Both the position numbers and the translations under genes were made by a program. A stretch of DNA of 40,000 nt from NCBI GenBank assembly GCA_963835875.1, contig CAWIGX010000003.1, positions 498,100 to 538,099 on the forward strand. Direction: 5' to 3'. Numbering within the stretch: the first letter of the stretch is position 1; every line of letters starts with the position of its first letter. The stretch comes from an uncultured Nitrososphaerota archaeon. Its GTDB lineage: Archaea; Thermoproteota; Nitrososphaeria; Nitrososphaerales; Nitrosopumilaceae. This document shows, in pieces, positions 1 to 40,000 of this stretch. The notes below the pieces were generated by a model. The model was not told the origin of the DNA. It saw only the letters and a program-made list of their open reading frames with translations, and searched no databases.

Positions 1-64
1 TTACCTCAACTAATACTTCGGTTTCCTTAGTCTTCCTATTGATTTGAGCTGTTCTAGATTTCAT
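1..64 (-). CDS. hisB: imidazoleglycerol-phosphate dehydratase, N-terminal end only (gene runs off the left edge)
   Basis: Reverse-strand ATG at 64..62 translates to MKSRTAQINRKTKETEVLVEV, the R-x-T-x-ET N-terminal pattern of IGPD. It lies directly downstream of hisG-hisD-hisC on the same strand. Confidence 0.6.
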   Translation of the reverse strand, partial: MKSRTAQINRKTKETEVLVEV

Positions 65-89
65 TAAAATCACTGAGTAGAGAAGTGGT

Positions 90-1076
90 TTATGCCCTAA
101 CTAGATTTAATGTCTTCGGAATTAGATCTATAGATTTGACTATAATGTCGACATTGTGGCTCTCAAATAGAGTTCTTTTTGCATCCTGATCCTTGCTAGT
201 GCCATATACTCCACAGAATATTATCGGTATTCCAGATTCATTTGCCTTACGTGCCATGATATAGTCCTCCATAGAGTCACCTACATATAGCGAGTTATTT
301 CCATTCATACCTTTTATTACAGATATGAGAGATTGCGGATTTGGTTTTGCCATTTCACGTGGCTCATCCTCGAGGAATCTAGAATTATTCAAATCAAATT
401 CATTGAACATGTCTTTAAGAGAATGTTTTGCCGATAAGAGTCCTCGGCCTGTAACAATGGCAATTTTTTTGTCAAATCTTTCATGTAGACTTTTTACAAG
501 ATCTTCATTCAAAAGTACTATATCATTTTCAATTAGTCCTAGACCATCAAAAAACTGTGGTTTTCTCTTGTAAAGTTGTACATATAGTTTGGAACCGTAA
601 AACATCTCATCAAATATGGAGGAAAGAGGATTTTGGAATTTTTCACTTGGATATGCTAATTTTTTTCTAATATCAAAAATATCAACATTGATATCATCTA
701 GATATTTTTCAACTGATTTTATTCCGGTTTGATCTGCATTTTGTATTACTTTAAGAACAAATTTAGAAAACGGTTCATTTTTTTTCTTTGCTGCTACAAC
801 GGCAAGTATCAGAGCATATGCCACATCAATCTCGTCATTAAAACCCCCAGTAGCCTTGAGACCTTCTATCATACTTGTTGTTATTAATTCAGATTCATTC
901 ACTTGAGCCATTTCTTTTATGATAAAATCTACAGTTTTTTTTATGGCCAAATCATAAGAATTAGACACATCTATTAGAACTCCATCACAGTCAAACACTA
1001 TCGAATCTAGTTGCTTTATCTTCTCAATTTTTGAAGAATCTATCATGATTCCATTTTGTATTTCATTTAAAGTCAA
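90..1076 (-). CDS. HAD-superfamily hydrolase embedded in the his operon (candidate histidinol-phosphate phosphatase)
   Basis: HAD motifs are visible: FDCDGVLID (DxDG), VTGRG, and K...VGDSMEDY, with a long cap insertion between motifs I and II. Its start overlaps the hisC stop by 4 nt. Confidence 0.7.
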   Translation of the reverse strand: MTLNEIQNGIMIDSSKIEKIKQLDSIVFDCDGVLIDVSNSYDLAIKKTVDFIIKEMAQVNESELITTSMIEGLKATGGFNDEIDVAYALILAVVAAKKKNEPFSKFVLKVIQNADQTGIKSVEKYLDDINVDIFDIRKKLAYPSEKFQNPLSSIFDEMFYGSKLYVQLYKRKPQFFDGLGLIENDIVLLNEDLVKSLHERFDKKIAIVTGRGLLSAKHSLKDMFNEFDLNNSRFLEDEPREMAKPNPQSLISVIKGMNGNNSLYVGDSMEDYIMARKANESGIPIIFCGVYGTSKDQDAKRTLFESHNVDIIVKSIDLIPKTLNLVRA

Positions 1077-2143
1077 TTCAATAAATCCCGTATAGCTGTA
1101 AGAAATTTAGAATTCATATCTTGTGAACCTACAGTAACTCTTAGACAGCCTTCATGCTGAGCAATTTTATCAAGATTTTTTATAGATATGCCTTGTTCGA
1201 TTAGTGCCTTGTGAATTCTTTGACCAGAGCCTCCAGCTGCAAAAAGAATAAAATTGGCATTTGAGTCAAATACCTTGAATATTTTCATCTGTTTAAGATT
1301 AGTGATAATTCGTAAACGCTCTTTCTTAACAAGTTCTATAACATCCATAAAATATTTGGATTGTTTTAATGCCACTATACCAATCTCTATTGCCAGAGTG
1401 TTTAACGGGTAAGGATATTGGATTACCCTCGTAAATGTATCAATTATTTTGGAATTAGCCACTAAATATCCTATGCGTAATCCAGCTAATCCAAACGATT
1501 TGGACAAGGTTCTCAATACAATAAGATTATTGATTTTTTTTGTCATTTCTACAATAGAATAATCAGAAAATTCTACATATGCTTCATCTATGATGACAAG
1601 GCCCTTGAATTCTCGAATCAATTTTTCTAGATCTTTTTTCTGGAATTGAAATCCAGTAGGATTATTGGGCATGTCAAGATAAAGAATATCAGCTTTCTTG
1701 GAGTTTAACAAAAATTTTTCCAGATCAAGGGTCATATTTTTATTAAATGGAACTTTTATTGTTGAAATAGAATATAGTTTACATCGTTCTTCAAAGAATC
1801 CAAAGGTTGGTTCAGATGTTAGAATTTTTGTTTCTTTAGAAGTAAATGTATTCAAAATAAGATCAATTATCTGATCAGATCCGTTTCCTACACCAATCAT
1901 TTCTTTTGGTATTCCTATATATTTTGAAATAGATTGAGCTAGTCTTTCTGTTCCACCTAATGGATATTCTCTTACATCTGTGTTATTCTTCACTTCGTTT
2001 ATAATTTTCTGAAGAAATTCCTGCGATACTGCATAATTTTCGTTTGAATCAAGTTTTATCACATTAGAATATTTTTCCGGTTTCTTGTAACCTGTAAGTT
2101 GAGAATATTTTTCTAATTCTTTTTCAAACCAATCTTTTTTCAT
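1073..2143 (-). CDS. hisC: histidinol-phosphate aminotransferase
   Basis: Class I/II aminotransferase motifs MPNNPTG and [14 protein letters not shown] (PLP lysine). 4-nt overlaps with hisD and the HAD gene. Confidence 0.9.
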   Translation of the reverse strand: MKKDWFEKELEKYSQLTGYKKPEKYSNVIKLDSNENYAVSQEFLQKIINEVKNNTDVREYPLGGTERLAQSISKYIGIPKEMIGVGNGSDQIIDLILNTFTSKETKILTSEPTFGFFEERCKLYSISTIKVPFNKNMTLDLEKFLLNSKKADILYLDMPNNPTGFQFQKKDLEKLIREFKGLVIIDEAYVEFSDYSIVEMTKKINNLIVLRTLSKSFGLAGLRIGYLVANSKIIDTFTRVIQYPYPLNTLAIEIGIVALKQSKYFMDVIELVKKERLRIITNLKQMKIFKVFDSNANFILFAAGGSGQRIHKALIEQGISIKNLDKIAQHEGCLRVTVGSQDMNSKFLTAIRDLLN

Positions 2144-3414
2144 GATAATCTTCCCCTTACTGCTTCATAGTGATTTGGTAATCCTTCTGCATCAGTCAAG
2201 GCTTTCATATATTTTGAAATTTTTCCTAATGCAAGTTTAGAGGATTCTATTTGAGTATTCATCTTTAGATAATCCAATACACCAAGTGAACCTCTGGTTC
2301 TTCCAAATCTATTAGTTGGAAGTATGTGATTTGAACCTAATAGATAATCACTAGCTGAGGATGGAGTATTTTTTCCAATTAACATCAATCCTGCTGATTT
2401 TATTTTCTTTGCTAATTTTTGCGGAGTTTTTGTGATTATTTCAAGGTGTTCAGGTGCAAGTTTGTTTGCAAAATCAACCATTTGTTGTTCTGTGCTACAA
2501 ATAGCTATGAACCCATTTTTTTGTAGGCTTTCTTCTACAATAGAAGCTCTCTTGATTGTTTTAATTTTTTGTTGTACTGATTGTAGTACCAAGTTTTTTA
2601 ATTTCAAAGAGTTTGTAATCAGACAGCACATTGAATCTGGACTATGCTCTGCCTGAGAGATTAGATCAAGTGAGACAAGTTCAGCATCTGCAGTAACATC
2701 TGCAACAATGGCAAGTTCAGTAGGACCTGCAATCATATCAATTGAAACTACCTCACTTAGTAAAGATTTGGCAAGAGTTACAAATGCTCCTCCTGGACCA
2801 ACTATCTTGTCTACTTGTGGAATTGATTCAGTACCATATGCTAAGGCGGTGATTGCCTGAGCACCGCCGGTTTTATAGAATTCATCCACACCACAAATAT
2901 CAGCTGCTACAAGTGTTAATGGATCTATTGTACCTTTTTCATTTGGAGGAGATACTGCAATTATTTTCTTGACACCTGCAACCTTTGCTGGAACAACAGA
3001 CATAACAACACTACTTGGATATCTTGCCTTTCCTCCTGGAATATAGCAACCTACCGAATCAATTGGTAAAAATGATTTTTTTATTATTATACCATCAATC
3101 GTTATTGTCATATTTTGTAATTTTTTGCGTACAGCATTTTCAGATTGTTCCAATCTCATTTTTGCAAGTTTAATGCCTTTGATTTGATCTTTTCCAACCT
3201 TGGAGTATGCAGATTTTATTTCCTGTTTAGTAACTTTCAAAGAATGGATTTTTACTCCACTGAATTTTGTTTCATATTCTTTAAGGGCTTTATCTTTTCG
3301 GTTTCGTACATCAGATATGATAGATAATACTTTTTGTCTTACATCGTCATTTGTTTTGGGTCTAATTGATTCTATGATAGAACCTATGTCTTGAACATCT
3401 ATAATTCGCATCAA
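2140..3414 (-). CDS. hisD: histidinol dehydrogenase
   Basis: Signatures GGAQAITALAYGTESIP, SQAEHSPDS and PEHLE. 424 aa, typical length. Confidence 0.95.
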   Translation of the reverse strand: MMRIIDVQDIGSIIESIRPKTNDDVRQKVLSIISDVRNRKDKALKEYETKFSGVKIHSLKVTKQEIKSAYSKVGKDQIKGIKLAKMRLEQSENAVRKKLQNMTITIDGIIIKKSFLPIDSVGCYIPGGKARYPSSVVMSVVPAKVAGVKKIIAVSPPNEKGTIDPLTLVAADICGVDEFYKTGGAQAITALAYGTESIPQVDKIVGPGGAFVTLAKSLLSEVVSIDMIAGPTELAIVADVTADAELVSLDLISQAEHSPDSMCCLITNSLKLKNLVLQSVQQKIKTIKRASIVEESLQKNGFIAICSTEQQMVDFANKLAPEHLEIITKTPQKLAKKIKSAGLMLIGKNTPSSASDYLLGSNHILPTNRFGRTRGSLGVLDYLKMNTQIESSKLALGKISKYMKALTDAEGLPNHYEAVRGRLS

Positions 3415-4388
3415 CTTTCCTCATCACGTTTTATCTCCTCAAGTGCCAGTATCTGTTTTGGTTCATGCACTACTAAACCTTGAGCAATCTTTCGTAATTT
3501 TGGAATCATTTTATGGAATTCAGATTTAGGAATCACAGTATTAATGCCATACCATCCCTTTTCACTCAAAGGACTTATGGTAGGGCGTTTCAGAGATGGC
3601 AAATCGTGTAATAATTTGTTAAGATGTTCTTCTTTTACATTTAGGAATAAGTGAAGGTGTTTTTTTCCTTCAACCGCTCCTCTTAACATAGTTACGATGT
3701 CATAAATTTTTTCTCTTTTTGATTTATCTTTAAGTGATGTTTTATTTGCAATCAAAACAGCCGCTGATTCCATCACGGTATCAATTATTTTCAATTGATT
3801 TTGTGTTAGAGTGGTACCAGTCTCTGTCACATCTACAATTGCATCTACATCCTCAGGAGGTTTTGCTTCTGTTGCGCCAAATGAAAGAAATATCTGAACA
3901 TTCTTGTTTGAACCTTGACTTAACCACGGAGTTACAATAATCGGATGTTTTGAACCATAAAGTTTCTTGTAGCTTTTACACTGCATGATAAATTTAGCAG
4001 TTGTATTAAGATACTCTGAAGAAATTCGTAGTGTTTTTTTCTTCTTTGCATAAGACAAGATCATTTCATCTAGTGATTTAAAATTATAAGAATCAGGTAT
4101 TGCAAGCACGAGTTTTATTTTACCATATTCTAGATCTAAAAGTATTTCAACATCTGAATTTGTTTCCTTAACCCAGTCTCTTCCTGTGATACCAACATCA
4201 TACAAACCAGCAAATACCAAATTAGGTATTTCCTGAGGACGTAACATCTTGACTGAAATTTGTGGGTCGTCCAATATTACACGATAAGTTCTTTCCCGTC
4301 TAACTACTCGTGTCCATGATCTTTCAAGTATCTTAAAGGTCGCTTCTTCTATGCTTCCTTTGGGAACTGCAAATTTTACCAAAGCCAA
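3411..4388 (-). CDS. hisG: ATP phosphoribosyltransferase, long form
   Basis: GITGRDWVKE core motif plus a C-terminal regulatory extension (325 aa). First gene of the hisG-D-C cluster. Confidence 0.85.
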   Translation of the reverse strand: MALVKFAVPKGSIEEATFKILERSWTRVVRRERTYRVILDDPQISVKMLRPQEIPNLVFAGLYDVGITGRDWVKETNSDVEILLDLEYGKIKLVLAIPDSYNFKSLDEMILSYAKKKKTLRISSEYLNTTAKFIMQCKSYKKLYGSKHPIIVTPWLSQGSNKNVQIFLSFGATEAKPPEDVDAIVDVTETGTTLTQNQLKIIDTVMESAAVLIANKTSLKDKSKREKIYDIVTMLRGAVEGKKHLHLFLNVKEEHLNKLLHDLPSLKRPTISPLSEKGWYGINTVIPKSEFHKMIPKLRKIAQGLVVHEPKQILALEEIKRDEES

Positions 4389-4428
4389 TGTAGTCCTACC
4401 AAACTTCTTTGGATATATATTTAGTCGC

Positions 4429-5682
4429 CTAGAGATTACCCAATATTTCTTTTGCCCTAGTTACTGAGACATTTCCTTCTCTAGTCATTTGAGATATTAC
4501 CTTAGCCATCTTTTCTTGTGGAATCCCTGCGCTTGTGGCGATATTTCGTGCATGAAGTTTCATATGTCCTTTTTGTATCCCTTCAGAAGCCAGGGCCCTT
4601 ATGGCACTAAAATTCTGTGCAAGTCCAGCTGCACCTATTATACATGCTAATTCTTTGGCTGATTTTACACCTAAAATTTTCATACATATTTTTATCATAG
4701 GATGAATGTTGATTATTCCACCTACAGTTCCTACCGACATTGGCATTTCAATTTCTCCAATTAGATTTCCTTCTGGATTCTTCTTCCATTTTGTAAGCGA
4801 AGTATATTTTCCAGATCTTGATGCATATGCATGTGCAGCTGCTTCTATTGCTCTTGTATCTTGTCCAGTAGAATTTGCAACTGCTATAATTCCATTCATT
4901 ATGCCTTTATTATGAGTCACAGCTCGATAAGGATCATTTGCAGCAAATTCATAAGCCCAAATGATATTATCAACTATTTTTTCTCCACCCAGTTCTTCTT
5001 TATCAAAAATAGCTTTCCCTCTCACTAATCTTTTTGTAGAATAGTTAGACAGTATTTTCAAAATCACTCTTCCACCAGTTATTTTCTCAATCAATGGTGC
5101 AATTGCCTCACACATTGTATTTGTTACATTAGCACCCATTGCATCTCCTACATCTATTAAAATCTCTACAATAAGCATCAGACCTAATTCTGTTGTAACT
5201 TTTTTACATGAAATTTCTTTTGCACCTTTACCCATTTTTGAGAGAGTTTTACTTTTGGAGTTTGCAAGAGAAAGAATTTCATCTGATGCATCAATTACTT
5301 TTGAAATGGCTAGTTTTACATCAGCATCAATAACTTGAATTTGTCCTATGCTGTATGATTCATCAGCTTCCATTACAAAGCCTCCATGTTTTCTTGCAAT
5401 TTTGGCTGCTTTTGATGCAGCAGCGATAACAGATGGTTCTTCTATCACCATTGGAATTAGATAATCATTTCCGTTTATTTTGAAATTTGTAGCTATGCCA
5501 AGAGGATAAGATACAGTTCCAATAGCATTTTCAACCATATTGTTGGCTTGTTCAAAATTAATACCTCCCTCATTCTGTAGAATCTTGATATCATCTCTTG
5601 AAAGATTTGAGAATAATTTCAATATACGTAGTCTTTCTTCCCTTGTCTTTTCATGGAATTTTGGAATAGATGAATCTGTCAA
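4429..5682 (-). CDS. hmgA: HMG-CoA reductase (sequence looks class II-like)
   Basis: EEPSVIAAAS, DAMGANV and GTVGG motifs. From memory, the N-terminal ENAIGT...NFKINGNDYLIPMVIEEPSVIAAAS stretch resembles the Pseudomonas mevalonii class II enzyme. Confidence 0.9.
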   Translation of the reverse strand: MTDSSIPKFHEKTREERLRILKLFSNLSRDDIKILQNEGGINFEQANNMVENAIGTVSYPLGIATNFKINGNDYLIPMVIEEPSVIAAASKAAKIARKHGGFVMEADESYSIGQIQVIDADVKLAISKVIDASDEILSLANSKSKTLSKMGKGAKEISCKKVTTELGLMLIVEILIDVGDAMGANVTNTMCEAIAPLIEKITGGRVILKILSNYSTKRLVRGKAIFDKEELGGEKIVDNIIWAYEFAANDPYRAVTHNKGIMNGIIAVANSTGQDTRAIEAAAHAYASRSGKYTSLTKWKKNPEGNLIGEIEMPMSVGTVGGIINIHPMIKICMKILGVKSAKELACIIGAAGLAQNFSAIRALASEGIQKGHMKLHARNIATSAGIPQEKMAKVISQMTREGNVSVTRAKEILGNL

Positions 5683-5683
5683 T

Positions 5684-6778
5684 TTATTTTATAACCCTCA
5701 ATAGTTTATCATCATTTTTGTCCGGAAATCCTTCCCCATCTGTGTTTCCTGTAAGAATATACAGATAATCATCAGGTCCTACTCCAACCTCTCGAATTCT
5801 TCCCAATCCATCCAAGATGATTTTTTGTGATGTTATGTTACCATTTTGAAGAGGTAGTTGGTATAGTATGTTACCACGAAGTGTAGTAAGTATAAGACTA
5901 TTTTTAAGATCAAGTTTTCCTTGGCCATAATAAGCTATTCCTGCAGGTTCTACACTGATATTATAACAACTAAGAGCATCTTGATATTCCTTCAAACCAG
6001 AGCACTCTTGACTTGGCCAACCATAGTTTTTACCTTTCTCTACAAGGTTTATTTCATCATTTTTTGTTGGTCCCTCTTCAGTCTCGTAAAGATTTCCTTG
6101 ATCATCCCATGCTAAGCCCTGTGGATTTCTGTGACCTAAAGAATACACGGGTGAGTTTGGATAAGGATTATCATTAGGAATTGAGCCATCATCATTTAAT
6201 CGTAAAATTTTTCCAGCCAGTGATGATAAATCTTGAGCAGAGTTTTCATCTGTCGCGTCACCTGTCCCTATGTAGAGTTTTTTATCAGGACCAAATTTTA
6301 TTACACCACCATCATCAAATTCAGCACCTGGAATTTTATCCAATATCACTTTTGCATCTACGATCTTGTTATTAGATTCCGTAATTTCCAGTACTTTATT
6401 CCATAATTTGTCACCCTCCTTGTAGGTATAATAAACATACATCAAATGATTTTTTACAAAATCAGGATGTGTTGTTATTCCAAGAAGACCTGCATCAGTA
6501 ATATCGGCTACATGAAAATCTGCTACAGAGTCATTGACAAGTATACCATTATCAATAACTCTTAATTTTCCAACTTTCTCAGTAAAGAAAATTTTCCCAT
6601 CACCAAATGTTAATGCCCAAGGTTTTTGTAAATTAGTTGCAATGACTTGTACTGCATCAGTTCCAGTAGAGCTGGAATTTGGTTTTGGAATTACAATAGA
6701 ACCTGACGGTGATGTGATAATCAAAATTGAAGCTGCAATTGCAGCAATTATTGCCAATATTCTAGTTTTTTTATCCAC
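5684..6778 (-). CDS. membrane-anchored PQQ-dependent sugar (glucose/sorbosone) dehydrogenase family beta-propeller
   Basis: N-terminal hydrophobic anchor (ILAIIAAIAASILII), followed by LGHRNPQGLAWD and other YliI/sorbosone-dehydrogenase-like motifs. Confidence 0.7.
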   Translation of the reverse strand: MDKKTRILAIIAAIAASILIITSPSGSIVIPKPNSSSTGTDAVQVIATNLQKPWALTFGDGKIFFTEKVGKLRVIDNGILVNDSVADFHVADITDAGLLGITTHPDFVKNHLMYVYYTYKEGDKLWNKVLEITESNNKIVDAKVILDKIPGAEFDDGGVIKFGPDKKLYIGTGDATDENSAQDLSSLAGKILRLNDDGSIPNDNPYPNSPVYSLGHRNPQGLAWDDQGNLYETEEGPTKNDEINLVEKGKNYGWPSQECSGLKEYQDALSCYNISVEPAGIAYYGQGKLDLKNSLILTTLRGNILYQLPLQNGNITSQKIILDGLGRIREVGVGPDDYLYILTGNTDGEGFPDKNDDKLLRVIK

Positions 6779-6820
6779 AGGACTAAGACTTTAGAAATCC
6801 TATTAATTATTTCTAAATTC

Positions 6821-6837
6821 TTTTAAAGAGTATATAT
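6821..6837 (+). promoter_or_regulatory. candidate BRE/TATA promoter of the tRNA gene
   Basis: ttttaaagag-tatatat ends about 25 nt upstream of tRNA position 1, the usual archaeal TATA spacing. Confidence 0.35.
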
Positions 6838-6861
6838 CACCCTTGAGACATTTCTTCACTT

Positions 6862-6967
6862 AGCGGGGTGGGGAAGTCAGACTAAAGGGGCTAAGTCATC
6901 CCGGCGGGCTCATAATCAACACTGATGAGATACCCGCAGTCCAGTAGTTCAAATCTACTCCCCGCTA
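6862..6967 (+). tRNA. initiator tRNA-Met (CAU) carrying two introns; no encoded CCA
   Basis: Acceptor stem AGCGGGG/CCCCGCT (A1:U72), T arm AGTAG-TTCAAAT-CTACT, anticodon stem GCGGG/CCCGC with loop CTCATAA. GGG/CCC in the anticodon stem plus A1:U72 are archaeal initiator hallmarks. The gene is 106 nt: about 17 nt is inserted after the anticodon loop (canonical 37/38 site) and about 15 extra nt sit in the D loop (GGGA-AGTCAGACTAAAGGGGCTAAGTCA-TCCC). Confidence 0.75.
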
Positions 6968-6980
6968 TCCTCAAAACAGT

Positions 6981-8306
6981 TCAAGTTGTTTTAGAAAACC
7001 ATTTTTTTGAATTATTAAATTCAATTTTACTGTTAAATTTACCAATTCTTTGTAATGGACGTGTCAAATGTCGATGTGCAGAAGAAACTGGCAAGTAAAA
7101 TTGCTTCTTAATTTGTCGTGGAATCTCTTGCTCAACTTTGGTCAATCTAGTATTTCCACACTTGGAGCATTGATAACCCTGATTTTTGCCCTTTGATTTC
7201 ATACGTTTTTTACATTTCGTACAAAAAGGATTCACTAAAATAATATATTTTTCGAGATCAAGTATTTCTAGAAATTCTACATTTAGAACTTGTTTATGAT
7301 TTTTTGAAGATTTTCTTATTCCTCCTCCAATTTTCACCAAATCTCCTTTCATCAGTTTCTCTGCAATAGTAGTAAGTTTAGTTGGTTTGTATACAGCACA
7401 TTTCACTGTAACTCCATTTTTATATACGGAAAAGAATACATGTCCGCCCAAAATTGTATGTGGTTTTTCTGTTATTTTTCCAACTAGATACCCTGAAGAA
7501 AATGGTTTTAGATTTTGAATATCAATCTCGTTTTGTAAGTGATCACTTGTACCTTGATTTGAGCGAAATACCATATAGCCACAAAATTTTTCCTTGGATT
7601 TTACAAGAGATGCTCCTCTGATCACAGCATCAGGATCTTCTCCACGCACACCAAAGAATACAGGATCAGGGCCATGGGGTGCAATTAAGATTCTATTCTT
7701 TGCCTCATCAAAGCTGTTAAACGTTCTAGGAAATGTGAGTTGTTGCATTTTTTCTACACTATCTTTAAAAATTTCTCTTTTTTTTCTAAGATTTACTTTG
7801 TCTCTATACGAGATTAATTCAAAAGTATGATCTCGAAAATCATACCCTATTGCACCTATTGCACCTATAAGTCCTTGACCATTACCAAGATGATAAGTTT
7901 CTAGTTTGTTATCTTGTACGAACTTCTTTGCTTCATTTCTGCTTACTAGACGATCTAGTGCCATTTTTCCAAATTTTGCGAAACTTTCTGGGATAATCTT
8001 ATGTTCATAAAAAACTAGCCCTGGATTTGCACCATCTTTTACAGCAGAATATTTTTTGATATATTTTACAATGTTCTTTTTTACCAATTGAGGCTTTCTG
8101 GTCTCAATCTTTAATGCAACAGCACCATTTCCCCTAGTTTTCCATGGCACATTTGGATTAAATCGAATCAGGTATGGATAATCAAGAAACTTTACTTTTT
8201 CTTTTTTTAGATATTCCACTATTTTATAGGCAAGAAAAGTAGTACACATCCCTTTTCTCGAGTCCGTATCATCAAAGCCAATATGAAGAATAGAGGTCTC
8301 TTTCAT
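6981..8306 (-). CDS. tiaS: tRNA(Ile2) 2-agmatinylcytidine synthetase
   Basis: N-terminal HIGFDDTDSRKGMCTT motif, central OB-like region and C-terminal zinc ribbon CTKCKK...CSKCG. 441 aa. Confidence 0.8.
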   Translation of the reverse strand: MKETSILHIGFDDTDSRKGMCTTFLAYKIVEYLKKEKVKFLDYPYLIRFNPNVPWKTRGNGAVALKIETRKPQLVKKNIVKYIKKYSAVKDGANPGLVFYEHKIIPESFAKFGKMALDRLVSRNEAKKFVQDNKLETYHLGNGQGLIGAIGAIGYDFRDHTFELISYRDKVNLRKKREIFKDSVEKMQQLTFPRTFNSFDEAKNRILIAPHGPDPVFFGVRGEDPDAVIRGASLVKSKEKFCGYMVFRSNQGTSDHLQNEIDIQNLKPFSSGYLVGKITEKPHTILGGHVFFSVYKNGVTVKCAVYKPTKLTTIAEKLMKGDLVKIGGGIRKSSKNHKQVLNVEFLEILDLEKYIILVNPFCTKCKKRMKSKGKNQGYQCSKCGNTRLTKVEQEIPRQIKKQFYLPVSSAHRHLTRPLQRIGKFNSKIEFNNSKKWFSKTT

Positions 8307-8533
8307 TCGATTACAGTCATAGTAAGAGTAGAACGTACATTTTTGAGTTGCCTTATGTTATTTGAGATGGTTCTTTTTAGCGTCTCATTATCTGGTGCTT
8401 CCACTTTTACCACCAAGTCATAGGCACCATACAGAACATAGACATATTTTACGCTCTCCATGTTTTTTAGCTGGTTCAAAAGATCAGTTTCTGCACCCAA
8501 TTCAGCATTTATCAGTACAAAAGCAATTGGCAT
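8303..8533 (-). CDS. stand-alone Lrp/AsnC-type ligand-binding (RAM) domain protein
   Basis: 76 aa with the beta-alpha-beta-beta-alpha-beta pattern AFVLINAE...VKYVYVLYGAYDLVVKVEA. 4-nt overlap with tiaS. Confidence 0.6.
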   Translation of the reverse strand: MPIAFVLINAELGAETDLLNQLKNMESVKYVYVLYGAYDLVVKVEAPDNETLKRTISNNIRQLKNVRSTLTMTVIE

Positions 8534-8616
8534 TCATTTGGTCTTCAAAATGTACAATATTAAATATTGTGGCAGTTTCGTTTGATTTAAATTAAAAAAA
8601 CAATTTCCGATAACGA

Positions 8617-9612
8617 TTGATAGTAATAGATGAGAAAAAGATTTTTGAAGAGATAGAAAAAAGAAAACCAGTCTCAGTTGCCTTAAATGGACCAGATGGG
8701 ATAATACCAAAAATTCAAGAAACAGCCTCAAGAATAATGGAGAAATTTGGAATTCCAGCGTATGTTATGGCAGATAGCTGTTTTGGTACGTGTGATCTTA
8801 ATTCAAATGGTGCAAAAGTACTTGGGGCAGAAATTCTATTTCACATAGGACATACTATCAATTCAATGAGTTTTGGCGATAGCATAGTTCTCATAGATGC
8901 TTTTGATGACATATCATTTGAAAATGTCACAAAAAAATGTGTGAATGAAATCAAAGAGAAAACAGTTTCACTTGTTACAGATAGTCAACATTTACATGAA
9001 ATTAACAAAGTAAAGAAAATACTTGAAGAAGGAGGTATTACCGTAAAAATTGGAAAGGGTAAAGGTCAACTAAATGATGGGCAGGTATTTGGTTGTGAAT
9101 TTTATCCTGTTACAGAAACCAAGAATATCGTAGAGGCAAATGTATTCTTGGGGCAAAGCAATTTTCATGCTGCTGGAATTGCACTATCTACTAATCTACC
9201 AACATACATACTTGATCCATACTTTAATGAGATTAGAGAAATTACAGAATTTGCAAAAACACTACAGAAAAAAGCTATACTTACCATCTACAAGGCTGCC
9301 GAGGCAGAAACATTTGGAATAATTGTGGGACTAAAAGAAGGTCAGTTTTCAAAAATGACCGCTCTTAAATTCAAAAAGGAGTTAGAAAGTATAGGAAAGA
9401 AAGTGCAACTATTTGCCATAACAGAAATTTCTGATGACAAATTACGCAATCTCAAAGGAATTGATGCCTTTATTCAGGTTGCATGTCCAAGAATATCAAC
9501 AGATAATCATTTTCACAAGCCAGTTTTGTCTACCCCTCAGGCAAATGCATTACTGAAAATATTAAAAAAAGAAGGCATAGAGGGATTCCTACAAATTCCT
9601 CACTGGCTATAA
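8617..9612 (+). CDS. dph2: diphthamide biosynthesis protein Dph2 (2-(3-amino-3-carboxypropyl)histidine synthase)
   Basis: Dph1/Dph2 family cysteine motifs (DSCFGTCD, QVACPRIS) and a length of ~330 aa. The start codon is uncertain (the ORF track uses TTG). Confidence 0.8.
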   Translation: MIVIDEKKIFEEIEKRKPVSVALNGPDGIIPKIQETASRIMEKFGIPAYVMADSCFGTCDLNSNGAKVLGAEILFHIGHTINSMSFGDSIVLIDAFDDISFENVTKKCVNEIKEKTVSLVTDSQHLHEINKVKKILEEGGITVKIGKGKGQLNDGQVFGCEFYPVTETKNIVEANVFLGQSNFHAAGIALSTNLPTYILDPYFNEIREITEFAKTLQKKAILTIYKAAEAETFGIIVGLKEGQFSKMTALKFKKELESIGKKVQLFAITEISDDKLRNLKGIDAFIQVACPRISTDNHFHKPVLSTPQANALLKILKKEGIEGFLQIPHWL

Positions 9613-9645
9613 ACAATTATAATCATCAAATTTCAAATTAAGGCA

Positions 9646-10200
9646 TTGTCTCAGAAACCAACCCTTCCAGGAGATAAAATTGCAATAATTGAAGAGTTTG
9701 AAACTGGCAAGAATACCTTTGATGATGGTCAATCTATAAGATCACTGGTTATAGGTACTTCTGAATTTGATAAAACTAATCGCATAGCTAAAATTAATGA
9801 AATGAGAAAACCTGCAGTTGCACAAGTGAATGATATGATTACGGGCAACATCTCAGCTCTAATGAACAATATGTTTGCGATAAACATATTGTACATAAAT
9901 GGAAAACCTACACATTCAGGTCTAGAATGTATTTGTCAGGCAAGAGGAGCAAAAAAAAGGATCCTTGTAAGAGTAGGAGACATCGTAGCTGCAAAAATAA
10001 TTAGTCATCTAAATGGAGTTGTACATGCAATAATTAGTGAACCTGAGTTAGGGGTTTTATTTACACAATGTAACAAGTGTGGTGCAAAAGTGGTATCAAT
10101 GGGTAGCAGTATAAAATGTGTAGATTGTGGATACATTGAAGAAAGAAAATTATCAAATATGTTTGGAAACAGCGATTTTATAAAATTCAACTCTAACTAA
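9646..10200 (+). CDS. csl4: exosome complex RNA-binding subunit Csl4
   Basis: N-terminal PGDKIAIIEEF, central S1/OB region, C-terminal zinc ribbon CNKCG...CVDCG. Confidence 0.75.
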   Translation: MSQKPTLPGDKIAIIEEFETGKNTFDDGQSIRSLVIGTSEFDKTNRIAKINEMRKPAVAQVNDMITGNISALMNNMFAINILYINGKPTHSGLECICQARGAKKRILVRVGDIVAAKIISHLNGVVHAIISEPELGVLFTQCNKCGAKVVSMGSSIKCVDCGYIEERKLSNMFGNSDFIKFNSN

Positions 10201-10204
10201 GAAT

Positions 10205-11014
10205 ATGTTAAAAGTGGCATTTCAAGGTGAACCAGGAGCTTATAGTCAAGCAGCCGCAGTAAGTTTTTTTAAAGAGCCAATTCAGACAATACCACATCCT
10301 ACATTTTATGAGGCATTAGATTCTACAGAAAATGGAAGATCAGATTACGCCATACTTCCTGTAGAAAATTCACTTGAAGGAAGCGTGGGTGAAAGTTATG
10401 ACTTGCTACTTACTACCAAACTCAGTGTGGTAGGTGAAACATATCATAGAATATCACATTGTTTAATAGGTTTACAAAATCTGGAAAAAATTGATACTGT
10501 GTATTCTCATCCACAGGCACTTGGTCAGTGTAGAAAATTCATTCAAAGTAATCATTTGAAGCCCATACCAACTTATGATACTGCAGGTAGCGTAAAAATT
10601 CTCTTGGAACTTAACAAGGACAACATTGCATGCATTGCCAGTAGAAAAGCTGCTGAAATCTATAATGTTCCAATAATAAAAGAAGGAATAGAGGATAATC
10701 CAAATAATTATACACGATTTCTTGTCTTGGCAAATAATAAAAAAGAAAAAACATCTAAAGACAAGACATCCATAATTTTTGCAATAAAACACATTCCTGG
10801 CGCACTATACAATATTCTTGAAAAATTTAATGCAAATAAAATTAATCTAACAAAAATCGAATCACGTCCTACAAAGAATACTCCTTGGGAATACAATTTT
10901 TACGTAGATTTTGAGGGTCATCAAGATGATAGTGCTATTTTAGACACTATAGAAAAAATACGATCAAATACAATATTTCTCAAGATACTTGGTTCATATC
11001 CAAGAGCAGGTTAA
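10205..11014 (+). CDS. pheA: prephenate dehydratase
   Basis: PDT domain (VAFQGEPGAYS, TRFLVL) followed by an ACT domain with ESRP. Confidence 0.9.
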   Translation: MLKVAFQGEPGAYSQAAAVSFFKEPIQTIPHPTFYEALDSTENGRSDYAILPVENSLEGSVGESYDLLLTTKLSVVGETYHRISHCLIGLQNLEKIDTVYSHPQALGQCRKFIQSNHLKPIPTYDTAGSVKILLELNKDNIACIASRKAAEIYNVPIIKEGIEDNPNNYTRFLVLANNKKEKTSKDKTSIIFAIKHIPGALYNILEKFNANKINLTKIESRPTKNTPWEYNFYVDFEGHQDDSAILDTIEKIRSNTIFLKILGSYPRAG

Positions 11015-11015
11015 T

Positions 11016-11480
11016 CTAGAATCCCTTGGGTCTTCTAATTGAAAACGCTGCACTAATTCCAATTATTAGAACTCCTGAAGATATAACAATAAGATGAGAT
11101 GTGAATATCAACGGATTTGTCACGGCTTGTAATTTTCCAGTTACATAGAGTACAGAGCCTCCAGTATTTGTTACATTTATGAAATGTTTTCCATTGAAAA
11201 GGCTATACCAATCAAAGGAAACGTTCTTTGTAAAATCACGATCAACTTGTAAACCATCTTTTGGGGTTTTTAGTGTAACATGAAATGAGGTTCCCGTAAC
11301 ATTAAGAAATTCATGATAATGTTGTAGTGCGTCAAATGAAAAAATATCACTTTTTCCCATATCTACAACGTCATTTACTTCATGTACATTACTCATTAGG
11401 TCTTGAATTAGAAAAAAGGTTCCAAGAATAATACCTACTGAACCTATTGCAATTCCGAGTACGCTTTTTTTTGAAAGCAT
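11016..11480 (-). CDS. hypothetical membrane-anchored protein
   Basis: Hydrophobic helices at both ends. No recognisable motif. Confidence 0.45.
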   Translation of the reverse strand: MLSKKSVLGIAIGSVGIILGTFFLIQDLMSNVHEVNDVVDMGKSDIFSFDALQHYHEFLNVTGTSFHVTLKTPKDGLQVDRDFTKNVSFDWYSLFNGKHFINVTNTGGSVLYVTGKLQAVTNPLIFTSHLIVISSGVLIIGISAAFSIRRPKGF

Positions 11481-11518
11481 TATGAGAAAAACTAGTTTGT
11501 AATTATATTTAAAGTAAA

Positions 11519-12959
11519 TTACATTAACTCTACATCATGTGGTTGACTTTCGGCATATCCAGCTGTTGACATTTTTATAAATTCAGCATTTTGTTGCATT
11601 TGAGGAATAGTATTTGCACCACAATAACTTAGGCCAGAACGTATTCCTCCTGTTAATTGTTTTATGATATCAGTTACACTTCCTTTGTATGGAACCATTG
11701 CCTCGACACCTTCTGCGACATAATCATTAAGGTCTTCTACCATAGAAGCATTACTGGTTTCCTTGCTCTTTCTTCCAAGAGCTGCATAAAATGATGCCAT
11801 ACCTCGATAAATCTTGTATCGTTTACCATTTTTCGTCATAAATGAACCAGGACTTTCATCTGTTCCTCCTAACAGGCTTCCAACCATTACAGTAGATGCT
11901 CCGGCAGCAAGTGCTTTTGTAGCATCACCGGATGTCCTTACGCCACCATCAGATATTATTGGAATATCATATTTTTTGCCAACTTGTGCACAATCTAGTA
12001 CAGTGTAAGTCTGAGGTACCCCAGATCCAGTGATTACTCTAGTAATGCAGATGGAACCAGAGCCTACTCCTACCTTTACTGCATCTACACCAGCTTTGAT
12101 GAGATTCCTCCGTACCTTGAGCAGTAGCTACATTTCCTGCAATTAATTCACAATTTGGAAAAGCCTTCTTTATCAATCGAACCGTGTTAATTGCGTTCTC
12201 ACTATGTCCATGTGCAATATCCACCACTATGACATCAGCACCTGCATCTAGCAATGCTTCTGTTCTTTCCATAAAATCTCCCTTTACACCGACTGCAGCT
12301 CCTACCAATGGTCTTCCCTTCCTATCTTTTGATGCATGTGGATAATTATCAGCATTAATGATATCTTTACTAGTGATCAATCCTTTGACATGCCCACGTT
12401 CGTCTAAAAGCGGTAATTTTTCAATGCAGTTTTTTCGAAGTATTTCTTTTGCTTCAACGATGGATATTCCAGATTTTGCTGTAATAACATCGCTTGTCAT
12501 GACCTCGTCGACTTTTTTATTTTCATCTTTTGGCTCAAGCATGACAATATCTCTTCTTGTCAATATTCCAACAAGTTGACCTTGATTATCTGTCACAAGC
12601 AATCCTGAAGCTCCTTTTTCACGCATAGAGTCTATAGCTTCATGTACTGTTTGTTTGGGATCTATAGTATATGGATTTTCTATTATAATGCTGCCTGAAC
12701 GTTTTGTTTTGAGTACCTCGTTTACCTGTTCTGAGATAGTAAGAAATCTATGTATAATTCCAATTCCACCCTCCCTTGCTATTGCCACTGCCATGGCAGA
12801 TTCAGTTACAGTATCCATGTTTGCACTGATTACAGGTATGTTAAGCGAAATATTTTTTGAAAGTTTTGTTTGCAAATTTGTTTGAGACCTAGTAACTATA
12901 TCTGATCGTTTAGGAACAAGGAGTACATCATCAAATGTTAGTCCTTCCCTTATTTCCAA
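11519..12959 (-). pseudogene. guaB: IMP dehydrogenase interrupted by one surplus nucleotide (as sequenced)
   Basis: The N-terminal ORF (12039..12959) contains the IMPDH barrel and CBS pair, then goes out of frame after ...AGNVATAQGTEE. Skipping base 12104 restores LIKAGVDAVKVGVGSGSICITRVITGSGVPQ...IISDGGVRTSGDATKALAAGASTVMVGSLLGGTDESPG. This runs straight into the ORF 11519..11887. The span is 1441 nt = 3n+1. Confidence 0.9.
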
Positions 12960-12989
12960 TGAAACCTTCTTGGTTAGAATGAAAATCTG

Positions 12990-13856
12990 TTATAAGCCTT
13001 TCTTGAGATTTTTTAAACTATCAACGATCTTGATTGCATCGCTTGTAGCTTTTACATTATGTGTTCGTAGTATATCAGCACCATTTAGAGCCGCAAAAGT
13101 TTCTGCTGCAATAGAGCCATAGATTCGTTCTGCAGGATCTGGCTCATCTAATATTTTTCCTATGAATGACTTTCGTGAAATTGAAATGAGAATGGGGTAT
13201 CGATCTTTTATTTTATTCAAGTTTTTCAGTACCAAGATGTCTCTTTGCAACCAATCAGAATTTATTTTTGAAAACAATATGCCTTTTGCCTCTTGTCTAA
13301 AGAAGCCAATTGCAGGATCTACTACGATCTTGCTCTTTGGAACTCCTGATTTTAATGCCATTGTAACACTTTGATTAATCAATTTTCTTGTTTGTGTGAC
13401 TAGATTTCCTTTTATGAGATCATTACTAAATGCACAAATAATTACAGATGGACGATATTCCTCAAGTACATTAACCATATTTTTATCATATTTTAGGCCT
13501 GAAACATCATTGATTATTTCTACGCCTAGTTGAAGAGCCGCCTTTGCTACCTTTGCTCTACATGTATCAATAGAGATAGGTAACTTTGAAACTTTTTGGA
13601 TAGAGTCTATGGCGTTTGTTATTCTTTTGATTTCTTTTTCCTCAGACACTAGAGTTTTGATATATGGTGCAGTAGACATTCCTCCAACATCAATAAAATC
13701 AGCACCGTCTTCTTCCATTAATTTTGAAATCTTGCTTATAGTTGGTTTATCAGTAAATACTGATTTTTTGTAAAATGATTCGGGACTTGTATTTATAATT
13801 CCCATTATTCGCAATGGATTAGAACCACCTATTCTTACTCCTGCAAGTTCATGCAT
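12990..13856 (-). CDS. folP: dihydropteroate synthase
   Basis: Pterin-binding motifs IMGIINTSPESFY, GADFIDVGGMSTAP and VDPAIGF. Confidence 0.85.
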   Translation of the reverse strand: MHELAGVRIGGSNPLRIMGIINTSPESFYKKSVFTDKPTISKISKLMEEDGADFIDVGGMSTAPYIKTLVSEEKEIKRITNAIDSIQKVSKLPISIDTCRAKVAKAALQLGVEIINDVSGLKYDKNMVNVLEEYRPSVIICAFSNDLIKGNLVTQTRKLINQSVTMALKSGVPKSKIVVDPAIGFFRQEAKGILFSKINSDWLQRDILVLKNLNKIKDRYPILISISRKSFIGKILDEPDPAERIYGSIAAETFAALNGADILRTHNVKATSDAIKIVDSLKNLKKGL

Positions 13857-13892
13857 ATAGTTTATGATTAACCCAGATACATTTAGACTTAC

Positions 13893-14631
13893 ATGACTTT
13901 GAACGGTTGGCAGAAAAAATATCAGGAAATTCTAAATGAATTTGGTTATGATAGATCAAAAGAGATAAGATCTGCCAATATTCTGAATTCACTTCTAAAG
14001 ACAAGATTTGAATTAAACATGATAGAAAAAAAAATTAAAAACAAAACTGTTTTTGTTGTTGGAGCAGGACCATCACTTAGTATTTCTTTACAATACATAA
14101 AAAAATTTAGAAATTTTACAAGGATCGTAGACTGATGGTGCTACACAGGTCTTGCTTGAAAACAAAATAATGCCAGATATCATAGTAACTGATCTTGATG
14201 GAAACATGGAGTATCTCAAAAAAGCGTCAGAACTCAAATCAATAATGATTGTTCATGCACATGGAGATAACATTAACAGACTTCCACATGCAATCTCATT
14301 CAAATATTGTCTAGGAACAACAGAAGACAAATCATTTAGAAAAATTAGAAACTTTGGCGGATTCACGGATGGTGATAGATGCGTATTTCTTGCCAATCAT
14401 TTTGGAGCATCCAAAATTATCCTAATTGGAATGGATTTTGGAACTCATATAGGAAAATATTCTAAAGCAGGAACATATAACAAATCCTTAAAGCTAAAAA
14501 AGTTAAGGAAAGGAAAATTACTCTTAGAGTGGTTAGTTACAAAGAGTAATGCAGAACTTTATACAACATCCAAGCCAATTATAGGATTCAAAAATATAAA
14601 ATTAGAGGACCTTCAAAGGTTGGTCAGATAA
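13893..14631 (+). pseudogene. mptE: 6-hydroxymethyl-7,8-dihydropterin pyrophosphokinase, MptE/DUF115 type, split by one surplus nucleotide
   Basis: VVGAGPSL in the first ORF. Frame +1 opens at 14131 and reads TDGATQVLLENKIMPDIIVTDLDG...HAHGDN, which are the MptE motifs. Frame 0 stops at 14133-14135. The span is 739 nt = 3n+1. The gene is adjacent to and divergent from folP. Confidence 0.7.
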
Positions 14632-14677
14632 CAGAGCTTGTTTTAATATTTATTATCCATTCAGCAATAGAAAAAAC

Positions 14678-15235
14678 ATGGATTATTCAGAAGAAAATAT
14701 ACGTGATATTTTAGAATTAAGAGAATGGATCTCTGAAGAAATTGAAAAAAGAGAAAGAGAGATAGATAGATTTCAACAGAATCTTCGTATTCTTGATTCC
14801 CTAGTAAAGCAATCAAGTTTTAGCAAAGCGTCTTCTCTTGTATCATCTGATAAACAGAACATTCAATCAAATCAGCAAACATCTTCTGTAATACCAATCA
14901 AAACACCAGACAGTAAGATTTTGGCAAATGCGCATGTAACTCCCGATGAACTAGTAATCATCCCATTAGAAAACATCATGTTAGATGTAGAAACACATCC
15001 ATTCAAGTCATTTTTTCTTGGAAGAATAGTAAGAGGAATGGAAAGTCAAGATAGATTAGATGTTCAAAATGGTAAGATTCCTCAAAATGCTGCAATATCA
15101 TGTTTAGTAAATAAAGACGGAAATAGAATTAAAGAAATTCTTATCAAAAATTATCGTCAAAAGGAAAGAGTAACCGAGATAATAAATACAGTAACATGGT
15201 CATTTTCCAGAATGATAGAAAATTCTCAAAAGTGA
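14678..15235 (+). CDS. hypothetical protein (N-terminal coiled coil)
   Basis: Clean 185-aa ORF ending 4 nt before guaA. No motif recognised. Confidence 0.5.
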   Translation: MDYSEENIRDILELREWISEEIEKREREIDRFQQNLRILDSLVKQSSFSKASSLVSSDKQNIQSNQQTSSVIPIKTPDSKILANAHVTPDELVIIPLENIMLDVETHPFKSFFLGRIVRGMESQDRLDVQNGKIPQNAAISCLVNKDGNRIKEILIKNYRQKERVTEIINTVTWSFSRMIENSQK

Positions 15236-15239
15236 TATC

Positions 15240-16764
15240 ATGGATAAAATAATAGTATTAGATTTTGGTTCGCAGTATAGTCATCTTATTTGTAGAAGAA
15301 TTAGAGAATTTTCAGTATATTCTGAACTTGTTCCATACAACATATCACCCGAAGAACTAAGAAAGATGAATCCAAAAGGGATTGTATTTAGTGGGGGACC
15401 TGCAAGTGTATACAATAAGGATTCACCACAACCATCAAATGAAATATTTGAGATTGGACTCCCAGTACTTGGAATATGTTATGGTCATCAATTAATTGTT
15501 AACAAATTTGGTGGCAAGGTTAAGCGTTCTCACAAGGAGTATGGTTCATCATTACTTAGCATAGATAATGATTCAGATCTACTTTCTGGGATGGGTCAAT
15601 CAACAAGAGCTTGGATGAGCCATGGGGATGCTGCTGAAAGTCTTCCAGAAGGATTTGAGGTGATAGGACATACTGAAAATTCTTTTGCAGCGGCAATTGC
15701 AAATAAACAAAAGATGGTATATGGTATTCAATTTCATCCAGAAGTAGTACATACTGAAAATGGAGTTCAAGTACTGAAGAATTTTGTTTTAAACATATGC
15801 AAAGCAAAACAAGATTGGACTTTGGAGAATTTTATAGAAACAACAGTTACAGAAATTTCAAAGATTAATGGTGATGTATTATGTGGGATAAGTGGAGGTA
15901 TTGATTCTACAGTAGCAGCATTATTAATTCAAAAAGCTATAGGAAATAGACTCAAGTGTGTTTTTGTAGATAATGGTCTTTTGCGACTAGATGAAGAAGT
16001 AGAAGTAGAAAACATGTTTGAAAATAATTTTGGTATGAATTTTACAGTAATAAACGCAAAACAGCGATTTCTTTCTAGATTCAAAGGAGTAACTGATCCT
16101 GAACAGAAACGAATGATTGTTGGAGAAGAATTTGTCAAGGTATTTACAGAGTTTGCTGAAAAGAATGGTCCTTTCAAATGGTTAGCTCAAGGTACACTAT
16201 ATCCAGATGTCATAGAAAGTGGAATTTCCAAGGGCCCAGCAGCAGTAATTAAGACTCACCATAATGTAGGAGGATTACCACCATGGTTAAACTTGCAAGT
16301 ATTGGAGCCTCTAAGATTCCTTTACAAGGACGAGGTAAGAAAAGTTGGCAAAATTTTAGGAGTATCAGATAAACTTCTTAATCGTCATCCATTTCCAGGA
16401 CCTGGTCTTGCTGTAAGAGTGATGGGTGAATTGACTCCAGAAAAATTACAGATCTGTAAACATGCAAGTAAAATTGTAGAAGATGAACTTGCGTCTTCAG
16501 CATGGTATGATAAAGTTTGGCAAGCTTATGCAGCAGTAGGAGATGATAGAGCGGTAGGAGTAGTTGGAGATGAAAGAAAATATGGTCATGTTGTTCTTGT
16601 TAGAGTAGTAGATTCTATTGATGCAATGACTGCAGATTGGACAAGATTGCCTTCAGATATACTTGAAAGAATTAGTAATAGAATTACAAACGAGGTTGAA
16701 GATGTGGCATGGGTAAGCTTATGTAATTTCAAGTAAACCACCTGCTACTATAGAACCTCAATAA
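15240..16764 (+). CDS. guaA: GMP synthase (glutamine-hydrolysing); true C-terminus recovered after a 1-nt frameshift at ~16716
   Basis: GATase motifs (ICYGHQ, HPE) and the ATP-PPase motif SGGIDS. The track ORF ends ...EDVAWVSLCNFK* at 16736. Skipping base 16716 gives ...WVAYVISSKPPATIEPQ* (stop at 16762-16764), which matches the conserved GuaA tail Y-x-I-x-x-KPPATIE. The span is 1525 nt = 3n+1. Confidence 0.9.
16749..16763. repeat. left target-site duplication TATAGAACCTCAATA (contains the guaA stop codon)
   Basis: An identical 15-mer sits at 29001..29015, immediately outside the two inverted termini. Exact identity extends to 23 bp (16749..16771 = 29001..29023). Confidence 0.8.
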
Positions 16765-16816
16765 AAATAGAACACCCCTAGTTTACTCGTGAAAATCTGA
16801 CGCTTGTCGTAAAAGT
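16764..16816 (+). repeat. left terminal inverted repeat
   Basis: AAAATAGAACACCCCTAGTTTACTCGTGAAAATCTGACGCTTGTCGTAAAAGT. The first 15 nt are identical to the reverse complement of the right end. Confidence 0.8.
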
Positions 16817-16844
16817 ATTTTGTCTATCATGTATGTGATCAATT

Positions 16845-17690
16845 ATGACAGATCAAAAACCACCTAATTATAAAACTGTGGGGGAAATTCTCGAGGGATA
16901 TCTCAATTATGTGTCAGAATTTATTGAAAAAATAGGGGATGAGAATCCAATGCCCTTTTACAATGAAACTGTAGCAAAAATGAGAATAATTCAAAAAAAT
17001 ATTATTCAAATAAATTCACCTTTTCTAAAAGATACTGATCTTCACGATCTCTATGACGTAGTATTATCAATACTGATTAATTGGAATGGTGATATTACAA
17101 AAAACGTTCGTAACTATGTAGACGCTCACATAGAAATTGCAAGAAATTCGTTTGCAAAAAAAGACAACTATAATCCAATGATAGTAATAATTAATGAAAG
17201 AGATCGTTTTCTTAATGCTAATACTGTATTTGAACAAGTTTTGAGAAAGATCAATAGTAAAATGATAGAAGAAGTAGAACTGTATGCACTCTTTTTTGCA
17301 TTAATTTCTTCTCAGGAAGTAATGGAAAAAACTCTTTATGCTGAAATAAGCGGAGGAATTAAAAAATTCAATATTGAAAATTATGATCTAATTGAAATGT
17401 TTTCAGTCACTGGAAAATGGAAAGATAGTGACGGATTTTTTAAAACAGATTCCAAAGTAATTAGAAATTCACTATCTCATTTCGATTTTGAACTTGTACG
17501 AGATCAAGGTTTGATAATATTTCATCCAAAATCTCAAGATGCTGAGATTAAGAAAACTTTTACCTTGCGTGAATTTTTAAAATATGTTTCAAATAGTAGG
17601 TTTCTTTTACAGACATTCTATGTGGCATTATGTGTACTAACTTCTTTTACATTATTACGCAAATACTATGTCATGCATGATAGCCCATGA
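16845..17690 (+). CDS. hypothetical protein with Rx4H (HEPN-like) motif
   Basis: Mostly alpha-helical-looking 281-aa protein containing VIRNSLSHFDFE (R-N-x3-H). Stop overlaps the next start (ATGA). Confidence 0.35.
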   Translation: MTDQKPPNYKTVGEILEGYLNYVSEFIEKIGDENPMPFYNETVAKMRIIQKNIIQINSPFLKDTDLHDLYDVVLSILINWNGDITKNVRNYVDAHIEIARNSFAKKDNYNPMIVIINERDRFLNANTVFEQVLRKINSKMIEEVELYALFFALISSQEVMEKTLYAEISGGIKKFNIENYDLIEMFSVTGKWKDSDGFFKTDSKVIRNSLSHFDFELVRDQGLIIFHPKSQDAEIKKTFTLREFLKYVSNSRFLLQTFYVALCVLTSFTLLRKYYVMHDSP

Positions 17691-18112
17691 TGGATCCTTT
17701 TGATGAACTGATGAAACTATGGGACAAGACAAGTGATGAGCATATTACATGGCAAAAAACAAGACATGTACATTCCATGGATGAAATGTTTGAAACATTA
17801 AAGAAATTACTAGCTAAACAAGAGGAGATTGAAAAATATGCAGAGATCATCAAGCCCTTACCTGCTGTAGATAAAGCCCCCGCTCTTGCGGCTAAATACA
17901 AAAATCTCTATCAGATACAATCATTTCTTTCAGACGTTTTGTTGGAATTGTTTTCACGAGTAATGTCAGAGATGAAAAAGAAGATACCTGCAAATGATTC
18001 TCTTGATCCTAGGATACAATTCATGATAACAGAGCAGGTTCGAATCGAAGTTGCCAAGAAATTACAAAAACCAAAGGTAAAACATGACACTAAAAGGAAG
18101 AAAAAAATCTGA
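17687..18112 (+). CDS. hypothetical protein with Lys-rich C-terminal tail
   Basis: 141 aa, translationally coupled to the upstream ORF. The tail KPKVKHDTKRKKKI resembles the tail of ORF 18156..18719. The stop codon lies inside the internal TIR-motif copy. Confidence 0.45.
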   Translation: MMDPFDELMKLWDKTSDEHITWQKTRHVHSMDEMFETLKKLLAKQEEIEKYAEIIKPLPAVDKAPALAAKYKNLYQIQSFLSDVLLELFSRVMSEMKKKIPANDSLDPRIQFMITEQVRIEVAKKLQKPKVKHDTKRKKKI

Positions 18113-18124
18113 CGCTTGTCGTAA
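18104..18124 (+). repeat. internal third copy of the subterminal TIR motif AAAATCTGACGCTTGTCGTAA
   Basis: Exact 21-nt match to 16792..16812 in direct orientation (24/25 if extended). The right TIR carries the inverted version (TGACGCTTCTCGTAA). Confidence 0.8.
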
Positions 18125-18155
18125 GAGTTAAGACTCAACAAAGATCATAAAATTT

Positions 18156-18719
18156 GTGAAAAAAGAATTCAATGATCTAAAAGAACACCTTCAATTTACA
18201 TTTGATTTTGATCAAGATACTAGAGGATCTTATCTATACCAAACTGCAGAAATTGAATCCTTGGTAGAACAAATTATTGCCTATCACTACTGTAGTGAAG
18301 ATTTGAAAAAGATGAATTCTTTTTTATCCCTAGTTTTAAGCCAGTTAAATTTTAATTCTAAAATTAAAATTTTCTTGAAGATATTAGAAAAATACATTGA
18401 GTTCAAAGATGAGTATCCCATCATAAAAACAAGCCTTCCAAATATTCAATCATTTAGAAATAAACTGGCTCATTCACGACTAGATACATCCTACGAATTC
18501 ATACAAAGACGTCAGCGTAAAATAAGATTGATTTCACAACGAGATGAGAAGATCCAACTTTTAGAAATAACAGAGAAACTTGTAAAACAAAAAAATAAAG
18601 AAATTGCTACGCTACACATGAAACTGAATAAAATTGCTAATAAAATCAGCAAAGGAGAAGTAGGAATTTTAAAACCAGTTGTAAAGCTTGACTCTAAACG
18701 GAAGAAAAAATCACTATAA
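18156..18719 (+). CDS. hypothetical protein with Rx4H (HEPN/Abi-like) motif
   Basis: FRNKLAHSRLD (R-N-x3-H, as in AbiD/F-type HEPN proteins) in a helical 187-aa protein. C-terminal tail is KPVVKLDSKRKKKSL. Confidence 0.4.
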   Translation: MKKEFNDLKEHLQFTFDFDQDTRGSYLYQTAEIESLVEQIIAYHYCSEDLKKMNSFLSLVLSQLNFNSKIKIFLKILEKYIEFKDEYPIIKTSLPNIQSFRNKLAHSRLDTSYEFIQRRQRKIRLISQRDEKIQLLEITEKLVKQKNKEIATLHMKLNKIANKISKGEVGILKPVVKLDSKRKKKSL

Positions 18720-18787
18720 TGTAAGATTATGCTAGTTCATTTTTAATATCAAATTTTTTATTAATTCCAGTTTCTCTTATAGAAGGT

Positions 18788-19441
18788 TCAATATAGATTG
18801 GTAAAATTGGTGAGTTTATCAATGGCAAATTTACGATCAAAGTTTTTTATCAGGTCTTTTGATGCAGATTTTTCAAAATAAAAACCAAACACTTGCTTTC
18901 CAGCATTTTTTACAGCTTTCACCAAATCCACAAAATCAGCATCGCCTGCAATCAATACAGCCCAATCATAATGATTTTCATATGCCTTACTCAACATGTC
19001 TATTGCGATTAAGGAATCCACCCCTTTTTGTCTAAATTCCCAATTATCCTTATTTTCCGCCCCTCCTTTTGTAGATAGCACTAATCTTCCTAACTTGATT
19101 TCAAAAAAATCTGTCTTCTCTATTTCTTTAATATATTGATTTTGTGTGGTAGATGTTTTTTCAATTTTTTCTTTAGCAATTTCTGATACGTCTGGTGTGA
19201 GTTGCTCCACATTCTGATCTGATGCTATGGCATCATAGTAATAGGTTCGTATGAGATGAGGCATTATATGATCAGTAGAAAGTTCGTGCATTATAGCTCC
19301 GATTAGTTTTTGATATCCTGTAAATTCTTTAGAAAAAATATCGCGAATATTTTTTCGTAGATAATATCCATCTATAAAACATATTACAGACATGAATTTT
19401 TTTGGAATTAACTGTGAACTGACTTGGTTCATACTACCCAT
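18788..19441 (-). CDS. NYN/LabA-like (PIN-related) putative ribonuclease
   Basis: CFIDGYY..., KGVDSLIAIDM and VLIAGDADFVDLVKAVKNAGKQV follow the NYN acidic-residue pattern. Confidence 0.6.
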   Translation of the reverse strand: MGSMNQVSSQLIPKKFMSVICFIDGYYLRKNIRDIFSKEFTGYQKLIGAIMHELSTDHIMPHLIRTYYYDAIASDQNVEQLTPDVSEIAKEKIEKTSTTQNQYIKEIEKTDFFEIKLGRLVLSTKGGAENKDNWEFRQKGVDSLIAIDMLSKAYENHYDWAVLIAGDADFVDLVKAVKNAGKQVFGFYFEKSASKDLIKNFDRKFAIDKLTNFTNLY

Positions 19442-19496
19442 GAATATTTTAAACTAATTCTTGATTTAAGGTTGTTGACAAATTTGCCATAAATCT

Positions 19497-20402
19497 TTAA
19501 GATCTATATTTCTCTAATGATGCATCACATATTTGTATTACTTTATTCAGAATAGTTGAGATTGTAGTAAGCTCTATCTGCAAAACGGATGATGGTTCAT
19601 AAAACTGTCTTTGTAATAGTCTCTTGGATTCTTCATTATCAGAATGATTGAATCCTTCTATTTGTGTATTGAATTTTGTAAGAATATGTAACATTTTTAC
19701 AACATCTTCTTGATCATTACCTAACAATTTCTTTTCCCTTAGAAATGACTCGTTTGAAAGTATTGCATCCCTCATAAAGTAAAGATCTATTGGCGTAGCT
19801 TTGATAACTGTTGAAGGGTGGATGGATTTAGCAAGATTAAGTGTTTGTAGGAATTCGTCACGAAGTAAGATGGCGGAAGAACGAAGCTTTTCAAGGTTTT
19901 TGATTTGTTCTACTGAATTACTAAATAGGTTTAAAATTGCAGTTCTTCCCACTCGTTGGCTTGAGCTATGAAGTCTTACGAAACATTGATCTGTGCTTGT
20001 TATGAAATAGGGTTTCTCTGAAGTTTTACTTTCTATTTTGATTACTGTATAGAATTTACTTTCATCATCTTCGTAAATGTGACGTATTGTTATAGTTGGA
20101 GTAGGTTCCACAAGGAACCTAAAATTGTTAATTTTGTTTCCAAGAGGATCTTCTTCGCCTTTTGTAAAACCTATTTTTTTAAATCCGATTAATGTTTTAT
20201 CGTCTTCGCCTTTTCTCTGACCAATTCCCAATACTATGAAGCCACCTTTGGCATTTGCCATTGCACATATGTCCTCATGAAGTTCACTCGGTTTATCCTT
20301 GAAATCAAATATCTCTGATTCTATGGATGGTATATTCATCATTTTATCAAGCAATTTGATATTGAATTCTTCTAATTTTTCAGGAATAGTAACTAATTCC
20401 AC
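19497..20402 (-). CDS. Schlafen/AlbA_2-domain protein
   Basis: ESEIFDFKDKPSELHEDICAMANAKGGFIVLGI matches the AlbA_2 (divergent AAA-4) E-x-x-x-E/D-F-K ... A-x-A-N-x-x-GG-x-I-x-x-G pattern. It lies 55 bp upstream of the NYN gene on the same strand. Confidence 0.55.
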   Translation of the reverse strand: MELVTIPEKLEEFNIKLLDKMMNIPSIESEIFDFKDKPSELHEDICAMANAKGGFIVLGIGQRKGEDDKTLIGFKKIGFTKGEEDPLGNKINNFRFLVEPTPTITIRHIYEDDESKFYTVIKIESKTSEKPYFITSTDQCFVRLHSSSQRVGRTAILNLFSNSVEQIKNLEKLRSSAILLRDEFLQTLNLAKSIHPSTVIKATPIDLYFMRDAILSNESFLREKKLLGNDQEDVVKMLHILTKFNTQIEGFNHSDNEESKRLLQRQFYEPSSVLQIELTTISTILNKVIQICDASLEKYRS

Positions 20403-20528
20403 ATACTGTGTTCATCTAAGTGATTATTATTTTCTAGTATTGTCGAGATATTCTTTATTCTTTAAATTTTAAGTCATAAATGTCAAAAGAAGTGATTATA
20501 TGAGTGCGTGACTATTATTGGATAGCCT

Positions 20529-21044
20529 ATGAATTATCGTGATAGTGCCATACAGTGGTCTAAAACTTTTCCATTCACAGTGTTGTGTGCCATAATGTCA
20601 ATTGTATTGACAATCAATCCATCTATTGTTAATGTTGAATTTCTTAAAACCTATTTGTTTAATCAATACGCAGGATGGAATATGTGGATAATAGGATTAA
20701 TCCCATTTGGATTTGGATTGGTAACGCTTGTAAAACTTGTTTTAAAACAATTCAAGAAGAAAAAACAATATACAAACGATGGAAAAATCTCATATAGATT
20801 TATTTTTGATGTAATACATGTTCCAATGTTTTATGCTATTGACCTTACTGCCATTTTTGGCATGATTATTGGATTATTGATCATATGTGTTCCCGAAGCT
20901 GCAAAACCAGAATATCATCAGATCCACATTTTTGAAGTATTTTTTAATGCTTTTTGCGTTCCTTATGTTTCAATAATCTATTATTATGGTAAAACATTAT
21001 GGGAAGAATCAGCCCCACACTCAATCATAAATCATTTAAAATAA
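20529..21044 (+). CDS. hypothetical integral membrane protein (about 4 TM helices)
   Basis: Hydrophobic segments throughout. No motif recognised. Confidence 0.5.
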   Translation: MNYRDSAIQWSKTFPFTVLCAIMSIVLTINPSIVNVEFLKTYLFNQYAGWNMWIIGLIPFGFGLVTLVKLVLKQFKKKKQYTNDGKISYRFIFDVIHVPMFYAIDLTAIFGMIIGLLIICVPEAAKPEYHQIHIFEVFFNAFCVPYVSIIYYYGKTLWEESAPHSIINHLK

Positions 21045-21117
21045 TCAGTAAAAACCAGTTACAAAATAGTAGAGATTTAAAAATTCAGGTCATTATTCTG
21101 GGGTTTGTCACATGTGA

Positions 21118-21600
21118 TTAGCGCTGCCTAGATATTTTGCGTAAACAGAAAAAAGCGTTAACGTCGTGCATGGATTCGTTGATTTGGCGCATGAAAATCG
21201 AGATATTAGCGCATAATAGTCGCGCATTTACGCGCGCTACAGCATGATAATCGAGCGTGTTATAGTTCAAAGTTCGTAAATGGATCCATCGCACGATTCT
21301 AAAATGCGCTTTTTTTAGCGCTAAGCGCATCAAGCACTCATTTTGCGCTAGTGCGATTCAAAAAGCGAAGGGCGGTTTTGCACAAAAGGCGCCAAAAAAT
21401 CAATGCACCGTGCACAGGCCTATCATCGGCGCATGATAAAAAAACGCGCACGCCGTAAATTGAATCATTCTTGGAATCAATTCCGCACGATACGGATCGA
21501 AATTCATGCGCGTATGGTTCCAGTAAGATCCGCTTTGAGGATCCGAATCATACGCGTAAAGATCCAAAATAATTGGATCCGAAATATGAAATGGTTCATC
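21118..21600. other. CpG/GC-enriched non-coding island with GCGCA/TGCGC and GGATCCGA repeats
   Basis: Sits between convergent genes. Hand counts of 60-nt blocks give about 42-45% G+C, against a visibly much more AT-rich background. GCGCA or its complement occurs about 9-10 times. GCATGA(A/T)AATCGAG occurs at 21189 and 21242. (A/G)GATCC occurs four times in 21527-21581. Confidence 0.5.
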
Positions 21601-21645
21601 TTTGAAACATGATAAATTATTTTAGATCTAAATTTATGAAAAGAA

Positions 21646-22211
21646 CTATTCTGGTTCTAACCTAATCACTGGCTGTCCGGTCTGGCCTATCTCTACTGCC
21701 ATCATGTCTAGAAATTCTTCAGCAACTCTTTGGTGAGCAAGTGATGTAATCAGAGACTTTCTTTTGAAATATCCTATGAGAATTCTCATAATCTCATATG
21801 CAAGCGGAGCCTTCCAAAGATCAAACTTTCTAGTCTCATTGATTTTTTTATAATCAGATATTGGAAAATCCCCAAAAAGTGCAGTCAACATATCAGCCAA
21901 AGGAGAAGGAGTAAGAGGTTTTCCAGAAATATAACGGTGATCAAATATCTCTTTTACTTGTTCGGGGTGTGCTACTAAACAAAAAACTCCAGATCCTTGA
22001 GGCCATTTTTGACGGTCTTTCTTGTATCGTACCAAAAATCAGGGCTTTCTTTTTCATCCTCCTCCTCATCCGTTGGTTTTGCCTTTACTCCTAAGAGTTT
22101 TCGGCGCTTGTCTTCGGTAAATATTCCTCCGTATGCATCAAGGTGATCCTTGAACTGATCGTGGATAATCTTACGATGTTTTTCTACAAGTTTTCGTCGA
22201 TAATTAGCCAT
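21646..22211 (-). pseudogene. hypothetical casposon protein split at a T6 run (-1 shift needed)
   Basis: ORFs 21975..22211 and 21646..22035 overlap in different frames. They join as ...KNGLKDLEFF|CLVAHPEQVKE at the homopolymer 21981..21986. The span is 566 nt = 3n+2. Confidence 0.5.
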
Positions 22212-22266
22212 ATTATGTCTAATATCGTCATGATTTGTCTATTAAGTATTTCGATCAATAGTATGT

Positions 22267-22644
22267 ATGAGAAGACTTGATAAACTGTTCAAGGAACTTG
22301 GCATAGTTAAAAAAGAAATAGAGTTAACACAGACATTCAGACCGACAAAACAAACTAGAGAATTTCTAAGACGTTTGTTTGCTGAATATAGTCATATTGT
22401 AAACAGTATCAAAAAATTGCAGTTATCTTCAGAATCAAAACAAGAAGAACGAAAACAAAGAGGGCATCGAGCAAATCTAAATCGTAGTACAAAAATGAGT
22501 CGGGCTTGGAGATTCTTTAAAGCAATACAAGAAAATTATCTTCCTGATACATCTACAAAAGAAATTCGATCACAATTTTCTAAATTCAAAAAGGGATTGG
22601 AGACTGACATTTCTAATATAATTTGGAGGAATCCTAGTCCATGA
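22267..22644 (+). CDS. small basic protein translationally coupled to polB (candidate terminal protein or accessory factor)
   Basis: 125 aa, rich in K/R/S/T. Its stop overlaps the polB ATG (ATGA at 22641-22644). Confidence 0.45.
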   Translation: MRRLDKLFKELGIVKKEIELTQTFRPTKQTREFLRRLFAEYSHIVNSIKKLQLSSESKQEERKQRGHRANLNRSTKMSRAWRFFKAIQENYLPDTSTKEIRSQFSKFKKGLETDISNIIWRNPSP

Positions 22645-24518
22645 CTTTACAAATACATCTTCCAAAATCAAAACCTAAAGATCTTACATACATCAAAACA
22701 AGAGAACAATATAGAAATGTAAACGGATCATCGCGTCGTAAAGCAGTAGGAATTGATACCGAAACACAAGACGGAGATATCTTTCTAATTTGTGATTCTG
22801 ATGGAAATTTTATAGACTATCCAAACATTACATTTGATAATATAGCAGAGTTTCTTTTCAAGCATGAAGGTTCTTGGCTGTTTTGTTACAATTTACAATA
22901 TGATGCTGAATGTATAATGAAATTATTACCTTCAGAGGTATTTGAGCCATATAGAAAGAAAAAGCAATTAGACTTTGAATACAAAAATTATTCAATTACA
23001 TACATTCCAAAAAAGCAACTCAAAATACAAAAAGGCAATCATACTGTTTCTCTTTACGATATTGCACAATACTATGACAATGTGCCACTAAACAAGGCAT
23101 ATTCTGATCACATCAAAAAACCTCTTGATCAAGACTATCTTGAAACTAAGAAAATGCGTAAATCTTTTAGTGTTAGACACTATCTTAGGCACAAAAAGCA
23201 GATTCGGAAATACTGTATTACAGATTGCATTCTAACAAAGGAATTAGCAGAGCACTGGTTAGATACATTCTTTGAGGCATATGGTTTCTATTCTGCAAAT
23301 TGGATTAGTTCTGGATATCTAGCAGAAAAGGTACTGATCCACGATAGGATACAAATTCCATTCTTTGGGGATACGTTATATGATATACAGAAACTAGCAT
23401 GGGAATCGTTTTACGGTGGACGATTTGAGCTGATACAGCGTGGATTTATCGGTGAATGTTATCTGTATGATATCAATTCTGCATATCCGTATGCTTTTAC
23501 ATTTCTTCCAGATATTACAGATGGAAAATGGATCCAATCTAAGAAAATAAATCCAAATTCTGCATTAGGGTTTTTTCATATTCGTGCACAAGTAGATTAT
23601 TCTGTCAAGATTGCACCATTTCCATTTAGAACTAAAAATAACAGGATAATCTATCCAACTGGAGAGTTTGAAACTTTTGTTACATTGGAAGAACTAAAGG
23701 CAGTAACTGGAGATCCAAAAATAAAATACAAGATAATTGATTCATACCAGTTCATTCCAAATGTAAATTGCAAATATCCATTCAAAGAATTCATTATAAA
23801 ACAATATAATAAAAGAATGGAACTGAAAAAACAAAATAATCCGCTAGAGCGCGCAATCAAAATAATACTGAATTCAATGTATGGTAAAACTGCACAACGT
23901 GTGAATAATAAAATGGGTAACTTGTTCAATCCCGTAATTGCGTCATATATTACAGGATTTGCAAGGGCACAACTATACAAATTTGTAAAAGATCATCAGT
24001 TGGAAAAACATGTAGTTGCTTTTGCTACTGATTCTATTGCTTGTAGAAAAAAGATTGTTGGGCTGGATAGTAGAAAACTAGGTGAGATGAAACTAGACAA
24101 GGAAGCAAGTGACGCATATTTTCTATCAAATGGATTTTATCTCATAAATGGAATATGGAAGAATCGCGGGATCGGGTACGATACCGAGAGAAAGGTCGAG
24201 ATCGAGCACTTGACTACCAAAATAGATCCTAAAGGTAACCTGTACATCACAGTTAAAACTACGAAAACTATGCACATCAAAAGCGGAATCATCTACAATA
24301 AACTCGACAAAATCGGCAAAATTGAGGAATATGAAAAGAAAATTGGTCTCAATTCAGACAGAAAACGCCATTGGTTTTCTGACTTGAAATCCTTGAAAGA
24401 AAAGACATTTTGCGATTCCGTACCCGTTCCAATTGATTTGGTGGATGATATTATTTCAAAGAACGAGATTGAATGGGTTACAGATGATGATGTGTATGAT
24501 CCTGAAAGTGAACTATGA
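22641..24518 (+). CDS. polB: family B DNA polymerase, protein-primed (pPolB) type
   Basis: Exo I GIDTETQDG, Exo II NLQYDAECI, Exo III YCITDCILT. Pol A LYDINSAYPYA, Pol B KIILNSMYGKTAQ, Pol C VAFATDSIA. Compact at 625 aa. Confidence 0.85.
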   Translation: MTLQIHLPKSKPKDLTYIKTREQYRNVNGSSRRKAVGIDTETQDGDIFLICDSDGNFIDYPNITFDNIAEFLFKHEGSWLFCYNLQYDAECIMKLLPSEVFEPYRKKKQLDFEYKNYSITYIPKKQLKIQKGNHTVSLYDIAQYYDNVPLNKAYSDHIKKPLDQDYLETKKMRKSFSVRHYLRHKKQIRKYCITDCILTKELAEHWLDTFFEAYGFYSANWISSGYLAEKVLIHDRIQIPFFGDTLYDIQKLAWESFYGGRFELIQRGFIGECYLYDINSAYPYAFTFLPDITDGKWIQSKKINPNSALGFFHIRAQVDYSVKIAPFPFRTKNNRIIYPTGEFETFVTLEELKAVTGDPKIKYKIIDSYQFIPNVNCKYPFKEFIIKQYNKRMELKKQNNPLERAIKIILNSMYGKTAQRVNNKMGNLFNPVIASYITGFARAQLYKFVKDHQLEKHVVAFATDSIACRKKIVGLDSRKLGEMKLDKEASDAYFLSNGFYLINGIWKNRGIGYDTERKVEIEHLTTKIDPKGNLYITVKTTKTMHIKSGIIYNKLDKIGKIEEYEKKIGLNSDRKRHWFSDLKSLKEKTFCDSVPVPIDLVDDIISKNEIEWVTDDDVYDPESEL

Positions 24519-25420
24519 TTTTTCATCAACTCTACAAAGATTTCATACTTTTCATGATTTTTTCAAAAGTTTCATTCTTTCAACTATTTTTCATGACTTT
24601 TCATTAACACTTCAAAGCTTTCGCTATTTCCTTGATTTTCAATGACTTTTCATCAACTCTACAAAGATCCCCACTCTTACCATGATTTTCCTTGATTTTC
24701 AATCATTTTTCGTTAGATCTTCAAACCTTCCATTCTTTCAACGATTTTCATGACTTTTCATCAGGTCTTCAAAGCTCTCAATCTTTCAATGATTTTTCAT
24801 GACTTTTCATCAATTTTTCAAAGTTTTCACTCTTCCAACGATTTTCAACGACTTTTCATGATTCTTTTCAAAGATCCTCCATTACTATGATTTCCTTGTG
24901 ATTTTTAATCACTTTTCATCATATCTTCAAAGCTCTCAATCTTTCAATGATTTTTAATCACTTTTCATCATATCTTCAAAGCTCTCAATCTTTCAATGAT
25001 TTTTAATCACTTTTCATCAGGTCTTCAAAGCTCTCAATCTTTCAACGATTTTTCATGACTTTTCATCAGGTCTTCAAAGCTTATCGTCATTTCCTTGGTT
25101 TTTAGTAATTCTTCAGTAGATCTTCAAGACTCTCATTCTTACCTTAATTTTCCTTAATTTCCTTCAGGATTATCCTAAATTCCCTCATGATTTTCCTTGA
25201 TTTTTAGTGATCTTCTATCAGGTCTTCAAAGTTATCATTCTTTCAATGATTTCTTATGACTTTTCATCAGCTCTTCAAACCTTCCATTCTTTCAATGATT
25301 TTTCATCAGCTCTTCAAACCTTCCATTCTTTCAATGATTTTTCATAACTTTTCATCAGCTCTTCAAACCTTCCATTCTTTCAATGATTTTTCATGACTTT
25401 TCATCAGCTCTTCAATGATT
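24514..25420. repeat. array of ~18 degenerate 49-bp tandem repeats (non-coding, pyrimidine-rich top strand)
   Basis: The consensus unit is approximately TTTTCATCAGGTCTTCAAAGCTCTCAATCTTTCAATGATTTTTCATGAC. 24900..24948 and 24949..24997 are identical. Two sub-families (..GGTCTTCAAAGCTCTCAAT.. and ..GCTCTTCAAACCTTCCATT..) cluster locally. The array starts on the polB stop codon. Stops occur in all frames. Confidence 0.9.
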
Positions 25421-25493
25421 ACATGAAACTACAAAAGTTAGAGAAGAAAAATATTAATCCGAAATGGATTTGTAAGTTTTTAAAATTCATAAA

Positions 25494-25553
25494 TAGAGAA
25501 TTCGATTGTATAGTAGAGAATTCGATTGTATAGTAGAGAATTCGATCGTGGAG
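25494..25553. repeat. 3 x 20-bp tandem repeat TAGAGAATTCGATTGTATAG
   Basis: Two exact copies and one diverged copy. The unit length is not a multiple of 3, so it is non-coding. Confidence 0.85.
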
Positions 25554-25572
25554 TAGAAACAAGGGGTATTGG

Positions 25573-25635
25573 TGATGACTGATGATGTGTTGATGATGAC
25601 TGATGATGTGTTGATGATGACTGATGATGTGTTGA
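25573..25635. repeat. 3 x 21-bp tandem repeat TGATGACTGATGATGTGTTGA
   Basis: Three exact copies. One top-strand frame reads (MTDDVLM)x3. Confidence 0.85.
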
Positions 25636-25767
25636 TGAGGTATAGACGATCTGTTAGGATCTTTTAGACCAATCAGAAAAGTACCTATATGTAGTAACTG
25701 CGGTCTCAAAGAAAAAAAGATCGCCGAAAAATGTTCGGTATGCAAGTCGCCTTACATACTTGCATAA
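25575..25767 (+). pseudogene. possible small repeat-plus-zinc-ribbon ORF, out of frame as sequenced
   Basis: ATG at 25575 gives (MTDDVLM)x3 and then stops at 25665. The +1 frame continues GIDDLLGSFRPIRKVPICSNCGLKEKKIAEKCSVCKSPYILA* (CxxC...CxxC) but has no start codon of its own. The span is 193 nt = 3n+1. Confidence 0.25.
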
Positions 25768-26345
25768 TTCTCACCTTAGGAAATACTGATAATCTGAATA
25801 AAATTTTTCAATCAAACTAAACTTTCATTTAAATTTTTAATGAACAATTCTCTAAACTATGTTATTTGTGATCTAATGTCTAGACTAGAAATTTGATCTT
25901 AGGCATGGATTAAATTTTTATGTTTAGTTCTTCAAATAATCTCATACTATGAAAATTGTAACGGTGTCAACAAAATTGATCCAAAGTCTAGCTTTAGAAA
26001 ATTATTTTTCGCCGCAGTGTTTATTTAACTCCCATTTGGTAAAAGTAGTAGGTTAAGAGAAGGGGATCATGAAACTCGGATGTGACCAATTCCTCTATAG
26101 AGGTACGAGCTCCCTTCTCCTCTGACCTATTTCTAAATCAGATTTAGTGATTTATCCTAATTACTTAGAATCTAGAATTCAGAGAATATAATCATAGTGG
26201 TTGCAGCCTTTGACAAAAAACATAGCAGTTGTTGTCATTCCCTTAGTATCTTTACGCTTAACCTAATTTCAAATGCTGAAATAGTTAATTTATAACAATA
26301 TCAAAATAACCTTGATCTTTTATACTCTGAAACTTGAATCCTTTC

Positions 26346-26492
26346 GTGACTGAAGAAAAACCAAGATCTCCTTCTAGAAACGATATTCAGGACAACAAGA
26401 TTCCCTTACAAGAGGCGTATAATCCAAAGGGGATAATTGCAGCTCGTGGAAAACAGCCTCCGCCTACAGAAAATACTAATACTCAAAATTAA
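26346..26492 (+). CDS. small hypothetical protein with a YNPxG motif (GTG start)
   Basis: The 48-codon ORF VTEEKPRSPSRNDIQDNKIPLQEAYNPKGIIAARGKQPPPTENTNTQN shares the (Y/F)NPxG(I/L)xxxR motif with the next ORF. Confidence 0.3.
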   Translation: MTEEKPRSPSRNDIQDNKIPLQEAYNPKGIIAARGKQPPPTENTNTQN

Positions 26493-26502
26493 ATTATGGA
26501 GT

Positions 26503-26700
26503 GTGGTAAAAAAGAAAAAGACTAGAAAAACTACTAAGATTAATTATGCGTTTAATCCCAATGGTCTTACTAAATCTAGAAATACAAAGAAAACTACAGA
26601 TGATAATTCTAAAACCATCAAACTTTTTGATTATAATCCAGAGGGCTTGATCAAAACACGTAATACTAAAAGAAAAAAGAAAACTAATAATGACGGTTGA
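26503..26700 (+). CDS. small Lys-rich protein with two (Y/F)NPxG(L)xK(S/T)RNTK repeats
   Basis: YAFNPNGLTKSRNTKK and FDYNPEGLIKTRNTKRKKK. An in-frame GTG at 26503 lies 10 nt after the previous stop. The track's ATG at 26437 would overlap the previous ORF. Confidence 0.35.
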   Translation: MVKKKKTRKTTKINYAFNPNGLTKSRNTKKTTDDNSKTIKLFDYNPEGLIKTRNTKRKKKTNNDG

Positions 26701-27100
26701 TACTATTGCTCAAGTAGTAAGTGCCGCAGCTGCTACAATAGGACTAATTTATGCTGGTTATCAAATCAGTTCAGATAATAAAACAAAACAATTGACGTTA
26801 TTGCAAAATGTCTATAGTGATATTAAGGAACTAGAACAGCGGTTTTACGATAAATATGAAGAACAGAATGAAGAAGAGAAACACACATGGGATTATCAAT
26901 TTTTTAATCAGTTAGAATGGTTTGCTTTTTTGATCAACAAGAAAAAAATAAAAGATAAAAATCTTATAGAATTCTTCAAATCGGCAATAATACAATGGTA
27001 TGAGAAAATTTTTCTTGTGCACTTTGATAAAGATGTAATAGATGACAAGGATCAATTTGATGAATTTAAAAAACTGTATCACAAATTCAAAGAATCTTAA
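26690..27100 (+). CDS. hypothetical protein with N-terminal TM anchor
   Basis: IAQVVSAAAATIGLIYAGY helix followed by a charged soluble domain. 136 aa. Confidence 0.5.
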   Translation: MTVDTIAQVVSAAAATIGLIYAGYQISSDNKTKQLTLLQNVYSDIKELEQRFYDKYEEQNEEEKHTWDYQFFNQLEWFAFLINKKKIKDKNLIEFFKSAIIQWYEKIFLVHFDKDVIDDKDQFDEFKKLYHKFKES

Positions 27101-27122
27101 TTTTAAATTAGTGAGATTTTCT

Positions 27123-27245
27123 CTATTCTGATTTCTTTTGAATTTTAATATGATGTCCGCATACACAGATAATTGTTTTTTCTTCATGGGCAGTAGTAGG
27201 TATTTCAAATATTTTCCCACATCTTGGGCATACAACATGTCCCAT
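27123..27245 (-). CDS. 40-aa zinc-ribbon protein downstream of cas1 (below the ORF-track size cutoff)
   Basis: The reverse strand from ATG 27245 reads MGHVVCPRCGKIFEIPTTAHEEKTIICVCGHHIKIQKKSE*. It has CPRCG ... CVCGH metal ligands and is on the same strand as cas1, 65 nt downstream. Confidence 0.45.
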   Translation of the reverse strand: MGHVVCPRCGKIFEIPTTAHEEKTIICVCGHHIKIQKKSE

Positions 27246-27310
27246 GAGATATCTGAAAATACCCTGTTAATAAAGACACAATTTTAAACCATATTTGTAA
27301 AATTATAGAC

Positions 27311-28426
27311 TTATTCTTTTTGTAAACAAAAATTTTTCAATTCAATACACTTCATCTTCATTATAGTGATCTCTTCCATCATCTGGTAACCGTCTTTTCT
27401 TCTAATTCCAGTTCTTGCCTTGTAATCTCTTTTCCTATCAAATATTGTAGAAAGCAAATCAATGTATTTTTTCTTCAATTCATCAGATAAAACCACAATT
27501 CCATCCCTTGAAAAAACATAATCCTTCTTTCTTATCTGATCCTGAATCTCAAATACACTTCTATCTATCAGATGCCTAAACGGTTCTATCATGTCATACA
27601 CTAGAGCCAGATGGGAATCATGATTTCTGTGATAAAATCCTACAAAACAATCCAGACCTAATACATTGAGTTGCTTTGCAATCTCTGAATATAATATAGA
27701 AAATCCATAATTTAGAAGACCATTGATTACATCTGAAGCATCTTTTGGCCTGAAATGCCTAACATTGTTTCTTGAATTAAATTTCAATTCAGGGTTTACT
27801 AGCAAGGATAAAGTTGGATAATACAATTTGGCAATATCACTTTCTACCTTCATTATTTCTCGTAGTTCGTGAGCAGAGGATAAGTTTTGGAAGCGTTGCT
27901 TGATCAGTAAAATTACATTTCTGATCTTTTCTTTTGCTTCAGGTTTTACCTTGAGAGAATAATTCATAGCAGTTTGGTTATTGCAGACCTGCCAAGCTTT
28001 ATTGTATGAATTATAGACTTGTTTTGGTTCTGCAATAAATTCCTCAAACAATTTGATCTGTGATTCAATCTTTTGAAAGACTAACCACTTTCTAAGAAAT
28101 TCTAACTTTTTTGGATCCCTAAAGGCATCATATTGATTTTGCCTAATTAGAGGCTCATGACCGCCTATCTTGTGAAAATAACTAAATAACTTGCCACGTT
28201 TATCAAGCATTACAACATTGATGTTGGATTCTGCAAGACGTTCTAATGATTCTGTTGAAACATAACCCTTCCCTTGAATCACTACTTTATCAAATGGGCA
28301 TGCCGAAGATGGTAGTTCTAAAATTTCCCTTTTACCATTGAAGGGATCAATTCCTTGAGAAAAGACCAGTCTTGTATTTTGTACCTTTATTGAAAGACCG
28401 TAACCGCGTAAGAATAATGATCTCAT
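27311..28426 (-). CDS. cas1: Cas1 homologue (casposase)
   Basis: N-terminal beta domain LFLRGYGLSIKVQNTRLVF. Catalytic-region pattern VESDIAKLYY (Glu), NGLLNYGFSILY, GFYHRNHDSHLALVYDMIEPFRHLIDR (His, Asp/Glu). 371 aa. No cas2, cas4 or CRISPR array anywhere in the window. Confidence 0.85.
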   Translation of the reverse strand: MRSLFLRGYGLSIKVQNTRLVFSQGIDPFNGKREILELPSSACPFDKVVIQGKGYVSTESLERLAESNINVVMLDKRGKLFSYFHKIGGHEPLIRQNQYDAFRDPKKLEFLRKWLVFQKIESQIKLFEEFIAEPKQVYNSYNKAWQVCNNQTAMNYSLKVKPEAKEKIRNVILLIKQRFQNLSSAHELREIMKVESDIAKLYYPTLSLLVNPELKFNSRNNVRHFRPKDASDVINGLLNYGFSILYSEIAKQLNVLGLDCFVGFYHRNHDSHLALVYDMIEPFRHLIDRSVFEIQDQIRKKDYVFSRDGIVVLSDELKKKYIDLLSTIFDRKRDYKARTGIRRKDGYQMMEEITIMKMKCIELKNFCLQKE

Positions 28427-28428
28427 GA

Positions 28429-28920
28429 CTACGGATTTTTACACTGATAGGCGCAGATTATTGTTATGAACCAAGTAATTGTTACAAGAAAAGCGAGTAA
28501 CATTCCAAACATTATGCCTAGAGTTATCATAGTCTCTTTGTTCATCTTTTTTTCTTCTTCTTGGTCTGGTGTACCAATTTTAATGAGAGCGAAAATGAAC
28601 CAACCGATAGGAACAAGAAAACACACCACTGAAATTAGATAGTAACTCACTTTTGCTAATAACGGAATCGAGGCTACCGTTGGGGCAACCAAGTACAGCA
28701 ATAATTCCAGTGATTTTACAACCTTTGGATTATGTTTTCTTAACCTCTTCCAGTAAAGAAAAGTAATTCCAGCTCCAGACGCACCGGAGATAGCAATCAA
28801 TTGTTGCAAATCATAACTAATAACAATTGTAGGCTTATGGAATAGAATAAGATAGATCAAAAATGCTGCAACTACTAGATCTAGTCCTGCAAGAATTATT
28901 TTCTTGATCTTTAGATCCAC
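28429..28920 (-). CDS. integral membrane protein (about 5 TM) immediately upstream of cas1
   Basis: Its stop is 2 nt from the cas1 ATG. It starts about 30 nt inside the right TIR. Confidence 0.5.
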   Translation of the reverse strand: MDLKIKKIILAGLDLVVAAFLIYLILFHKPTIVISYDLQQLIAISGASGAGITFLYWKRLRKHNPKVVKSLELLLYLVAPTVASIPLLAKVSYYLISVVCFLVPIGWFIFALIKIGTPDQEEEKKMNKETMITLGIMFGMLLAFLVTITWFITIICAYQCKNP

Positions 28921-28947
28921 ACAATCTTAGTTATTTACACAAGCATA

Positions 28948-29000
28948 ACCTTTACGAGAAGCGTCATGTTTTCAAGCGTAAAGTGGGGGTGTTCTATTTT
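28948..29000 (-). repeat. right terminal inverted repeat
   Basis: The reverse complement reads AAAATAGAACACCCCCACTTTACGCTTGAAAACATGACGCTTCTCGTAAAGGT. Confidence 0.8.
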
Positions 29001-29015
29001 TATAGAACCTCAATA
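29001..29015. repeat. right target-site duplication TATAGAACCTCAATA
   Basis: Identical to 16749..16763. It is followed by AAAATAGA, which also equals the element terminus. Confidence 0.8.
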
Positions 29016-29068
29016 AAAATAGAGAGTCATTTATCAAAATTTAAAAGAAAATTTTAAAAATAAGAGAA

Positions 29069-30433
29069 CTAAGGTACTACGTTTATCGCAGCACTAGGTG
29101 GATTACCCTCTCGAACTACTGTAATCTTTACTGTGCTACTATCTGAACCATATTCGTTGGTTACTGTGAGTTTGAATTCTACTACTTTTTGTTGGTTATA
29201 GTCAACAATTGGTGAATAGAATGCTGGTTGAGCAGTACCACTTAATATCAAAGTGACTGGTGCACCGCTAATTTGCTGCCACTGGTATTTTAGATTCACA
29301 CCTGTGCTAGCAGTTCCATCCAATACAACTCTGCTATTTGGATCAACAGTTTGATCTGTACCGGCATTAGCTACTGGAGGCTGTCCTGGTGTTGGCATAT
29401 TGTTAACATTTACAGTGACAGAACATGATGGAATATCAACAAGATTATCAGTAACATCTAGTGTAAATTGAAGTTTACCACTTGGACCATTTGGTGTTGG
29501 AGCTACAAATGATGGAGTCATGTCAGTATTAGATGACAATTGTACCGGTTGTCCAGAAACCTGTCTCCAGTAATATGATATGGTATCACCACTTGGATTT
29601 GCAACTGATAATGGTAGTCTAACTAGAGAGTTTGAATTAACTGAAGCATCTTGACATGTGACAGTTGGATCTTGGTGAATACTCTTGACTGTAACTTGGC
29701 TCATAGCAGATGCCTTTCCTCCGTGTCCATCATCTGCACTAAATACGAATAACAAAATAGCAGTTTGACCAGGTGGTACTGCTGGTGCAACAAATGATGT
29801 ACTAGTGGTATCAATTGAGGATAATTGGACACTTGAACCAGAATATTGACCCCATGAAAGTGTCAATGGATCATTATCTTGGTCTGTTGCTGTACCTGTG
29901 AGAGAAACTTGTGTTCCTTCATCAACAACTTGATCAGAATTTACTTTAACTACTGGAGGATGATTAACATGTAAAACTATAATGTTGAATGTTGTTGTAT
30001 CTTTTAGCCCATATCCATCATCTACAGTTAATGATAATGTTAAAGATTTGACTTGATTTGCAGGAACTGATGGAGTTATGAAAGATATAACTGGAACATT
30101 AGAACTTGGAGAGAAAGTTACTGCGTCACCTGAAGTTTGTCCCCACTGATATGACAATGTCTTGCCCATATCAGGAGTTGTTGATTTGAGACCTGAAAGT
30201 GTTACTTTAGTATTTTCGTTGACTATAATGCTATTTGCCAATGCGCCTTGTAAGAAATATTGGTTCAGAGTACCAGATTTAGCAACATTTGCGGTATAGA
30301 AATTAGTACAGTAAATATTACCAGTACCTTGGAATTGTTGAATACATTGTTCAAGGGCTTGTCCTGCAGCGTCACTGCTTCCTGTGCTAGTTTGAGCATA
30401 TGCAGCCATTGGTAATACAGAAGAGAAAATCAT
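29069..30433 (-). CDS. secreted/surface protein with four PKD/Ig-like repeats
   Basis: Four ~90-aa modules each carry Y-x-W-x-Q-x-SG-x-x-V (YQWGQTSGDAVTF, LSWGQYSGSSVQL, YYWRQVSGQPVQL, YQWQQISGAPVTL). The N-terminus is probably longer: a TTG at 30470 gives MNYKFFAPILV in the -1-nt frame and is preceded by a TATA-like TTTTTTAATAA. 29069..30470 is 3n+1. Confidence 0.7.
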   Translation of the reverse strand: MIFSSVLPMAAYAQTSTGSSDAAGQALEQCIQQFQGTGNIYCTNFYTANVAKSGTLNQYFLQGALANSIIVNENTKVTLSGLKSTTPDMGKTLSYQWGQTSGDAVTFSPSSNVPVISFITPSVPANQVKSLTLSLTVDDGYGLKDTTTFNIIVLHVNHPPVVKVNSDQVVDEGTQVSLTGTATDQDNDPLTLSWGQYSGSSVQLSSIDTTSTSFVAPAVPPGQTAILLFVFSADDGHGGKASAMSQVTVKSIHQDPTVTCQDASVNSNSLVRLPLSVANPSGDTISYYWRQVSGQPVQLSSNTDMTPSFVAPTPNGPSGKLQFTLDVTDNLVDIPSCSVTVNVNNMPTPGQPPVANAGTDQTVDPNSRVVLDGTASTGVNLKYQWQQISGAPVTLILSGTAQPAFYSPIVDYNQQKVVEFKLTVTNEYGSDSSTVKITVVREGNPPSAAINVVP

Positions 30434-30602
30434 TACAGACTAGAATTGGTGCAAAAAATTTGTAATTCAACTTGATGAATCTAAATTTTAGATTATTAAA
30501 AAACCTTTCTCTCAATTTAGAACATTAGGAGGATCAATTTTTTGATCTAAAAACACTGTTAGGATATGTCAATTTCATCGATTTCAGACAATAATCGAAG
30601 AC

Positions 30603-31617
30603 TCATTGTATATTATTCCCGATAAATGATAAAACTTCATCCATTGTCGGTGGAATTCCAAGAGAATTACGGACATATAATGAGGCAGTAGCATTTGCAA
30701 GTCCAAGTCTTTCAAGAGGATCAAGGTTAGCAAGATAACCAAGTAGATTTGCAGCATCCCAAACATCTCCAGCCCCCGTTACAAACTTTGGTTGTACTTG
30801 GAAAGATTTGACAAATTCAACCTCTTTTCCGTTTGACCAATAGGATCCTGTGGATGTATGAAGATCTATGGGTATGGAAGATCTTTTCAGCTAATTCAAG
30901 TACCAGTTTTCTGGTTTCGCTCTCTCCAGAAATTATGTCTAATCCCACCTGTTTGAGAAGAATATTACATTCATTTTCATTAATACATAAAGAATCTAAA
31001 TCATCTGCAAGTTTGGTTAATGCATCTTTGAATTCTTTTGGTCTTGTTTGTATGTCAGCAGGATCCAAGAAGTGAAATGCAGATGTAGATTGTGAAAAGG
31101 CAAATTGTGAAAGTTCAGTCCCCTTTTCATTACTTGCCCAGTTTGTTACAATTACAGCATCTGCATTTTTTATTGCATTTTTCTCTTTCATTCCAAGCTT
31201 TTCAGGTCCAAAATTCTCATTATCACCTAAATCAGAGATCATTATGTTTACAATGTTTCCAGCATTGCTAAATTCAAGAGATGTTGTTCTTCCAGGTTTT
31301 CCATCAATTATAAAAAGTGAGACATTACTAAATTCAGAAAAAGTTTCATTAAGTATGTTGGAACAAGTTTTATCCGCGATTGTAATTAATGAGACTGGAC
31401 AACCAAGTCTTGCAAGTGCGTAGGCAACATTTGTTGCGTTTCCACCCTTCAGATCTGTTTGTGAAATTCCACGGATGCTTCCTCCCAATTTACTTTTTTC
31501 TAAAATTTGAGTGTAAAGATCATTCAAGTTTGGGATCCTGATGATACGATCTAGAAAAAAATCATTTAGTACAACAACTGAGTTGGTTAGTTTTAGATTG
31601 TGTAGCTTTTCTAACAT
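30603..31617 (-). pseudogene. PfkB-family carbohydrate/nucleoside kinase split by one surplus nucleotide
   Basis: The N-terminal ORF (30817..31617) carries GGNATNVAYALARLG. The frame that opens at 30890 reads SSIPIDLHTSTGSYWSNGKEVEFVKSFQVQPKFVTGAGDVWDAANLLGYL...GNNIQ*, which includes the PfkB signature TGAGD. The shift lies between 30820 and 30890, probably near 30880. The span is 1015 nt = 3n+1. Confidence 0.8.
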
Positions 31618-31625
31618 GAAAAGGC

Positions 31626-33251
31626 TTAGCCCATCGGAGGACCTCTTCCACCGCCACCTCGGCCGCCGGATGAGGCAATAACATCATCTATTCTAAGTAT
31701 CATACATGCAGCTTCTGTTGCAGATTTTATTATCTGCTCTTTTACTGCAACAGGCTCAATAATATCAATAGTAAACATATCTGCAACTCGAGTATTTCTT
31801 GCATCAATACCAGTCCATTTCTTTCCCTGACTGTGTTTTGCACGAAGTGTAACCATAGTATTGATTGGATCCATTCCTGCATTTTCAGCAATTGTAAGTG
31901 GAATTATTTCAAGAGCTTCAGCATATTTTTTGATTGCAAGTTGTTCTCTCCCTTCGAATCTATCAGCCCATTCTTTTAGATGAGAAGCCAGGTATTCTTC
32001 TGGGGCTCCACCTCCAGCTACAACTGCTGGTTTTTCTATTACATCTTTTACAACCATAAGTGAATCATGCATTGATCTATCAACCTCATCCACGACCCTT
32101 TGAGATCCTCCCCTAAGCAATAATGTGATAGCTTTTGGATTCTTGCAGCCTTCGATGAAGACCCATTTGTCTGTCTCAACTTTTCTCTGTTCAACAAGTT
32201 CTGCGGCACCCAAGTCCTTTGTAGTCATATCATCAATATTACTACTTATTCTACCTCCAGTTGCCTTGGCAAGCTTTGTCATATCACTTTCTTTTACTCT
32301 TCTTACTGAAAGTATGCCTTGTTTAGCTAGATAATGTTGTGCGATGTCATCTATACCCTTTTGACAAATCAGAACATTTGCACCAATTTGGTGAATCTTG
32401 TCTACCATGGATTTTAGCATTCTATTTTCCTCTTCAAGGAACATCTGCATCTGAGTAGGATCGCTAATTCTAATTTCCGCACTCATCTCAGTTTTTTCTA
32501 TCTCTAGAGCTGAATTTAGTAATGCAATTTTTGCTTTTTCTATTTTAGTTGGCATACCACTATGAACAACTTCTTTGTCAAGTACTATACCTTTGATAAA
32601 TTGAGTATTTCTAATAGAACCACCTGCTTTCTTTTCCACTTTAATATTGTCTAGATCCACTCTATGTCCATCTGCTTCTTTTTCTACAACCTGTAGAATT
32701 GAATCGACCACGAGTTTGGATAGCATATCACTATCTTCTGAGATGAGTTTTGACTGCATGCTAGTTTTGGCAATTTTAAGTAGAACTTCTCTTTCATTTG
32801 GACTTACTTGCTTTGCCATTTCTGTAAGAAGTAGGAGTGCTTTTTCTGCTGCTGCTTGATAGCCTTCAATAATTACTGTAGCATGAACATCTTTTTCTAA
32901 AAGCTCTTCAGCCTTTGCTAAAAGAGCACCAGCAAATACTACAGATGATGTTGTTCCATCGCCTACTTCATTATCAACAGTTTTTGAAATTTCAACCATC
33001 ATTTTTGCAGCTGGATGTTGTACATCAATTTCTTTGAGAATTGTTGCACCATCGTTTGTAATTGTAACGTCACCTAAGGAATCGACAAGCATTTTATCCA
33101 TGCCACGCGGGCCAAGACTAGTTCTTACAAGCTCTGCGACTAGCTTTGACGCAGCAATGTTGTTCTTCTGTGCATCACGACCCTTTTGTTGTAATGCACT
33201 TTCTTTTAGTACTAAAACAGGTCCTTGTGGTGTTTGTTGAATAGATGCCAA
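31626..33251 (-). CDS. ths: thermosome subunit (group II chaperonin)
   Basis: [21 protein letters not shown] and VGDGTTSSV, with a Gly/Arg-rich C-terminal tail. Confidence 0.95.
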
Positions 33252-33295
33252 AATTAATCCCTTAGTTCGTGTTATTAGTTGCCCCTTTTAATACC

Positions 33296-35092
33296 TTATT
33301 GGTTAGGATTCAAGATATTCAGATATCTTCTATTTTTTACGTCTACAACGCCAGTGTGTAAGATTCTGATCTCAGGCAATGCAAGAAAAGGTAAGAAAAG
33401 AGGTATTAGATGAGGATTTTTAAATTTACACCCGGTTTCTAAGAGTTTAGAATCTATACCAGAATATTCAGCTAATGTTTTTTCAAAAGGTAATATGGAT
33501 ATAAGACCAGCAAGTGGCAGTGAAAATTTACTTAGAATATTGCCGTTTTTAGCTACCAACATTCCTCCTTGCATTTTAGTCAAATTATTTGCAACAAAGG
33601 CCATGTCTTTTTCATTTGAACCTACAACTATCATATCATTTTCATGAAAACTCTGTGTACACCCAAATGCCCCAATGTCAGCGCCAAAATTTCTCAAAAA
33701 TGCTACAGTTTTTTTTCCAGTGCCATATGTTCTATCAATAGCAGCTACCTTCCACACATCTTTGTCATGTGATGGCATAACATTGCCATTTCTTACAGGA
33801 AGCTCCTCTTGATCCATTTTTGTTATTATTTCAGTGTCAAGTCGAATAACCAGTGCTTGTGCAGAGTTTTCTTTACTTTGTATTACAAAGTCTTTTTCTC
33901 TAAACTTTATTCCTGTTTTTACAGTTTTTTGCATCCAACCAGGAATCACGGTTTTAGGTATATCTACTACAAGACTATTATGAGCCACCATCAATTTTCC
34001 ACCTACAAAGACTTTACTTGGTTTGATCTTTTCCAAATCATCAAAAACAAGAATATCTGCTAGCTTACCAGGGGCAATAGCCCCACGGTCTTTGCTCATT
34101 CCATAATATTCAAAAGAATTCTTTGATGCAATTGTTATAGCATCTATTGGATCCATACCAATAGAGATAGCTTTTCGTATACAATGATCAATCATACCAT
34201 ATTCAGCAAGGTCCTTTGGAGTGACCCCATCCGTACAGAACATTAGTCTGTCGAGATAGGTTTTATGAGATAGTATGTTAGGTAAGATTTTATCAAGATC
34301 TCGTCTTATAGAACCTTCTCTCATCATAATCCACATTCCAAGTCTCAATCTTTCCAAGACTTGATCATAGTCAATTGGTTCATGACATGAGAAAATTCCA
34401 GATGCGATGTAGGCATTTAGTTTTTTATCACTTGCACCAGCTGTATGACCATTTATGATGCCATTATTTTTTAAAACATGGTATATACTTTCAATAGTTT
34501 TAGGATCTCTTGTTGTAACTTTGGTCCAAGAGAATACTTCGCCTAAGCCAACTACATTTTCTATGTCTAGCCCTTTTCGCTCTTCTTTCTTGGTTAATGT
34601 TCTTGCATGACTAAATTTTCTGTCAACTGGCAATCCCCCTGGAATCACATGATAAACTCTGATTGGTAGACTCTGCGTCATTTTAACAAATTCCCTGAAT
34701 CCTTTGTAACCGCAAACACTTACAACATCAATTGGATCTGAAAACAAAGTCGTAGTACCTGACAAAAGTGATTTTTTTGCAAGTTCTGATGGGAGTACAT
34801 ATTGATCTATGTGGATATGAGGATCAACAAATCCTGGTGTGATGTATCTATCTTGTAAATCAATGACTCCGGTTTTCTCTCCAACAGTATGAGATGCATC
34901 TTTTCCTACGTATGCAATCCTATCTTTTTTTATTGCTACATGAATTTGAGGTATAATTTCTCTAGAATAGACGTTAACTAGTCTACAATTTTTTAATACA
35001 ATATCTGCCTTGTTTTCACCCATTGCTACTGCATTGAGTGATAAAATCATGGAGGCAAGTGAGCTGGCCTTCATAGAATAGATATAACCCAA
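33296..35092 (-). CDS. ade: adenine deaminase
   Basis: Amidohydrolase metal motif FVDPHIHID and GHTAGASDKKLNAYIASGIFSCHE. The ~600-aa length includes the adenine deaminase C-terminal domain. The start codon is uncertain. Confidence 0.8.
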   Translation of the reverse strand: MGYIYSMKASSLASMILSLNAVAMGENKADIVLKNCRLVNVYSREIIPQIHVAIKKDRIAYVGKDASHTVGEKTGVIDLQDRYITPGFVDPHIHIDQYVLPSELAKKSLLSGTTTLFSDPIDVVSVCGYKGFREFVKMTQSLPIRVYHVIPGGLPVDRKFSHARTLTKKEERKGLDIENVVGLGEVFSWTKVTTRDPKTIESIYHVLKNNGIINGHTAGASDKKLNAYIASGIFSCHEPIDYDQVLERLRLGMWIMMREGSIRRDLDKILPNILSHKTYLDRLMFCTDGVTPKDLAEYGMIDHCIRKAISIGMDPIDAITIASKNSFEYYGMSKDRGAIAPGKLADILVFDDLEKIKPSKVFVGGKLMVAHNSLVVDIPKTVIPGWMQKTVKTGIKFREKDFVIQSKENSAQALVIRLDTEIITKMDQEELPVRNGNVMPSHDKDVWKVAAIDRTYGTGKKTVAFLRNFGADIGAFGCTQSFHENDMIVVGSNEKDMAFVANNLTKMQGGMLVAKNGNILSKFSLPLAGLISILPFEKTLAEYSGIDSKLLETGCKFKNPHLIPLFLPFLALPEIRILHTGVVDVKNRRYLNILNPNQ

Positions 35093-35141
35093 GAGACTAT
35101 TAAAGCGATGTTTAAATTACGGTCAACGCAGCTCATTTTTT

Positions 35142-35420
35142 ATGAATATGCCAAAGGAGATCAATAGGTTTTGTCCTAAATGTAACAAACATACAGTTCA
35201 AAAGGTTTCGATATACAAGGCAGGAAAAAGAAGAGGTTCTGCAATAGGTGAAAGAAGACACGCAGAAGATAAGAAAGGTTATGGTGGTCAGAAATTCCCC
35301 AAGTTAGCAAAACCAGCAAAGACTACTAAGAAGATTACTCCTATTATGACATGTCCAGAATGCAAGAAGAAATGGAATGTATCTGGAATAAGATTAAGAA
35401 AATTGGAGCTAGTTGCATAA
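35142..35420 (+). CDS. rpl44e: 50S ribosomal protein L44e
   Basis: CPKCNKHT...GYGGQ...CPECKK zinc-ribbon pattern, 92 aa. Confidence 0.9.
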   Translation: MNMPKEINRFCPKCNKHTVQKVSIYKAGKRRGSAIGERRHAEDKKGYGGQKFPKLAKPAKTTKKITPIMTCPECKKKWNVSGIRLRKLELVA

Positions 35421-35617
35421 TGAAAAGAGCCCATATTTGGATACCAAAACCAGGCAGCAAATTCCAAAGAGTACAATGTAAAGAATGCGGAGAAGAGAGT
35501 GTTGTTTACTCACATGTTTCTTCAATAGTCACATGCAAAGCTTGTGGGAATACTTTAGTCGAGCCAACTGGATCCATTGCAAAAACAAATGGAAAAATTT
35601 TAGGTAGCGCAGATTAG
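35420..35617 (+). CDS. rps27e: 30S ribosomal protein S27e
   Basis: MKRAHIWIPKPGSKFQRVQCKECGEESVVYSHVSSIVTCKACGNTLVEPTG. The ATG at 35420 overlaps the L44e stop. The track's upstream start at 35351 lies inside rpl44e. Confidence 0.85.
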   Translation: MKRAHIWIPKPGSKFQRVQCKECGEESVVYSHVSSIVTCKACGNTLVEPTGSIAKTNGKILGSAD

Positions 35618-36184
35618 GTCATAATCCTTTTTCGTATTCAGGTTAGTAGCTATTCTTTTATCATCAATAATTACGTATGATTCTGCTACATGCTGCATAT
35701 TTTTAATCTGTTTAGGATCAATAATTGATATTCCAGTATAAGCACATTCTTCATTATCATAATTAACAAAAAATTCTGCTTCAAATCCAAGTGATTGAAG
35801 GAAATTTTTTCTGACCAATATGCTTGTCCACATATTTTTTTTATTTATTAATTTTGTAATTTTTTGTATTATATCAGAATCTAAAAGTGGCATGTCACCA
35901 GAGGCTACAAAAATTAATTCATCAAACTTTTGAACAGACTCACCTAGGTCATTGACATATCCAGTTCCCTTAGTTTTCAATATATCAACTTCCATTCTAG
36001 AAACAAACTCACGTGTCTTTGGTGCATTATCACTTGTAACACATACTATCTTTGAAAAAATTTTTGAGTCTTCAAAAGCATTTAGGACATGTTCGATAAT
36101 GGGTTTTTTGTATTTTAAAAGAAGTTTTTCCTCTGATAACTTCATCCTAGTACCTTTACCTCCGCACATAACTAATCCTATCAT
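35600..36184 (-). CDS. cobY: adenosylcobinamide-phosphate guanylyltransferase, archaeal type
   Basis: NTP-transferase motif VMCGGKGTRMK, ~190 aa, last gene of the cobalamin cluster. Confidence 0.7.
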   Translation of the reverse strand: MIGLVMCGGKGTRMKLSEEKLLLKYKKPIIEHVLNAFEDSKIFSKIVCVTSDNAPKTREFVSRMEVDILKTKGTGYVNDLGESVQKFDELIFVASGDMPLLDSDIIQKITKLINKKNMWTSILVRKNFLQSLGFEAEFFVNYDNEECAYTGISIIDPKQIKNMQHVAESYVIIDDKRIATNLNTKKDYDLICAT

Positions 36185-36921
36185 GCTGATGCAAAAATCA
36201 ATAGTGATGCCAGTCTAATCAACTCATTACTTGCTCCAAATACATCACCTGATATTCCTCCAAAGCTCTTATTTGCAACTGCAAGCAATAAGAAAGAAAG
36301 TCCTACACATGATATGACTACAAATACTCCTGTCATACCCCCTAAAATCACGGTAGGTATTATAGCCAGTCCTACACCTGCAGCAAGTTTTTTTGGGTCT
36401 TTCATGTATTGAGTAAAAGGAGAACTAAGTCCTTGCCATGCTGAAAGACCTCGGTTAGCCTGTATTATCATTGAGAGTTTGGCCATTAATTCACTTAGTA
36501 GAATTGCCTCAAACAGTACAAAACCCTTCATCATGGAAATAGCCAGTATCATGCCTGCAGCATACAACACTACGGTAATTACTCCGGCAGAGCCAACTGC
36601 TGTATCTCTCATTGCTTTGAGTTTCTTTTCTTTTGTTCCTTTTGCCATCAGTCCATCCGCAAAATCACAAAGTGCATCAGTATGATGTATTCCTGTAATG
36701 ATGACAAGTGATCCTGTCAAGATCAAGCCAGTAACTAGAGGTTGGATAAATAAAGAAAGCCCGTAACCTGCAACACCAATTATCAGTCCAATAACAGCTC
36801 CTGCAATTGGAAAAAGATACATGTTCTTTGCAACAGTTTCTAGCTCACCATTCTTAGAAGGAATAATGGTTAGAAATGAGACTACTGATGATATTCCCTT
36901 AAACATTAAACCACCAACCAA
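36181..36921 (-). CDS. cobS: adenosylcobinamide-GDP ribazoletransferase (cobalamin synthase)
   Basis: Polytopic membrane protein with the SFLTIIP N-terminal motif. 4-nt overlap with cobY. Confidence 0.85.
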   Translation of the reverse strand: MVGGLMFKGISSVVSFLTIIPSKNGELETVAKNMYLFPIAGAVIGLIIGVAGYGLSLFIQPLVTGLILTGSLVIITGIHHTDALCDFADGLMAKGTKEKKLKAMRDTAVGSAGVITVVLYAAGMILAISMMKGFVLFEAILLSELMAKLSMIIQANRGLSAWQGLSSPFTQYMKDPKKLAAGVGLAIIPTVILGGMTGVFVVISCVGLSFLLLAVANKSFGGISGDVFGASNELIRLASLLIFASA

Positions 36922-37891
36922 GAGAGGATAATAATAAAATTACAGGGATTGTAAAAATTAAAACAAATAGTATTGAAGTTATTTTCATAATAGAAATTGC
37001 AGACTTGAAATGTTGTTCACTTATCTCTGAATTACCATCCCCTAATACATAATGCTCAATTTTTTCAAATCTAATTCCAAGTGCACCAGTGAGAGTTGCC
37101 ATCGGATAACCAGCATTTGGACTTTCAGTTTTTGGACCATCTCTTCTCATGATAAGAATTGATTGCTTCCAATCTTTTTTTAACATAACACAAGAAAGTA
37201 CCATTACAAGACTTGTGAATCTAGAGGGAAGAAAGTTAAGTATTTTATCACAGTTGGCTGAAAACCAACCTACATTTCTAAATATTTCTGTCTTGTATCC
37301 TATCATAGAGTCGGCAGTATTTACAGTCCTGTAAACAAATGCACCCACCAAGCCAAAAATTGAGTAGTAAAAAAGAGGACCTGTTATGCCGTCAACAATG
37401 TTTTCGCTGATGCTTTCTAGAGTTGCAGAGATAATATGTTGTTTATCTAAATTCTTTGTATTTCGCTTTACTATCATAGAAAGTTTTGTTCTGGCATCAT
37501 CTAGATCATTTTTTGATAATGCGTTCATAATTTTTGATGCATGATTTTCCATGCCCTTTATTGCAATAGTAGTCTTTAGAAGAATCCCAACTGAGATTAC
37601 GCTTAAACTTAGGAACAGAATTTTGTAAATTCCATTTAAATCAAAATTTTCTACATATTTCAAGGTAGAAGAAAATGATAGTATCAAGATAGAAACTATC
37701 GTTATTACTAAAATAAGAAGAGCCATTCCATTAATTTTTTCAATTAATGGGTGGATAGATCTTGTATATGGTACAAGTTTTCCAATCAGTTTTCCCATCC
37801 AAACAGTTGGATGATATCTATTTTTTGGATCACCAAGGGAAAAATCTAAAACAAGAGCAAGTATGACTGCAGTAATAGGTATCAAAATCAA
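36899..37891 (-). CDS. cbiB: adenosylcobinamide-phosphate synthase
   Basis: YHPTVWMGKLIGK motif in a polytopic membrane protein of ~330 aa. Confidence 0.85.
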   Translation of the reverse strand: MILIPITAVILALVLDFSLGDPKNRYHPTVWMGKLIGKLVPYTRSIHPLIEKINGMALLILVITIVSILILSFSSTLKYVENFDLNGIYKILFLSLSVISVGILLKTTIAIKGMENHASKIMNALSKNDLDDARTKLSMIVKRNTKNLDKQHIISATLESISENIVDGITGPLFYYSIFGLVGAFVYRTVNTADSMIGYKTEIFRNVGWFSANCDKILNFLPSRFTSLVMVLSCVMLKKDWKQSILIMRRDGPKTESPNAGYPMATLTGALGIRFEKIEHYVLGDGNSEISEQHFKSAISIMKITSILFVLIFTIPVILLLSSLGWWFNV

Positions 37892-38734
37892 TTTAACATA
37901 TTTCCTATTTTTTTCATATCTAAATTTTTTTTGACAACATGAGCCAGATGATCTATTTCTTTATCTAAAATTTTCAGATAATTTTTTGTCCATAAAACTT
38001 GTTTTGGCTTTGCATGTAGAGAATCCTCATCAGGTATATCAAATTCAATTAAAGGAATTGTGCCGATTACTGGTCTCAAAGTTTTCTTTTGCAATACAGA
38101 GTAACTTGGATGTAGTATGGCTACATCTCCCCTGAATTTATTTATGACAAATCCTTTGATGAATTTTTGGTACTTTTTATCAAGAAGCGATAATGTTCCA
38201 ATTATACTAGCAAAACTTCCTCCCTTATCGATGTCAGTTACCAGAATTACCGGAGATTTACAATACGCTGCCATTCTCATGTTAGCAATGTCATATCTTT
38301 GCAAGTTTATCTCAGATGGAGATCCTGCTCCCTCTAGTATTACAATATCATTTGTTTTTAACAATTGATCCAGTGCATTTTTTGATTCTTTAAGACCTGT
38401 TGAGAGTGCAAATTTTTCGTAATAATTTTTGGCATGCATTTTGCGATAGAATACACCATTGACAAAAACTTGACTTGTATAATTTCCAAGGGGTTTTAGC
38501 AAAATTGGATTCATTATAGGAATTATTTTGGTTCTTGCTGCAATTGCTTGAATAGCTTGCGCCCTTGAGATTTCAAACTCTTTTTCGACATAAGAATATG
38601 ATGACATATTTTGGGATTTGAATGGAGATGACCTTGTATCCTTTATCAGAGAGAATTCTGCAAAGGGCTGTTACTAGAGTTGTTTTTCCTGCTCCAGAGG
38701 ATGTACCCTGTATCATCAAAGTTTTTGCGGTCAT
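37888..38734 (-). pseudogene. cobQ: CobQ/CbiP-like ATPase domain protein (no glutamine amidotransferase domain), split by one surplus nucleotide
   Basis: The ATG at 38734 (ATGA overlap with the cobD stop) gives [35 protein letters not shown], which includes the P-loop. After 4 nt (38626..38629) the other frame continues [13 protein letters not shown]...NPILLKP...ILEGAGSPSEINL. The span is 847 nt = 3n+1. The protein ends at about 281 aa. Confidence 0.7.
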
Positions 38735-39816
38735 AATTCTCTTAACGCCTCAAGAAGTTTGATATTTTCTTTATGGGTTCGAACTGCAATTCGTATAAAG
38801 TTGTTATCTAGTCCACGAAATGTCCTACAATCTCTTATGAGAATATTTTTCTTCAATAATTTATCTTGGACTTGATTTGATTTTATCTTTGATTTTATTA
38901 GAATAAAGTTTGTATCTGAATTGTAGCAGGTAAAACCCTTTATCTTTGATATAGAGTTTATGAGAAATTTAGATTCCTTTCTTACAAGATTTAGTGTTTT
39001 TGGTAAATGCAATTTATCAGACAATGCTTTGACTGATGATTTTTGTGCAATCCCACTAACATTCCAAGGTATCTTAATTTTTTGTAGGATTTCAATCATT
39101 TTCTTGTTGCCAAGTCCATATCCTATTCTTAGTCCTGCTAATCCAAATGACTTGGTCAAAGATCTAAGAATAAAGAGATTATCAAATTCTTTCAAATATG
39201 AAATGATGCTCTCATTTCCAGCAGGAACTAATTCTATAAAACATTCATCAAGAAAAACCATTGTAGATTTATCATATGCATATTCCAAGATCTTTAACAT
39301 ATTTTTTCTTTTTATGAGAACTCCTGTTGGGTTATTTGGATTACATAAGAATATACAATTTTTCATTGGAATCATGCCTTGAAATTTTGACAAGTCTTTG
39401 TTCAAATTCATCGTTTTAAAATAGTAAAGTATTGCACCATTTAATTTTGCAGCAGATTCGTATTCACCAAATGTAGGAATTGGGATTAGTACTTTTTGTT
39501 TCCTTAAAAATGCATTACAATAGTTATAGATTATTTCTGTTGCCCCATTTCCAACTATAATTTGATTTTTTGGAATCGCAGTATATTTTTGAAGATAAGT
39601 TCTTAGTTCATTCGAATTAGGATCTGGATAAACAGAGACTTGTGAGAGATTTTTGAAAGCATCTCGTACTTTAGATGGAAATCCAAGAGGGTTAACATTT
39701 GAACTAAAATCAAGTAAATTCAAATCATTTCCAATACCGCTTGAAAACATTCCTCCATGAGCAACTGCTTTGTGATTTGCTATGGCCTTTTCTACTTTAA
39801 ACCGCACATTTTCCAA
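38731..39816 (-). CDS. cobD: L-threonine-O-3-phosphate decarboxylase (HisC-like aminotransferase fold)
   Basis: NPNNPTG and [14 protein letters not shown] motifs. The cobD assignment, rather than a second hisC, rests on the cobalamin operon context. Confidence 0.7.
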
Positions 39817-39892
39817 ATATCCATAACGGTATTTAGTTGTGTTTTGTTTGTACTTCTAAAAGAATATTAATTGTATAATGACTATTTTCATT

Positions 39893-40000
39893 ATGAAACG
39901 CGTAGCCATCATAGGAGTTACTGGCGCAGTAGGACAGGAATTTGTTCTTGCTTTAGATAAGCATCCGTGGTTTGAGGTAAAACAGATAGCCGCATCAGAA
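39893..40000 (+). CDS. asd: aspartate-semialdehyde dehydrogenase family, N-terminal 36 codons (runs off the right edge)
   Basis: MKRVAIIGVTGAVGQEFVLALDKHPWFEVKQIAASE: a Rossmann GxxGxxG motif plus HPWFE, typical of archaeal Asd. Confidence 0.6.
   Translation, partial: MKRVAIIGVTGAVGQEFVLALDKHPWFEVKQIAASE

Follow-up and report, generated by a model that had tools for sequence, protein, structure and literature searches.

Does the Cas1 gene found downstream of guaA in this 40,000-nt stretch of DNA (the window) belong to a mobile element, and if so, where does the element end and has it moved recently? Casposons are transposons that insert by means of a Cas1 enzyme and encode their own DNA polymerase. 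The CRISPR adaptation machinery presumably descends from them and, to our knowledge, they are rare; evidence that they moved recently has until now been obtained chiefly for family 2, in Methanosarcina. We confirmed the presence of a casposon in the window. It is inserted precisely at the stop codon of the gene for GMP synthase in its host, an ammonia-oxidising archaeon, and we consider it very probable that this is a family-1 casposon, most likely spanning 16763-29001 (12,239 bp), which reached the lineage recently by site-specific integration at that codon. An earlier note, made by reading the letters of the window, had placed a casposon of ~12.2 kb at 16764-29000; all the features that it listed were found, with coordinates correct to within one base.

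Termini and extent of the element

The longest inverted repeat within 16000-30000 pairs 16749-16816 with 28948-29015 (68 nt, 81% identity). After trimming to symmetric ends, the inverted-repeat alignment gave terminal inverted repeats (TIRs) of 54 nt each, at 16763-16816 on the + strand and 28948-29001 on the - strand, with 46 of 54 positions identical (85%, 8/54 differing) and the first 16 perfect. The TIRs first described as 53 bp (45/53) thus survive proper alignment, the best 54-nt inverted match in shuffled sequences (n = 10) reaching only 34-38 positions. The left TIR carries the tip AAAAATAGAACACCCC and the subterminal motif TGACGCTTGTCGTAAAAGT, and both blocks are kept in ~40 casposon ends. 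A third, internal copy of the subterminal motif, 24/25 identical to 16792-16816, was found at 18104-18128 (+ strand), 27 nt upstream of the o187 start. At either end of the element the motif (..GTCGTAAA..) precedes the first gene by 27-28 nt, as it does o187; from this position it is probably an archaeal promoter that points inwards.

A 23-nt direct repeat, identical at 16749-16771 and 29001-29023, surrounds the element. Any split of this repeat, including the 15-bp direct repeats claimed at first, which do lie inside it, fits the sequence because the TIR tip and the native flank both start with AAAAATAGA. TIR symmetry, tandem junctions in relatives and the N. koreensis experiments point instead to a target-site duplication (TSD) of 13 bp, ATAGAACCTCAAT, at 16750-16762 and 29002-29014 (+ strand), with just these two occurrences in the window. 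The left copy consists of the codons I-E-P-Q and the T that opens the stop codon, and the empty site has a single copy; beyond the right copy comes the native flank AAAAATAGAGA, a mimic of the TIR tip. The 13-bp TSD would be the product of casposase-catalysed integration.

Casposase, DNA polymerase and core module

The casposase, a Cas1 homolog of 371 aa (27311-28426, - strand), matches Pfam Cas_Cas1 (E = 2e-46), and its best solved relative is the casposase 6OPM of M. mazei (E = 1e-25). Residues E195, H266 and D278 align with the catalytic columns of 6OPM, which bears out the Glu/His/Asp pattern seen earlier. No Pfam match to a C-terminal HTH was obtained, and the protein has 33 residues beyond the core vs ~108 more in 6OPM. 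It passes the generic cas1 model TIGR00287 and no CRISPR subtype Cas1 model reaches its cutoff. Archaeal Cas1 relatives found by pairwise comparison (33-85% identity) all lie in PolB/TIR contexts; identity to the Nitrosopumilaceae casposases of loci L010-L014 is just 33-38%. As the earlier note had it, there is no cas2 or cas4 among the ORFs of the element and no CRISPR-like array in the 40 kb.

The family B DNA polymerase (PolB) of 625 aa (22641-24518, + strand) matches Pfam DNA_pol_B_2 (PF03175, 'organellar and viral'; E = 7.5e-25), a family that fits the protein-primed type. This match and the Nitrososphaeria relatives agree with the earlier assignment to the thaumarchaeal family 1 with a protein-primed-type PolB. 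The polymerase motifs had been described as complete: Exo I-III, A and B are present, but motif C reads FATDS and not DTDS, its first Asp missing, yet in this form it occurs clade-wide in relatives. No match to PolB was found among PDB sequences. Just upstream, o125 (22267-22644, + strand) has a stop codon overlapping the PolB start, and a second conserved core gene (21646-22211, - strand) is split by a 1-nt deletion into o78 (21975-22211) and o129 (21646-22035). The o129/o78-o125-PolB module is kept in seven related loci (L001, L003, L004, L005, L054, L057 and L111), and o125 was found also in L010 and L012. The predicted structure of o125 is all-alpha (pLDDT 92.9); a Foldseek search against the PDB gave nothing below E = 0.8, so that o125 could not be matched to a terminal protein or DNA-binding fold, and no terminal protein was identified in the element.

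The core enzymes and ends had been called intact, which holds for Cas1 and PolB, both full-length with catalytic motifs, but not for the split o78/o129 gene or for TIRs that are 85% alike. The counterpart of o78/o129 in relatives is a single ORF of about 182-190 aa (e.g. L111, L003, L001), and because this conserved core gene is frameshifted the copy may be defective, unless the frameshift is an assembly error. Such an error is plausible, since the indel creates a T6 run and a second single-base indel, absent from the sister contig, affects guaA; the Logan contigs L112 and L113 end short of the o78/o129 indel. As for the ends, the TIRs of known casposons are imperfect too. Decayed and miniature copies are common at the guaA site (L009, L035, L073, L076), in keeping with a genuine and recently inserted casposon that is already dead, non-autonomous through a broken core gene and diverged ends; with the two main enzymes preserved, we regard this as rather unlikely, although it is the most serious of the alternatives.

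Cargo genes and non-coding regions

Next to the left TIR, o281 (16845-17690, + strand) belongs to a rare family of which just 5 homologs were found, with an invariant Rx4H motif, IRNSLSH, and invariant R207/H212; homologs adjoin TIRs in L076, L108 and L109, and the AF2 model is poor (pLDDT 59.7). It is followed by o141 (17687-18112, + strand), which has a basic C-terminal tail and forms the end of a 'left arm' common to casposons at other targets. The ORF o187 (18156-18719, + strand), with the motif RNKLAHS, lies in a 604-bp segment (18107-18710) that has 40-nt direct repeats at both sides and is missing from L109. The cargo listed in the earlier note (NYN, AlbA_2, 49-nt array, CpG island) was recovered, except that its HEPN assignment goes back to the Rx4H motif alone, o281 and o187 having no Pfam, PADLOC or NCBIfam match to HEPN. 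The NYN-domain protein, a predicted RNase (18788-19441, - strand; Pfam NYN 4e-17), matches the candidate defence family HEC-09 (PADLOC, 1e-14), and the neighbouring Schlafen/AlbA_2-domain protein (19497-20402, - strand) matches Pfam SLFN_AlbA_2 (7e-14) and PHROG 12156 (1e-10). These two and the pair of Rx4H proteins may have defence or toxin-like roles. The ORF list further contains a predicted membrane protein to which HMM searches assigned no family (20529-21044, + strand), the small proteins o87 and o136 (26437-27100, + strand) and a 163-aa membrane protein (28429-28920, - strand), whose gene is the one nearest to the right TIR and has a homolog that is the sole intact gene of the mini-casposon L035.

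A CpG/GCGC-rich non-coding island occupies 21100-21600: 13 GCGC were counted in the bin 21001-22000 vs 0-1 in all other 1-kb bins of the window, and the island is kept at the DNA level in L003. Similarity to relatives revealed a second conserved non-coding stretch at 25939-26132, in which 25968-26029 has 93.5% identity to L001 and L057, above that of the neighbouring cas1. RNA folding was not decisive for either region (z = -3.0 and -2.25 on the two strands of the island; z = -0.6 and -1.8 for 25940-26140), and since Rfam searches returned nothing over the element (E <= 1) or over the window (gathering thresholds), they match no known RNA family. Between PolB and the conserved stretch lies a 49-nt tandem array (24541-25415, 17.6 copies, 71% identity, T-rich on the + strand), which has stops in all reading frames and is therefore neither a gene nor a CRISPR array; it is absent from 12 related casposon loci. 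Tandem-repeat detection gave two further short repeats, of 20 nt x 3.2 and 21 nt x 3.3 (25494-25638), followed by a Zn-ribbon (CxxC...CxxC) peptide frame without a start codon (25639-25767, + strand), conserved in L004 and probably a gene fragment.

The guaA target and its empty site

The integration target is guaA, coding for GMP synthase (15240-16764, + strand; Pfam GATase/GMP_synt_C). An extra T near 16719 cuts the assembled ORF short at 16736, whereas relatives and the Logan contig L106 read on to 16764, where the native frame closes with ...SSKPPATIEPQ*. The TSD ATAGAACCTCAAT corresponds to the last four codons plus the T of TAA, and the final T of the TSD together with the AAAAA at the start of the TIR rebuilds the TAA, so that the GuaA protein is unchanged. 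The flanking genes named in the earlier note (guaA on one side, the PKD protein and pfkB on the other) are present, but guaA is the target and not a mere neighbour. We found no link between casposons and guaA or GMP synthase in the literature searched; guaA is a previously unreported casposon target. Exact-protein look-ups for guaA, o185 and the PKD protein returned no record. No tRNAs were found in the window, and the element is therefore not tRNA-targeted.

The comparison with sister genomes proposed in the earlier note revealed a presence/absence polymorphism. Two metagenome contigs, L026 and L027, have an empty site, with guaA directly followed by the PKD gene in the uninterrupted order o185-guaA-PKD-pfkB-o541. 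Their flanks show about 95.6% (95.5-95.8%) nucleotide identity to the window over about 7.3-10 kb each side and their guaA is 98.6% identical at the protein level; the window minus 16763-29014 aligns to them across the junction, gap-free there. As a near-identical relative has the same site empty, the casposon moved recently. A chimeric assembly was rejected, both junctions being present in the separately assembled contigs L106 (a second sequencing run), L107 and L025, of which L107 and L025 are 100% identical to the window and may stem from its own sample.

A casposon end was found at 19 of the guaA ends of relatives (n = 49) and a remnant at 4, with 25 sites empty; some copies are in tandem and others are miniature. 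The 19 TIR-occupied ends gave the TSD logo ATHGARCCNCART, and in tandem junctions exactly 13 nt separate T5 from A5. The subclade with >=90% guaA identity is occupied only in the window and by one mini-element, while the clade with 81-89% identity is mostly occupied. The closest Cas1 and guaA loci come from Nitrosotalea, Nitrosopumilaceae and Thaumarchaeota MAGs, pointing to a thaumarchaeal (Nitrososphaeria) host. The Cas1 and PolB of the window have their closest counterparts (83-86%) in the 81-89% clade, and a horizontal arrival of the element in the window's lineage is likely from these comparisons. They argue also against the converse history, in which the element is ancestral and the relatives lost it precisely. 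The many occupied sites among more distant relatives, the 23-nt direct repeats, which could mediate precise deletion, and the TIR-tip-like AAAAATAG(TCTA) after the stop codon of several empty sites are compatible with such a loss; as the 20 other full-length sites of the >=90% subclade are all empty, it would need many independent precise losses and we judge it very unlikely. That Cas1 is the remnant of a CRISPR adaptation module or part of a fixed defence island, with coincidental repeats, is close to untenable: the generic cas1 model and the NYN, AlbA_2 and Rx4H cargo speak for it, but the lack of cas2, cas4 and array, the missing subtype match, the casposase as best solved relative and the TIR and TSD speak against it, and the precise empty site effectively refutes it.

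Proposed integration and target choice

Recent integration of a family-1 casposon could have proceeded as follows. The casposase would join the TIR 3' ends (...GTTCTATTTTT-3') to both strands at the borders of the 13-bp target, and gap repair would afterwards duplicate these 13 bp. Target choice probably follows the code of the N. koreensis family-1 casposase (A1, A11, T13 and an AAA flank), all positions of which are retained at the guaA site. After excision, PolB and the conserved upstream proteins would presumably copy the linear element from its TIRs by protein priming. From the sequence features we infer integration, excision and replication of the element, and promoter activity.

A broader proposal, for which we see the chances as evenly balanced, is that family-1 casposases read a short degenerate code and not a gene. 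This code, A1-T2-x-G4-A5...A11-R12-T13 followed by an A-run, would happen to fall where ef-2 (I-D-K/S-E-stop) and guaA (I-E-P-Q-stop) have their stop codons, and the Nitrosotalea-type clade would be a natural case of a switch in target from ef-2 to guaA. Lineages whose casposases differ widely would moreover exchange casposon arms, each made up of a TIR and the genes next to it: the left arm of the window copy (16763-18106) shares 89-90% identity with an arm inserted at ef-2 in L108 and with one at a third site, ATTGATAATCAAT, in L109, whereas the Cas1 genes beside these matching arms are just 34-36% identical to that of the window. If so, the window copy would have a mosaic make-up and would have been transferred recently to a lineage with otherwise empty guaA sites.

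The window supplies an instance of a family-1 casposon that moved recently: in a near-conspecific the site is empty to the base, and the insertion is seen in a second sequencing run. It also adds guaA as a second, widely used target; since the nucleotides that proved important at ef-2 in experiments are retained in guaA, site choice by Cas1-type integrases can be compared directly, which bears on the evolution of leader-repeat recognition and on casposase engineering for site-specific insertion. The guaA hotspot, with full, tandem, miniature and decayed copies, offers material on casposon turnover in ammonia-oxidising archaea.

Comparison with known systems

The features of family-1 casposons and their known targets, ef-2, purD and intergenic sites, have been described (PMC6563490). 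In N. koreensis a 13-bp TSD lies within a 22-bp apparent repeat (PMC8464041), and the casposase depends on the critical positions A1/A11/T13 and AAA, with the TIR end TTCTA (PMC8464041). We compared the element with NitAR1-C1 (Ca. Nitrosopumilus koreensis AR1), NitSJ-C1, NitAR2-C1, NitNF5-C1/C2, NitDev-C1/C2 and NitEve-C1. It has the family-1 traits: a Cas1 without HTH, a protein-primed-type PolB, conserved uncharacterised genes just upstream of PolB (three to four in family 1; o129/o78 and o125 here), TIRs, a TSD and a thaumarchaeal host. The TIR tip AAAAA+TAGAA (corresponding to the TTCTA-3' end with which the N. koreensis experiments were done), the 13-bp TSD within what looks like a repeat of 22-23 bp, the positions A1, A11 and T13 with the AAA flank, the insertion at the extreme 3' end of a housekeeping gene and the element-specific nuclease cargo (cf. 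the HEPN gene of NitEve-C1) are likewise shared. It differs in its target, guaA (I-E-P-Q-stop) instead of ef-2, purD or intergenic sites, in the central TSD, RCCNC vs YARMG, in the absence of the ATAA ruler motif, and in the cargo set, 49-nt array and CpG island, which are specific to it.

With the family-2 elements AciBoo-C1 (Aciduliprofundum boonei), the Methanosarcina mazei casposons and NitNCS1-C1, it shares a Cas1-family integrase, TIRs, a TSD, site-specific insertion at a gene 3' end and tandem arrays; a C-terminal HTH, tRNA gene targets, a TSD of ~14 bp and a PolB of a different type, not close to viral protein-primed polymerases, are in contrast family-2 traits. CRISPR-Cas adaptation (Cas1-Cas2, leader-repeat) resembles it in the homologous integrase active site, the dependence on flanking 'leader' bases and the staggered attack on the two edges of a short sequence that becomes duplicated, but here there is no Cas2 and no array and the integrated DNA is the 12-kb element itself. 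Polintons and pipolins, self-synthesising elements with protein-primed or primer-independent PolB, also encode their own PolB, and pipolins carry defence-like cargo as well; their integrases are of the retroviral or tyrosine type, whereas that of the window element is a Cas1.

Insertion polymorphism at the guaA site

We scanned metagenome contigs with GuaA, and 80 loci were returned. In two of them, L026 and L027, GuaA was 98.6% identical to that of the window, the flanks shared 95.5-95.8% nucleotide identity with it over about 7.3-10 kb, and the genes followed in the order o185-guaA-PKD-pfkB-o541 (ORFs of the window being named by their length in aa) with nothing inserted. After removal of 16763-29014 from the window, the alignment with these two contigs crossed the junction and was gap-free there. 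This pair is decisive for the mobility of the element (most likely 16763-29001, 12,239 bp), and the insertion polymorphism is demonstrated. Both junctions were also found in separately assembled Logan contigs, with 99.85% identity in L106, from a second sequencing run, and 100% identity in L107 and L025, which may derive from the window's own sample.

Occupancy was then counted in the clade sharing at least 80% identity. Of 49 guaA ends there, 19 showed a full terminal inverted repeat (TIR) right after the stop codon, 4 a remnant and 25 an empty site, the last one being cut by the contig end. In the window's subclade (at least 90% identity), the occupied ends were those of the window and of the mini-element L035 only, and 20 were empty. 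The closest relatives of the element's Cas1 and PolB (83-86%) belong to the clade of 81-89%, which bears the label Nitrosotalea and is occupied at most of its sites. Because the subclade is mostly empty and the two enzymes are closest to that other clade, gain by horizontal transfer is far more parsimonious than its rival, many precise losses from the relatives. A TIR-tip-like sequence was seen past the guaA stop at several empty sites (L026, L028, L030, L038, L041 and L103), and in L030 and L038 the stop is followed by AAAAATAGTCTA, identical to the TIR tips of L035 and L076; the sequence may have been left behind by an earlier insertion or be required in a target.

Other forms were present at the same site. 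Tandem arrays were found in L003, L004, L008 and L001, with back-to-back casposons having one shared 13-nt target copy in L003 (~9333-9349), L004 (~5592-5608) and L008 (~340-356), and decayed copies in L009. Three miniature elements have both TIRs and 13-bp target site duplications (TSDs), namely L035 (1576-3128, 1.55 kb, identical 48-nt TIRs), L076 (11525-12619, 1.1 kb, TIR-o281-TIR, its sole gene being an o281 homolog) and L073 (1374-2398, about 1 kb); from their sequences, they are classed as non-autonomous casposon derivatives.

Casposase, polymerase and core genes

The definition of family-1 casposons comprises thaumarchaeal hosts, an HTH-less casposase and a protein-primed-type PolB preceded by 3-4 conserved genes of unknown function (PMC6563490; PMC9939771). 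All these features were tested and found in the element, which is a family-1 casposon; the casposon reading of the earlier note is thus supported and its observation confirmed. The casposase, a Cas1 homolog of 371 aa encoded at 27311-28426 on the minus strand (Pfam Cas_Cas1, E = 2e-46), has the Methanosarcina mazei casposase 6OPM as its closest solved structure (E = 1e-25), and its residues E195, H266 and D278 (with E281) align to the catalytic columns. Only 33 residues follow the core, too few for the HTH domain that family-2 casposases have. The protein passes the generic cas1 model, and none of the CRISPR-subtype Cas1 models reaches its cutoff. As the earlier note had stated, cas2, cas4 and a CRISPR array are missing: no Cas2 or Cas4 match was obtained among the element's ORFs, and tandem arrays inside the element account for all closely spaced repeats of the 40 kb.

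The DNA_pol_B_2 polymerase (625 aa, 22641-24518, plus strand, E = 7.5e-25) exhibits the motifs Exo I DTET, Exo II YDAE, Exo III YCITD, A DINSAYP and B KIILNSMYGK; motif C (24020-24040), which had been counted as complete with the others, is FATDS and not YxDTDS. The first Asp of DTDS is replaced by Ala in seven related casposon polymerases and by Tyr in one (L010), and the variant is, as judged from these sequences, a lineage trait and no lesion of the window copy. The module o129/o78-o125-PolB is kept in seven related loci. In the related loci L111, L003 and L001, o78 and o129 are joined in a single gene encoding about 182-190 aa, and in the window this core gene is split by a 1-nt deletion within 21975-22035 (GGAGTT-TTTTG vs GGAATTATTCTG in L111), which creates a T6 run. 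The model of o125 is confident and helical, without recognisable relative. L111 (Ga0209415_10061456) carries a related casposon core with a PolB 89% identical in amino acids; its metagenome is also that of L027 (Ga0209415_10001694), so that a related core and a near-conspecific's empty guaA site occur in the same metagenome.

The guaA gene, located by ORF listing and HMM scans at 15240-16736 as assembled, contains within 16715-16722 one extra T near 16719 (AGCTTATG vs AGC-TATG in L026, L027 and L106), which shifts the frame and turns the conserved C-terminus YVISSKPPATIEPQ into LCNFK-stop. L106 has the same casposon insertion and a guaA without the extra T; as its gene is intact despite the insertion, the extra T of the window either was introduced in assembly or is a lesion specific to the strain. 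Each of the two indels, in guaA and in o78/o129, may be real or an error of assembly, and the autonomy of the element is uncertain. The earlier note saw both core enzymes and both ends as looking intact; casposase and PolB have their catalytic motifs, with motif C as the variant given above, and as assembled a conserved core gene is split.

Left arm and subterminal motif

The left arm (TIR-o281-o141, 16763-18106) was 89-90% identical to the arms of two other casposon contigs, L108 (5347-6260), located at the ef-2 stop codon with the TSD GTCGACAGCGAGT, and L109 (6968-8307), located at a third site, ATTGATAATCAAT. The Cas1 fragments adjoining these arms were only 34-36% identical to the window's Cas1, which suggests that arms have been exchanged between casposon lineages. 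A 604-bp segment carrying o187 (18107-18710) is present in the window and absent from L109; direct repeats of 40 nt lie on either side of it (18067-18106 and 18671-18710, 83%), whereby o141 and o187 share the basic tail KP.VK.D.KRKKK.

This segment opens with one of three copies of the subterminal motif of the TIRs, (A)TCTGACGCTTGTCGTAAA, which lie at 16792-16816, 18104-18128 and 28948-28972. The sequence GTCGTAAA of the motif stands at 16816, 18128 and 28948, and a start codon (16845, 18156 and 28920) comes 27-28 nt after the end of each copy. The motif is kept in about 40 casposon TIRs. These positions suggest an inward-facing promoter, and the geometry fits an archaeal BRE/TATA promoter with near-leaderless transcripts.

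Cargo, flanking genes and non-coding regions

The ORF listing and HMM scans bore out the gene inventory of the earlier note, including the NYN protein (18788-19441), which hits HEC-09, a candidate defence family, at 1e-14, the Schlafen/AlbA_2 protein (19497-20402), guaA, and the PKD protein (29069-30433) and pfkB (30817-31617) to the right of the element. The exception is the HEPN gene, which no HMM supported among the element ORFs scanned; o281 has only an Rx4H motif, which is invariant, and its structure model is poor. Compared with L026 and L027, pfkB is, at 90% amino acid identity, far more divergent than o541 and guaA near it, which reach 99.8% and 98.6%.

Directly after PolB lies a non-coding 49-nt tandem array of 17.6 copies (24541-25415). 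Its T-tracts recur with a phase of about 10 nt, and none of 12 related casposon loci has the array. A CpG/GCGC-rich non-coding island (21100-21600) contains 13 GCGC in 1 kb, the rest of the window 0-1 per kb. It matches 19599-19847 of L003, the closest casposon, with 72% conservation, 12 GCGC and stops in all frames; its RNA fold z-score is -3.0 (plus strand), and the search against Rfam gave no match. Another non-coding stretch, 25939-26132, is conserved in L001 (2422-2483), L057 (9537-9598) and L004 (8407-8595), and its core, 25968-26029, is 93.5% identical over 62 nt to L001 and L057, exceeding the neighbouring cas1 gene; in these two contigs, the stretch sits inside a 68-nt tandem repeat. 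No start codon is present in a CxxC...CxxC zinc ribbon frame (LLGSFRPIRKVPICSNCGLKEKKIAEKCSVCKSPYILA, then stop; 25639-25767, also L004 8690-8803), and 21-nt repeats rich in TGA come before it. Its likeness to the C-terminal end of a chromosomal protein of 719 aa (L100 727-2886) makes it a probable gene fragment.

Element termini and target site

The longest inverted repeat within 16000-30000 pairs 16749-16816 with 28948-29015. Trimmed symmetrically, the TIRs span 54 nt each (16763-16816 and 28948-29001) and match at 46/54 positions, the initial 16 all identical, compared to a best inverted match of 34-38 in the shuffled region (n=10). They start with AAAAA, the tip being AAAAATAGAAC, and their 3' end is ...GTTCTATTTTT-3'. 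The direct repeats at the flanks, previously described as 15 bp, are indeed present, with an identical stretch of 23 nt (16749-16771 and 29001-29023). On the basis of symmetric TIRs starting with AAAAA, the TSD is ATAGAACCTCAAT, 13 bp, at 16750-16762 and 29002-29014; a 15-bp TSD also fits the sequence because the native flank downstream of the target, AAAAATAGAGA, repeats the TIR tip. At the tandem casposon junctions of L003, L004 and L008, exactly 13 nt separate ...TTTTT and AAAAA...

GuaA ends in ...SSKPPATIEPQ-stop in relatives, and ATAGAACCTCAAT followed by AA codes I-E-P-Q-stop. The TSD supplies the T of the stop codon and the TIR its AA, so that GuaA is unchanged by the insertion. The family-1 targets on record are ef-2, purD and an intergenic site (PMC6563490; PMC9939771). 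We found no paper in the searchable literature linking a casposon with guaA or GMP synthase; the guaA target therefore appears unreported, and the guaA stop codon appears to be a new casposon target. The TSD logo from the 19 occupied guaA sites is ATHGARCCNCART, and ef-2-type TSDs (L010, L013, L014 and L108) mostly share A1, T2, G4, A5, A11, R12 and T13 with it; G was the first TSD base in L108 and one L014 copy.

In the N. koreensis family-1 casposon, whose TIR oligonucleotides end in TTCTA-3', an apparent 22-bp repeat was shown by experiment to contain a 13-bp TSD, and A1, A11 and T13 of the target were critical together with the spacer-side AAA (PMC8464041). The element described here likewise has a longer apparent repeat around a 13-bp TSD, and its guaA target keeps A1, A11, T13, the AAA flank and T at -1.

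Follow-up and report, generated by a model that had tools for sequence, protein, structure and literature searches.

The window analysed here, a 40,000-nt stretch of DNA from an uncultured Nitrososphaerota archaeon, contains a family-1 casposon at the 3' end of guaA. Close to the left TIR of this element lie five ORFs (Table 1): ORFs A, B and C on one strand and, on the other, genes for a prokaryotic Schlafen (pSlfn) with an AlbA_2 domain and for an NYN/LabA-like protein. What a preliminary description had named in this block, namely four ORFs, the RNSLSH and RNKLAH motifs of ORFs A and C, the AlbA_2 and NYN domains and a 55-nt gap between the genes encoding them, is all present where it had been placed.

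Table 1. Features of the casposon and of the cargo at its left end, in positions of the window.
Feature	Position	Strand	Basis and remarks
Left TSD copy, 13 bp, ATAGAACCTCAAT	16750..16762	.	Read directly; identical copy at 29002-29014
Left TIR	16763..16816	+	Inverted repeat and core location
ORF A, 281 aa, helical	16845..17690	+	RNSLSH at residues 207-212; first gene inside TIR
ORF B, 141 aa	17687..18112	+	ORF; start overlaps ORF A stop by 4 nt (ATGA)
TIR relic (inner half), internal, AAAATCTGACGCTTGTCGTAAGAG	18103..18127	+	96% match to 16792-16816
ORF C, 187 aa, GTG start	18156..18719	+	RNKLAH at residues 101-106 (FRNKLAHS: R101, N102, H106)
NYN/LabA-like putative Mg-dependent RNase, 217 aa	18788..19441	-	Pfam NYN; contains IAGDADFVDLVKAVKNAGKQV
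Prokaryotic Schlafen (pSlfn), 301 aa	19497..20402	-	Pfam PF04326; FDFKDKP and AMANAKGGFIVLGI present
Protein-primed-type family B DNA polymerase (context)	22641..24518	+	Exo and Pol motifs read in translation
Cas1-family casposase (context)	27311..28426	-	phmmer against PDB
Right TIR	28948..29001	-	Inverted repeat and core location
Right TSD copy, 13 bp, ATAGAACCTCAAT	29002..29014	.	Read directly

The element has the anatomy of a family-1 casposon: between the TIRs, with a TSD on either side, lie a Cas1-family casposase, matched to the Cas1 chains 6opm (1.1e-25) and 4n06 (5e-25), and a protein-primed-type PolB, assigned from motifs in the translation (DTETQD, YNLQYD, YDINSAYPY, KIILNSMYGK and FATDS) rather than by a profile. 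A PDB sequence search with the PolB ORF gave no match; the ORF is 48% identical to a PolB fragment that adjoins an NYN homologue in another locus (L056). The left TSD follows 13 nt after the guaA stop codon (16734-16736), and in length it agrees with the TSD of another family-1 casposon, that of Ca. N. koreensis, for which 13 bp were determined (PMC8464041); this supports the anatomy. The TIRs are 54 nt long (inverted-repeat detection, I1, gave 68 nt with 81% complementarity), and the left one consists of an outer core, AAAAATAGAACACCCC, and an inner motif, GACGCTTGTCGTAAA; six other loci aligned with it carry the same TIR type, and the core occurs in five independent loci outside the window, where ~0.85 per 1 Mb would be expected by chance. 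The TIRs and the 13-bp TSD bear out the earlier placement of the block as cargo within a casposon.

The left end of the element differs from those of known family-1 casposons. A relic of the inner half of the TIR sits between ORFs B and C and is alignable with the junction between the TIR and an ORF C homologue at another locus (L136); it marks this end as composite, with an outer unit (TIR-A-B) joined to a second one (half TIR-C and onward). The final codons of ORF B extend into the relic. ORF B itself is a fifth ORF that the preliminary description did not include, and family searches with it gave no match, including none to an MNT-type or other known antitoxin domain.

ORF A belongs to a rare family, with only five homologues among 5.8 billion proteins, and is under purifying selection (dN/dS 0.14-0.20). 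R207 and H212 of its motif (IRNSLSH) are invariant in all six A-family sequences, one of them at 24-27% identity. The pattern RN.L.H is found in ORFs A and C only, with 0.05 occurrences expected from residue shuffles; bare R-x4-6-H is common, with 30 instances in 49 stop-to-stop ORFs of at least 100 aa. The proposal that both ORFs are HEPN-like fares differently for the two, as ORF A, its family members and their consensus have no HEPN match in Pfam or PADLOC. A comparison of ORF A with the C family by hhalign gave a probability of 2.4%, though the motifs align, and all that it has in common with small stand-alone HEPN proteins is the motif and the order helix, beta-hairpin, helix. The AF2 model of ORF A is poor (pLDDT 59.7), such that its lack of a Foldseek match is uninformative on the fold rather than negative. 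We would describe its product as a rare helical cargo protein with a conserved RNxLxH motif.

ORF C, by comparison, is probably a member of the HEPN superfamily, judging by its conserved RNxxxH and by repeated weak family matches. It has at least 247 relatives at E<=1e-3, chiefly stand-alone proteins of ~175 aa, and R23, K69, R101, N102 and H106 are at least 90% conserved among 70 homologues, so that the motif residues singled out in the preliminary description are conserved in this ORF as in ORF A. No Pfam HEPN model scores above its cut-off; the weak matches of the family in Pfam and PADLOC fall almost solely on HEPN families, with Cthe2314 matched by 15 of 70 members, Abi_2 by 8, RiboL-PSP by 5, Apea by 4, MAE_28990 by 3 and Swt1 by 2. 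Likewise below cut-off, the family consensus matches Abi_2 (1e-3) and DUF4145 (6e-3), and in PADLOC the family matches CARF-HEPN, Csx1/Csm6 and AbiD at 2.5e-6. Structure prediction gave a confident model (AF2, pLDDT 92), for which Foldseek returned neither a HEPN nor any other solved structure. Like small stand-alone HEPN proteins (Abi_2/AbiD, Cthe_2314-like, DUF4145, RiboL-PSP), ORF C has a mainly helical fold with R-N-x3-H ending a core helix; unlike them, it has a beta-hairpin after the motif. It is under purifying selection (dN/dS analysis) and would presumably act as a metal-independent RNase through its RNxLAH motif.

For the two proteins on the opposite strand, the assigned identities are confirmed by Pfam: the AlbA_2 protein matches SLFN_AlbA_2 (PF04326) over residues 29-150 with 52.9 bits (cut-off 25.3, E 6.7e-14; family consensus, 60.1 bits), and the NYN protein matches NYN (PF01936) with 63.4 bits (cut-off 24.2, E 4.4e-17). 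Against PDB, the AlbA_2 family profile finds CbCash (9ylu) and SLFN8 at E ~1e-3, as well as SLFN12, SLFN14 and SLFN11. The nuclease domain is N-terminal (~residues 28-150) and carries the Ex4(E/D)xK motif of pSlfns as E28-SEIF-D33-F-K35; across 27 homologues E28 and D33 do not vary, and K35 is conserved to at least 90%. It is followed by a helical C-terminal domain of ~150 aa, for which family searches gave no significant match and in which D206, N245 and N252 are invariant. The protein evolves under purifying selection (dN/dS 0.12-0.17).

In pSlfns, Ex4(E/D)xK is the catalytic motif, needed for both defence and tRNA cleavage, and in the systems tested the Schlafen domain is a tRNase effector fused to a sensor; putative sensor domains are fused to 97% of pSlfns, and 17% carry an unannotated further domain (Perez Taboada et al., Nat Microbiol 2026, PMC13056530). 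Because the motif is present here, the AlbA_2 domain most likely acts as effector, within a protein that is self-contained, and not as a sensor. By analogy with tested bacterial Schlafens, an invader cue sensed by the C-terminal domain would set the nuclease domain free to cleave tRNA. Shared with the single-protein pSlfn systems and the CRISPR-associated Schlafen Cash (PMC13462974; 9ylu) are an N-terminal PF04326 domain with Ex4(E/D)xK, fusion to an unannotated domain, location on a mobile element and other defence-type genes alongside. Unlike these known proteins, the family described here is archaeal (Nitrosopumilaceae-type), ~300 aa long, casposon-borne and without CRISPR association, and its C-terminal helical domain is not an Ig-like, DUF262, HisKinase or Csx15 sensor.

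In the NYN protein, a canonical LabA-like one, the acidic residues are conserved as the preliminary description had expected: across 30 sequences D24, D142, D148 and D167 do not vary, and D169 is conserved to at least 90%. Its family profile matches 2qip in PDB (E 3.3e-7). In PADLOC, the NYN protein matches a defence candidate, HEC-09 (E 1.1e-14), over profile positions 40-174 of 203, a match that does not include the N-terminal HTH-like part. An aspartate-bearing NYN domain and a single-gene arrangement are common to this protein and to HEC-09 and LabA-like NYN proteins (PF01936; 2qip). Unlike HEC-09, it matches the NYN part alone and is not embedded among Hma genes, none of which was found in the window among the ORFs or by PADLOC. 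With its full set of metal-binding aspartates, it is a candidate Mg-dependent RNase of HEC-09/MARF1-like type.

In a survey that draws on a few dozen short metagenomic contigs, relatives of each of the four genes other than ORF B are found in other casposons. A 68% homologue of ORF A follows the ef-2 stop codon and a TIR and precedes SIR2_2 (L051/L052), and a 63% homologue lies in a 1.1-kb deletion derivative (TIR-A-Cas1 remnant-TIR) whose 13-bp TSD, at guaA, is perfect (L049/L050). A 43% homologue of ORF C is located directly inside a TIR, beside a DUF4145 protein (L136). The AlbA_2 protein has a 78% homologue beside a TIR that lies at the stop of ef-2 (L006/L137) and a 43% homologue that is second gene from a TIR (L007). 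A 48% homologue of the NYN protein (L056) is found in the order pPolB-NYN-ORF-TIR-like core, the core being without the inner GACGC...TCGTAAAG motif. Other relatives have defence-type neighbours: a distant homologue of ORF A (L053) resides in a defence island with type I RM, GmrSD, a TIR-domain protein and Kiwa, and a 66% homologue of the AlbA_2 protein is found among OLD-type and SMC/AAA ATPase genes.

Neither the kinds of gene nor the kind of element is new. Nucleases carried by casposons, one of them a HEPN nuclease, have been described before (PMC6563490), so that casposons with defence-type cargo have a general precedent: NitEve-C1 carries HEPN, and NitNF5-C1 and NitDev-C1 carry OLD, NERD and HNH (Krupovic et al. 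2014, 2019; PMC4046053, PMC6563490). With these thaumarchaeal family-1 casposons the present element shares the Cas1 and pPolB core, TIRs, a TSD of 13 bp, a protein-coding gene as target, with insertion at its 3' end, and element-specific nuclease genes; it differs in that the target is guaA instead of ef-2 and in that RNase-type genes, namely Schlafen, NYN and HEPN-like ones, form an array in its cargo. What is new is that, for each of the four genes, other casposons of this family carry a homologue, in three cases adjoining this TIR type. To our knowledge, Schlafen, NYN and HEPN-like RNase-type genes have not been listed for casposons, one HEPN excepted.

The reading that we favour, and regard as reasonably probable, is that the block is a compartment of variable cargo beside the left TIR. 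It would consist of ORF B and four RNase-type genes, each of them self-contained and acquired separately, likely for defence and without an integrated multi-gene system. Relatives of all four families occur, variously combined, in other family-1 casposons, and the most likely role of these genes would be abortive-infection-type or exclusion defence for both element and host.

More tentatively, and with a low probability, ORF A may found a new family of RNase-like proteins or regulators that is physically tied to this TIR type and acts for the element, with TIR-proximal slots as dedicated exchange sites. If so, ORF A would always be first inside the TIR, probably be expressed from it and be the sole gene retained in the 1.1-kb non-autonomous derivative; it could exclude competing casposons or viruses, or serve addiction, and family-1 casposons would shuffle RNase-type immunity genes at TIR-proximal slots by tandem insertion and TIR-TIR recombination.

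Addiction has been considered in its own right: ORF A with ORF B, or ORF C, could work in the manner of toxin-antitoxin units, making loss of the casposon costly, and not against viruses. HEPN toxins are reportedly common in toxin-antitoxin systems (Anantharaman et al. 2013), the ATGA overlap of A and B is a layout typical for coupled pairs, and A always holds the first position inside the TIR; in the 1.1-kb derivative, moreover, it is the only gene kept intact and is under purifying selection, its protein being present on seven contigs. We nevertheless consider this unlikely. ORF B is not present beside the A homologues of L049, L051 and L053, and is thus not an obligatory antidote; it also has no recognisable antitoxin domain, and the C family is mostly stand-alone.

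It is less likely still that these genes have a role unrelated to conflict, in RNA metabolism or in regulating the element or the host, transcript processing being one example. Many NYN/LabA-like relatives are single genes that adjoin housekeeping genes on thaumarchaeal contigs (L047, L048), so a non-defence role is possible for the NYN gene. In addition, 30% of pSlfn genes lie away from defence genes (PMC13056530), and HEC-09 gave no protection against any phage tested (Payne et al., bioRxiv 10.1101/2024.01.29.577857). Against this, the cargo varies among related casposons, the core genes of family 1 are others, and homologues are enriched in defence-type neighbourhoods.

We give the least credence to the model of the preliminary description, a dedicated two-gene operon in which an infection-sensing AlbA_2 protein activates the downstream NYN nuclease. 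The catalytic motif of the AlbA_2 domain and its effector role in tested systems speak against this model, and the relatives do not support it: in a survey of a few dozen short metagenomic contigs, none of ~10 AlbA_2-family loci has an NYN gene nearby and 78 of 80 NYN loci are without an AlbA_2 gene, while the closest homologues of each lie without the partner in separate casposons (L137 and L056), the nearest non-self NYN proteins being 43-48% identical and AlbA_2 homologues 78% and 66%. The two exceptions are an AlbA_2 gene 4.4 kb from an NYN homologue (L094) and, the one case of adjacency, a metagenomic locus (L114) in which an AlbA_2 protein (Pfam 2.3e-20) is encoded 365 nt from an NYN homologue in divergent orientation. 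At the present locus the two genes share a strand, with no oligo-T run in the 55 nt between the AlbA_2 stop and the NYN start, and may be co-transcribed; a TATA-like TTAAAT, noted by eye ~26 nt upstream of the NYN start, could instead provide the latter with its own promoter.

The block at window positions 16845-20402 is best read as a set of independently acquired single-gene RNase-type modules, with predicted functions: one Schlafen, one NYN protein, one probable HEPN protein and one Rx4H protein of undefined class. Such RNase-type genes are, on the same best reading, ones that circulate among family-1 casposons. [quoted passage not shown] The ends are formed by a 68-nt inverted repeat (81% complementary) in which 16749-16816 pairs with 28948-29015. 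The left TSD copy lies 13 nt downstream of the stop codon of guaA (GMP synthase), the casposon being inserted just past that stop, and the TSD has the length measured for the Ca. N. koreensis family-1 casposase (PMC8464041). If the TIR-like AAAAATAGA that follows the right TSD is included, the direct repeat grows to 22 bp, recalling the "putative 22-bp TSD" of the N. koreensis casposon. The element encodes a Cas1 homologue, which matched PDB Cas1 chains at E 1e-25, and a family B polymerase (PolB) with protein-primed-type motifs, as read in translation, for which a sequence search against the PDB gave no match. Directly after the PolB stop stands a large array of 49-nt tandem repeats (24514-25440, about 16 copies), and beyond it come two short arrays whose units measure 20 and 21 nt (25494-25557 and 25566-25638); no long ORF was assigned across 24514-25638, and the arrays might be iterons, an origin or a repetitive minus-strand coding region (ORF 25419..25745, HQHIISH repeat).

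The window is AT-rich (GC about 0.33), and the genes flanking the element have close matches in Nitrosopumilaceae-type MAGs, the guaA product being 88.6% identical to that of GCA_037024435.1. Most known thaumarchaeal casposons target ef-2, and one uses the 3' region of a purine-biosynthesis gene (PMC6563490); guaA was not found among the reported casposon target sites. Nuclease cargo on casposons is known in outline, since element-specific nucleases (OLD, NERD, HNH, Cas4 and one HEPN) have been reported from family-1 elements (PMC6563490).

Within the block, the ORFs, coordinates and motifs first recorded were recovered exactly, and the NYN and AlbA_2 assignments were borne out by Pfam matches above the cut-offs (NYN 63.4 bits against 24.2; SLFN_AlbA_2 52.9 bits against 25.3). 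For A, B and C, the plus-strand ORFs at the left end, Pfam gave no family. The generic R-x4-6-H motif is common, occurring 30 times in the window's long ORFs; RN.L.H is confined among these to A and C, with 0.05 occurrences expected from shuffling.

Features of the window casposon and of related loci (L-numbers denote contigs holding homologues of block genes; other positions are those of the window)
Feature	Position	Strand	Description
TSD, left and right	16750-16762; 29002-29014		ATAGAACCTCAAT; perfect 13-bp direct repeat flanking the element
TIR core	starts 16763; inverted copy ends 29001		AAAAATAGAACACCCC; read from the element ends
A	16845..17690	+	281 aa; RNSLSH at residues 207-212
B	17687..18112	+	141 aa; ATGA overlap with stop of A; absent from the preliminary description; C-terminal tail KPKVKHDTKRKKKI from 40-nt repeat
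C	18156..18719	+	187 aa; RNKLAH at residues 101-106; C-terminal tail KPVVKLDSKRKKKSL from 40-nt repeat
NYN protein	18788..19441	-	217 aa; start 55 nt after AlbA_2 stop
AlbA_2 protein	19497..20402	-	301 aa
Multi-pass membrane protein	20529-21044		171 aa; divergent from Schlafen gene; no family match
Multi-pass membrane protein	28429-28920		163 aa; between Cas1 and right TIR; no family match
L049/L050 element	9903-11030		TIR 9911-9960; 63% A homologue 10001-10843; Cas1 remnant; TIR 10978-11027
SIR2_2 protein	L051: 95-2496		stretch with the 470-aa SIR2_2 protein, convergent with 68% A homologue; defence-type cargo
HD-CE plus HATPase_c_3 (GHKL) protein	L137: 4081-7766		stretch with the 871-aa protein, divergent from 78% Schlafen homologue; defence-type cargo
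L053 cluster	8212-11592		250 aa (two RxxxxH motifs, weak RiboL-PSP HEPN match), 131 aa, 206 aa, 283-aa A-like

The unexpected part is that the same TIR type flanks relatives of the block genes elsewhere. In L051/L052 a TIR comes immediately after the end of ef-2 (…YVDSE*), then the A homologue and then the SIR2_2 protein, and in L006/L137 the 78% AlbA_2 homologue ends beside a TIR that itself abuts the ef-2 stop. A 43% AlbA_2 homologue is the second gene from the TIR in L007, and a 48% NYN homologue lies in L056 between a pPolB C-terminus (48% identical to that of the window) and a TIR-like core. The nearest C homologue (43%), in L136, has its start 68 nt inward of a TIR, with a DUF4145 protein of 455 aa facing it. 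Chance alone would give about 0.85 occurrences of the 16-nt TIR core, at most 2 mismatches allowed, across the 1.04 Mb covered, and most real TIR copies contain the inner motif GACGCTTnTCGTAAAG. L007 (135-5104) also holds an N-terminal fragment resembling a terminase large subunit, a 495-aa NERD/Mrr-like protein and a 460-aa RSRFVH-motif protein; this element may be a chimera of casposon and provirus.

L049/L050 shares the synteny of the window (adenine deaminase, thermosome, PfkB, island, guaA) and carries a 1.1-kb element at the guaA end, bounded by perfect 13-bp TSDs (ACTGAGGCTCTAT) and opposite in orientation to the window's element when the A-proximal TIR is taken as reference. This is a non-autonomous deletion derivative in which A is the sole gene kept, its Cas1 remnant comprising the first 47 codons (55% identity); the A protein is identical on 7 contigs, with dN/dS of 0.14-0.20. 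A's position in the ancestor of this element appears to be the slot held in the window by the 163-aa membrane protein. Between adenine deaminase and thermosome, L049/L050 also has a TnpB-like (Cas12f1-like_TNB) gene cluster (630-1799), absent at the equivalent position of the window.

Casposons are viewed as ancestors of CRISPR adaptation, and to our knowledge their accessory genes have barely been described; we likewise know of almost no experimentally established defence systems in ammonia-oxidising archaea. Here a Schlafen, a NYN and one or two HEPN-like genes sit on one element, and because their relatives recur at other thaumarchaeal casposon ends, our results suggest that casposons spread RNA-targeting immune genes among these archaea. 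Current views are not overturned by these findings, which offer an archaeal Schlafen family with a putative sensor domain of no recognised type, a compact HEPN-like family, 247 or more members strong and covered by no Pfam model, and a natural mini-casposon (TIR-A-TIR) that could serve the study of mobilisation in trans.

The AlbA_2 protein is a prokaryotic Schlafen (pSlfn) and most likely acts as an effector. A search recovered about 33 full-length relatives, each some 300 aa long and every one from thaumarchaeal MAGs or metagenomes, and their alignment keeps E28, D33 and K35 invariant or nearly so (IESEIFDFK), forming the Ex4(E/D)xK motif; Perez Taboada et al. (2026, PMC13056530) showed this motif to be catalytic and essential both to tRNA cleavage and to defence against phages. 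The family profile weakly matches CbCash, a CRISPR-associated Schlafen of solved structure, and SLFN chains from mammals. Given the catalytic motif and the pSlfn effector precedent, the sensor role originally given to this domain is probably the reverse of its actual one. The last 150 aa of the protein form a helical region that its relatives conserve and that has no significant match to any family; in the published survey, 97% of pSlfn domains come joined to a presumed sensor, and 17% of these partners carry no annotation (Perez Taboada et al. 2026, PMC13056530).

The NYN protein retains the conserved acidic residues expected of it, D24, D142, D148 and D167 being invariant and D169 nearly so among 30 relatives. 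Its family profile matches the LabA-like structure 2qip, and the PADLOC model HEC-09 matches over the model's NYN part; this single-gene candidate gave no protection from any of the phages tested (Payne et al., bioRxiv 10.1101/2024.01.29.577857). The proposal that the NYN and AlbA_2 genes form a new two-gene system of sensor and effector lacks support and was rejected, as neighbourhood surveys from both sides show no conserved pairing. No NYN gene lay near the AlbA_2-family gene at any of about 10 loci with flanks (L001-L010). Among 80 metagenomic NYN loci, of which 31 span 4 kb or more, one had an adjacent AlbA_2 gene (L114) and one an AlbA_2 protein 4.4 kb off (L094); on long contigs, NYN relatives are neighboured by housekeeping genes. 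At L114 (4476-6588) the NYN homologue, 37% identical, stands 365 nt from a divergent 383-aa AlbA_2 protein, the only such adjacent locus. AlbA_2 homologues reach 78% and 66% identity and the nearest non-self NYN 43-48%, so the two genes have different histories.

ORF C is probably a HEPN protein. HMMER found 247 relatives, mostly of about 175 aa, in 1.84 billion representatives, and conservation in the family alignment is 90% or higher at R23, K69, R101, N102 and H106. Weak Pfam matches of its members fall almost only on HEPN families: Cthe_2314 (15/70), Abi_2 (8), RiboL-PSP (5), Apea (4), MAE_28990 (3), Swt1 (2) and, with one match each, DUF4145, HepT, AbiU2 and pEK499_p136. The family consensus matches Abi_2, Cthe_2314 and DUF4145 at about 1e-3, and individual members gave weak PADLOC matches to CARF-HEPN, Csx1/Csm6, AbiD (2.5e-6), Cas13b and RT-HEPN. 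A confident AF2 model of C (pLDDT 92) shows helices: the motif closes helix 87-105, and after it come a beta-hairpin and then a long helix.

The left end looks composite. At the stop of B, just upstream of C, positions 18103-18127 match the inner half of the TIR (96% to 16792-16816) and align with the junction between TIR and C homologue in L136. This internal half-TIR suggests a fusion of two TIR-bounded units; on the simplest reading, for which we infer the mechanism, a TIR-A-B unit would have become attached to a casposon that began with gene C. For other casposons, tandem insertion at one site has been described (PMC6563490). A 40-nt direct repeat (83%; 18067-18106 and 18671-18710) encodes the basic C-terminal tails of B and C, and because a DNA duplication beside the TIR relic made them alike, their likeness is no evidence of common function. 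The copy in B looks secondary, since close C homologues retain "LDS" at that position. B as a partner of A was rejected, there being no B homologue in loci holding A relatives.

ORF A has only 5 relatives in 5.8 billion proteins; all keep R207 and H212, including one at 24-27% identity. Of the two HEPN-like proteins initially proposed, C probably stands, with its weak HEPN profile matches and conserved motif, and A lacks support. Sequence searches with A against Pfam, PADLOC, NCBIfam, PHROGs and the PDB returned no match and no HEPN profile signal, an hhalign comparison with the C family lined up the motifs, together with the hairpin and helix that come after them, without reaching significance, and the AF2 model from a 6-sequence alignment was poor, with Foldseek yielding noise alone; A as HEPN was rejected on these results. 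Scanning viral contigs for A and AlbA_2-family genes brought no useful result. In L053 a distant A relative (27%, 283 aa) closes a tight cluster of four genes, followed by a convergent 234-aa protein with RNALAH, on an island whose genes include type I RM, GmrSD, a two-HEPN-like protein, a protein with the TIR_2 domain (a protein domain distinct from the repeats) and Kiwa. This cluster may represent a multi-gene system of an uncharacterised kind, with the A family as one component.
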